A stretch of 41,331 nucleotides of DNA from Dehalococcoidia bacterium (GCA_030621105.1 JAUXIH010000001.1:1-41331); one strand, 5' to 3'. Counted from the first letter of the stretch, positions 1-41,331 are shown. Notes: a model not told the origin generated them from the sequence alone. Made by a program: numbers and translations.

Positions 1-1
1 G

Positions 2-439
2 AAAAATCGCAGATCTTGGCAGGCAGCAAAGGAGACAGCAGCCTACCTTCACCTCTCCGGACTCGCCCAACACCTGAATAATGATAAAACTACTCTGAGG
101 CACTGGGCAAAGAACTCTAGCCTTAAACATTGGAGAGATGATCCTGTTGGCAAAATTACCGGGGTAGGTATCACAACCTTTCAATACCTTCGAATGATGG
201 GAGGGATAGATACCGCAATGCCCGATAAGATAGTGAGGAGAGTAGTCAAGGAAATTCTTAACAGCGCTGGATCGAACCTTCCCACTACTGATGACATGGA
301 TCTGGTCAATACCATCCACTATATGGCAAAAATATCAGGGTGCAGGTCTATCGAGATATGCTGGATGACATGGCTGATTCAGCGTGAAGGGGAGATGATA
401 AGAATGGATAAATATGACAAGTTATTGAGTCGAATTTAA
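2..439 (+). CDS. 3' part of a hypothetical protein (5' end outside the window) with a helix-hairpin-helix-like segment
   Basis: The reading frame is open from the window edge to the TAA at 437-439, so the 81-aa track ORF is only its tail. The segment GKITGVGITTFQYLRMMGGIDTAMPDKIV resembles an HhH motif. No family recognised. Confidence 0.4.
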   Translation, partial: KNRRSWQAAKETAAYLHLSGLAQHLNNDKTTLRHWAKNSSLKHWRDDPVGKITGVGITTFQYLRMMGGIDTAMPDKIVRRVVKEILNSAGSNLPTTDDMDLVNTIHYMAKISGCRSIEICWMTWLIQREGEMIRMDKYDKLLSRI

Positions 440-504
440 TACAGGGAGAATCACGTCAATGCTAGCTCTTACTTCAGGTACAGGCAAGATGGAAAAGTAA
501 GTAA

Positions 505-1410
505 ATGATGTCTTGGCTCGGTGCAGCGATATTAAGTGCAGCGACACTGGGGTTGATAAATATTATTGACAGCCACCTCCTGTCCAAGCGTATGCCAAGT
601 CTTGGTTCCTATCTCGTCCCTGTAGGTATAGCAAATTTGATTGGTGGCCTGGTCATTTTCCTGCTCTGCCCTCCGCCAGCAAATCTAAGCTCAGTACAAA
701 TAAGCATAGCGCTGGCATCTGGCATCTCTCGCACAGCAGCCATAATCATAATTCTGCGAGCCTTGCAGAACAACGAGGTTTCCAAAATAGTGCCTGTCAC
801 TAATATTTACCCCATCTTCGTTGCAATTCTCGCTATCCCAATCCTGGGAGAAATCCTGATAGGCGTACAGTGGATAGCCATTCTAATCACCACAGCGGGG
901 GCAATGTTAATCTTCAGTAACATAGATAGAGGCCTTCCAAAAGCTAGGCCAGGAAAAACACTTCCCTTACTCATCACAGCCAGTCTACTTATAGCTGTCG
1001 CCAACATATCAGGCAAATTTGCTCTGGACTATATCTCCCCCTGGAATCTGTACACCATCACGACCTTTTGTATGGCTGGAATTTTCTTCCTGCTCTTCCT
1101 GCGTTTCAAGATTTTTCGGGAGCTTGGCCATCTTAAACGCCCCGTAGCTACTATGAGTCTTCTTGCTGGCAACGAGACGTTAGTCCTGTTGAGCATGGTG
1201 CTCTTCTTCTGGGCTATGGATCGTGGATCTGTATCCTTAGTTTCCGCAATTGCTGGTACAATGCCAGCATTTGTTTTCATATATGCCGTTGTCATTAGCA
1301 GGGTCTCTCCCATCCTGATGGAATGGCACATGAAGAGAAAAACTATTGTGTTAAGAAGTATATCTATAGCCATGATTGTTGGAGGGGTTGCACTAATATA
1401 CCTCTACTAG
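505..1410 (+). CDS. EamA/DMT-family membrane transporter
   Basis: 301 aa, about ten hydrophobic helices in two similar halves, typical of drug/metabolite transporter (EamA) proteins. Confidence 0.75.
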   Translation: MMSWLGAAILSAATLGLINIIDSHLLSKRMPSLGSYLVPVGIANLIGGLVIFLLCPPPANLSSVQISIALASGISRTAAIIIILRALQNNEVSKIVPVTNIYPIFVAILAIPILGEILIGVQWIAILITTAGAMLIFSNIDRGLPKARPGKTLPLLITASLLIAVANISGKFALDYISPWNLYTITTFCMAGIFFLLFLRFKIFRELGHLKRPVATMSLLAGNETLVLLSMVLFFWAMDRGSVSLVSAIAGTMPAFVFIYAVVISRVSPILMEWHMKRKTIVLRSISIAMIVGGVALIYLY

Positions 1411-1531
1411 TATAATGCTACACCTCTACCAAACACCCGAAGAGTTGCTGTGACAAGCTCGACAGATCAGTACTCAGGGAACTCCCTGACAGCTTCACAA
1501 TACTACATCCAGGTAGGAAAAAGATAATAAC

Positions 1532-1557
1532 CTGCACCTATAATACTATAGGTGCAG
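1532..1557 (-). terminator. Rho-independent terminator candidate after the GTPase gene
   Basis: Perfect 11-bp stem CTGCACCTATA/TATAGGTGCAG with loop ATAC, directly after the stop at 1560. On the minus strand it is followed by GTTATTATCTTTTTCC. It lies between convergent genes. Confidence 0.6.
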
Positions 1558-1559
1558 CA

Positions 1560-2540
1560 TTATATGTGAAACTCTACAATATCTCCATCCTGTAGCACCT
1601 GGTTCCTGCTAACCCGCTGTCCGTTAAATTTGCCTGCCCCCCAAGCTACAGCATATTTTAATTTGGCCTGGAAGTCCTTGTGAATAGATTCAGCAGCATC
1701 CATAACATTGCTACCACTCCTCAAAATTACAGGATCAGTGAGATCAGCCTTCTCACCCGGAACTTTAGTATACACGCGGATAATATCCATCTCTTGGAAA
1801 ATCTTCCTCTTGAACTCCTCCAATCCAGTACCATCTTGCGCTGAAACAGCAATCATGGGAAACGAGGTGCTGTATCTCTTAAGCGCGTGCTGCCATATTC
1901 CATCCGAACCAGGCAAATCCCTCTTATTACCAACAATTAACATCTTCTTGGCATAAGTACCCAGCGGCAGATCTCTGTCATCAGGCAATAAATGTTCTAT
2001 CCTCACTTGCCGCAGGCTCTGTAAAACCCGCTCCACTTGACCCCCTACATCTATCTCCAGGCTCACTACAATAGCAATAATATCTGCACCTCGAAAGGCA
2101 TTATTCAACAAAGTTTGTGCCTCTCTATATTCTATGGGAGGAGTATCCACCAACTGAATTTGGGTATTTTCAAATCTCATCATGCCTAGCAAAGGTCTTG
2201 TGCTGGTAAATGGGTAAGCAGCTATCTCAGGAGTCGCCTCGGTAAGCATGGTTAACAACTGTGACTTTCCTGTGTTGGTTGGTCCCAGCAAGATTACCTG
2301 CCCGGCTCCTTCTCGAGCAACATAAAACCCCGCTCTTCTAGCAGTAGCAGACTTTTTTTCCGCTTCGCTGGAAAGTTTGGCAATCTTCCTTCGCAGGCCA
2401 GCGTGAAGTTTGTCTGTCCCCTTGTGCCGGGGCATGATGGCAAGCATTAATTGCAAGGCCTCAATCTTATCCTCGGGGCCCTTGGCCATCCTGTATTGCT
2501 TCTCAGCCTCGAAGTATTGCGGGGGCAAATTAGCTGGCAT
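1560..2540 (-). CDS. DRG/Obg-like GTP-binding protein with C-terminal TGS domain
   Basis: G1 GPTNTGKS, G4 NKRD, and a C-terminal TGS-like segment (GDIVEFHI end). The N-terminal helix HKGTDKLHAGLRRKIAKL resembles the DRG N-terminus. The G3 position reads DTPP rather than DxxG. Confidence 0.75.
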   Translation of the reverse strand: MPANLPPQYFEAEKQYRMAKGPEDKIEALQLMLAIMPRHKGTDKLHAGLRRKIAKLSSEAEKKSATARRAGFYVAREGAGQVILLGPTNTGKSQLLTMLTEATPEIAAYPFTSTRPLLGMMRFENTQIQLVDTPPIEYREAQTLLNNAFRGADIIAIVVSLEIDVGGQVERVLQSLRQVRIEHLLPDDRDLPLGTYAKKMLIVGNKRDLPGSDGIWQHALKRYSTSFPMIAVSAQDGTGLEEFKRKIFQEMDIIRVYTKVPGEKADLTDPVILRSGSNVMDAAESIHKDFQAKLKYAVAWGAGKFNGQRVSRNQVLQDGDIVEFHI

Positions 2541-2692
2541 AACTTATTATTCCCTCAATTGTAGTATTAGGAAAACCTGCTAAAACAAAGCTAAAAATAG
2601 TAGGGATTTTAGCCTATCGCTCGTAATTGCCATCAGCGGAAAAGACCATGTGGAAACACAGGCTATGCTGTAATTACCGTTCATCCTAATAA

Positions 2693-3283
2693 TCACAGGT
2701 CTGCAAATACCTGAGGCGCTAGCTGTTTCATAATATCACGTATACGGCCAGCAACAGCCCTCATCTCAGGCAACGCCTGCTGCGATGTACGCAGTTGGAT
2801 AATATGCCTGATCTCGCGGAAATTCCATGTACATATTATCTGGGTCTCGCAGGCATTGGGAAGAACATAACGGGCCAGCTCGGGCTTAATCCCTTTGCTC
2901 AGTAATTGTCTATATGTCGCCCAGCAGGCATCCATAATACGCTGAAAGTTCTCATGAGCAGCGTCGTTATCTTTGATCTCTGGAGGCTCAATGTATTGAG
3001 CCTCCAGCTCTCTAACATAGCGCTGGCTCCTCTGGCTATAGCTCGCCAAGCGATGTCTGATAAGCTCATGTGTCAGGACACGGCTAGCTCTAATATAAAA
3101 TGTGGCACTGGCATGCTCAATCATTGATACATGCCCTATCTTAATCCACCTCTGGATTCGATCAGGCACGGTTCCTGTTTTATCTTGGGTGTCCCAGCAT
3201 AATCTTCCAGCAGTCTCTATCAAATTATCAGCACCTGGGGTGGATGACAACAATTTAACTTCTATATCGTATATCTCCGCCAT
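2693..3283 (-). CDS. thyX: FAD-dependent thymidylate synthase ThyX
   Basis: ThyX signature RHRxxSxxxxSxR present as ELIRHRLASYSQRSQRY. 196 aa. Lies directly downstream of dut on the same strand. Confidence 0.9.
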   Translation of the reverse strand: MAEIYDIEVKLLSSTPGADNLIETAGRLCWDTQDKTGTVPDRIQRWIKIGHVSMIEHASATFYIRASRVLTHELIRHRLASYSQRSQRYVRELEAQYIEPPEIKDNDAAHENFQRIMDACWATYRQLLSKGIKPELARYVLPNACETQIICTWNFREIRHIIQLRTSQQALPEMRAVAGRIRDIMKQLAPQVFADL

Positions 3284-3297
3284 TTTTTATCCTCTCT

Positions 3298-3768
3298 TTA
3301 AACCAGACCTGTAGAACCATGCCCTCCTCCATCTCTTGCCGTCAATGACAGTTTCTCAACCTCTGCAACGGGCAGATCAGCCAACTTGCTTATCACGAGC
3401 TGTGCTATCCTATCCCCGTGCTTGATAACAAAAGGAGCATCATTCCCCAGAGTATACAAGGTAACCTTTAATTCCCCGCGATAATCGCTGTCTATGGTAC
3501 CGAAGGTAGCCACAACCCCCCTTGCTGATAAACCTGATCGTGGTCGTATTTGGACATCATAACCTCGAGGCACCTCAATAGCTATTCCGGTGCCAATCAA
3601 TGCTGGCTTTCCCTGTAGCTGTACACTATGGCTCTCACTTTTAATGTAAGCAAATAGATCTAATCCAGAGGAGCCCAAGGAGGCACGCCGTGGCAAGCAG
3701 GCATCAGGATATAGCTTTTTTACTTTCATTACTGCCCTATCACTACTTTCATTAACCTTCCTGCTCAT
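3298..3768 (-). CDS. dut: dUTP diphosphatase
   Basis: dUTPase motifs GSSGLDL, RPRSGL and GTIDSDYRGE. An alternative, more typical start is the ATG at 3729 (MKVKKLYPDA...). Confidence 0.9.
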   Translation of the reverse strand: MSRKVNESSDRAVMKVKKLYPDACLPRRASLGSSGLDLFAYIKSESHSVQLQGKPALIGTGIAIEVPRGYDVQIRPRSGLSARGVVATFGTIDSDYRGELKVTLYTLGNDAPFVIKHGDRIAQLVISKLADLPVAEVEKLSLTARDGGGHGSTGLV

Positions 3769-3909
3769 CTCTAAACCTTAACTAATATCTTACTCCCTGT
3801 TCACACATTGTGATTTTACCTTGACTGCTAAATATGGACAAGAGGCAACAGAGCTTGTCTTATTACGAAGGGAGAGCCCTGAAACATAAGGTGCTGCTCC
3901 AATGATGTC

Positions 3910-3939
3910 TTGACAAAGAGGGCCCATACTTCTTAGAAT
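3910..3939 (+). promoter_or_regulatory. Candidate sigma70-type promoter for proXVW
   Basis: TTGACA (3910-3915), 18-nt spacer, TAGAAT (3934-3939). It would give a leader of roughly 280 nt. Confidence 0.3.
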
Positions 3940-4226
3940 AAAGTAATCTCGAGTTACTTTTGATAGTATAACCAGACTAGTAAATACCGAAAGGAGTGTC
4001 AGAAATATAAAAGTTAGTCAAATAACAAAGTGGTACAGGTTCAGATTTTTATCTCTCTCACCCAGATTGTCAGCTACTAATTTTCCAAAGAGTATCATTC
4101 AAGCCCCCTCCAGCACGGGTTACTTCTACTGAATGTAATTTCTCATCCACTGAGATTCGCTCAGGGACTTTTTGAATCCCTCATTCTGCGGGTAGAAACT
4201 TTTGTCAACAAGGAGGTAATGAATTA

Positions 4227-5252
4227 ATGATAAAAAACCACGGATTATTCAGTAAACCATTGGTGTTTGTCCTGGCAGCCGCTTTTGTCCTGGTGCCACT
4301 TGCTGGTTGTGGATCCCAAGAACAAGCCCCTGTACATTTTGCCGATCTTGGTTGGGATAGTGCACGTGTAAATAACCGTATCGCTGCCTTTATCCTGGAA
4401 CATGGTTACGGCTTGACAGTAGATGAGCAGGAATCCTTTGTTCCTGGTGATACCATTCCGCTGTTTGAAGGTCTGGCTCAAGGTGATGTAGATATAGAGA
4501 TGGAGTGCTGGGTAGAGAATCAGCAAGAGGCCTATGATACACACATCGCTGCCGGTGATCTGGTTGATTTGGGAACAAATTACAATGACAACTGGCAGGG
4601 ATGGCTTGTACCTACTTACATGATCAAGGGAGACCCCGAACGGGGAATAGAGCCCATGGCCCCCAACCTGACATCGGTATCTGACCTGCCCCAGTACTGG
4701 CAGCTCTTCCAGGATCCGGAAACCCCCGAAAAAGGGCGCTTTTACAATAGCGCTCCCGGCTGGGAATGCACCGGCATTAATACGGTGAAACTTGAGGAAT
4801 ACGGCTTAACCGAGTATTATACCGACTTTCCAACTGGCTCAGGCGCAGCCCTAGCCGGCTCTATGGTTGCTGCCTACCAGAAAGGCGAGTCCTGGCTTGG
4901 TTACTACTGGGAACCGACATGGGTTCTAGGTCAGCTCGACATGACGAAGCTGGAGGAACCCGCATACAATGAAACAATATGGGGGACAACTCGTGCCTGT
5001 GCTTATCCTTCCAACAATGTAAACATCATAGTTAACGCCAAATGGAAGGATAGTGCAGACCCGGCAGTAATAGAGTTTCTCAGCAACTATGAAACCACAA
5101 CTGCACAAGCAAATGCTGTTCTGTCCTACATGAATACAAACGACGCTGATGCTGAAGCTGCTGCCATCTATTTCCTCCAGGAGTATGAGCCTGTATGGAC
5201 ATCATGGGTGCCAGCAGATGTAGCGGCTAAAGTCAAAGATGCACTGCCGTAA
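4227..5252 (+). CDS. proX: Glycine betaine/proline betaine ABC transporter substrate-binding lipoprotein
   Basis: Signal peptide with lipobox LAGC. ADLGWDSARVNN and aromatic-rich ProX/OpuAC-like sequence. Followed by proV and proW. SD AAGGAGG lies upstream. Confidence 0.85.
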   Translation: MIKNHGLFSKPLVFVLAAAFVLVPLAGCGSQEQAPVHFADLGWDSARVNNRIAAFILEHGYGLTVDEQESFVPGDTIPLFEGLAQGDVDIEMECWVENQQEAYDTHIAAGDLVDLGTNYNDNWQGWLVPTYMIKGDPERGIEPMAPNLTSVSDLPQYWQLFQDPETPEKGRFYNSAPGWECTGINTVKLEEYGLTEYYTDFPTGSGAALAGSMVAAYQKGESWLGYYWEPTWVLGQLDMTKLEEPAYNETIWGTTRACAYPSNNVNIIVNAKWKDSADPAVIEFLSNYETTTAQANAVLSYMNTNDADAEAAAIYFLQEYEPVWTSWVPADVAAKVKDALP

Positions 5253-5287
5253 ATACTAACATCGGCAACAAGACAAAGAGAACTAAA

Positions 5288-6520
5288 TTGGCAATTAATA
5301 ATATCTACCCGCAGAATGAGGAAGTCAGCATTGAGGTAAACAATCTCTGGAAGATCTTCGGAGATAATGTTGAGAAAGTTCTCGATTCTGACACACAGTT
5401 TGCTGGCAAAACTGACATACTGGAAAAGACCGGTTGTGTGTTGGCAATAAAAGATGTGTCTTTTCAGGTACATCGTGGGGAAATTTTCGTGCTGATGGGT
5501 CTATCTGGCAGCGGAAAGTCTACCTTGGTCAGGTGTATTCTGCGCCTTGTCGAGCCTACAGATGGCAAGATATTCATCAATGGAGAGAATGTCTGTGACT
5601 GCACAGCGCGGCAACTTACTGAGCTGCGCCGGCACACCGTCAGTATGGTGTTTCAATACTTTGGTTTGCTTCCACATCGCAACATTCTAGAGAACGTTGC
5701 CTATGGGCTCAAGATCAGAGGAATGGCCAAGAGTAAACGTGAGGCCAAAGCACGGGAGATGATCGAACTAGTTGGGCTCAAGGGATGGGAGAGTTATCTC
5801 CCCTCCGCACTCAGCGGCGGTATGCAGCAACGTGTGGGTATTGCACGAGCTCTGTCAACTGATCCTAAGATGTTGATTATGGATGAACCTTTCAGTGGGT
5901 TGGATCCCCTGATTCGCCGCCAAATGCAGGATGAGTTGCTGGACATCCAGGAAAAGGTTCATAAAACTATCCTGTTTGTAACTCATGATCTCCACGAGGC
6001 CCTTAAATTAGGAAATCGTATTGCTATCATGAAGGATGGTGAAATAATTCAAATCGGTGACCCTGAAGAAGTGATAACCGCTCCCAGTGATGGTTATGTT
6101 CGTGAGTTTGTCCAGGACGCATCACCGGCCAAAGTTCTCACGGCTAAACGTATCATGGAGCAACCCAACGTATTACTTTATGAGTGGCAAGGACCCAAGA
6201 CTGCCATGCATATACTTGAGAGTACTGAACTGGACAATGCTTTTGTCCTGGGAAGGGGAAGCAAATTCCGCGGACTGGTAACTGTTGAGCGACTGCTGGA
6301 AATAATTAAGGGTGGTGGCAAATCCATCATGAACGCGCTGGAACCTGAGCCACTCAGGTGTACTTCAGACACCATAGTGGAAGACCTGTTCCCGCTGGTG
6401 GCATCAACCAGACACCCTATTCCTGTTGTTGATGATGACGGGAAATTTCTGGGAGAGATTCACACCAGTACGATATTAGGAAGCATGATTCAGGATAAGG
6501 AGACAGAACCCAGTGATTGA
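5288..6520 (+). CDS. proV: Glycine betaine/proline ABC transporter ATP-binding protein with C-terminal CBS region
   Basis: Walker A GLSGSGKST, signature LSGGMQQRV, Walker B LIMDEPFS. N-terminus like ProV (NNLWKIFG). TTG start. Confidence 0.9.
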   Translation: MAINNIYPQNEEVSIEVNNLWKIFGDNVEKVLDSDTQFAGKTDILEKTGCVLAIKDVSFQVHRGEIFVLMGLSGSGKSTLVRCILRLVEPTDGKIFINGENVCDCTARQLTELRRHTVSMVFQYFGLLPHRNILENVAYGLKIRGMAKSKREAKAREMIELVGLKGWESYLPSALSGGMQQRVGIARALSTDPKMLIMDEPFSGLDPLIRRQMQDELLDIQEKVHKTILFVTHDLHEALKLGNRIAIMKDGEIIQIGDPEEVITAPSDGYVREFVQDASPAKVLTAKRIMEQPNVLLYEWQGPKTAMHILESTELDNAFVLGRGSKFRGLVTVERLLEIIKGGGKSIMNALEPEPLRCTSDTIVEDLFPLVASTRHPIPVVDDDGKFLGEIHTSTILGSMIQDKETEPSD

Positions 6521-7370
6521 ATTTCCTGCATTTATACATGTGCCCCTGGCTGAATGGACTGATGCCGCTATGGATTGGATATTGCGCGTCTTCAGCGATG
6601 TATTTGACGTTATTGGTGATGCCATTCTGTTTATGCTTCTATATATTGAGAAATTTCTTCTATGGCTACCCTGGACACTGGTAATTGTATTAGTAGGCAT
6701 AGTCGCATGGCGCGCGACGCATCGGTGGTGGGCAGGATTACTCATGGCAGGATTCTTAGTTCTAATCGGCAGCTTTGGCTACTGGGACCTGGCTATGATG
6801 ACTTTGGCTATTGTTATTGCTGCTGTAATAATATCCCTGCTCATCGGCATTCCAACAGGGATAGCGATGGCCCGCAGCAACCTAGTGGAAACTATTATCA
6901 GGCCAATACTAGATGCTATGCAGACCATGCCCAGCTTCGTCTATTTGATTCCTGCGCTGATGCTGTTTGGACTAGGAAAAGTTCCTGCAGTATTTGCTAC
7001 CATTATATATGCTGTGCCTCCCGTCATCAGGTTAACAAATGTTGGCATCAGGCAAGTATCGCCAGATGTTATTGAAGCATCCCGATCCTTTGGGGCTACG
7101 CCAGGACAAACACTTATGGAGGTTCAGCTGCCTCTGGCCATCCCCTCAATAATGGTAGGCATCAATCAAACCACAATGATGGCCTTATCCATGGTGGTCA
7201 TTGCCTCCATGATCGGGGCCAGGGGATTGGGATTAGAAGTACTGTTGGCCATCAACCGTATTGACATCGGTAGAGGTTTTGAAGCAGGCATTTCCATCGT
7301 ATTGCTGGCAATCATCATCGATAGAATAACTGCTGGGCTGGCACCAAAACAGGAGCATCCTGCTAGCTAG
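6513..7370 (+). CDS. proW: Glycine betaine/proline ABC transporter permease
   Basis: Multi-helix permease carrying an EAA-like loop (IEASRSFGATPGQ). GTG start overlaps the proV stop by 8 nt. Confidence 0.9.
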   Translation: MIEFPAFIHVPLAEWTDAAMDWILRVFSDVFDVIGDAILFMLLYIEKFLLWLPWTLVIVLVGIVAWRATHRWWAGLLMAGFLVLIGSFGYWDLAMMTLAIVIAAVIISLLIGIPTGIAMARSNLVETIIRPILDAMQTMPSFVYLIPALMLFGLGKVPAVFATIIYAVPPVIRLTNVGIRQVSPDVIEASRSFGATPGQTLMEVQLPLAIPSIMVGINQTTMMALSMVVIASMIGARGLGLEVLLAINRIDIGRGFEAGISIVLLAIIIDRITAGLAPKQEHPAS

Positions 7371-7608
7371 TCATTATCATTGCACACTTATGCTATTCTA
7401 CCCTTCCAACCGCAACGGCAAGATATCATCCTACGGTATAAATCGCCGCTATCTAGCACAAACGAACCGAGGAGAAAACAATGTCCATCTGCTAGAAAAT
7501 TCTGCCGTGTTCTATAAGATCTCCATATCAATCCAAAATACCCTATAGTTATTTTTCGTCTATAGCCATACAAAATAGGCCATTTATACATATTTTTCCG
7601 TAGAATAC

Positions 7609-7636
7609 TTGATAAATTAATGTAAACATATAAAAT
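7609..7636 (+). promoter_or_regulatory. Candidate promoter of the nrpR-hisF-FMN operon
   Basis: TTGATA (7609-7614), 16-nt spacer, TAAAAT (7631-7636). Confidence 0.3.
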
Positions 7637-7641
7637 AACAC

Positions 7642-7655
7642 GGTAAAAGGTTACC
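7642..7655 (+). promoter_or_regulatory. 14-bp palindrome GGTAAAAGGTTACC, candidate operator
   Basis: Inverted repeat GGTAA/TTACC, with the same length and GG-N10-CC frame as the methanogen NrpR operator GGAA-N6-TTCC. It starts 6 nt after the predicted -10. Confidence 0.3.
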
Positions 7656-7685
7656 TTCGATTGCTAACATGTTTAAAGGAGATAA

Positions 7686-8684
7686 GTGTTACTACAATCC
7701 CCTCAAGAGGTAGAACGCAAGGTTATATCTATCCTGAAGGTTCTGAGTGAGTCTCAGGAGCCTCTGGGAGCGAGGGTCATTGCCCAACGCATGAAAGGCT
7801 ACGGAGTTGAGCTGGGCGAAAGGGCGGTGAGATACCACCTCAAGACGACGGATGAACAGGGGTTAACCCAACTAGTAGGACGGCGAGACGGTCGGTTGCT
7901 TACTGAGAAGGGAGCGGAAGAAGTAAAGAGTGCTCTGGTTGAAGACAAGGTTGGCTTTGCCCTCTCCGGAATCGAGCTCCTCGCTTTTCGCACCAACTTC
8001 AATTGGGAGAAGTGCAGCGGCCTAGTTCCAGTTAATATCTCTTATTTCCCTAAAGAAAAATTCAGCAAAGCGCTTCGAGCAATGAAGCCCGCTTTTAAAG
8101 AGGGTCTCTGCGTAAGTGATCTGGTGGCAGTAGCTTCTGAGGGAGAACGACTCGGAGAATTAGTCATCCCCCAGGGCAAGATAGGACTGGCAACAGTTTG
8201 TAGCATTGTAATTAATGGCTCACTGCTCAAAGCCGGTGTTCCCATGAGTTCTAGATTTGGGGGCATACTCCAAGTTCGAAATCACAAACCTCTTCGCTTC
8301 ATAGAGATCATTCACTATGCTGGCTGCTCCCTAGACCCATCGGAGATATTCATCAGGGCCAGAATGACCTCCGTCGGAGGAGTGGCAAAAATGGGTGACG
8401 GGAGAATACTGGCCAACTTCCGGGAAATACCAGCGATATGCCAACCGATAACAGAAGAGGTAGTAGCCAAGCTGAAGAAGGCAGGGCTGCAAGGATTGAT
8501 TATGATGGGGCATACTAGCGAACCGGTGTGCGAAGTGCCCGTGGAACTTAACAAAATTGGACTGGTTCTTATCGGAGGCCTGAACCCCGTAGCCGCTGCC
8601 CAGGAGGCAGGCATAGAGACCGAAAGCCGTGCTATGAGCACCGTCATGGAGTATAGAGACTTAATCAAAATTGAGGAGCTTTAA
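7686..8684 (+). CDS. nrpR: NrpR-type nitrogen regulatory repressor (winged HTH plus one NrpR/DUF128 domain)
   Basis: N-terminal wHTH ILKVLSESQEPLGARVIAQRMKGYGVELGERAVRYHLK followed by a roughly 230-aa domain resembling the NrpR regulatory domain. Its size matches the one-domain Methanosarcina type. SD AAGGAG lies 5 nt before the GTG. Context is nitrogen genes. Confidence 0.7.
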   Translation: MLLQSPQEVERKVISILKVLSESQEPLGARVIAQRMKGYGVELGERAVRYHLKTTDEQGLTQLVGRRDGRLLTEKGAEEVKSALVEDKVGFALSGIELLAFRTNFNWEKCSGLVPVNISYFPKEKFSKALRAMKPAFKEGLCVSDLVAVASEGERLGELVIPQGKIGLATVCSIVINGSLLKAGVPMSSRFGGILQVRNHKPLRFIEIIHYAGCSLDPSEIFIRARMTSVGGVAKMGDGRILANFREIPAICQPITEEVVAKLKKAGLQGLIMMGHTSEPVCEVPVELNKIGLVLIGGLNPVAAAQEAGIETESRAMSTVMEYRDLIKIEEL

Positions 8685-8686
8685 AG

Positions 8687-9457
8687 ATGAAAGAGATAAG
8701 AATTGTACCTTGCCTGGACGTCAAAGACGGGAGAGTAGTCAAGGGGGTAAACTTCGTAAACTTGCGGGACGCCCGAGACCCCGTGGAGGCGGCTGAGGCC
8801 TATTGTCGAGAGGGGGCAGACGAGCTCGTTTTCCTCGATATCATGGCTACGGTCGAGAACAGGAAAACAAGGCTGGAATGGGTGAAGAAGGTGGCGGAAA
8901 AAGTTACTATACCTTTTGCCGTTGGAGGTGGCATCGGGAGCACCAAGGATATGAAAGGCCTGTTCCAACTCGGCGTGGACAAGGTGTCAATCAATACCGC
9001 AGCGGTGAAAAATCCCGAACTCATAGGGGAGGCCTCTAAGGAGTTTGGAAAAGAGAAACTTGTGGTTGCTATCGATGGAAGGAAGAATCCCTTGGGAAGC
9101 GGTCTCCCCAGATTGGAAGTGGTAGTTAAAAGCGGCGGCGAGTCCACGGGGATGGATATTGTGGGGTGGGCCAAGAGGGTGGAAGAGCTGGGTGCGGGGG
9201 AGGTCTTACTCACAAGCAAGGATGCCGATGGGACCAAGGAAGGCTATGACCTGGAGATGACAAAAGCGGTTGCCGAAGCAGTCTCAATTCCGGTCACTGC
9301 TTCGGGGGGTGCAGGCAAATTAGAGCACTTTTATGAAGCGGTGGCGATCGGCAAAGCATCAGCAGTATTAGCTGCCTCTGTCTTCCACTTCGGAGAAATA
9401 TCTATACCCGAATGCAAAAAATACCTCAGGGAAAGAGGAATACCAGTAAAAATATAA
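8687..9457 (+). CDS. hisF: Imidazole glycerol phosphate synthase cyclase subunit HisF, copy 1
   Basis: [44 protein letters not shown] and ASGGAG motifs, collinear with T. maritima HisF. Starts 2 nt after the nrpR stop. Confidence 0.9.
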   Translation: MKEIRIVPCLDVKDGRVVKGVNFVNLRDARDPVEAAEAYCREGADELVFLDIMATVENRKTRLEWVKKVAEKVTIPFAVGGGIGSTKDMKGLFQLGVDKVSINTAAVKNPELIGEASKEFGKEKLVVAIDGRKNPLGSGLPRLEVVVKSGGESTGMDIVGWAKRVEELGAGEVLLTSKDADGTKEGYDLEMTKAVAEAVSIPVTASGGAGKLEHFYEAVAIGKASAVLAASVFHFGEISIPECKKYLRERGIPVKI

Positions 9458-9471
9458 AGGGAGGTAAACCA

Positions 9472-11040
9472 ATGTCTTTAAGCAAACCTAATGCCAGTGC
9501 CGCGACAGGCACTAGAAACAGGGTAGCAGCCTCACCAAGTTCAGGCTTATGTGTAGTCTGTGAGGATGGCTGTCCAGGAACATGTGAGGTGGGAAAATCC
9601 GCCATCAGGGGAAAAGAGGTTATGTATCCTCAGCCTTTCGGTAAAACTATGGCTGGATCGGAAAAAGACTATCCCGTCGATTTCTCTCACTTCAACATTC
9701 AGGGGAGCTGTGTCGGAGCCGCAGGAATCGAGGCAGATTCAGATAAAGCCCTGTTTCAAAACGTAGATGTTTCCACTCAAATAGGAGCCGGAAGAAATAA
9801 GATTAATATGAAAGTCCCCTTCTTCACTGGCGCACTGGGTTCTACAGAGATTGCCCGAGTCAATTGGGAAGGTGCTGCCGTCGCCATTGCTGTGACTGGT
9901 GCTGTGCTTGTATGTGGTGAAAATGTCTGTGGCATGGACCCCAATGCCGAATTTAAAAATGGCAAGGTGGTGAAATCACCAGAGTTGGCAAGAAGGGTAA
10001 AGATTTATAAAGATTGGTACAACGGCTATGGCGCCATGCTGGTCCAGGCCAATGTGGAAGATACCAGGATTGGCGTTCCTGAGTACGCTGTGGAGAGACT
10101 AGGAATTCAAGGCATCGAGCTAAAATGGGGGCAAGGAGCCAAGGACATCGGCGGAGAAGTCAAGTTGCCCTCCTTAGAAAGAGCTCTGGAACTCAAGAGA
10201 AGAGGCTACATCGTCATACCTGATCCGGAAAGCCCATCAGCTCAGGCAGCATACAACGCTGGAGCCATAAAGGAGTTTGAGCGTCATTCCCGTCTGGGCA
10301 TGGTAGAAGAGGAAACATTCCTCAAAGAAGTAGAAAGGCTAAGAAAAATAGGTGCCAAATACATCACATTGAAAACAGGAGCTTATCGGCCAGCAGATTT
10401 AGCCCGGGCGGTGAAGTTTGCCTCAGAGGCAAAAATAGACTTGCTTACCGTAGATGGAGCTGGTGGTGGTACGGGCATGAGTCCCTGGCGCATGATGAAT
10501 GAGTGGGGAATTCCTACAGTATACTTGGAGAGCCTCCTGTACAAATTCCTCAGCAGGCTGGCAGAGAAAGGGGAATTTATTCCCAGTTGCGCCATAGCAG
10601 GAGGAATCGCACTGGAGGATCAAATATTTAAAGCACTGGCTATGGGGGCACCTTATGTAAAGGCAGTGTGCATGGGACGCTCCACTTTAACTGCCGCCAT
10701 GGTTGGGAAAACACAGGCTAGGCTGCTTAAGAAAAAACATGGCGAAGGAGCAGAATACGATGATGCGCTGTTCAAGACTTTCATCAATGCAGCAGAACTC
10801 AAGGAAGAATATGGAGAGGAAGCATTCAAACGTATTCCCCCTGCAGCAATAGGAGTATATTCCTACTATGATAGGCTTACAACCGGACTGAAACAACTCA
10901 TGGCAGGGGAACGGAAATTTGCTCTCAACTTGCTAGATAGGAACGACATATTTGCCCTGACACGAGAAGCTGCAGATGTTTCGGGTATCCCATACATAAT
11001 GGAAGCGGATATGGAAGAGGCGGAGAAGATTCTAGACTAA
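9472..11040 (+). CDS. FMN-binding glutamate synthase family protein (COG0069-like paralogue, no ferredoxin domain)
   Basis: KWGQGAKDIGGEVK and DGAGGGTGMSPW correspond to the GltS FMN-domain motifs. N-terminal Cys motif CVVCEDGCPGTC. The ATG at 9472 follows AAGGGAGG; the track start at 9412 overlaps hisF. Confidence 0.8.
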   Translation: MSLSKPNASAATGTRNRVAASPSSGLCVVCEDGCPGTCEVGKSAIRGKEVMYPQPFGKTMAGSEKDYPVDFSHFNIQGSCVGAAGIEADSDKALFQNVDVSTQIGAGRNKINMKVPFFTGALGSTEIARVNWEGAAVAIAVTGAVLVCGENVCGMDPNAEFKNGKVVKSPELARRVKIYKDWYNGYGAMLVQANVEDTRIGVPEYAVERLGIQGIELKWGQGAKDIGGEVKLPSLERALELKRRGYIVIPDPESPSAQAAYNAGAIKEFERHSRLGMVEEETFLKEVERLRKIGAKYITLKTGAYRPADLARAVKFASEAKIDLLTVDGAGGGTGMSPWRMMNEWGIPTVYLESLLYKFLSRLAEKGEFIPSCAIAGGIALEDQIFKALAMGAPYVKAVCMGRSTLTAAMVGKTQARLLKKKHGEGAEYDDALFKTFINAAELKEEYGEEAFKRIPPAAIGVYSYYDRLTTGLKQLMAGERKFALNLLDRNDIFALTREAADVSGIPYIMEADMEEAEKILD

Positions 11041-11058
11041 AGGAGAAGAGATACTTAA

Positions 11059-11154
11059 AACAGTTTAAAGCACTGCGCTTCCCCCTTCTGTGCACTGTCA
11101 TGCCCTTCAGGCACACTGGCGGTGACTGAGGATCGGGTTAAAGAAAACCTGTAG
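11059..11154 (+). pseudogene. Ferredoxin-like C-terminal remnant without a start codon
   Basis: Translates as NSLKHCASPFCALSCPSGTLAVTEDRVKENL*. It resembles the C-terminus of the downstream Fe-S protein (VCIANCPNEALALSTDGEN). It is in the same frame as 9472-11040 but separated from it by two TAA codons (11038, 11056). Confidence 0.3.
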
Positions 11155-11434
11155 AGCACCTATTTCACCACGACGGTTAAGCGCTCAGGGTCTCACGGAC
11201 TTAGTGGTACAGACTTTTGCCACGTGTGTAGTCACAATGGGAACCGACTTCATCAAAAGCCCGATCAATATGCTTACAAACACGCTCTTGATTCGGCGGC
11301 TGAAACTCCCGAGGCAAAGGTATACGCAATGCGCATTTCTCCACTCTAGATCCACTTGCCTTCTTATGACTTGAGATTCCACAGTTATTTCTGAGCCTTG
11401 CCATCCGACACCATTGACAGGGGAGTGCAGCGTC

Positions 11435-11463
11435 TTGACAACACATGGGAAAGGTGATATCTT
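11435..11463 (+). promoter_or_regulatory. Candidate internal promoter for the Fe-S/hisH/GOGAT genes
   Basis: TTGACA (11435-11440), 17-nt spacer, TATCTT (11458-11463). A second TTGACA is at 11414-11419. Confidence 0.35.
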
Positions 11464-11470
11464 CTGGCAC

Positions 11471-11484
11471 GGAAGTCAGTTGCC
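11471..11484 (+). promoter_or_regulatory. GGAA-N6-TGCC, near match to an NrpR operator
   Basis: GGAAGTCAGTTGCC lies 7 nt after the predicted -10. It has one mismatch to GGAA-N6-TTCC. Confidence 0.25.
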
Positions 11485-11507
11485 GTTTGCCGTAAGGAGC
11501 TTTGAAA

Positions 11508-11969
11508 TTGAGAAAGGTTTATGTTAAGGAAGAAGCTTGTATCGGCTGTGGCCTTTGTCAGGTTTACTGCCAAGCTGAGCATTCTCAGTCGAAGGATATA
11601 GTGAAAGCGTTCAAGAGGGAAACTCCCCGCCCCCTGCCGCGCATCCATGTGGAGAGAAAGGGAGAGGTCTGCTTCGCCGTTCAGTGCCGCCAATGCGCTG
11701 AGCCCTGGTGTGTTTATTCTTGTCTGACCGGCGCAATGCGCAGAGATCCGATAACCGGCATAGTTACAGTTGATGATGATAAGTGTATTGGATGCTGGAC
11801 TTGCATATTAGCCTGTCCCTATGGAGCATTGGTCAGGGACGAAAGCCGCAAGCTTGTCAGCAAGTGTGATTCTTGTCCCGAGCATGAGGTACCTGTCTGC
11901 ATAGCTAACTGCCCCAACGAAGCACTGGCGCTGAGTACAGACGGCGAAAATGGGAAGGCTCGGAGCTGA
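11508..11969 (+). CDS. Four-cluster [4Fe-4S] ferredoxin-type protein (HycB/DmsB-like)
   Basis: Four Cys motifs: CIGCGLCQVYC, CRQCAEPWCVYSC, CIGCWTCILACP and CDSCPEHEVPVCIANCP. The TTG at 11508 sits 8 nt after AAGGAG; the track start TTG at 11502 is only 2 nt after it. Confidence 0.85.
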   Translation: MRKVYVKEEACIGCGLCQVYCQAEHSQSKDIVKAFKRETPRPLPRIHVERKGEVCFAVQCRQCAEPWCVYSCLTGAMRRDPITGIVTVDDDKCIGCWTCILACPYGALVRDESRKLVSKCDSCPEHEVPVCIANCPNEALALSTDGENGKARS

Positions 11970-12132
11970 GGCTGACGAAAGGAGGTGGAGCCAATGCTAA
12001 AGCGGACATTTGTGGTGACGCTGTAGATGAGATATGCTTTAATCGGTATTTCCCAAGGGTGGAAGCTGAGCGCATGGGCGGCATTATTCGTGACGGCGTT
12101 GAGGCCAAAACTGTGGAGGCGGTTCAAGCCAG

Positions 12133-12759
12133 GTGATTGCCATAATCGACTACGGCGCCGGAAATTTGCGTAGCGTTGCCAACGCCATCACCAAGCTTGG
12201 TTACCAATCAAGGGTGACAGGCAATCCCGGTGATGTGCTTGATGCTAGCGCAGTTATCTTCCCCGGCGTTGGGGCCGCCGCAGATACCATGTGCAACCTG
12301 AGAGAAACCGGTATGGCTGATGTCGTCCGCCAGTTGATTTTAGAGGAACGACCCTTTTTCGCCATCTGCGTTGGAATGCAGGTTCTATTTACCGATACTG
12401 AAGAGGGTGGTGGACATGAGTGTCTGGACATTATCCCAGGCCAAGTCAAAAAGCTCCCTCGCGGGCAGAAGATACCCCACATGGGATGGAACCAGGTCAA
12501 ACAGAAGATCTCTCACCCGATATTCGACGGCATACCTGATAAATCTAACTTCTACTTTGTTCACAGCTACTATGTGGTGCCAGATGATGAAGCGCTGGTA
12601 GCCGGTGAAACCGAGTACGGCACCTCATTTTGCAGCATCATCACTCAGGGAAATCTGGTAGCAACCCAGTTTCATCCCGAAAAGAGTGGAAAGGTCGGCC
12701 TCAAGTTATACGACAATTTCATAAAGCTCGCCCTGGCGGCAAGGGCAACCAAAGAATAA
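12133..12759 (+). CDS. hisH: Imidazole glycerol phosphate synthase glutaminase subunit HisH
   Basis: IAIIDYGAGNLRSV, catalytic Cys in ICVGMQ, and the His/Glu motif QFHPEKS. GTG start. Confidence 0.9.
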   Translation: MIAIIDYGAGNLRSVANAITKLGYQSRVTGNPGDVLDASAVIFPGVGAAADTMCNLRETGMADVVRQLILEERPFFAICVGMQVLFTDTEEGGGHECLDIIPGQVKKLPRGQKIPHMGWNQVKQKISHPIFDGIPDKSNFYFVHSYYVVPDDEALVAGETEYGTSFCSIITQGNLVATQFHPEKSGKVGLKLYDNFIKLALAARATKE

Positions 12760-12775
12760 ACCTAGAAGAGCCATA

Positions 12776-14044
12776 ATGACAAAAATAGAGAAGGTAAAAT
12801 ATCTGATTATAGGTAACTCTGCTGGAGGTATCGGAGCAGTGGAGGCCATCCGCGAAATAGATAAGACTGGTTCAATCAAGATAATCTCCAATGAACCCTA
12901 CCCTACCTATTCCCGTCCACTAATCTCAAAGTATCTTGCCAGTAAATGCAGCCTAGAGAGTATGCTCTTTCGCCCACCTGACTTCTACGAGAAGAACAAC
13001 ATCCACACATACCTAGGTAAAACGGTGAAGAGGATGGACACTGATGGGCACACAGTCGAACTGGAGGAAGGAAAAACAATCGTCTGGAGAAAATTGCTAC
13101 TTGCTACCGGCGGTTTACCCATTGTGCCTCAGATAAAGAACATCAACCAGAGGGGGGTTTTCACTTTCATCACCCTCGACGATGCTAAAGCAATCGACGG
13201 TTCTCTGGAGAATGCCGATAAGGCTATAGTTATCGGCGGCGGGCTTATCGGCATCAGCGCAGCTGAAGCCCTGGTGAAACGAGGCATCAAGGTCACCATT
13301 GTCGAAATGAAGGAGAGGATTCTAAATACCATCCTGGATGAACAGGCATCAGCAATGGCTGAAGAGGCTCTCCGGCAGGCTGAAGTTGAGGTCATTACCG
13401 GCCACACTGTGGACAAGGTTACAGGAGAAAGGAAAACAAAAGGGGTAAGGCTAGATGATGGGAAGGAGATCCCCTGCAGCCTGATAGTGGTGGCTATTGG
13501 CGTTGTGCCCCGTATCGAGCTTGCAGAGGGTACCGAGATAAAGATAAATCGCGGTATAGTGGTAGACCACAATATGGCTACAAGCTATCCCGATGTCTAT
13601 TCCTGCGGAGATGCAGCTGAAGCATATGACTTTATCTATGGCACAAACCGTCTCACTCCCATCTGGCCAAATGCCTACATTGGAGGCAGGACTGCAGGCT
13701 ATAACATGGCTGGCATGAAGGCCAAATATCCCGGCGGCACGGCCATGAACGCGCTCAACTACTTCGGACTCGACATCGCTACAGCAGGCGTGGTAGCCCC
13801 ACCGGATGAGAACGGCTATGAAGTGCTCGCGAGGCAAAACGATGGCATCTATAAGAAAGTGATATTAAAAGATGACTCGGTAGTGGGGATGGTATTTGTG
13901 GGAGATATCGAGAAGTCGGGCATAGTCTTTGGCCTGATGAGAGATCGAGTCAAGGTTAGTGGTTTCAAGCAGGAGCTTGTAGCAGACGATTTCGGTCTGG
14001 TATCCCTGCCGCGGGATCTGTGGCAGGAGCGACTGGAGCATTAA
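12776..14044 (+). CDS. FAD/NAD(P)-binding pyridine nucleotide-disulfide family oxidoreductase
   Basis: N-terminal dinucleotide fold YLIIGNSAGGIGA, second fold AIVIGGGLIGISAAEAL, and the SCGDAAE motif. 422 aa, resembling NADH oxidase / ferredoxin reductase enzymes. Confidence 0.8.
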   Translation: MTKIEKVKYLIIGNSAGGIGAVEAIREIDKTGSIKIISNEPYPTYSRPLISKYLASKCSLESMLFRPPDFYEKNNIHTYLGKTVKRMDTDGHTVELEEGKTIVWRKLLLATGGLPIVPQIKNINQRGVFTFITLDDAKAIDGSLENADKAIVIGGGLIGISAAEALVKRGIKVTIVEMKERILNTILDEQASAMAEEALRQAEVEVITGHTVDKVTGERKTKGVRLDDGKEIPCSLIVVAIGVVPRIELAEGTEIKINRGIVVDHNMATSYPDVYSCGDAAEAYDFIYGTNRLTPIWPNAYIGGRTAGYNMAGMKAKYPGGTAMNALNYFGLDIATAGVVAPPDENGYEVLARQNDGIYKKVILKDDSVVGMVFVGDIEKSGIVFGLMRDRVKVSGFKQELVADDFGLVSLPRDLWQERLEH

Positions 14045-14046
14045 TA

Positions 14047-15195
14047 ATGAAAGATCTCAATGAGACAAACAACCCATACTGCGATGATAAGGTAATAGAC
14101 GCCTGTTCTATCTTTGGAATGATGAATACCACGGGAGAGCGGTTTTCCGGTGAGTGTGTGATAAGGGCCATTGCCAATATGCATGTTCGTGGCAATGGAC
14201 TTGGCGGTGGATTTGCCATCTACGGGATCTACCCAGAATACGCTGGTTGCTATGCCTTTCACATAATGTACCTGAGCCGGGAAGGAAAGTCAGAGGTGGA
14301 AGATTTTCTTAAGGATCGGTTCCGCTTCATGACTGCTGAGGAGGTGCCCACCCGGCGGACCCAGAAGATAGTGAATCCACCCCTAGTATGGCGCTACTTC
14401 CTTGAGGTGGATCAACAGAAATGCAACGGACAGCCACAGGATGACTATGTTATGGACAGAGTTATGGAGATCAATACGAGGATTAAAGATGCCTTTGTCT
14501 TCTCCAGTGGCAAGGACATGGCCGTCTTCAAAGGAGTAGGGTATCCCGAGGAAATAGCCGAGTACTTCTGCCTGGAGGAATACGAAGGTTACCTGTGGAC
14601 GGCGCATGGTAGGTTTCCTACCAATACTCCCGGGTGGTGGGGCGGAGCACATCCTTTTAGCATCCTGGACTGGACGGTAGTTCATAACGGAGAAATCTCG
14701 TCCTACGGTATAAATCGGCGCTACCTGGAAGGGTTCGGCTACCACTGCACCATGCAGACCGATACCGAGGTCATAGCCTATGCCGTTGACCTACTCGTGC
14801 GCAAGCATGGACTTCCTATGGAGATAGTCGCCAAGATACTAGCCCCTCCTTTCTGGGATGATATAGAGCGCTGTCCAGAGGACGAGCAAAAACTATTTCG
14901 AACTCTGCGCCAGGTATATGGAAGCTTGTTACTAAATGGGCCTTTCACGGTAATCATCGCTAACCACGGGGAAATGATCGGATTTACAGACAGGATAAGG
15001 CTGCGTCCCCTCACCGCGGGGGTGAAAGACTCCGTGCTTTACCTTTCTTCCGAGGAGTCGGCTATTCGCCTAATCTGTCCAGATTTGGATCAGGCATGGA
15101 TTCCGATGGGTGGCGAGCCTGTTGTTGGGAGCCTCGAGAGGCCAATTGTGTCCAAAGGAGTGACTATTGCAGAGAGGAACGAAGCCCCATGCTGA
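14047..15195 (+). CDS. Class II (Ntn) glutamine amidotransferase, glutamate synthase domain-1-type subunit
   Basis: Ntn-type motif ACSIFGMM, and later HGRFPTNT and HNGEIS, typical of GltS/PurF-type amidotransferases. The ATG at 14047 sits 7 nt after GGAG; the track start at 14020 overlaps the upstream gene. Confidence 0.8.
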
Positions 15196-15956
15196 CCAAG
15201 AGAATCATTCCCTGCCTTGATGTAACTCATGGGAGAGTGGTTAAGGGCACGAGCTTCACCCATCTACATGATGCAGGTGACCCTGTGGATCTGGCCGCAT
15301 TCTACTACGAAGAGGGCGCCGACGAGCTCGTCTTTCTGGATATTGGAGCCACTCCTGAAGGCCGTGACATTATGGTTGATGTGGTTGAGCGCGTCTCGGA
15401 ACAGGTCTTCATTCCTCTCACCGTCGGTGGGGGGCTGCGCAGCACCCGTGACATGCGTCGCATGTTGGAGGCAGGAGCCGATAAGATAACCGTCAACACT
15501 GCAGCAGTGCAGAACCCGAAGCTTATCAGCGAAGGAGCGCAAAGGTTTGGCTCCCAGTGCATCGTCGTAGCCATTGATGCGAAGCGGGTAAGTGGTGAGG
15601 ATATGCCAAAATGGGAGGTCTTAACCCATGGGGGGAGAAAACCAACAGGTATTGATGCCGTCGAATGGGCAAAGCAAGCTGTCGCTCTTGGCGCTGGAGA
15701 ATTCATGCTTACCAGCTGGGATGCTGACGGTCAGCAGACTGGATATGACCTGGAGTTGACTCGTATCATCAGCGAGGCAGTGACTGTACCGGTAATCGCC
15801 AGCGGTGGAGCGGGGAATCTCGAGCACCTCTATCATGCGCTCGTTGCTGGTAAGGCCGATGCGGTTTTAGCTGCCAGCATCTTTCACTACAAGACTTACT
15901 CAATTCAGCAGGTAAAAGACTATCTCGCCGAAAAAGGACTTCCCATAAGAAAGTAG
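15189..15956 (+). CDS. hisF: Imidazole glycerol phosphate synthase cyclase subunit HisF, copy 2
   Basis: [55 protein letters not shown] and ASGGAG. The ATG at 15189 overlaps the upstream stop (ATGCTGA). Confidence 0.9.
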
Positions 15957-15960
15957 GGGA

Positions 15961-17472
15961 ATGAAAGTGAAGAGCTATTTACCACCAAAATTTATCGTTG
16001 AGCGCAACCCTGATCGGTGCATCCAGTGTCAGGTGTGTGTCAATCAGTGCAGCTTCGATGTCCATTACTACGATGCCGAGGATGACGAAGTAAGAAGCCA
16101 TGAGGAGAACTGTGTCGGATGTCACCGTTGCGTCGTGTTCTGTCCCACTAATGCTCTAACTATCAGGAAAAACCCGTTGGACTACAGAGAGAACTATAAC
16201 TGGCGTCCAGAGGTTATTGAAGATATTACCAAGCAGGCCGAAACTGGCGGAGTGCTTCTCACTGGAATGGGTAACGACAAGGGGTATCGCATCTACTGGG
16301 ATCATCTTGTTATCAATGCCAGTCAGGTGACCAACCCCTCTATCGACCCACTGCGTGAGCCTATGGAGCTTATAACTTACTTGGGACGAAAACCAGACAG
16401 GCTAGAACTCGATCATAACTCCCTCAGTCTGAAAACAGAACTTGCACCCCAGGTCAAGATTGAGGTCCCAGTAATGTTTTCCGCCATGTCTTACGGAGCA
16501 GTGAGCCTCAATGTACAGAAGTCTCTAGCTAGAGCAGCCACTGAAGCAGGCACTCTGTGGAACACAGGTGAGGGGGGACTGCACCACTCTCTCTATGAAT
16601 ATGCAGATAATACCATTGTGCAGGTAGCATCGGGCCGCTTTGGAGTGCATTCCAGATATCTTAATGCTGCCCGAATAATCGAGATTAAAATCGGCCAAGG
16701 AGCCAAACCAGGCATCGGGGGGCACCTTCCCGGTGAAAAAGTGAGCGCTGATGTGGCAGCGACCAGAACGATTCCCCAAGGTACAGATGCGCTGTCTCCC
16801 GCGCCGCAACATGATATCTATTCCATTGAGGACTTAGCCCAGCTCATCCATGCCCTGAAAGAGGCTACCAACTATACCAAGCCGGTAGCAGTCAAAATAG
16901 CCGCTGTTCACAATTCAGCGGCTATCGCCATCGGTATGGTGCGAGCGGGAGCAGATATCATAGTCCTTGATGGGTTCCGAGGGGCTACTGGAGCTGCACC
17001 CAAGGTCATCCGCGACAATGTCGGCATTCCAATTGAGTTAGCACTCGCTTCAGTAGACAGTCGCCTGAGACAGGAAGGTATCCGCAGCCAAGCCTCTATT
17101 GTAATCTCGGGAGGAATCAGAAGCAGTGGGGATGTAGTCAAGGCGATCGCCCTTGGTGCCGATGCCATCTATATCGGAACCGCCGCCCTCGTTGCTCTGG
17201 GTTGTACTCTCTGCCAGCAATGTCATACGGGTAAATGCGCCTGGGGCATTTGTACCACCAACCCCTTCCTAACCAAGAGAATCAACCCCGACATCGGGAC
17301 AAGGCGGCTAACCAACCTTCTGCGCAGCTGGAGCCTGGAGATCAAGGATATTCTGGGAGGTATGGGCATCAATGCTGTGGAGAGTTTGCGTGGTAATCGT
17401 CTGCACCTGAGAGGTATCGGCCTTACCAAGACCGAACTCGAAATTCTGGGAGTAAAGATGGCAGGGAACTGA
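15961..17472 (+). CDS. Glutamate synthase FMN (domain 2) subunit with N-terminal 2x[4Fe-4S] ferredoxin domain
   Basis: CIQCQVCVNQC and CVGCHRCVVFCP, then KIGQGAKPGIGGHLPGEK, DGFRGATGAAP and CQQCHTGKC, typical of the archaeal-type GltB FMN domain. Confidence 0.85.
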   Translation: MKVKSYLPPKFIVERNPDRCIQCQVCVNQCSFDVHYYDAEDDEVRSHEENCVGCHRCVVFCPTNALTIRKNPLDYRENYNWRPEVIEDITKQAETGGVLLTGMGNDKGYRIYWDHLVINASQVTNPSIDPLREPMELITYLGRKPDRLELDHNSLSLKTELAPQVKIEVPVMFSAMSYGAVSLNVQKSLARAATEAGTLWNTGEGGLHHSLYEYADNTIVQVASGRFGVHSRYLNAARIIEIKIGQGAKPGIGGHLPGEKVSADVAATRTIPQGTDALSPAPQHDIYSIEDLAQLIHALKEATNYTKPVAVKIAAVHNSAAIAIGMVRAGADIIVLDGFRGATGAAPKVIRDNVGIPIELALASVDSRLRQEGIRSQASIVISGGIRSSGDVVKAIALGADAIYIGTAALVALGCTLCQQCHTGKCAWGICTTNPFLTKRINPDIGTRRLTNLLRSWSLEIKDILGGMGINAVESLRGNRLHLRGIGLTKTELEILGVKMAGN

Positions 17473-17473
17473 A

Positions 17474-18247
17474 ATGGAAAATAAGGTTATTAAAAGAACG
17501 GCCAGCCCAATAGATAGAATAGATGCTACGGGTTTTTCTTCCCGGGAACTCAACGCCAGAATCAGAGAGCTGGCCCACAACGGGACTGAGAGAGTTGAAC
17601 TGTATAACGTCTACGGACAGAGATATATCGGTACGGACCTGGACAGGCCTATAGAGGTTAAGATATTCGGCACCCCTGGCAATGACTTGGGGATATTTAT
17701 GGACAGTCCGCGGATTACTGTCTATGGCAATGCACAGGATGGCTGTGGTAACACAATGAATGACGGTGAAATAGTTGTTCATGGTCACGCCGGAGATATC
17801 GCAGGACTATCAGCCCGCGGAGGCAAGATCTTCATCAGAGATGATGTCGGTTATAGAACAGGAATTCACATGAAGGAATACGGGGACAAAAAACCAGCGT
17901 TAGTAATAGGCGGCACCTCGCAAGACTTCCTCGGTGAATACATGGCGGGCGGAATTCTGATTCTTCTCGGTCTCAACTTGCAAAAAGAAGAGGCACACCG
18001 GACCAATTTCATCGGCACAGGCATGCATGGGGGGGTTATCTACTTAAGAGGTAGCATAAACGACTTCCAGTTAGGTAAAGAAGTAGGCACTGCTGAACCA
18101 GAAGAGAAAGACTGGCAAATTCTTCGCAAGTTCATAAGCGAATTTGCAGACCATTTTGGCTATAACGCCGAGGAGATACTGGAACATAAATTCATTAAGT
18201 TATTCCCACTCTGGCTACGACCTTACGGCAGGCTATATGCCTACTAA
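17474..18247 (+). CDS. Glutamate synthase GXGXG (domain 3) subunit
   Basis: Repeated GxxGxxxG beta-helix motifs (GTPGNDLG, GNAQDGCGNTMNDGEIVVHG, GGILILLG). Starts 2 nt after the upstream stop. Confidence 0.85.
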   Translation: MENKVIKRTASPIDRIDATGFSSRELNARIRELAHNGTERVELYNVYGQRYIGTDLDRPIEVKIFGTPGNDLGIFMDSPRITVYGNAQDGCGNTMNDGEIVVHGHAGDIAGLSARGGKIFIRDDVGYRTGIHMKEYGDKKPALVIGGTSQDFLGEYMAGGILILLGLNLQKEEAHRTNFIGTGMHGGVIYLRGSINDFQLGKEVGTAEPEEKDWQILRKFISEFADHFGYNAEEILEHKFIKLFPLWLRPYGRLYAY

Positions 18248-18518
18248 ATGCGGAGATAACCATTAGAAAGTTAAACGGTGTCAGCCTGAAGGGCTTGTAA
18301 TAAATAATAGAAACTAACGAGCAAATATGCGAAATACTGATGGGCCTAAACAAGGTTGGAATGATCCTTCACGGTAGTTTCAATCTGGTAGCGGCCGCTC
18401 TCGGAAGCAGGACAGATGTGTTAAATTGTGCGATTAGTGAGGTAATTAATTAACTATAAAAACTGGAGAGCTTCCAAGACCTGCGAACCACAGGCAAACG
18501 GAGCCGAACTGAGTAGTT

Positions 18519-19193
18519 TTGTTTAAAGTACTTATCATAGCAAATGAAAACGAGCAGATCAGAAAACTGCGACTAGAACTTGCTGAGAAAGATTTCATCT
18601 GCTCAATCGCTGCTAACAATGAAAAGGTGATCGAGCAGCTTGCGGATAAGGCCTTGGATCTAGTACTCATGGACATTAACGCCTTGCCAGCTGCCCAGGG
18701 AATGCGCCAATTGATCCAAAAAATCAAACGGGAAAGAAACTTACCCGTCCTCGCCCTCATTTCCAAAAATACGCTTGGTAGCCTCGACACTGTCTCAAGT
18801 ATAGATGATTTTGTGATTGAGCCGTGGAGCGCCTCCGAAGTAGCAGTAAGAGCAAAACGTGTCCTGTGGCGAATAAGCAACATAGATAGCGAGGAGTTAA
18901 TCAAATGTGGCGACTTAGTGATTGACATGGCCAGATGCGAAGTATCCCTCAGCGGCAAATTGGTAGAACTGACATTCAAGGAGTACGGATTGCTCAAGTT
19001 TCTGGCAAGTAGCAAGGGGAGAGTGCTTACCCGCGAGGCATTGCTCAGCAATGTCTGGGGCTATAACTACTACGGTGGTGATAGGACAGTAGATGTCCAC
19101 ATAAGAAGACTGAGAAGCAAGATAGAAGATGCCAATCACACCTTTATAGAAACGGTGAGAAACATAGGATACAGGTTCAGAGAAAAGGGGTAA
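18519..19193 (+). CDS. Orphan OmpR/PhoB-family response regulator with atypical receiver domain (GlnR-like by context)
   Basis: C-terminal winged helix (LTFKEYGLLKFL..., TVDVHIRRLRSKI, GYRF). The receiver keeps the Asp in LVLMDI but has AN in place of the acidic pair (LIIANEN) and E in place of the conserved Lys (IEPW). No kinase gene adjacent. TTG start with a weak SD. Confidence 0.8.
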   Translation: MFKVLIIANENEQIRKLRLELAEKDFICSIAANNEKVIEQLADKALDLVLMDINALPAAQGMRQLIQKIKRERNLPVLALISKNTLGSLDTVSSIDDFVIEPWSASEVAVRAKRVLWRISNIDSEELIKCGDLVIDMARCEVSLSGKLVELTFKEYGLLKFLASSKGRVLTREALLSNVWGYNYYGGDRTVDVHIRRLRSKIEDANHTFIETVRNIGYRFREKG

Positions 19194-19485
19194 TACTATA
19201 TTGAGTGGCATTGGTGGCAGCCTATAAGATGCGCTGTACTGAAGTAACATTTCCAACCTGCCTCGTCTTACAGATGGACAGGGGCTACGTGTAGGGTATA
19301 CCAGCCTGCACAACATAAATCTCCAGTGTAGACCACATCACCTTGGCATACTCTATCGAAGGAAGAGTTTCACTTCTTGATATAGGCCTTATGGAATAGG
19401 CGATGTCTGTTGACCTCGATTCGGTTGAATCCATGGTAAGTCAGAGAGGCGGGTTTCCTCCTATTAGTCACGACCAATAAATTTT

Positions 19486-19523
19486 GTAATACGGTTTTAA
19501 CCCAAGCGTAATACGATTGAAAC
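19486..19523 (+). promoter_or_regulatory. Four 5-nt boxes at 11-bp periodicity resembling GlnR a/b sites
   Basis: GTAAT-acggtt-TTAAC-ccaagc-GTAAT-acgatt-GAAAC. The GTAATACG octamer recurs 22 bp apart. The array ends 48 nt before the amt ATG. Confidence 0.4.
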
Positions 19524-19531
19524 ATATAGCT

Positions 19532-19570
19532 GCTATCCTTTTCCCCAGAAAGTTCAGAAAGGAGGATAGC
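19532..19570 (+). promoter_or_regulatory. Hairpin that could sequester the amt Shine-Dalgarno
   Basis: GCTATCCTTTT (19532-19542) can pair with AAAGGAGGATAGC (19558-19570). This gives 11 contiguous pairs including two G-U and covers GGAGG at 19561-19565. Confidence 0.3.
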
Positions 19571-19571
19571 C

Positions 19572-20969
19572 ATGGATTTGAGAAGCAAAGTGATGAGGAT
19601 AGCGTTGAGAGTGGGATTAACTCTTGGTCTCGTCTGCCTTGTGTGGCTGGCGTGGGCAGCAACGAAAGGCGTAGTTCTGGCTGCTGACCCCACCGGAATA
19701 GGAGGAACAGCAGATGCGGCAATAGACTATGTGTGGATATTAGTCTGTGCCTTCTTGGTAATGTTTATGCAGCCAGGGTTTGCCCTGGTTGGAGTTGGAT
19801 TTACCCGAACCAAGAACGCAGCCAATTTTATGACCAAAAATGTGATGGATTATGTCATCGGCTCGCTTGTCTTTTTCCTTGTAGGCTACGCCATAATGAT
19901 GGGTGGTGATTGGCATGGCCTCGTGGGCACACACGGCTGGCTTATGTTGGGCAGCTACTATGATGTGGATAAATACCTCAATATGTTTTGGATGCTGGTC
20001 TTTTGTGCCACTGCTGCCACCATTGTCGCTGGTGCTGTCGCTGAACGGTTGAAGTTTAAAGCATATCTCATCTACAGCGTCATAGTGAGCGCCATTATTT
20101 ATCCCATCTATGGCCACTGGGTCTGGGGTGGAGGCTGGCTCTCGCTACTGCCATTCGGGTTAGGAGCTATAGACTTTGCTGGTTCAGGAGTAGTCCACGC
20201 CATCGGCGGTTTCGTTGGATTGGCAGGGGCAATGGTTCTTGGTCCCAGGTTTGGCAAATATGGTAAAGATGGAAAGCCTCGAGCAATCCCTGGGCACAGC
20301 ATAGTATTAGCTACCTTGGGCGTCTTCATTCTCTGGTTTGGCTGGTTTGGCTTTAACTCAGGCAGCACTTGTGACGCCCACCATCTAAGAATTGCAGTTA
20401 TTGCCGTAAACACTAACCTAGCTGCTGCTGCCGGTGGTTTGTCAGCGTTGTTCATATCACGGTGGAAGACAGAGAAATGGGATATAGGTATGCTTCTGAA
20501 CGGCGTATTGGCAGGACTGGTTGCCATTACCGCCTCCTGCGCTTGGGTAGAAGGTTGGGCAGCAATTGTAATTGGTCTTATTGCCGGAGCGTTAATGTAC
20601 GCCAGCGTCAAATTTATTGAAGCAAGAGGTATAGATGATCCCGTGGGAGCAGTAAGTGTGCATGGCGTAAATGGATTATGGGGGCTCTTAAGTGTTGGCT
20701 TCTTTGCTGATGGGACATACGGGAATTACTCCACTGGGGCTCCATTCGCCACAGGTCTGTTCTATGGTGGCGGAGGGGGGCAGTTACTTGCCCAGTTTAT
20801 CAGTGTAGTAATGGTTGCCGCTTGGGCATTCGGTATGGGCTACCTAACTTTTAAGCTAATGGATAAGGCGTTTGGCATTCGTGTCTCACCTGAAGAGGAA
20901 CTTCAGGGCTTGGATATTCCGGAGCATGGCACTCCATCCTACCCCGACTTTATCCAGGTGCGAAGATAA
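19572..20969 (+). CDS. amt: Ammonium transporter
   Basis: 465 aa, N-terminal signal-like segment and about 11 TM helices. Amt motifs DFAGSGVVH and GWFGFN. Confidence 0.92.
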   Translation: MDLRSKVMRIALRVGLTLGLVCLVWLAWAATKGVVLAADPTGIGGTADAAIDYVWILVCAFLVMFMQPGFALVGVGFTRTKNAANFMTKNVMDYVIGSLVFFLVGYAIMMGGDWHGLVGTHGWLMLGSYYDVDKYLNMFWMLVFCATAATIVAGAVAERLKFKAYLIYSVIVSAIIYPIYGHWVWGGGWLSLLPFGLGAIDFAGSGVVHAIGGFVGLAGAMVLGPRFGKYGKDGKPRAIPGHSIVLATLGVFILWFGWFGFNSGSTCDAHHLRIAVIAVNTNLAAAAGGLSALFISRWKTEKWDIGMLLNGVLAGLVAITASCAWVEGWAAIVIGLIAGALMYASVKFIEARGIDDPVGAVSVHGVNGLWGLLSVGFFADGTYGNYSTGAPFATGLFYGGGGGQLLAQFISVVMVAAWAFGMGYLTFKLMDKAFGIRVSPEEELQGLDIPEHGTPSYPDFIQVRR

Positions 20970-20989
20970 ACTAGCGAGGAGTATGACAA

Positions 20990-21328
20990 ATGAAAAAAAT
21001 AGAAGCAATAATCAGGGTAGAGAAATTCGAGGAGGTAAAGGACGCTTTAAAGCAAGCAGGCTATCCAGGGATGACAAAGACCCCTGTTGAGGGCCACGGG
21101 AAGCAGAAGGGACTCAAACAACAGTTTCGCGGCACAACATTTGAGGTAGAGTTTCCCCCCAAGCTAAAGTTGGAAATTGTTGCTCAGGATGGCGATGTGA
21201 AAGGAATAGTGGATACTATTGTGACTCACGCCAGGACCGGAGAGGTCGGCGATGGCAAGATCTTTGTTTCCCCTGTGGACAACGTGATCAGAGTAAGAAC
21301 GGGAGAGACAGGCGGGGAAGCCCTATGA
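20990..21328 (+). CDS. glnK: Nitrogen regulatory protein P-II
   Basis: 112 aa, MKKIEAIIR..., T-loop GHGKQKGLKQQFRGTTFEV, C-terminal GDGKIFV. Immediately downstream of amt. Confidence 0.92.
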   Translation: MKKIEAIIRVEKFEEVKDALKQAGYPGMTKTPVEGHGKQKGLKQQFRGTTFEVEFPPKLKLEIVAQDGDVKGIVDTIVTHARTGEVGDGKIFVSPVDNVIRVRTGETGGEAL

Positions 21329-21349
21329 TAACTTAAGGGTCATGTTTTA

Positions 21350-21383
21350 AAGGGGGCACCGATAGTAGCCTGAGTGCCCCCTT
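21350..21383 (+). terminator. Terminator hairpin after glnK
   Basis: AAGGGGGCAC ... GTGCCCCCTT, a 10-bp GC-rich stem with a 14-nt loop, 22 nt after the stop. The T tract is short. Confidence 0.6.
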
Positions 21384-21439
21384 GCTAACAAGATGAGAAT
21401 CTTCACAAAAACTCAAGGAGGAAATAAGAAAACAGAATA

Positions 21440-21453
21440 TAGTAAGCTTACTA
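21440..21453 (+). promoter_or_regulatory. Perfect 14-bp palindrome TAGTAAGCTTACTA upstream of glnA
   Basis: Self-complementary. It lies about 20 nt upstream of the predicted extended -10. Confidence 0.3.
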
Positions 21454-21470
21454 GGAGTGGTTCTGATTTG

Positions 21471-21479
21471 TGTTATGAT
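21471..21479 (+). promoter_or_regulatory. Extended -10 promoter element for glnA
   Basis: TGTTATGAT (TGn + TATGAT), 36 nt upstream of the glnA ATG. Confidence 0.35.
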
Positions 21480-21514
21480 GACAGCAATTATAATTATATT
21501 AAGGAGGAGAATTA

Positions 21515-22858
21515 ATGACTGCTAGAGAGAACGATGAATCTCGAGAATATGTCCTCAAGATGGCAAAAGAGCATGATGTTAAATTCATCAGGCTATGGTT
21601 CACCGACATTCTAGGTGTGCTCAAGAGTTTCGCTATCACTAGTGAGGAGCTTGAAGAAGCACTAGAAGAAGGAATGGGGTTCGACGGATCGTCCATCGAG
21701 GGTTTTGCACGCATAGACGAAAGCGATATGATAGCTATGCCCGACACTAATACCTTCCAGTTGCTTCCCTGGCGCCCCAAAGAGCATCATGCCGTAGCCA
21801 GGATGTTCTGTAACATTTTGAAGCCAGGTGGTGAACCATTCGAGGGTGACCCCAGATATGTCCTGAAAAAAAACCTGAAGCGAGCATCCGACCTCGGCTA
21901 CACCTTCTATGTAGGACCTGAGCTCGAGTATTTCTATTTTCGAGACTCAAATGGCACTGAGCCACTAGACAAGGGGAGTTACTTCGATTTAACCCCTCTT
22001 GATATGGCTTCTGACCTGAAGAGAGAGACAGTGCTCACCTTAGAGGAAATGGGTATCGGCATCGAATATTCCCACCATGAGGTCGCTCCCAGCCAGCATG
22101 AGATAGACATGAGATACACCGATGCCCTGACTATGGCTGACAATGTAATGACCTACCGCCTGGTGGTTAAGCAAATAGCCTTAAAACACGGAGTCTATGC
22201 CACATTTATGCCTAAACCTGTATTCGGTGTAAATGGCAGCGGAATGCATGTGCACCAGTCACTATTCAGAGGTGACCGGAATGCCTTTTTTGCCAAGGAT
22301 GATCAGTTTAGCCTTTCAGAAGAGGCTAAATTCTATATTGCAGGGCTTTTGAAGCATGCACAGGAGATCACTCTGGTCTGTAACCAGTGGGTCAATTCCT
22401 ACAAGCGCTTGGTCCCGGGGTATGAGGCACCCGTATACCTATCCTGGGCACGAAGAAACCGGGCAGACTTGGTCAGGGTGCCGGAATACAAGCCAGGAAA
22501 GGAAACTGCCACTCGGGTGGAGTTTAGATCTGCCGATCCCGCCTGCAATCCGTACCTTACCTTTAGCGTAATGCTGGCAGCTGGCTTGGAAGGAATTAAG
22601 AAGAAATACAAGGTACCCGAGCCAGTAGAGAAAAATGTGTACGCGATGAGCGAGGAGGAAAGGAAGCAGAGAGGAATAGGAACCCTGCCTGCCAGTCTAT
22701 GGGAAGCCATCCAGGTCACTGAAAAGAGCGAACTCGTGCGCAAAGCCCTCGGGGATCACGTTTTCGATGCTTTCATCAAGGACAAGAAGATCGAGTGGGA
22801 TATGTACCGAACCCAGGTGACCGATTACGAGCTCAAGAGATACCTGTCAATCTTGTAA
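21515..22858 (+). CDS. glnA: Glutamine synthetase, type I
   Basis: 447 aa, with FTDILG, GFDGSSIEGF, GPELEYF, HHEVAPSQHEI, NGSGMHVHQS and VRVP motifs. SD AAGGAGG upstream. Confidence 0.95.
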   Translation: MTARENDESREYVLKMAKEHDVKFIRLWFTDILGVLKSFAITSEELEEALEEGMGFDGSSIEGFARIDESDMIAMPDTNTFQLLPWRPKEHHAVARMFCNILKPGGEPFEGDPRYVLKKNLKRASDLGYTFYVGPELEYFYFRDSNGTEPLDKGSYFDLTPLDMASDLKRETVLTLEEMGIGIEYSHHEVAPSQHEIDMRYTDALTMADNVMTYRLVVKQIALKHGVYATFMPKPVFGVNGSGMHVHQSLFRGDRNAFFAKDDQFSLSEEAKFYIAGLLKHAQEITLVCNQWVNSYKRLVPGYEAPVYLSWARRNRADLVRVPEYKPGKETATRVEFRSADPACNPYLTFSVMLAAGLEGIKKKYKVPEPVEKNVYAMSEEERKQRGIGTLPASLWEAIQVTEKSELVRKALGDHVFDAFIKDKKIEWDMYRTQVTDYELKRYLSIL

Positions 22859-22900
22859 GTGCCATACAGTCTGTTGTATTCTGTATCCTGAGAGGATAAT

Positions 22901-24643
22901 ATGCGCGGACTGCGAATTGGTATGGCTCAGATCAACACCATCGTAGGCGACTTTGCGGGCAACGCCCAGAAGATTCTAAAGACAATTGCCGAGGCAAGGC
23001 CCCTGGGTATTGATTTGCTCACATTTCCGGAACTCGCAATTTGCGGTTATCCCCCTGAGGACCTCTTGCTCAAGCCACAGTTTATAGATGAAAACCTGCG
23101 ATCCCTGGACAAGATAGTTGAGAGATCCTCGGGGATTTCTATCGTGGTTGGCTTCGTGGATACCAGAAGCGACATCTACAACGCCGCAGCTATGATCCAC
23201 GATGGAAAGATAGTTGGCATATACCACAAGATATATCTTCCCAACTATGGAGTCTTCGATGAGAACCGATATTTCCAGGCTGGCAACGAGTGCCCCGTGT
23301 ATACCATAGCCGGCATAGGCGTGGGCGTTAACATCTGCGAGGACATCTGGTATGAGGCAGGCCCAACTACCACGCAAGCCTACTCTGGAGCTGAGGTCAT
23401 AGTGAACATAAGCGCTTCACCATATCATTCGGGCAAACGGAATTTCAGAGAGAGAATGCTGAGTACTCGTGCCTCGGATAATGTCGCCATAGTGGCCCAT
23501 AACAACCTGGTAGGCGGGCAGGATGAACTGGTTTTTGATGGCAATAGCATGATATTGGACGAGAAGGGGCGATTGTTAGCCAGGGGTAAACAATTCGAGG
23601 AAGACCTGATAGTAGCCGATCTTGATATAGAGGCTGTCTTTCGCGCGCGCCTTCATGATCCCAGGTGGAGGAAGGAGGCACTACTGGAAGAACAACGATG
23701 GCACACAACGAAAATAGTGGTATCTGAAGAACCACACACTACCTCAAAACCATCGCTTCCACAAAGACAAATCCAGGTGAGTGATGTTCCCGGGGATATC
23801 TATGACGCACTGGTGCTGGGTACACAAGATTATGTAAACAAAAATGGCTTCGAAAAGGTGCTGATTGGCCTCTCCGGAGGAATCGATTCAGGCTTGGTAG
23901 CATCCATCGCAGTTGATGCTCTGGGGTCTTCAAATGTAGTCGGTGTGGCGATGCCTTCGAGATACTCTTCTCCCGGCAGCATATCGGATGCCGAGCTTCT
24001 GGCTCACAATCTGAGTATCAAGCTCATGACCATCCCAATTGAGAAGGCCTTTCAAGCCTATCTGGAAATGCTCGCGGCACCTTTTAAAGGAATCAAGCCT
24101 AATGTGGCCGAGGAGAACATTCAAGCCCGTATCAGAGGCAATATCCTGATGGCACTGTCAAATAAATTCGGCTGGCTTGTTCTTGCCACAGGCAACAAGA
24201 GCGAGATGGCCACCGGATATACCACACTATACGGGGACATGGCAGGTGGATTCGCGGTTATAAAAGATGTGTCCAAGACTACAGTTTACAAACTCGCCAG
24301 ATACCGAAACTCAGTAGCGGGCTCAGAACTCATTCCATCCACTATCATAAATAAAGCACCCTCCGCCGAGCTAAGACCCGAGCAACAGGATATTGACACG
24401 TTGCCCCCATACGACCTCCTCGATCCCATCCTGACGGCTTATGTCGAGGAAGACAAAAGCGTTGAACAGATTATCGCTATGGGAATCGATGAAAAGGCGG
24501 TCAGGAGAGCCGCTCGGCTGGTAGATACGAGTGAGTATAAGCGCCGTCAGGCACCACCAGGCATCAAGATAACCCCAAGAGCATTCGGCCGAGACAGAAG
24601 GCTCCCCATCACAAACCAGTTCAAAGAGTCGGCTGAGACATGA
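22901..24643 (+). CDS. nadE: Glutamine-dependent NAD+ synthetase (nitrilase-type glutaminase domain plus NAD synthetase domain)
   Basis: CN-hydrolase triad context ([16 protein letters not shown]) followed by the N-type ATP pyrophosphatase motif GLSGGIDS. 580 aa. Confidence 0.9.
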
Positions 24644-25227
24644 AAATAGGAGTGCTTGCTTTGCAAGGAGCATTCTTGGAACATATCCATATCATGCAGC
24701 AACTGGGGGCAGAGGCTTCTCCCATTCGCCTGCCCAATGAGCTTGATGGAAAAGATGGTTTTATTATCCCCGGTGGAGAAAGTTCCGCTATGCTCAATCT
24801 GATGCAAAGCTTTAACCTCATCCAGCCCCTGCGAGAAATAGCCAAGGGTGGTGTGCCCATCTGGGGCACATGTGCCGGGATGATCCTGCTTGCCAAGAAG
24901 ATCTCTAATCTCGATACAGAGACTCTGGCCCTCATGGATATGACAGTCAGGCGTAACGCATTCGGGAGACAGATAGACAGTTTCGAGACTGAATTATCAA
25001 TCCCTGCCTTAGGAAATAAACCGTTTCCCGCTGTTTTTATCCGCGCCCCATTTATTGAAAGCGCAAGCCAGAAGGTAGAAATTCTAGCCAGATTACCAGA
25101 TGGCACTCCCGTAGCTGCCAAGCAGGGAAAGTTGCTGGTCACTGCTTTTCACCCTGAGCTAACTGGAGATCCAAGGCTACATGACTATTTCTTAAAAATT
25201 GTCACCTCCGCCGCTTCGAAGAAGTAG
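24640..25227 (+). CDS. pdxT: Pyridoxal 5'-phosphate synthase glutaminase subunit PdxT
   Basis: [18 protein letters not shown], catalytic GTCAGMI, RNAFGRQ and AFHPELT. The ATG overlaps the nadE TGA (ATGA). Confidence 0.9.
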
Positions 25228-25315
25228 GTAGAAGGCTGGGGTATGCCAGCGTTGCCCACACTCTTGATACTTACAACATACTGGAGAAAACCATTAACAA
25301 CGGCGAAAAATCACC

Positions 25316-25339
25316 CAAAATCCGAAATGCGAGATTTTG
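25316..25339 (-). terminator. Weak AT-rich hairpin downstream of tRNA-Lys
   Basis: CAAAATC/GATTTTG stem. On the minus strand it is followed by GGGTGATTTTTCG. Confidence 0.3.
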
Positions 25340-25343
25340 AATG

Positions 25344-25416
25344 TGAGCCGCCAGGGACTCGAACCCTGAACCTGCTGATTAAGAGTCAGCTGCTCTACCA
25401 GTTGAGCTAGCGGCCC
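25344..25416 (-). tRNA. tRNA-Lys (anticodon CTT)
   Basis: Minus-strand sequence GGGCCGCTAGCTCAACTGGTAGAGCAGCTGACTCTTAATCAGCAGGTTCAGGGTTCGAGTCCCTGGCGGCTCA folds as a cloverleaf. CCA is not encoded. Confidence 0.9.
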
Positions 25417-25472
25417 AGCACTCAGATATTAGCACCAGGAAAAACCTGAGACAAGCTGGCATATTCTTCATG

Positions 25473-26216
25473 CTAGAGAATGGTATAAACTATTTGCACA
25501 CTGACTGAAACCTCTAATTCTCCTGGGCTAATAGCAGTTTCAGGCATAGAAGCTCCCTGATCCTTATATCCCAAAAAATCATTCCTGTATGGCCAGTAGA
25601 TAGAGCTATCCGAAATATAGCTAGGCTTACCCAACTGAACGCCAGATGTATCAGCCAGTTGTATTGCCTTGGCATACGCATTTTCCACCGCCTTAGCCCT
25701 GGCAGCCTCATAATATGGCATGGGGTTGTCTACAGTAAAAGTTATGCCCTGAATTCGAATAAGGTCACCCCCAGCATCAACAACATCATCTATCACAGAT
25801 CCAGCATTATCAAGGTCTCGCAGTTTAACCAGCACCATATTACTAACCCTGTAGCCGATGGTTGTCTGCTCGCCCCCATTCCACTTTATTACAGGACAAA
25901 TACTATACCTCTGTGTCTGGATATCTTTCTCGGCCACCCCATCAGCCTGTAGCGCTTGCATGACTTTGTCCATAGCTTCAGTCGCCAGAGCCTGAGCACT
26001 AGCCACTGTTTCAGCTTGAGCCTCAACACCCAAGGTAATTTTGGCAATATCAGGAACCGCCATGGACGTCCCCGTACCAGTAACCCATATCCCCGTGTTT
26101 TGCTGCGAAGACTGGCTGGAAGAATAAGCAAGCTCATGATTTTGGGAGGCACAGCCAACTGCTACCAGCGCCAAGACCATCACCAGTGAAGAAATTAACC
26201 ACCAAACTTTTCGCAT
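25473..26216 (-). CDS. SIMPL (DUF541) domain lipoprotein
   Basis: Signal peptide with lipobox VGCAS. SIMPL-like body (TLGVEAQAETVASAQ..., GYRVSNMVLVKLRD, ISPGELEVSVSVQIVY). The ATG at 26216 sits 8 nt after AAGGAG; the track GTG at 26225 abuts the SD. Confidence 0.75.
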   Translation of the reverse strand: MRKVWWLISSLVMVLALVAVGCASQNHELAYSSSQSSQQNTGIWVTGTGTSMAVPDIAKITLGVEAQAETVASAQALATEAMDKVMQALQADGVAEKDIQTQRYSICPVIKWNGGEQTTIGYRVSNMVLVKLRDLDNAGSVIDDVVDAGGDLIRIQGITFTVDNPMPYYEAARAKAVENAYAKAIQLADTSGVQLGKPSYISDSSIYWPYRNDFLGYKDQGASMPETAISPGELEVSVSVQIVYTIL

Positions 26217-26342
26217 ATAACACACTCCTTATATTTCATGATATATTTTTTCGGGAACTGCTCGAGCCTCTAACTTACTTACACGATATAACGAAGCATA
26301 TTAGATTTAGGTTTATGCGTGGTGATAAAATAACTTCCAGTC

Positions 26343-26867
26343 ATGAGAATCCTCCGCGACGTCGGTATAACCATACTCATAGCTTTGGCTATATTTACTC
26401 TACTGAGAGTTACTATGCAAGGTTATACTGTAGAATATTGTTGCATGGTTCCCAATATCCAAGACGGTGATTGGGTCGTGGTAAATAAAGCAAGCTATTT
26501 TTTCTCAGAACCCAAGCGCGGCGATGTTATAGTATTTCACCCCCCAGAGGAACTCAGTTCAAATAACCCTTTCATTAAACGAATTATCGGGCTACCCCAA
26601 GAAACAGTGGAGATCAAGAATAACAAGGTTTTCATCAATGGCATTCCTCTGGAGGAAAAATACGTCAATGAGCCTCCATACTACACTATGCCTCTCAAAC
26701 AAATCCCTGAAGATGAGTACTTTGTGCTTGGGGACAATCGCAATCACAGCAATGATTCCCATACAGGATGGACAGTGCCACGGGAGGAAATAGTAGGTAA
26801 AGCTTACCTTATCTATTGGCCAGCAGATAGGTGGGGAATCATACATGGATATAGCTATGCGAGTTGA
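26343..26867 (+). CDS. lepB: Signal peptidase I homologue (Cys at the nucleophile position)
   Basis: N-terminal TM helix, then box B as YCCMVPNI (normally SM.PT), box D FIKRIIGLP and box E GDNRNHSNDSH. Confidence 0.75.
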   Translation: MRILRDVGITILIALAIFTLLRVTMQGYTVEYCCMVPNIQDGDWVVVNKASYFFSEPKRGDVIVFHPPEELSSNNPFIKRIIGLPQETVEIKNNKVFINGIPLEEKYVNEPPYYTMPLKQIPEDEYFVLGDNRNHSNDSHTGWTVPREEIVGKAYLIYWPADRWGIIHGYSYAS

Positions 26868-26915
26868 AATCAGCAAATTGACAACATCTCTCTATCCCCC
26901 AGCAGGAGGTAACAA

Positions 26916-27485
26916 TTGAGCAACGATGTATTCGAAATGTTCAAAGCAGCTGGAGCGGTAAAACAAGGGCACTTCCTACTTTCTTCAGGTCTGCACTCAG
27001 ATGTGTACTGGGAAAAATTCCGCATCCTGCAATATCCACATTATACCGAGAAGTTATGTCATCTTATCAGTCAACATTTCAAGAAACACCACATAGACCT
27101 TGTTATTGGTCCAACTACTGGTGGCATCATCCTTAGTTTTGAAACTGCTCGCCAGCTTGGCGTGAGGGGCATCTTCGCCGAAAAGCAAGGGGGGGGGAGA
27201 GCACTGCGGCGCGACTTCAATATTGCGATTGGCGAGCGGATACTTATCGTTGATGACATATTAACTACAGGTAGCTCAGTCAAGGAAACAATTAGAGTAG
27301 TGAATCAACTTGGCGGCATAGTTGTGGGTATCGGAGTACTTGTTAACCGTGGCTCAAAAAAAAAGCTAGATTTTGGCGCTCCCCTCTTCAGTTGCTTGCA
27401 GGCACCCACTACAGTTTATTCTCCTCAGGACTGTCCCTTGTGTGCTGCCAACATTCCCTTGACCAGACCTGGTAGTCAAAACTAA
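26916..27485 (+). CDS. pyrE: Orotate phosphoribosyltransferase
   Basis: GHFLLSSGLHSDVYWE N-terminal motif and PRPP loop ILIVDDILTTGSS. TTG start 6 nt after AGGAGG. Confidence 0.75.
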   Translation: MSNDVFEMFKAAGAVKQGHFLLSSGLHSDVYWEKFRILQYPHYTEKLCHLISQHFKKHHIDLVIGPTTGGIILSFETARQLGVRGIFAEKQGGGRALRRDFNIAIGERILIVDDILTTGSSVKETIRVVNQLGGIVVGIGVLVNRGSKKKLDFGAPLFSCLQAPTTVYSPQDCPLCAANIPLTRPGSQN

Positions 27486-27721
27486 AATCGTACACTACTA
27501 AACACTGGTAATCAGATTAACATGTATTCAACTCATCCTACCAAGAGCCCACCCGCCTGAATTCATACAACGACTAATCGCCGCTTTATACAAATTTCAT
27601 ATTTATTAAGGGGTAAGAGTATAATTAAACAGAACCTTAGCTATAAGAATATCAGACGTGAATTGTATCACTATGGCAGACACGAGAAATCGAAGACCAC
27701 ACATGAAAGGAGGGATAAACA

Positions 27722-28117
27722 GTGAAGATTGTAGCCGTTAGTGGAGGATTTGATCCTCTCCACATTGGCCATATACAAATGATAAACGAAGCAGCCAAAT
27801 ATGGCAAAGTGATTGTTATCTTGAACAACGATCACTTTTTGTTACGGCAAAAGGGTTATATATTTATGCCTCAGGAAGAGAGAAAAGAAATTCTTGAATC
27901 TCTCAAAAACGTAAGCAGAGTTGTCATAGCAGTTGACGAAGATGAGTCTGTATGCAAAACGCTCGAAGTACTCAAGCCTGACATATTCGCTAATGGCGGA
28001 GATAAGACGCCTGACACTATATTGGAAAGTGAAGTTTGTAATAGGCTAGGTGTTAAAATGTTGTTTGGTGTAGGAGGAAAAAAAATACAGTGGAATGCAC
28101 CTGCGTCTAAGGCATAA
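27722..28117 (+). CDS. Cytidylyl/adenylyltransferase family protein (RfaE domain II / TagD / RibL-like)
   Basis: GGFDPLHIGHI (HxGH nucleotidyltransferase motif). 131 aa. GTG start after AAAGGAGGG. Substrate not assignable. Confidence 0.7.
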   Translation: MKIVAVSGGFDPLHIGHIQMINEAAKYGKVIVILNNDHFLLRQKGYIFMPQEERKEILESLKNVSRVVIAVDEDESVCKTLEVLKPDIFANGGDKTPDTILESEVCNRLGVKMLFGVGGKKIQWNAPASKA

Positions 28118-28199
28118 TTTTTATCTGTCATGCCCTACTGCAGGCATAACTTATAATATGTCCAGTTACGGAGTTTGCCGTATTCTGTAGTTCTGCTAA

Positions 28200-28228
28200 T
28201 TGACCTGAAGCTGATGCTATGATAGATT
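28200..28228 (+). promoter_or_regulatory. Candidate promoter of the tRNA cluster
   Basis: TTGACC (28200-28205), 17-nt spacer, TAGATT (28223-28228). tRNA-Phe begins at 28237. Confidence 0.4.
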
Positions 28229-28236
28229 TCACTCGC

Positions 28237-28309
<73 letters not shown>

Positions 28310-28312
28310 TTG

Positions 28313-28387
28313 GCGGAAGTAGTTCAGCGGTAGAACGCCTCCTTGCCAAGGAGGAGGTCGCGGGTTCGAATCCCGTCTTCCGCTCCA
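28313..28387 (+). tRNA. tRNA-Gly (anticodon GCC)
   Basis: GCGGAAG/CTTCCGC acceptor, anticodon loop TTGCCAA, T-loop TTCGAAT. CCA encoded. Confidence 0.9.
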
Positions 28388-28390
28388 TAT

Positions 28391-28475
28391 GCCGGAGTGG
28401 CGGAATGGTAGACGCGGCAGTCTCAAAAACTGTTGGGGGGCAGCTCCCGTGTCGGTTCGAATCCGACCTTCGGCA
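28391..28475 (+). tRNA. tRNA-Leu (anticodon CAA)
   Basis: GCCGGAG/CTTCGGC acceptor, anticodon loop CTCAAAA, long variable arm. 85 nt. CCA not encoded. Confidence 0.9.
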
Positions 28476-28487
28476 TGGAAAGTGTGA

Positions 28488-28558
28488 TGCCGAGTTGTGT
28501 AGTGGTAGCACGGGGGACTTTGGATCCCTTAGCCCTGGTTCGAATCCAGGCTCGGCAG
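28488..28558 (+). tRNA. tRNA-Gln (anticodon TTG)
   Basis: TGCCGAG/CTCGGCA acceptor (U1-A72), anticodon loop CTTTGGA, T-loop TTCGAAT. CCA not encoded. Confidence 0.88.
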
Positions 28559-28567
28559 CAATTATAT

Positions 28568-28642
28568 TCCTCGGTAGCTCAATGGTAGAGTAGGCGGCTG
28601 TTAACCGCTTGGTTGCAGGTTCGAGTCCTGCCCGAGGAGCCA
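28568..28642 (+). tRNA. tRNA-Asn (anticodon GTT)
   Basis: TCCTCGG/CCGAGGA acceptor, anticodon loop CTGTTAA, T-loop TTCGAGT. CCA encoded. Confidence 0.9.
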
Positions 28643-28651
28643 GACAGTAAT

Positions 28652-28667
28652 CCACCAACTATGGTGG
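28652..28667 (+). terminator. Small hairpin after the tRNA cluster
   Basis: CCACCA-acta-TGGTGG followed by TTATTATTT. Confidence 0.35.
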
Positions 28668-28686
28668 TTATTATTTAAGGTAAGAT

Positions 28687-28708
28687 CCCAAAGGAATATC
28701 CCTTTGGG
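28687..28708 (+). terminator. Hairpin terminator candidate between the tRNA cluster and convergent metF
   Basis: CCCAAAGG/CCTTTGGG 8-bp stem, followed by TTCTTACTATT. Confidence 0.5.
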
Positions 28709-28866
28709 TTCTTACTATTCCTGCTTCATTCACAGGGTTACCCCCTCGTACATCTCCTCGATTCTCTATTCCAAAATGACCCTTACAACCAAAGAAATAT
28801 CTAATCGACATTTCCCAGAACAAATTAGATGCTAGCTTCTATAACATTCTCCCAGAACATGGCATA

Positions 28867-29742
28867 TTAATCGGTTATTGCACTAAGGTTATCTAGTATC
28901 CTTGCCACCACATCGCTTTGATTCATGGTGAAAAAGTGAAAATAGCGAACGCCACTATGTAATAAATCTTCACACTGCCTTATGGCAAGTTCTATAGCTA
29001 CCTTCTCAGCATCCTCCCTGGAATTACCGGCTTGCTCCATACTACGCACCACATTCTCGGGGAGTGTAACCCCACATCTCTGGCTGAATCTCTTGACCCT
29101 GCTAATGGGGACAGCAGGCATTATTCCCGCAATAATGGGTATCTTAATGTTTCTACTTTGTACTCTATCCATGAAATCATAGAAATAACTATTTTGAAAG
29201 AACATCTGGGTAATGGCAAAATCAGAGCCAGCCTCAACCTTCTCCTTTACATAGCTCATATCCATATCCAAATTTGGAGACTCAGTGTGTCCCTCGGGAT
29301 ATACTGCTACGCCAATAGAGAATTCCCCCATCGACGACGCAAGCTCAACCAAATTCTTAGCATAACGAAATCCACCTGCAGGAGGACAAAATTCCCCTGC
29401 CCTAGGATAAGGGTCTCCTCTGAGGGCCAGAATATTTTCAATACCAAGGGCACGGTAATTCTCCAGAGTTTCTCTGAGCTGGGATTCGTTTTGCTCCACA
29501 CAGGTAAGGTGAGGCATGGGCTCTAACGAGGTATTGTCCTTGATATAAGTCACCACACGCTTGGTACTTTCTAGACTGTTGGGAACAGAGCTTTGCTGAG
29601 TAATGGAAACAAATGTTGGTTGAAATTTTCCCAGCGTCGCGATAGCTTTGTCTAATCCTACCTTTCCCTGACTATCTCTCGGGACAAAGAATTCGAAGGA
29701 CAAGCTTCGCCCGTCTTGTTTTAAGGCTTTATGTATTTTCAT
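28867..29742 (-). CDS. metF: Methylenetetrahydrofolate reductase
   Basis: 291 aa. SFEFFVP N-terminal motif, LRGDP, and the TQMFF-type motif (ITQMFFQ). Confidence 0.85.
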   Translation of the reverse strand: MKIHKALKQDGRSLSFEFFVPRDSQGKVGLDKAIATLGKFQPTFVSITQQSSVPNSLESTKRVVTYIKDNTSLEPMPHLTCVEQNESQLRETLENYRALGIENILALRGDPYPRAGEFCPPAGGFRYAKNLVELASSMGEFSIGVAVYPEGHTESPNLDMDMSYVKEKVEAGSDFAITQMFFQNSYFYDFMDRVQSRNIKIPIIAGIMPAVPISRVKRFSQRCGVTLPENVVRSMEQAGNSREDAEKVAIELAIRQCEDLLHSGVRYFHFFTMNQSDVVARILDNLSAITD

Positions 29743-29938
29743 CTGTATATCTCTATTCTCCCAACACCATTTATCATCCTGTCATTATACCTTTTTGTAG
29801 TGTTACCATAAACGCCTGACATTAGTCACTATTTTAGTTATCACTCAAGTGACACGAAGTAGTAAAATAGACATACCTGTATCACATTTGATAGGGAAAA
29901 ATCTATATCTGAAGAACCAACACAATAAGGAGGTAGAC

Positions 29939-30400
29939 ATGTTTTCTAGAGAATGGCTTATATACGTCTTTGGACGATGGGTTCTCCTGTCAGGAATTGC
30001 TGGTGCTCTAATTCAATATCTCTTCTCTGACAAATTTCTCATTCCCACTATACCCGCATTTCTGTTGAACCAATTCCTTCTGGCATGTGTCTTCTGGTAC
30101 GTCGACAGATATATATTCCAGCGTCATTTCGGTCGAGTGAAAGAGATCTTCAAATTTCCTCGTATAAAAGGAACCTTCGACATTAATGATCAATTCAGCA
30201 AAATATCACAGGAATTCTCCGAATATGCCGAAGACTACGAGAAAACCCCTAATAACCCCCACGCCTGGTTGAATCGTTTTCTGGACCTGGCCCATGCTGT
30301 TGAAATGACCGAGAGAGTATTAAGAGATAAGGGTATTAATGTAGATGCAGAGTACTACTCGATTATAAAAGAAAACCAGAGGAGAGGACTATACAGCTAA
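29939..30400 (+). CDS. Hypothetical membrane-anchored protein (two N-terminal TM helices plus a helical soluble domain)
   Basis: The ATG at 29939 sits 6 nt after AAGGAGG; the track GTG at 29849 has no SD. No recognisable family. Confidence 0.5.
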   Translation: MFSREWLIYVFGRWVLLSGIAGALIQYLFSDKFLIPTIPAFLLNQFLLACVFWYVDRYIFQRHFGRVKEIFKFPRIKGTFDINDQFSKISQEFSEYAEDYEKTPNNPHAWLNRFLDLAHAVEMTERVLRDKGINVDAEYYSIIKENQRRGLYS

Positions 30401-30697
30401 AATATGAGTCTTGGCCCCTTAAATATGGAAATATAAACTCGTAACCAATTTGGAAACCGAACCAGCGAATGAAAAACGGTAATTCATCGATATTGCTGTC
30501 GGCAAGATTACTCCCCTAAGACCAAATTCCCCTACTGTCAAACCCTTTCATCACCAAGTTCATTCCTTCTGCATCTGATATACTAATAACGTCAAGGAAC
30601 ATAATGCTATAGTATTATGTAAAATACATCACTGGTTGGTAAATCCAGTGGCAAAGCAATACCAAATTGAGTTAAAGTACAACCTGTCACACATTCT

Positions 30698-31291
30698 ATG
30701 ACTGCTCCACAGCAAAAAATAAACGTAATGGAAAAGAAAGAACTACTCATTAACAAAAGAAAACTTTCAATAGCACAAGGAGATATCACAAGCCAAGCTA
30801 CTGATGCAATAGTCAATGCTGCCAACTCGAGTTTAATGGGTGGTGGAGGAGTAGACGGCGCCATACACCAGGCAGGGGGACCTGCTATCCTCGATGCATG
30901 TAAGCAAATAGTTTCCCAACAAGGATTGCTGCCAACAGGTAAAGCAGTGATAACCACAGGAGGGAATCTGAAGGCAAAGTATGTCATACATACCGTCGGG
31001 CCTGTTTGGCGTGGAGGTAACAACAACGAATCCACCCTGTTAAAAAGTTCCTATGTCGAGTGTCTCAAAATAGCAGAAAGAAGCAACCTTACCAGTATTT
31101 CTTTTCCCTCTATAAGCACCGGAGCTTATGCTTACCCCACAAGTGAGGCAGCAAGAATAGCAATAAAAGCTGTGGTTTCATTCCTCAAGGAACAGGCCAG
31201 ATCCATCAGCACAGTAGTGTTCGTTTTGTTTGATTCCAAAACTTACAACAGCTACTGCTCTGCTCTACAAGAGATAGCTAACCATACTTAA
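30698..31291 (+). CDS. Macro domain protein (O-acetyl-ADP-ribose deacetylase / ADP-ribose binding, YmdB-type)
   Basis: GDITSQATDAIVNAANSSLMGGGGVDGAIHQAGG, IHTVGPVW and SFPSISTGAY. An alternative start is at 30728. Confidence 0.85.
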   Translation: MTAPQQKINVMEKKELLINKRKLSIAQGDITSQATDAIVNAANSSLMGGGGVDGAIHQAGGPAILDACKQIVSQQGLLPTGKAVITTGGNLKAKYVIHTVGPVWRGGNNNESTLLKSSYVECLKIAERSNLTSISFPSISTGAYAYPTSEAARIAIKAVVSFLKEQARSISTVVFVLFDSKTYNSYCSALQEIANHT

Positions 31292-31304
31292 TGAAACCAT
31301 ATAA

Positions 31305-31529
31305 CTATTCCCCGTGATACTTAGTAAATAAGCGATAGATGCATCTATGAGAGCCTTCCCTAGGATTAATCGCAGAAACCCCTCTCTTTTTGAAAGGAAT
31401 GCCATCACGTTCACAGCAAAACATCACATAGACTATGAGCCTTCCACTCCTCTCATCGTGTTCAATCCCTTCAGGCAGATTTGAGCCCCTTACCATAGCC
31501 ATATTATAATGAACGCCGTAGGGAGACAA
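31305..31529 (-). CDS. Hypothetical small protein (uncertain)
   Basis: 74-aa ORF with a TTG start, head to head with prfA (6-nt gap). No recognised motifs. An internal ATG start is possible. Confidence 0.3.
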   Translation of the reverse strand: MSPYGVHYNMAMVRGSNLPEGIEHDERSGRLIVYVMFCCERDGIPFKKRGVSAINPREGSHRCIYRLFTKYHGE

Positions 31530-31535
31530 TAAACC

Positions 31536-32594
31536 ATGCTCAACCGATTAAAATTAATGCAGAAACGCTATGATGAACTTACTGCACTCATCGCAAAGCC
31601 AGAGATAGCAAGCAATCCTCAACAATTACAGAAGCTGGCCAAGGAAAGATCTGAACTCGAAGATATCGTCGCAGCCTACCAAGAATATAATCACAGCCAC
31701 GAGGAACTAATAGCAACAGAAGCCTTACTAAAAACCAACACTGATGCAGAAATGATAATGCTTATCCAGGAAGAGACGCGAAATCTTAAACACCGGCAGG
31801 ACGAACTCCTACATCAGATCAAATTATCCCTACTGCCAAAAGATCTCAGAGACAATAAAGATGTAATTGTTGAGATCAGGGCTGGTGCAGGGGGTGAGGA
31901 AGCCAGCCTCTTCGCTGCAGATCTCTTCCGTATGTATAGCCGCTATGCACAAACTAAAGGATGGCAAACAAAAATTATGGACGCAAGACCAAGTGGGGTC
32001 AGCGGCTTCAAAGAAGTCATATTCGAAATAAAAGGCAGGGGGGCTTTCAGCCGGCTGAAATACGAACGTGGCGTTCACAGGGTACAGAGAGTGCCTCTTA
32101 CCGAGGCATCAGGGCGAACTCATACCTCAACAGCTACTGTGGCTGTATTACCAGAGGCAAAAGATATTGATCTGCATATCAATTCCACCGATATTAAGCT
32201 AGATTTTTTCCACAGTGGTGGTGCTGGGGGGCAAAATGTAAATAAATTAGCTACAGCAGTGCGCATTACACACATCCCCAGTGGCATAGTAGCTACTTGC
32301 CAAGACGAGCGTTCGCAATTGAAAAACAGAACAAAGGCGATGGCAGTACTACGAGCCAGGCTACTTGACATGGAACAGCGCAAGCAATCCGCAACAGTGG
32401 ATTCAGAACGAAGATCCCAGGTTGGTAGTGGTGACAGAGCAGAGAAAATACGCACCTACAATTTCGCTCAGGATCGCGTCACTGACCACAGAATCAACTC
32501 AAGCTTTCATAATCTGCCTAAAATCCTGGATGGAGAGCTCGACGAGATCACCGACGCTTTAATTGCTAAAGAACAAATAGCCCAACAATCATAA
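31536..32594 (+). CDS. prfA: Peptide chain release factor 1
   Basis: GGQ motif ([11 protein letters not shown]). RF1-type recognition loop region [17 protein letters not shown]. Confidence 0.95.
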
Positions 32595-32605
32595 ACTGAC
32601 TTCGC

Positions 32606-33499
32606 ATGAATGTAAGAAAAGCCTTGTGTTTGATTCGACATATCCTGAGTTCAGGGAATATCGATGATGTCTTTATAGAAGCTGAAGCATTGTTATGTCA
32701 TGTTCTTGATACAAGCAAAACACAGTTATACACAGAGCCTGAAAGAACACTCACGCCTGAGGAAACAAGTCATCTAAAAAGTATCATTCGGCGGCGCCTT
32801 CAACATGAGCCAACTCCTTATATCTCAGGTTATTGCAGCTTTTATAACATTGACCTGCGTGTTAACCATCATGTATTAATTCCTAGACCAGAAACAGAGA
32901 CCCTTATACAGGAAGCTATTGATTGCATCAGCCCTATCAGCAAGGAGAATGCATACACCATAGCTGATATTGGTACAGGAAGTGGCGCCATCGCTATCAG
33001 CCTTTCCCTGGCTTTGCCCCAAGCCACAATTTACGCCACAGACATCTCTGGTCCAGCCTTGCAGGTAGCTAAAATGAATTGCCAAAGGTATAAGTTATGT
33101 GACAAGATTACATTTCTCCAAGGCAACTTGCTTGAGCCATTGCCCAAGCCTGTAGATATGATAGTGGCGAACTTGCCTTATGTAGAAAATTCCGAGTTAA
33201 CAAAACTAAGCCAGGAAATAAGAGACTTTGAACCAAGATTAGCTTTGGCCGGTGGCGATGATGGGTTGGATATTATAAGACAACTGTTACTCCAGGCACC
33301 TGATAAACTCCACCACCAAGGTTCTCTGCTTATGGAAATAGGGCAAGGACAGGCAGAAAAAATTAGCTCACTGGTGCACAAATACCATCCTCAAGCCACA
33401 ATCAAACTAATTCCTGATTTCAGAGGAATATATAGGGTAGTTAAAGTTCAGCCTGAGGGCAGGCACAGTAACCCATCTCCGTGTTTTTCTATCAATTAG
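32606..33499 (+). CDS. prmC: Release factor glutamine N5-methyltransferase
   Basis: SAM motif DIGTGSGAIAISL. The substrate motif reads NLPY (IVANLPYV) at the NPPY position. Lies directly after prfA. Confidence 0.88.
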   Translation: MNVRKALCLIRHILSSGNIDDVFIEAEALLCHVLDTSKTQLYTEPERTLTPEETSHLKSIIRRRLQHEPTPYISGYCSFYNIDLRVNHHVLIPRPETETLIQEAIDCISPISKENAYTIADIGTGSGAIAISLSLALPQATIYATDISGPALQVAKMNCQRYKLCDKITFLQGNLLEPLPKPVDMIVANLPYVENSELTKLSQEIRDFEPRLALAGGDDGLDIIRQLLLQAPDKLHHQGSLLMEIGQGQAEKISSLVHKYHPQATIKLIPDFRGIYRVVKVQPEGRHSNPSPCFSIN

Positions 33500-33514
33500 A
33501 CTTTTTAAGTAAAA

Positions 33515-34303
33515 GTGAATGCCGAAATGACCGATATTAACCAGCGAATCGAGACCCTGGCTAATCTTATTCTGCAGGTAAAGCATATAGTGATATTTAC
33601 AGGTGCCGGTATTAGCACAGAGTCAGGCATATCCGACTACCGCGGCCCTACAGGAATGTGGAAGAAATATAATCCTGCGGACTTCACCATTCAAAAGTTT
33701 CTCAGTAGTTACGAAACACGAAGGCAACGCTGGCAAATGCTTATCGAGGGTGGACTTGCTTTGAACGCACAGCCTAATCGTGCGCATAAAGCTATCGCTG
33801 AATTAGATGGATTGGGTAAGCTAGATTGTATTATTACCCAGAATATAGACAACCTTCATCAAAGAGCGGGAGTTTCCGAAAACAAAATCTTTGAGCTACA
33901 TGGCAACATGCGGCGAGTAATATGCTTAGATTGCCACCATATTTTCACTATCGAAGAAGTAATGGAAAAGATTAAGAAAGGAATAGAGGTTCCTGATTGT
34001 CCTGATTGTCACGGCCTTCTGAAACCAGATGTTGTTTTCTTTGGCGAACAACTACCCCAAAAAACATTAGAACAAGCGATACATTATTCACAAAATTGTG
34101 ATTTATTCATAGCTATAGGTTCAACACTATCAGTCTACCCTGCTGCCTACATGCCTCTATATGCTATCAATTCTGGAGCTAAACTGGCTATCATAAATCT
34201 CAGCCCAACAGAGCTTGACAGCTACGCTACTATCCTGATACCAGGTAAAGCAGGAGAAGTCATGACAACCCTTCTTCACATAGTGAGGAACAAAATATCC
34301 TAG
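33515..34303 (+). CDS. cobB: NAD-dependent protein deacylase (Sir2 family)
   Basis: GAGISTESGISDYRG, QNIDNLHQRAG, catalytic His in ELHGN, Zn ribbon CLDC...CPDCHG, and LKPDVVFFGE. Confidence 0.9.
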   Translation: MNAEMTDINQRIETLANLILQVKHIVIFTGAGISTESGISDYRGPTGMWKKYNPADFTIQKFLSSYETRRQRWQMLIEGGLALNAQPNRAHKAIAELDGLGKLDCIITQNIDNLHQRAGVSENKIFELHGNMRRVICLDCHHIFTIEEVMEKIKKGIEVPDCPDCHGLLKPDVVFFGEQLPQKTLEQAIHYSQNCDLFIAIGSTLSVYPAAYMPLYAINSGAKLAIINLSPTELDSYATILIPGKAGEVMTTLLHIVRNKIS

Positions 34304-34325
34304 TATCTTTTCCCTGCTGGGTCCG

Positions 34326-36401
34326 CTAAAGCCCCATCGATATTGCCACTATCTCAGCAATATCAAGATCCTTTAGCGTTTCCCCCATGCCCTTACTTCC
34401 AATGGCATCTTCCAGCATTTGCACGCAATAAGGACAGGCAGTGGCCACAATTTCCGCCCCTGTCTCCTTAACATGCTCAATACGAACCTCACTTATCCTT
34501 GTTCCCTTTGTCTCCTCAATCCAGAAACGACCTCCTCCTCCTCCACAACAAAAGCTATCGTCACCATGATGCTCCATCTCCACCAGATTTACCTGAGGAA
34601 TTGCCTTAATGATGTCTCGCGGAGGCTGGTAAATATCATTATACCTGCCCAGATAACAAGGGTCATGATAGGTTATCTTCTTGTCTAACCCTGATTTCAA
34701 TTGTATTTTCCCTTCCTGCAGCAGGCGAATAATAAACTGAGAATGATGTATAACCTCAAACTTACCACCAAACTGTGGGTATTCATTTTTAAGGATGTTA
34801 AAACCATGAGGACAAACAGTAACTATGGTCTTGACTCCATAATTATTCAACAGCTCAATATTCTTCACAGCCTGCATCTGGAACTGATATTCATTACCCA
34901 ACCTTCTGGAAGGATCTCCACAGCAAGTCTCTTCTGCACCCAACGTCGCAAAATTAACTCCAGCAGCATTTAATATCTTGGCAAATGCCTGCGCTATCTT
35001 TATACTACGGTCCTCAAGAGCTGCCTGACAACCAACCCAGAACAATAAATCAGCATCACTGTTATCGGATAGATGCTTTATATTTAAGCCTTCCTCCCAC
35101 TCAGTCCTGCTATGTACTGTACCTATAACAACATGCCCTCTAGCTTCAATAGAATTTAATACTGGTTCCACCAATTCAGGAACTTTAGCTTGTTCCAAAA
35201 TAAGATTGCGCCTCATGTCAACAATCTTCTGAGGATGTTCAATATATACCGGGCATATATCAAGACAAGCACCACAAGTAGTGCATGCCCATATGGCTTC
35301 CTCAGGTATCACTTCGCCAATAAGTGAGCACGAGGTGCTGTTTTCTCCCGAGGCATCATCTGATAATAGCAATGAAGTTTCGGACGGTCTGATCAAAAAA
35401 GGATAGTCGCTCACCTCCAGTAAATGACCTTTCAACGACTGAATCATCTTCTTCGGAGATAGCGGCTGACCACTAATGTAAGCAGGACAAACTTCCTGAC
35501 ATCTACCACAACGAGTACATGCTTCAACATCCAATAACTGTTTCCATGTAAAGTTACCAATCTCTCCAACCCCAAAGAACTCTGCTTCTTCGAGATTGAT
35601 TGGAGTTAAAGCTCCTTTAGGCTCACGGCTACGGAAAAAGGCATTCATAGTATCGGTGATGATGTGGTTTAACCTGCTATAAAACAGTGATATATAAATA
35701 ACAGCTCCAACAGTAAACAGGACATGGAAATACCACAATATCCTATGCCAAGTCAGCAAGGTTCCCAGCGACACACCAGATAAAGCATTGGTAATAAACA
35801 ATCCGCCTGGAGACCAAATGCTCCAAGCGGCTTCCTGCACCCCCGGGGCAATAGCAGCAAGGCGAAAGGCCTCCACAAAGAAACCGGAAATAACGACACC
35901 CAATATCAGAATGGAGGTAATGGCGTCGTCACGGGATCTATCCAGCCTCTCGTGAAACGCACCCGGAGACTGCGCATATCTCCGCACCATAAATATAACG
36001 ATTGCAATAATGAAAAGTAGACCACCCAGGTCGCTGAATAAGGAATGAGCTAAACCAACATTGCCTACCAAAAAGTGGAACCAATAATGACTGAGAAAAT
36101 CTAGTAATGCACCCAGCAGCAGAAACACTGAGCCCCAAAAAATGAACAGATGGGGAATCCCAGGATAAAGCTGCCGTAAAATCCTTCTATGAATAAAGCC
36201 ATCAACGATCCCAAGTTTAATGAAAGTCCCTATTCTGCGCCAAAAAGGATGCAACCTGTCTTCAGGTTGGCCACGTCGCCATACCAGCCAAAAGCGAGCA
36301 ACGATGGCATATAGAAAAATGACAGCAGCAATTATGCCAAGGGTGTATACAATCCAAGGCCCTTCAGGGATATTCCAAAAGACTTCACGAACTTCCTCCA
36401 T
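34326..36401 (-). CDS. Membrane-anchored Fe-S oxidoreductase: N-terminal multi-TM (NarI/DsrM-like) domain fused to an HdrD/GlpC-like module
   Basis: About six N-terminal TM helices with conserved His residues. Two [4Fe-4S] motifs, CTRCGRCQEVCP and CTTCGACLDICP. Two CCG-type Cys-rich regions (ETCCGDP, SFCCGGGGG). Confidence 0.8.
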   Translation of the reverse strand: MEEVREVFWNIPEGPWIVYTLGIIAAVIFLYAIVARFWLVWRRGQPEDRLHPFWRRIGTFIKLGIVDGFIHRRILRQLYPGIPHLFIFWGSVFLLLGALLDFLSHYWFHFLVGNVGLAHSLFSDLGGLLFIIAIVIFMVRRYAQSPGAFHERLDRSRDDAITSILILGVVISGFFVEAFRLAAIAPGVQEAAWSIWSPGGLFITNALSGVSLGTLLTWHRILWYFHVLFTVGAVIYISLFYSRLNHIITDTMNAFFRSREPKGALTPINLEEAEFFGVGEIGNFTWKQLLDVEACTRCGRCQEVCPAYISGQPLSPKKMIQSLKGHLLEVSDYPFLIRPSETSLLLSDDASGENSTSCSLIGEVIPEEAIWACTTCGACLDICPVYIEHPQKIVDMRRNLILEQAKVPELVEPVLNSIEARGHVVIGTVHSRTEWEEGLNIKHLSDNSDADLLFWVGCQAALEDRSIKIAQAFAKILNAAGVNFATLGAEETCCGDPSRRLGNEYQFQMQAVKNIELLNNYGVKTIVTVCPHGFNILKNEYPQFGGKFEVIHHSQFIIRLLQEGKIQLKSGLDKKITYHDPCYLGRYNDIYQPPRDIIKAIPQVNLVEMEHHGDDSFCCGGGGGRFWIEETKGTRISEVRIEHVKETGAEIVATACPYCVQMLEDAIGSKGMGETLKDLDIAEIVAISMGL

Positions 36402-36487
36402 CTACTATCACGCTCCTTTCATTATGTCATTGTAATAACGTATCTCTTCACCAAGCGTCAGCTGGTAACAGAAGTTAGCCAACTTAT

Positions 36488-37276
36488 CTATTTGCTTCTA
36501 AGTTTTCTGGAGTTGATGGGCGTAGCGTGGCCCCCTGGTTCAAGAATCATCCTCTTTGGCTCACAAGCTTGCTCATAAAGATGCAGTGCCGACTGATAGG
36601 GAATATATTTGTCACCCCGACAGTGAACAAATAAAATTGGGCACGCCCTGACTTTAAGCAATGCTGCCAGCGAGCTGCCGCTATGATACACAGCTAAGAA
36701 CTTCCTCCAATCTATTTTCATATGTTGTCTGTGAAACTTCATCCAGGGACGATATAAGAAACTCCAAGGGGATGTTACCCAGGGAACAGTCCCCATTCGG
36801 GGATAGTCAGCAATAAAAGGGTGTCGCTTATCCTCCATATTAACATTTGAAGGCAATTCAAACTCGCCAGAAGGACAGGAGAGGAGAACCAGAGCGCTAA
36901 GTTGATTTATTTCAGCCGCTGCTCGCAAAACAGCCATGGCCCCCATGCTATGTCCCACCAGAGAAACACGACTCGCATCAATATCAGGATAGTTACTTAA
37001 ATGCTGTAGAGCAACCTTGATATCACCAACCATCTTCCCTTCACAAATGCCGCTACTCAATCCATGACCACGAAAATCAAAAATAAACGCAGCTATACCA
37101 GAAAGAACAAGTTGCTCCGCACTAGCTTTCACTGAGAGGCGACTTGAGGCCGCACCATGACACAGGATTGCCAATGGAAAAGGAGGATTCTTACGAGGGA
37201 TAAACAACTCGGCATAAAGCCTCTCACCATCATTACCAAAGCTGGTAGAATATGAAATAAAATTAACCTGACTCAA
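36488..37276 (-). CDS. Alpha/beta hydrolase
   Basis: Nucleophile elbow GHSMGA and oxyanion region ILCHGA. 262 aa. TTG start. Confidence 0.7.
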   Translation of the reverse strand: MSQVNFISYSTSFGNDGERLYAELFIPRKNPPFPLAILCHGAASSRLSVKASAEQLVLSGIAAFIFDFRGHGLSSGICEGKMVGDIKVALQHLSNYPDIDASRVSLVGHSMGAMAVLRAAAEINQLSALVLLSCPSGEFELPSNVNMEDKRHPFIADYPRMGTVPWVTSPWSFLYRPWMKFHRQHMKIDWRKFLAVYHSGSSLAALLKVRACPILFVHCRGDKYIPYQSALHLYEQACEPKRMILEPGGHATPINSRKLRSK

Positions 37277-37592
37277 GCTTTATCTCTTTTAGCCTAACAC
37301 CTTAACCACAACACTATTAAAAATAGCTGCTCCCAACCCTGTGATCAAGACAATCCAGGAGACTGGGTAATTTTACCAGAAGAATGCGACTCATAAAAGA
37401 CCCCCCTGTATTGTCACAATACTCAGCATCTTTTGAATTTCAGGACAACTACAGGGGAAACGTCACTTACATTAGCAAGCTAACTCACACGCATACAAAA
37501 TTCCAAATTAATACACTAACTGCCTTAAAAAACATTTTGAGGGCACAGACAAGCAAATCCACCAGTAAAGGACACAGAGGTTAACTCTATGG

Positions 37593-38360
37593 TTACTCTG
37601 TCTCTCTTTGAATACGCCTGATATCTACCGCCTTACCAGTCTTTCCATCCACCTGCACCAGAATGGCATTAAATGTAACCTTGCCCCTTCCCACAGATAA
37701 CCTTGATGGCACTTGAGTAAGAAAACGGTTAATTACAGCATCGGTATCATCACCGATAACCCCATTGACAGGACCAACCATGCCGATATCAGTAACATAA
37801 GCAGTACCGTCGGGCAATATGGAGGAGTCGATTGTACCCACGTGAGTATGCGTGCCCAATACAGCGCTGACTCGACCATCAAGATACCTCCCCATAGCTA
37901 CTTTTTCCGAAGTTGCCTCAGCATGGAAATCTACTATAACTATGTTGGGTCTAACTTCAAGACTCCCAAGCAATTGGTCCATAGCTCGGAAAGGACAATC
38001 AAAATTACCCATGAACGTACGTCCAATAAGGTTAACTACTAATACTTCATGTTTAAGCAAATATCCCCGTCCCGGATTAATAGCAGGGTAATTTAGGGGA
38101 CGAAGGATAGCCATATCACTATCAAGGTAAGGGATAATTTCCTTGTGGGCCCAGATGTGATTACCTGAAGTTATCACATCAACGCCAGTATCAAACATTT
38201 CATGTGCGATGGTTGATGTCAAGCCAATTCCTCCAGCAGCATTCTCTCCATTAGCTATTACCATATCGACATCATGTTCACGACGCAAGTCTGGCAGGAT
38301 TTCTCTAAGTGATTTCCTGCCAGGCTTGCCAATAATGTCACCTATAACTAATATGTTCAT
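37593..38360 (-). CDS. ymdB: YmdB-type metallophosphoesterase (TIGR00282 family, 2',3'-cyclic nucleotide phosphodiesterase)
   Basis: GDIIGKPGR, GENAAGG, GNH, DFHAEATSEK and GTHTHV motifs. Directly downstream of rny, as in Firmicutes. Confidence 0.85.
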   Translation of the reverse strand: MNILVIGDIIGKPGRKSLREILPDLRREHDVDMVIANGENAAGGIGLTSTIAHEMFDTGVDVITSGNHIWAHKEIIPYLDSDMAILRPLNYPAINPGRGYLLKHEVLVVNLIGRTFMGNFDCPFRAMDQLLGSLEVRPNIVIVDFHAEATSEKVAMGRYLDGRVSAVLGTHTHVGTIDSSILPDGTAYVTDIGMVGPVNGVIGDDTDAVINRFLTQVPSRLSVGRGKVTFNAILVQVDGKTGKAVDIRRIQRETE

Positions 38361-38377
38361 CGGACTATCTCAAATAT

Positions 38378-39904
38378 TTACTTGGCATAATCCACTGCCA
38401 CGGTTTCTCTCAGTACCATCACTTTTATTTGGCCCGGATAGCTGAGACTATCCTCTAGCTTCTTAGAGATATCTCGAGCCAGTCTAATTGCAGCCAAATC
38501 GTCCACCTCATCGGGTTTCACCAATACCCGAATTTCTCTGCCTGCTTGAATCGCGAATGTTTTCTCCACCCCGGAGAAACTGGAGGCTATTTCCTCCACT
38601 TCCCTAACGCGTTTCAAATAGTGCTCCAGGGATTCCCGCCTCGCACCTGGTCGAGCTCCGCTCACAGCATCAGCCGCAGCAACTATAAAACCAAGAACGC
38701 TGCTAGTAGGCACTTCACCATGATGTTCTGCCACTGCCTGAGCAATTTCTGCAGACCCATCCCATTGTTTGACCAAATCAGCACCTATCAAAGCATGTGG
38801 CCCCTCGACCTCATGGCTTACTGCCTTACCAATATCATGGAGTAATCCCGCCTTCCTGGCTGTTACAGAATCTATCCCAATCTCATCAGCTAACATCCCT
38901 GCAAGATAAGACACCTCAAGGCTATGAAGCAGGACATTTTGCCCATAACTAGTACGAAACTTAAGTTGCCCCAGCAATTTAATCAACTCAGGGTGTAAAC
39001 CAGCTAACCCCGCTTCATACACTGCCCTCTCCCCCTCATCACGTATAGTTGTTTCAACTTCTGCCTGTGCCTTCTTTACTATCTCTTCAATGCGAGATGG
39101 ATGGATACGACCATCAAGGATAAGCTTATTTAAGGCAATGCGCGCTATCTCCCGTCTTACCGGAGCAAAGCTGGAAAGAGTAACCGACTCCGGGGTATCA
39201 TCGATAATAAGATCAACCCCCGTTGCCTCCTCAAAAGCCCTGATATTCCGCCCCTCACGACCGATGAGTCTCCCCTTCATCTCGTCGCTGGGCAGTGAAA
39301 CAGTAGACACTGTCGTCTCCGAGACAACATCAGCAGTACAGCGCTGAATGGCCGTAGCTAAGATATGCTGGGCCTCTCTATTAGCACCCTCTTTCACTTG
39401 GGCTTCCCAAATCCTAGCCTGCCGGGAGGCTTCCTCTCTCACCTCCTGCTCAACAGCCTGGAGTAAGAAGCTCTTTGCCTCTTCACCAGAGATGCCACTG
39501 ATCTGCTCTAACTGCCGTATCTGTTCACTCTTGATCCCTTCAAGCTCAGCCTGAAGATTATCGATGCCCTTCTCTTTGTCATGTAGCACTTGATCTCGAT
39601 GATCCAAGGAGTTCATCTTGTGCTCCAGGGAGTTCTCTTTCTGATTGAGTCGCTTTTCTATATGATGTAACTCAGAGCGCCGTTCCTTACTATCAGTCTC
39701 AGCAGCATTTCTAACATGGATTGCCTCTTCTTTAGCCTCAAGAAGCATCTCTTTATACTTAGTTGCTGCTTCCTCTAATAATGCTCGTGCCTCTTTACGA
39801 GCTTCCAGTGTCCGTTGGTTGGCTATTAACTGCCGCATAAAATAACCAACCCCCACACCCAAAACCACGGCAATGACAATAAGAATATATGCTATGTAAT
39901 TCAT
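38378..39904 (-). CDS. rny: Ribonuclease Y
   Basis: N-terminal TM helix, coiled-coil region, KH domain ([15 protein letters not shown]), HD domain (LLHDIGK). Confidence 0.95.
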
Positions 39905-39937
39905 TTCTCCTCTTCGTTGTACAGCGATGTATAAGTG

Positions 39938-39965
39938 ACATTACGAGCTAATATTACCTTGTCAA
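39938..39965 (-). promoter_or_regulatory. Candidate promoter for rny in the 16S-rny spacer
   Basis: Minus strand TTGACA, 16-nt spacer, TAATGT, about 35 nt upstream of the rny ATG. Confidence 0.3.
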
Positions 39966-40168
39966 GGATGGAGCGTCAATCTACACAAGGGGACATCCAC
40001 CAGCACGAAAGAGAACACTGGGGAAAATAATCCAAAAGTGAAAACAAACTCAAATAGAAAAAACCTTAGCAACAGAATAGCGGAAGGAAAGGTAAATTTA
40101 ACAGATATCCAATAGGATTAACCTATTGACCGACCTAAGAATCACAAGGTGTAAACCTTAGACTCCCT

Positions 40169-41331
<1,163 letters not shown>

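Follow-up and report, generated by a model that had tools for sequence, protein, structure and literature searches.

The stretch studied here, referred to below as the window, comprises 41,331 nt of DNA from a Dehalococcoidia bacterium (GCA_030621105.1 JAUXIH010000001.1:1-41331). It carries two intact hisF genes, each directly upstream of a gene matching PF01645, with one hisH nearby; coordinates and profile scores agree on this point, as an earlier sequence-only reading had it. The coordinates first assigned to all genes hold, every gene lies on the + strand, and no further his gene was found among the window ORFs of at least 150 aa that were scanned, again in line with that reading. The same arrangement is present in four independent assemblies (two from JGI, two from Logan) and is therefore not an assembly artefact. 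The features are as follows.

7609-7636: promoter-like site ahead of NrpR
7642..7655 (+): operator-like palindrome GGTAAAAGGTTACC, which follows closely on a promoter-like -10 element and lies 31 nt ahead of the NrpR start
7686..8684 (+): NrpR-type nitrogen repressor, at the head of the NrpR-hisF1-FMN1 unit (PF01995, 279.5 bits; HTH_12, PF08461, 70 bits)
8687..9457 (+): hisF1, HisF paralogue with intact cyclase site and degenerate HisH-docking surface (TIGR00735, 336.5 bits)
9472..11040 (+): FMN1, diverged homologue of the FMN (synthase) domain of glutamate synthase, carrying a 4-Cys motif at its N-terminus and lacking a dedicated glutaminase or GXGXG partner (PF01645, 55.5 bits)
11065..11139 (+): pseudogene remnant of a small Fe-S protein gene (60% identical across 25 aa to its counterparts in loci L006 and L173)
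11435-11463: promoter-like TTGACA-17-TATCTT ahead of Fer4_11
11470..11485 (+): degenerate copy of the palindrome (2 mismatches), 17 nt ahead of the Fer4_11 start
11502..11969 (+): HydN/DmsB-like poly-[4Fe-4S] protein (Fer4_11, 17 Cys; PF13247), first gene of the split glutamate synthase (GOGAT) operon
12133..12759 (+): hisH (TIGR01855, 228.8 bits)
12776..14044 (+): FAD/NAD(P)H oxidoreductase (PadH/NirB-like), probable electron input to GOGAT (PF07992, Pyr_redox_2, 189 bits; NF045765, 316 bits, under the NF045765 cut-off)
14047..15195 (+): GltB1-type class II (Ntn) glutamine amidotransferase (PF00310, 42 bits)
15189..15956 (+): hisF2, canonical HisF and predicted HisH partner (TIGR00735, 385.0 bits)
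15961..17472 (+): GltB2, FMN domain of glutamate synthase, carrying a 2x[4Fe-4S] domain at its N-terminus and a Cys cluster motif at its C-terminus (PF01645, 463 bits)
17474..18247 (+): GltB3, GXGXG beta-helix subunit (PF01493, 108.7 bits)
18232..18450 (+): decayed remnant of another NrpR gene (tblastn, 37% identical to NrpR residues 250-322, E 9e-8)
18519..25227 (+): rest of the nitrogen island, namely an OmpR-type regulator, Amt, PII, glutamine synthetase, glutamine-dependent NadE and PdxT (Pfam matches)

The order of the genes in 18519..25227 recurs in many relatives. Where the window has the decayed NrpR fragment, between GltB3 and the response regulator, relatives have an intact NrpR gene. 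A small Fe-S protein gene follows FMN1 in relatives, and its remnant in the window contains a frameshift and stop codons (E 6e-10 against a small target).

The downstream unit is built around a split glutamate synthase whose GltB1-GltB2-GltB3 order is kept in about 80 loci. The Fer4_11 gene heads the operon in 39 relatives, and the five-gene operon Fer4_11-PyrRedox-GltB1-GltB2-GltB3 also occurs without any his gene. The earlier suggestion that the Fe-S protein and the flavoprotein provide electron input is supported by this conserved association; to judge from gene order, Fer4_11 and Pyr_redox_2 probably form a conserved module that feeds electrons to the split GOGAT. Cys20 of GltB1 (ACSIFG motif) is invariant in 59/59 orthologues, which implies a 19-residue propeptide, and GltB2 matches the large chains of glutamate synthases in the PDB (E 2e-63) with the GQGAKPG and GCTLCQQCHTGKC motifs aligned. 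GltB2 orthologues of 72-84% identity exist without hisF2. In the GltB2 tree the GOGAT operons lacking hisH and hisF2 are basal, except for three that are nested and seem to have lost the two genes secondarily. The two his genes co-occur perfectly, both being present in 31 loci, neither in nine, and never one alone. They do not sit together: hisH lies between the genes for the 17-Cys Fer4_11 protein and the flavoprotein, and hisF2 lies between GltB1 and GltB2, its start overlapping the GltB1 stop in the window (ATGCTGA, 15189-15195). This overlap had been taken as a sign of translational coupling; it is real in the window, however, the spacing in relatives runs from -4 to about +260 nt, and it is not conserved as coupling.

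FMN1 is a different kind of gene. Both FMN genes had been described as COG0069-type; FMN1 proves to be a distant relation only. Its PF01645 match is partial (aa 277-397; gathering score 20.4), it has no sequence match in the PDB and no NCBIfam match, and an hhalign comparison with the GltB2 family returns a probability of 97.8% (E 9e-13, 335 columns), with the motifs GQGAK, DGxGGxTG (DGAGGGTG) and GGI (AGGI) aligned and the C-terminal Cys cluster motif missing. FMN1 is 63-95% identical across several phyla, with a dN/dS of 0.14 against L009. Its usual neighbors are a small Fe-S protein and NuoE/NuoF-like or FAD proteins, and glutaminase and GXGXG domain genes are not near it in most loci. It is a glutaminase-less, distant relative of the glutamate-synthase FMN domain and is probably co-transcribed with hisF1. 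The hisF/FMN adjacency is not confined to the window genome, yet hisF1 lies directly upstream of FMN1 in only 7/62 assessable species genomes, all of them Chloroflexota, and the remaining 55 have no hisF there. Identity to the window FMN1 is 74-79% without hisF and 74-84% with it. NrpR immediately precedes FMN1 in L026 and L031, and in L001 it lies about 380 nt 5' of FMN1; none of the three has hisF.

Both HisF proteins exceed the curated TIGR00735 equivalog cut-off (294.55 bits) and HisH exceeds that of TIGR01855 (105.4 bits). HisF1 and HisF2 are 54% identical, and R5, D11, E46, D98, K99, D130 and E167 are all found in both window copies. We compared 129 HisF1-type and 163 HisF2-type sequences, with a smaller residue alignment of 9+44. 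D11, K19, D130 and both phosphate sites (G82, N103, T104 and D176, G177, G203, A224, S225) are invariant in both clades, as are the ammonia gate residues E46, K99 and E167; these 14 checked residues are kept in 129/129 HisF1 sequences and are likewise invariant in the 9+44 set. Both copies look catalytically competent, as had been proposed. Median dN/dS is 0.055 for HisF1 and 0.073 for HisF2, indicating strong purifying selection, so that the relaxed selection on one copy which the sequence-only reading had named as speaking against its proposal is not seen.

The two clades part at the surface that meets HisH, and this loss in HisF1 is a new point of the present analysis. The docking quartet L2/D98/Q123/R249 is canonical in 162/163 HisF2 sequences vs 0/129 HisF1 sequences. 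In HisF1, position 98 is D in 82, N in 21, H in 17, S in six, G in two and Y in one, and position 249 is K in 76, R in 29, N in 14, E in five and T in two. The gate residue R5, invariant in HisF2, is R in 71, K in 56 and N in one of the HisF1 sequences. Of the 37 interface residues of Thermotoga maritima HisF listed from PDB 1GPW (PMC9032424, S1 Table), 19 are highly conserved; these have a mean entropy of 0.10 in HisF2 but 0.57 in HisF1, above the 0.37 found outside the interface of HisF1. Conservation of the tested HisH-docking residues has been lost in the HisF1 clade. Several replacements are themselves conserved (C40, F77 and I196 in 100%; F93, L95, K122 and E123 in >80%). HisF1 also sits on a long stem branch, and three sites that are invariant elsewhere have fixed substitutions in it (G30R, A131G, W138L). 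In HisF2, I83L is the sole clade-specific surface change, and the HisH nucleophile Cys of (A/G)xCxGxQ, the Trp of PHMGWN and HPEKS are invariant in 39/39 orthologues. HisH thus has its Cys-His-Glu triad and the Trp and Lys through which it contacts HisF; HisH and HisF2 appear to be ordinary partners. Because its catalytic and phosphate residues and three of its four gate residues are kept while the docking quartet is lost, HisF1 is most likely a HisH-independent cyclase that makes the histidine precursor, probably with free ammonia.

The wider neighborhood gathers glutamine-amidotransferase genes (hisH/F, nadE, pdxT, purQLS, asnB, carAB, guaA, purF). Their density per 20 kb is 1.07 near FMN1 and 2.71 near GltB2; the baseline of ~0.1 per 20 kb is our own estimate rather than a measurement. 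The arrangements vary, with FMN1-carA-carB-guaA-hisH-hisF-nadE in L022, gdh-FMN1-x-hisH-hisF-purF in L036, nadE-purQ-purSL-pdxT / NrpR-hisF1-FMN1-..-asnB in L173, and pdxT within the GOGAT operon in L171. Both hisF genes share a contig in three other arrangements beside the window (L171, L172 and L173). One palindrome, GG[CT]AA-N4-TT[GA]CC, is strongly enriched: related loci totalling 1.97 Mb contain 46 instances vs about 7.5 expected, with copies upstream of Fer4_11 (24), FMN1 (four), NrpR-hisF1 (three) and hisF1 (one). In the window it lies ahead of both units, the Fer4_11 copy being degenerate. The operator pattern of methanogen NrpR is GGAA-N6-TTCC, which is missing from the intergenic regions. 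NrpR probably co-regulates both units, its link to the palindrome being one of position.

Taken together, we favor, at a little better than even confidence, an explanation in which two transcription units, governed by a single regulator that is probably NrpR, make up a nitrogen-assimilation island. The downstream unit is a five-gene split glutamate synthase (a poly-ferredoxin, an NAD(P)H flavoprotein, the glutaminase GltB1, the FMN synthase GltB2, and GltB3) into which the ancestor of one Dehalococcoidia clade placed hisH and hisF2 at two separate junctions. HisH-HisF2 would remain a normal glutamine-dependent heterodimer for histidine synthesis, merely co-transcribed with GOGAT as other glutamine consumers (NadE, PdxT, PurQLS, AsnB, CarAB, GuaA and PurF) appear to be in related loci. 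The upstream unit is the NrpR-FMN1 pair, itself widespread, which separately received a second hisF of ancient divergence, hisF1; the product of hisF1 is predicted to keep the PRFAR cyclase reaction, would no longer dock HisH, and most likely takes free ammonia through the intact gate. The adjacency is better explained by glutamine-using genes having been drawn into a single nitrogen regulon than by a HisF-FMN link, because the FMN genes are widespread without hisF, the HisF residues are kept, amidotransferase genes gather here and the palindrome is common to both units.

The physical or ammonia-handling link that was originally suggested would have HisF barrels dock the split FMN subunits as an ammonia conduit or adapter, perhaps replacing the missing central domain of GltB. 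The order GAT-barrel-FMN-GXGXG does mirror the domain order of fused GltB, two operons that formed independently each have hisF directly 5' of a PF01645 gene, hisF2 sits at the GltB1/GltB2 junction with its overlap of the GltB1 stop in the window, and in L102 an FMN1-like paralogue follows straight after hisF2. Nevertheless, the FMN genes of most lineages lack hisF and show no added divergence where it is present, the HisF2 surface is unchanged save for I83L with its HisH face fully conserved, and the PRFAR-binding and catalytic residues, which a mere channel does not need, are invariant in both clades. Genes such as pdxT, nadE, purQ and asnB entered the same operons likewise, and the overlap varies among relatives. 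We give such docking very little credence. That two events placed hisF immediately 5' of a PF01645-type gene, together with the L102 paralogue, is a coincidence only partly explained.

The other alternatives concern HisF1. It was also suggested that two assemblies share one HisH, giving two glutamine-dependent IGP synthases that differ, for example, in regulation or kinetics. A single hisH is seen within 10-20 kb in four loci with both hisF genes, and the window HisF1, which retains D98, R5, E46, K99 and E167, could still bind HisH weakly. Sharing is unlikely, however, as D98 is replaced in 36%, R249 in 77%, Q123 in 98% and L2 in 100% of the 129 HisF1 sequences, the matching residues are invariant in HisH and HisF2, and the contacts made by fD98 and fR249 matter for function (PMC8115485; PMC9032424). 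The well-conserved remodeled positions (C40, F77, I196, F93, K122) could instead mean a new partner rather than none, such as PdxT, GltB1, or FMN1 acting as a glutamate oxidase, docked on the N-terminal face as ammonia donor. While pdxT without a nearby pdxS directly adjoins NrpR-hisF1 in L006, L172 and L173, seven HisF1 loci lack pdxT, no candidate is consistently adjacent, the peripheral positions 2, 3, 70, 98 and 249 differ among close relatives, and interface entropy is above that of the rest of HisF1, making another donor decidedly unlikely. Departure from histidine synthesis, toward another bis-phosphorylated substrate or PRFAR/AICAR sensing for the nitrogen regulon, would fit the long stem branch, the three fixed changes and the invariable linkage to the NrpR gene. 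It is nonetheless very improbable given that all known catalytic and phosphate-binding residues are kept and HisF1 scores above the HisF equivalog cut-off and under those of WbuZ and AglZ.

The favored reading, recruitment with an ammonia-using HisF1, can be set beside several known systems. HisH and HisF2 match the heterodimeric T. maritima synthase (PDB 1GPW and others) in all features tested, namely family scores, catalytic triad, cyclase residues, gate and docking residues; unlike that system, their genes lie two GOGAT genes apart in a glutamate synthase operon rather than a his operon, and HisF1 has the cyclase machinery without conserved HisH-docking residues. HisH-independent, ammonia-dependent HisF activity has been recorded in vitro for the T. 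maritima and Escherichia coli enzymes (PMC11350729), and is probable in vivo for Corynebacterium glutamicum (PMC3896937). With its cyclase site intact, three gate residues invariant (R5 alternating mainly with K) and no conserved HisH contacts, HisF1 is as expected of a natural ammonia user, although those cases involve a single canonical HisF with a normal interface, whereas HisF1 is a dedicated additional paralogue, fixed within an NrpR operon, with a drifted interface and a predicted activity. HisF-type barrels have also been recruited for other ammonia-transfer tasks in glycan amidation (WbuY/WbuZ and AglZ/HisF2), however, the window has no glycan gene context and both its HisF proteins, while above the HisF cut-off, fall below the curated WbuZ (299.7 bits; HisF1 246.4, HisF2 269.8) and AglZ (310 bits; 217.8 and 222.4) cut-offs.

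With the archaeal-type split glutamate synthase (COG0067, COG0069, COG0070) the window shares separate GltB1, GltB2 and GltB3 in the same order, the Ntn Cys in GltB1, the ferredoxin domain and Cys cluster in GltB2, and a GXGXG GltB3. It differs in being bacterial, in that a HydN-like poly-ferredoxin and Pyr_redox_2 always precede instead of a GltD-type subunit, and in being interleaved with hisH and hisF2 in one clade and once with pdxT. In the methanogen NrpR regulon nif and glnA are repressed and 2-oxoglutarate releases the repression (PMC9765008). Here too an NrpR gene heads a unit and a 14-bp inverted repeat lies near the promoter-like sites of both units, whereas the palindrome is GG[CT]AA-N4-TT[GA]CC and the putative regulon takes in amidotransferase genes.

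A nitrogen island occupies 7686-25227 of the window, with all genes in the same direction. Its features are as follows:

7686-8684, NrpR
8687-9457, HisF1, one of two HisF paralogues
9472-11040, FMN1, a divergent homologue of the glutamate synthase FMN domain
461 nt, gap between FMN1 and Fer4_11
11502-11969, HydN-like poly-ferredoxin (Fer4_11)
12133-12759, HisH
12776-14044, Pyr_redox_2 flavoprotein
14047-15195, class II amidotransferase (GltB1)
15189-15956, HisF2
15961-17472, GltB2
17474-18247, GltB3 (GXGXG)
18232-18450, remnant of a second NrpR (decayed C-terminal fragment; 73 aa at 37% identity, E 9e-8)
3' of GltB3, in this order: OmpR-type regulator, Amt, PII, glutamine synthetase (GS), glutamine-dependent NadE, PdxT

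The sequence-only reading had described two pairs of hisF and FMN-domain genes together with a single hisH, and this layout is confirmed by gene calls, by family scores and by an identical arrangement in four independent assemblies, one of them a 98.6-kb JGI contig. HisF1, HisF2 and HisH all score above the curated equivalog cut-offs of NCBIfam, and membership of the paralogous families WbuZ and AglZ is ruled out for the window's HisF and HisH proteins by scores below the cut-offs of those families. No further his genes were found among the window ORFs of at least 150 aa that were scanned, and an Rfam scan detected no riboswitch in the cluster, its matches being tRNAs and 16S rRNA only. Five tRNA genes (Phe, Gly, Leu, Gln, Asn) are tightly packed at 28237-28642, and a minus-strand, partial 16S rRNA gene (40171-41331) runs off the window end, which is probably the reason for the contig break.

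The two FMN genes differ in kind: GltB2 is a genuine GltS synthase domain and FMN1 only a distant relative. GltB2 scores 463 bits against PF01645, matches GltS in the PDB at E 2e-63 and carries the Cys cluster motif. FMN1 reaches 55 bits over part of PF01645, matches no NCBIfam model and retrieves just spurious de novo TIM-barrel matches in a PDB sequence search. Profile-profile comparison nevertheless relates FMN1 to the GltB2 family with 97.8% probability over 335 columns, aligning the GQGAK, DGxGGxTG and GGI motifs, and a four-Cys motif at the N-terminus of FMN1 replaces the C-terminal cluster motif of GltB2. FMN1 is unusually conserved, with 63-95% identity across Chloroflexota, Nitrospirota, Thermodesulfobacteriota, Actinomycetota and others; an AlphaFold2 model drawing on 25 homologues (78% identity or more) was unusable (mean pLDDT 45.8).

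FMN1 is found elsewhere near NrpR, GS, glutamate dehydrogenase (GDH), Amt or NadE, and its usual 3' neighbours in the absence of hisF1 are a small Fe-S protein followed by NuoE/NuoF-like or FAD proteins. Within 11041-11501 of the window the small Fe-S gene is a frameshifted, truncated pseudogene with a remnant at 11065-11139 and a possible C-terminal trace at 11443-11478, and FMN1 lacks its customary NuoE/NuoF-like or FAD partner genes here. Purifying selection still acts on FMN1 (dN/dS 0.14 against the related locus L009), and the protein may borrow the ferredoxin and flavoprotein of the GOGAT operon. A GDH gene adjoins FMN1 in the surveyed loci L028, L032, L035, L036, L037, L063 and L078 (Thermodesulfobacteriota, Aerophobetes-type), an arrangement that speaks against a merely redundant role for FMN1 in forming glutamate from ammonia. 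L102 (7801-9384), L110 (3883-5469) and L143 (600-2186) carry a second FMN1-like paralogue (52-55% identity to FMN1) within the GOGAT operon or next to it, and in L102 it sits directly between hisF2 and GltB2.

Neighbourhood surveys showed that the hisF/FMN adjacency is conserved in relatives, beyond the window's own genome. It had been read as a possible sign of more than co-regulation, such as a link between HisF barrels and split GltS subunits, and this interpretation is not supported, since FMN genes commonly occur without hisF and co-regulation would suffice. An FMN1-centred survey covered 80 species genomes with an assessable upstream region in 62, and hisF1 was directly 5' of FMN1 in just seven of these, all Dehalococcoidia or Chloroflexota and always as NrpR-hisF1-FMN1. 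The NrpR-FMN1 pair is present without hisF in L001, L026 and L031, therefore hisF1 was inserted into a pre-existing operon. FMN1 proteins with and without a hisF1 neighbour are equally similar to that of the window (74-84% vs. 74-79%). In a GltB2-centred survey of 80 metagenome loci, one large clade keeps the order Fer4_11-hisH-PyrRedox-GltB1-hisF2-GltB2-GltB3, and Fer4_11-PyrRedox-GltB1-GltB2-GltB3 without his genes is found in more distant operons and in three nested ones. The hisH and hisF2 genes occur together in 31 loci, are both missing in nine and are never found singly, which fits the recruitment of a functional HisH-HisF2 heterodimer into a complete, self-sufficient five-gene GOGAT. 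The existence of this five-gene operon without his genes also supports the proposal that the Fe-S protein and flavoprotein form the GOGAT electron module. The ATGCTGA overlap between GltB1 and hisF2, previously taken to suggest translational coupling, is present in the window but is not kept across the GltB2-centred loci.

Regulation offers an explanation of a different kind. In methanogens, NrpR is a 2-oxoglutarate-responsive repressor (PMC9765008). The methanogen operator GGAA-N6-TTCC matches the window four times, each time outside the relevant intergenic regions, and a first search of the window's intergenic regions alone found no shared palindrome. It was from orthologous upstream regions only that the 14-bp palindrome GG[CT]AA-N4-TT[GA]CC was recovered, with 46 copies in 1.97 Mb of related loci compared to about 7.5 expected, often inside a perfect inverted repeat of at least 30 nt (e.g., L095 5530, L174 6401). 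Twenty-four copies lie 12-30 nt (one 91 nt) 5' of the Fer4_11 start codon, his-less operons included, four lie 5' of FMN1 and four lie 5' of NrpR-hisF1 or hisF1, including window 7642-7655; the Fer4_11 copy of the window is degenerate (11470-11485). Both window palindromes are directly 3' of promoter-like hexamers, although the overall promoter scan yielded no more sites than chance. The palindrome is a candidate operator of bacterial NrpR or another nitrogen regulator and, because it precedes both the NrpR-hisF1-FMN1 unit and the GOGAT operon, the two are probably under one regulator, for which NrpR would be the obvious candidate. Glutamine consumers would be co-regulated with glutamine and glutamate synthesis, and this could account for the adjacency without a physical HisF-FMN complex. 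Literature searches on hisF, glutamate synthase, Dehalococcoides and NrpR in combination returned nothing relevant. For a poorly studied bacterial NrpR regulon, the survey results offer a candidate operator as well as a regulatory context, and they warn that tight gene adjacency within such nitrogen islands should not be taken as physical coupling.

Besides the window, three other arrangements (L171, L172, L173) have both hisF copies on one contig, and the left edge of L006 has 85-90% nucleotide identity to GOGAT-hisF2 loci. Locus L009 (1-6789) is 92-97% identical at the nucleotide level to window 9701-26724, with FMN1 directly abutting the GS-NadE-PdxT region and the 10.4-kb Fer4_11-to-PII block (window about 11005-21391) absent. 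L009 is binned as 'Latescibacteria' and is probably mis-binned. The window itself bears rearrangement scars, namely the small Fe-S pseudogene remnant after FMN1 and the decayed second NrpR after GltB3, and at the latter site, between GltB3 and the response regulator, NrpR is intact in many relatives. Given the mobility of the modules in L009 and these scars, the proximity of the window's two 'pairs' is recent and incidental. An intergenic stretch 5' of NrpR (7378-7455) encodes 26 aa that match GltB1 residues 202-227 at 58% identity (within-window E 0.002), and may be a further trace of rearrangement or a chance resemblance.

Glutamine-amidotransferase genes as a class accumulate in this neighbourhood. 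Their density per 20 kb is 1.07 around FMN1 and 2.71 around GltB2, against an average-genome baseline that we estimate at roughly 0.1. Examples include FMN1-carA-carB-guaA-hisH-hisF-nadE (L022), gdh-FMN1-x-hisH-hisF-purF (L036), purF-carB-carA-hisF-hisH (L083) and nadE-purQ-purSL-pdxT beside NrpR-hisF1-FMN1-..-asnB (L173), while L171 has pdxT within the GOGAT operon, between the flavoprotein and GltB1 genes, and the window has nadE and pdxT. The island pdxT, encoding the glutaminase subunit of PLP synthase (window 24640-25227, L171 8162-8764, L172 11052-11627, L173 8173-8799), has no pdxS within reach, and it divergently adjoins NrpR-hisF1 in L006, L172 and L173. Across the surveyed loci, most glutamine-amidotransferase genes cluster round GS, GOGAT, NrpR and FMN1 in Dehalococcoidia and several other anaerobic phyla.

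Both HisF proteins had been proposed to be catalytically competent, and alignment to T. maritima HisF (sequence checked against the PDB) supports this, with D11, K19, D130, both phosphate sites and gate residues E46/K99/E167 invariant in all HisF1-type and HisF2-type sequences and both under purifying selection. The remaining gate residue, R5, is invariant in HisF2 and R71/K56/N1 in HisF1. HisF1 has a median dN/dS of 0.055 and HisF2 one of 0.073, and such values, at most about 0.1, rule out a decaying redundant copy. A recent duplication is also ruled out, the two being 57% identical and each no more distant from Thermus HisF (60%). The HisF1 clade sits on a long stem branch in the tree.

The further claim that both proteins can dock HisH is supported for HisF2 only. 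The 37 HisF residues contacting HisH in PDB 1GPW have been published (PMC9032424, S1 Table), and conservation of this interface was compared in 128 non-redundant HisF1 and 162 non-redundant HisF2 sequences. HisF2 is nearly invariant at 19 highly conserved interface positions (mean entropy 0.10 vs. 0.57 in the rest of the protein); for HisF1, mean entropy is 0.57 at the same positions vs. 0.37 elsewhere. This loss of conservation is significant (Mann-Whitney p = 0.018), HisF1 clade-specific substitutions are not significantly concentrated at the interface (Fisher p = 0.18), and the shift in interface hydrophobicity and charge is modest and stems partly from an overall more charged protein. Position 98, at which D98 touches HisH N12 close to the catalytic triad (PMC8115485), is D/N/H/S/G/Y in HisF1, and position 249, at which R249 is the hinge partner of HisH W123 (PMC9032424), is K/R/N/E/T; Q123 is mostly replaced by E, and L2 by K/N/E/Q/R. 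The canonical L2/D98/Q123/R249 quartet is present in 162/163 HisF2 and 0/129 HisF1 sequences, and all HisF1 sequences without D98 (47/47) retain 14 checked catalytic, phosphate and gate residues. In HisH orthologues the nucleophile, interface Trp and HPEKS are all invariant. Loss of docking residues is not unique to the HisF1 clade, as about 10% of 113 full-length HisF representatives (those nearest HisF1) lack two or more. Many of the best-scoring representatives (P0362, P0364, P0365 and similar) are HisA-HisF fusions of 490-510 aa and one is a HisH-HisA-HisF fusion of 707 aa; several fusions lack D98, Q123 or R249.

On the simplest reading of these sequences, HisF1 has given up docking to HisH and would use ammonia directly. 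HisF1 could instead have a new docking partner, since its clade conserves some of the remodelled positions (C40, F77, I196). What is new here is a HisF1 subfamily with a degenerate HisH interface, fixed in the NrpR-hisF1-FMN1 operon. Direct use of ammonia by HisF1 also underlies a tentative and rather doubtful proposal of one regulon with two modes, a glutamine mode (HisH/HisF2 and the glutaminase-containing GOGAT) and an ammonia mode (NrpR-hisF1-FMN1) in which HisF1 and FMN1 would take free ammonia. If true, this would make HisF1 the first ammonia-dependent IGP synthase to have evolved naturally for that dedicated role, and FMN1 a new reductive aminase that is linked to NAD(P)H or ferredoxin and widespread among anaerobes. 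The highly conserved, uncharacterised and glutaminase-less FMN1 is flagged as a central player in how anaerobes assimilate nitrogen. IGP synthase serves as a textbook example of ammonia channelling and allostery, and a natural HisF clade that kept the cyclase site along with most of the gate and gave up HisH would be an evolutionary experiment in glutaminase independence. Isolated HisF uses ammonia in vitro (PMC11350729) and C. glutamicum HisF appears to use it in vivo (PMC3896937), and the ammonia use predicted for HisF1 would resemble both.

Follow-up and report, generated by a model that had tools for sequence, protein, structure and literature searches.

A GlnR-like four-box array before amt-glnK in Dehalococcoidia, putatively the activator site of an orphan OmpR-type regulator

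GlnR is the orphan OmpR/PhoB-type global nitrogen regulator of Actinomycetota, known from S. coelicolor (SCO4159), M. tuberculosis and M. smegmatis, and S. erythraea, and it is treated as an actinobacterial regulator in the literature that we searched. It lacks a partner kinase, its phosphorylation pocket is non-canonical, and an Asp50/Arg52/Thr9 network holds its receiver dimer (PMC10704036). The GlnR element consists of a site a (gTnAc) and a site b (GaAAC) placed 6 nt apart, and the A at box position 4 is not replaceable (PMC10235972, PMC10704036). Such 5-nt boxes usually number four, sometimes six, and lie around a poor -35 element and upstream of a good -10 element, with amtB-glnK and glnA among the targets. 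In the activation complex solved on the amtB promoter, four DNA-binding domains were arranged head-to-tail around the non-optimal -35 element, and protomer II touched sigma region 4 (PMC10235972). PhoB/PhoP also place head-to-tail DNA-binding domains on sigma region 4 by means of 11-bp periodic direct repeats. In the E. coli pho box, the array ends 10 bp upstream of the -10 element and replaces the -35 element. A degenerate receiver that serves for dimerisation and not for phosphotransfer, combined with the lack of a cognate kinase, is further found in HP1043 of Helicobacter pylori (2HQR), cyanobacterial NblR, and ChxR of Chlamydia. The locus described below shares features with each of these systems, and it lies in another phylum, the Chloroflexota.

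The window, by which we mean the whole 41,331-nt stretch of DNA that was analysed (Dehalococcoidia bacterium, GCA_030621105.1 JAUXIH010000001.1:1-41331), carries on its plus strand a gene for an orphan OmpR/PhoB-type regulator with a degenerate (pseudo-)receiver (18519..19193). The next gene is amt, encoding an ammonium transporter (19572..20969, plus strand; Pfam Ammonium_transp, E = 1e-127) and the first of an operon in which glnK (PII) is second (20990..21328, plus strand; Pfam P-II, E = 1e-30). The order of genes in the window starts with nrpR (7686-8684), continues with a split archaeal-type glutamate synthase that is interleaved with his genes and ends with the GXGXG subunit at 18247, and reaches glnA (21515-22858), nadE, and pdxT after the regulator, amt, and glnK. 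Among the relatives, the regulator gene lies behind gltB or nrpR in nitrogen operons, and its neighbours in all of them are gltB/nrpR/hisF and amt. Downstream of glnK, a GC-rich hairpin, GGGGGCAC...GTGCCCCC (21352..21381, plus strand), was read directly from the sequence and is the probable end of the amt-glnK transcript; the terminator scan missed it because its T-run is short. This hairpin, together with a separate promoter region before glnA, suggests that the controlled unit here is amt-glnK, a pairing that is conserved among relatives.

Between the regulator and amt, a four-box direct-repeat array of the form a1-n6-b1-n6-a2-n6-b2 occupies 19486..19523 on the plus strand, and weight matrix, uniqueness, and conservation make it the candidate operator. 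Box 1 (a1, GTAAT, 19486..19490) and box 2 (b1, TTAAC, 19497..19501) were read directly on the plus strand and correspond to the family consensus GTAAC(A) and (T)TTAAC. Box 3 (a2, GTAAT, 19508..19512; consensus GTAAT(AT)) occupies the position of a -35 hexamer, and box 4 (b2, GAAAC, 19519..19523; consensus GAAAC(A)), likewise on the plus strand, falls between the -35 and -10 positions. The spacers read ACGGTT, CCAAGC, and ACGATT from 5' to 3', giving a box period of 11 bp, and A stands at box position 4 in 4 of 4 boxes, as it does in GlnR sites. Reading the sequence bore out what the preliminary description had reported of this array: four 5-nt boxes at exact 6-nt spacing, an octamer GTAATACG at 19486 that is repeated 22 bp further on at 19508, and an end 48 nt 5' of the amt ATG (19572). 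The array agrees with published GlnR sites in sequence, in 6-nt spacing, in the four-site layout around -35, and in targets (PMC10235972, PMC10704036). The resemblance is incomplete in that box b1 is TTAAC here and not GAAAC. The stretch from the regulator stop codon to the array (19194-19485) is 292 nt long, non-coding, and unique in the genome, whereas the array starts 10-60 nt past the regulator stop in most relatives.

The array is unique in the genome. An IUPAC four-box pattern with up to 2 mismatches matched once in the window and in none of 100 dinucleotide-preserving shuffles. With a weight matrix built from the sites of 10 other genomes, the window's own site excluded, the array scored 25.1 bits and the runner-up 7.6 bits when both strands of the 1.14-Mb assembly (92% complete) were searched, and the four-box matrix found nothing else over background in this genome. 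It had been stated that no equal array stands before glnA or nrpR, and this holds: neither a second array nor a credible two-box half array was found by the matrix and the two-box pattern in the upstream regions of glnA, nrpR, and gltB. Besides the array's own halves, the two-box pattern GTAAY-n6-KWAAY matched in the window only at 33697, which is within chance expectation. Since no other site rises above background, amt-glnK appears to be the only promoter of the regulon in the window's genome; across genomes, the system seems to have one or two promoters each, unlike the dozens that GlnR controls. The existence of the array is confirmed, and it stands far above chance.

We examined the conservation of the array across the order and the class. 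The exact pattern GTAAY-n6-TTAAY-n6-GYAAY-n6-GWAAY gave 68 matches in 66 of 151 genomes of the order, mostly one per genome, and the reversed control pattern gave 0 in the same 151 genomes. Thirty loci were fetched from the order; the array was on the coding strand in all of them, with amt directly downstream in 28 and glnA in 2. In about 11 of the 30, array and amt stood apart from the regulator. Since the array stays with amt when the regulator is elsewhere, it is part of the nitrogen-gene promoter and not of the 3' end of the regulator gene. When amt came directly after the regulator (15 fetched loci), the array lay in the intergenic region of 14, and the 15th had a weaker match of 30.9 bits at the 3' end of the regulator gene. 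When up to 1 mismatch was allowed, 22 of 46 genomes across the class had the array, preceding amt(-glnK) and once nifH; in one genome with two amt genes, each was preceded by its own array. The array before nifH (L177; G212:C1:564114-564151, minus strand) comes from the complete genome of a member of a sister genus within the family, is followed after 10 nt by TATAAT, and has a PII gene next after nifH, so that nitrogen fixation there may be under the regulator. The periodic four-box pattern, first seen before a single amt gene, was therefore kept before amt orthologues of related genomes, even where amt is apart from the regulator. In 39 non-redundant promoters from the order and the class, the boxes carried much information and the spacers little, and the consensus was TnT-GTAACA-n5-TTAAC-n6-GTAATAT-n4-GAAACA.

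Regulator and array also occur in Dehalococcoides within the class. Two further genera, of which one is Dehalococcoides by NCBI protein name, have complete genomes in which an orthologue of the regulator (42-45% identity) lies between gltB and amt-glnK; the D. mccartyi orthologue is annotated as "response regulator transcription factor" only. The Dehalococcoides amt promoter has six boxes 6 nt apart (GTAAT, GAAAC, TTAAT, GCAAT, TTAAT, and TTAAC), followed after 10 nt by TAAACT, and is comparable to the promoter of S. coelicolor amtB with its three boxes (six sites) (PMC10235972). Matches of the pattern outside the class were either pho-box-like arrays before pstS or noise equal to the reversed control, so on the DNA level the system is not demonstrated beyond Dehalococcoidia. 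Within 2.5 kb of the homologues in Armatimonadota, Omnitrophota, Fimbriimonadaceae, and Massilia, no array was found. As a positive control, the generic four-box pattern was run on a 10.9-Mb Streptomyces genome and gave 2 matches, one of which, TTAAC-n6-GAAAC-n6-GTCAC-n6-GAAAT, was located some 100 nt before the known GlnR target glnA (PMC3561978).

Similar boxes occur with other regulators. In another Chloroflexota class (L188-L191), arrays like GTAACGTTCCGTTAAAGGGCCTGTAACAACTCTGTAAC were observed ahead of a gene for a pstS-like binding protein and of a typical OmpR-type regulator (30% identity), and these arrays are probably pho boxes. Motifs of the GTAAC-n6 class are therefore not limited to nitrogen control; the box class is common to the OmpR/PhoB family, and nitrogen control is identified here by gene context. 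Unlike PhoB/PhoP sites, the arrays of this type in Dehalococcoidia all precede amt, glnA, or nifH and not pst/pho genes. A different 11-bp periodic array, TTAAC-n6-TTAAC-n6-TTAAC-n6-TTAAA, was seen on contig C33 of genome G000 (position 440), near a histidine kinase gene fragment, and at L027 (position 3540); it may be the operator of one kinase-linked OmpR paralogue, perhaps a pho box.

The array stands in a fixed register to the amt promoter. A -10 box, TATCCT (19534..19539, plus strand), begins exactly 10 nt after box 4, and of the 39 non-redundant promoters nearly all had TAnnnT at exactly this distance, with TATCAT, TACTCT, TAAACT, TACAAT, and TATGCT among the variants elsewhere. A promoter scan found no sigma-70 -35/-10 pair before amt, and there is no TTGACA-like hexamer 16-18 nt upstream of the -10 box, where the window has ATACGA (2/6 matches). 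From the -10 box we infer a transcription start near 19546, about 7 nt downstream of it. With this start, box 1 would cover -60 to -56, box 2 -49 to -45, box 3 -38 to -34, and box 4 -27 to -23. Given such a start, the geometry is that of an activator replacing the -35 element.

The region downstream of the promoter was also inspected. The amt Shine-Dalgarno sequence AGGAGG was read directly at 19560..19565 (plus strand). A putative hairpin at 19532-19570 could sequester it, and the 5' arm of this hairpin (19532-19542) overlaps the -10 box; if transcription starts near 19546, that arm lies outside the mRNA, which makes the sequestering reading doubtful. In four related loci (L002, L004, L008, and L009), the amt leaders are long and carry a conserved element, (T)CACCCAGGCTAGCCAGAGGTAT, 140-250 nt past the array. 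This element could be a second site of control or a new leader RNA. No credible family came out of an Rfam scan that covered ten related loci and was aimed at the long amt leaders. The amt leader of the window is short and does not contain the element.

The regulator encoded at 18519-19193 has the two-domain OmpR/PhoB architecture of GlnR, a receiver followed by a winged-helix DNA-binding domain. The output domain was recognised clearly (Pfam Trans_reg_C, winged helix, E = 1e-27) and the receiver barely passed (Pfam Response_reg, 31.4 bits against a threshold of 30.2). The AlphaFold AF2 model (pLDDT 84) shows a (beta-alpha)5 receiver and a winged helix, and a Foldseek search with the model returned OmpR-family structures without discriminating among the OmpR subfamilies. 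Four OmpR-type genes are present in the genome; three adjoin a histidine kinase gene and the regulator gene alone does not, and no HATPase_c kinase was found anywhere on its 41-kb contig. The aligned orthologues all carry A/T-N/S/E in place of the acidic pair of the pocket, and their phospho-acceptor position holds D, N, or E. The positions of the conserved Lys and Thr/Ser are also variable, and almost no variation is seen in the output domain. The absence of a kinase and the degenerate pocket together indicate a phosphorylation-independent orphan. Orthologues were found in about half of 40 relatives, with 45-61% identity and E < 1e-60, and paralogues were set apart at about 1e-35.

The protein was then compared residue by residue with GlnR and the other described regulators. 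Identity to GlnR is about 30% overall (31-32% in structural alignment) and 50-52% in the DNA-binding domain. The domain family GlnR_1st (PF21695) scored 20 bits, below its gathering cut-off of 27, and 21.5 bits in the genome search; it was found at E <= 0.01 in 12 of 20 orthologues, with a best value of 1.6e-7. The GlnR-specific Asp50/Arg52/Thr9 network is absent from the orthologue alignment, in which no Arg stands two residues past the Asp. From the Asp position onward, the residues read D-I-N in the window and D-M-G or D-V-S in relatives; the Asp itself is N or E in several orthologues, and the Thr of the network occurs only in family f2 (LLVTNE). In contrast to GlnR, the window regulator lacks Arg52 and a C-terminal tail, and the Asp is not conserved among its orthologues; the Dehalococcoidia regulator usually keeps the beta5 Lys-Pro that GlnR has lost. 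The residues of S. erythraea GlnR that contact DNA are T149, K151, W177, R186, T187, H191, and R193 (PMC10235972), and the window protein is identical at 7 of 7 (T152, K154, W180, R189, T190, H194, and R196). These residues are identical in PhoB too, so the contacts do not single out GlnR.

PhoB gave the best NCBIfam score (equivalog TIGR02154, 138.7 bits against a cut-off of 296.2) and has a recognition helix, RTVDVHIRRLR, that is identical to that of the window regulator and is common to PhoB-like proteins. Unlike PhoB, the window regulator has neither a PhoR-type kinase nor an intact phospho-acceptor pocket. HP1043, NblR, and ChxR differ from it in having other targets and boxes and in giving much weaker matches (NblR, 122.9 against a cut-off of 300).

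We further investigated the kinship of the regulator. Searches of the PDB, with the single protein and with the family profile, gave as best matches the GlnR of M. tuberculosis (8HIH) and of S. erythraea (8HIG, 8HML), followed by RegX3 and MtrA; the E value was 7e-48 for GlnR versus 2e-16 for HP1043 (2HQR). In a one-genome-per-species scan, which is biased because it was seeded with recognition-helix patterns, the best matches outside Chloroflexota included GlnR of Streptomyces and many other actinomycetes. A maximum-likelihood tree of 86 full-length proteins included an OmpR-family sample of one Streptomyces genome, unselected (19 loci fetched, 18 used), and of one Providencia genome (all 11). 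In this tree, a 96/99 branch separated 36 typical regulators from a side holding the Dehalococcoidia regulators, actinomycete GlnR, the GlnR-like proteins of Acidimicrobiia, and a few atypical proteins of other phyla. AU tests on the full-length data, with groups that were named after the tree was seen, rejected trees that joined the Dehalococcoidia regulators to PhoB (p = 0.003) or to typical paralogues from their own lineage (p = 4e-5). The tree of the DNA-binding domain only (107 columns) did not separate affinity to GlnR from affinity to PhoB: PhoB and BaeR fell, with no support, inside the smallest group uniting Dehalococcoidia and GlnR, and the GlnR clade of the full-length tree was not rejected (p = 0.46) and not recovered. 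Output-domain identity was 52% to Streptomyces GlnR versus 50% to the genome's own paralogue. The full-length signal comes largely from the receiver, and parallel loss of constraint could mimic kinship; given the missing Arg52 and the variable Asp, part of that signal may be parallel receiver decay.

The preliminary description had proposed an analogue of GlnR, and in silico checks of array conservation, regulator kinship, and box sequence refuted this idea on no count. The full-length tree, the AU tests, and the PDB matches placed the protein with no unrelated OmpR subfamily, and the domain-only tree did not decide its kinship. The sequence comparisons favour an analogue or a distant homologue, and orthology to GlnR was not demonstrated. 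Judged by these comparisons, the regulator probably works like GlnR and is probably a distant homologue of it.

The link between regulator and array was examined by their joint occurrence. Among genomes sampled in both searches, the exact array was present in 16 of 19 with an orthologue of the regulator and in 0 of 17 without one, and the other 3 of the 19 had near-matches of 31-47 bits. Because relatives are not independent, this co-occurrence is supportive and is not a statistic. Moreover, in most genomes the array follows directly on the regulator gene. Taking promoter layout, conservation, and co-occurrence together, we consider it probable (about 0.72) that the array is a GlnR-like, phosphorylation-independent class II activator site of amt-glnK, putatively bound by the 18519-19193 protein; amt-glnK is assigned as the target by array position alone. 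The regulator would thus bind the array, activate the operon, and do so in response to nitrogen limitation. Four DNA-binding domains would sit head-to-tail on the four 5-bp boxes, and the 11-bp period would place them all on the same side of the helix. The bound domains would cover about -60 to -23 and stand in for the missing -35 element, and RNA polymerase would be recruited to the -10 box 10 nt downstream, which amounts to class II activation of the kind solved for actinobacterial GlnR at the amtB promoter and for PhoB at pho boxes. Since the phospho-Asp is not conserved, aspartyl phosphorylation is unlikely to be the signal. We can only speculate that the amount of the regulator, a partner such as PII, or another modification takes its place, and the setting of that amount by NrpR is one such speculative route.

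Other explanations of the array were weighed against this activator reading. That the array is a chance periodic pattern or the remnant of a non-regulatory repeat has nothing in its favour except the general AT-richness of intergenic DNA, and it was refuted by the shuffles (0 of 100), by the reversed control (0 matches versus 68 real ones in 151 genomes), and by boxes that are conserved while the spacers vary; the array and the 292-nt spacer are, in addition, both single-copy in the genome. We regard it as practically impossible. The same protein might, however, use the same array to repress: by covering -38 to -23 it would block sigma region 4 and polymerase when nitrogen is plentiful. The array does overlap the core promoter between -35 and -10, and some nitrogen promoters are repressed by members of the OmpR family, GlnR and MtrA among them (PMC10704036, PMC13718301). 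Yet a promoter lacking a -35 hexamer would offer an unaided polymerase little to bind. Even in distant genomes, box 4 keeps its strict 10-nt distance from the -10 box, as an activator in contact with polymerase would require, and the layout is the same as that of the activation complex in the GlnR-TAC structure (PMC10235972). Repression by the regulator is therefore unlikely.

It is also conceivable that the array is bound by a kinase-linked paralogue, of which the cell has three, perhaps one similar to PhoB/MtrA, and that the orphan has another target. The recognition helix shared with PhoB-like proteins, the use of GTAAC-n6 arrays as pho boxes in another Chloroflexota class, and the competition of actinobacterial PhoP and MtrA at GlnR sites (PMC3561978, PMC13718301) all speak for such a binder. 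It accounts poorly, however, for an array that co-occurs with the orphan's orthologue (16 of 19 genomes versus 0 of 17), that has the orphan's gene directly upstream in most genomes, and whose downstream genes are all nitrogen genes and never pst or pho. Binding by a paralogue is accordingly held to be very unlikely, and activation by the orphan is the reading that we retain.

A broader interpretation, which we put forward tentatively and regard as doubtful, is that GlnR-type control did not originate in the actinobacteria. It would then be what survives of an older cross-phylum clade of pseudo-receiver OmpR proteins that has kept the GTAAC/GAAAC box, the 6-nt spacing, and the four-protomer geometry, and that in Dehalococcoidia works in series with an archaeal-type NrpR. 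The proposed clade would comprise Actinomycetota and Chloroflexota (Dehalococcoidia) and, by protein sequence only, Armatimonadota, Omnitrophota, and some Pseudomonadota. With NrpR in series, a 2-oxoglutarate signal would set the amount of an activator that is itself blind to the signal.

In the literature on GlnR, NrpR, or nitrogen regulation combined with Dehalococcoides or Chloroflexi, the system was not described; most subscription journals and RegPrecise-type databases lay outside the scope of this search, and an earlier mention is possible. No link of GlnR, or of any OmpR-type nitrogen regulator, to Dehalococcoidia or Chloroflexota was found in the literature searched. Our results suggest an "actinobacterial" GlnR style of nitrogen control in a second phylum, for Dehalococcoidia including Dehalococcoides. 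They provide a candidate regulator-operator pair for nitrogen control in a class that has very few characterised transcription factors and that includes the bioremediation organism Dehalococcoides mccartyi. For GlnR research, a minimal natural system is offered, limited to one or two promoters in each genome, in which the receiver is even more degenerate than that of GlnR, and it could help to find how kinase-less regulators sense nitrogen, which is unsolved for GlnR (PMC10704036).

Two minor elements were observed around the regulator gene. Upstream of it in the window, GGTAATTAATTAAC (18441-18454) is an imperfect copy of the exact palindrome GGTAAAAGGTTACC before nrpR (7642-7655), and it might be an NrpR operator, giving a regulator cascade. 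As a candidate NrpR operator, the palindrome GGTAA-N4-TTAAC was rejected as not significant, its count being reached in 25 of 100 shuffles. Nor is it fixed in position, since the regulator genes of relatives come closely behind gltB or nrpR. In one related locus (L002), the spacer after the regulator contains a short repeat-like element, GTCATTGCGAGCAAAGCGAAGCAATCTC, the apparent in-frame translation of which, VIASEAKQSH, is found as an insertion in the receiver of the regulator of another locus (L020). The two occurrences suggest a small repeat that is mobile in these genomes.
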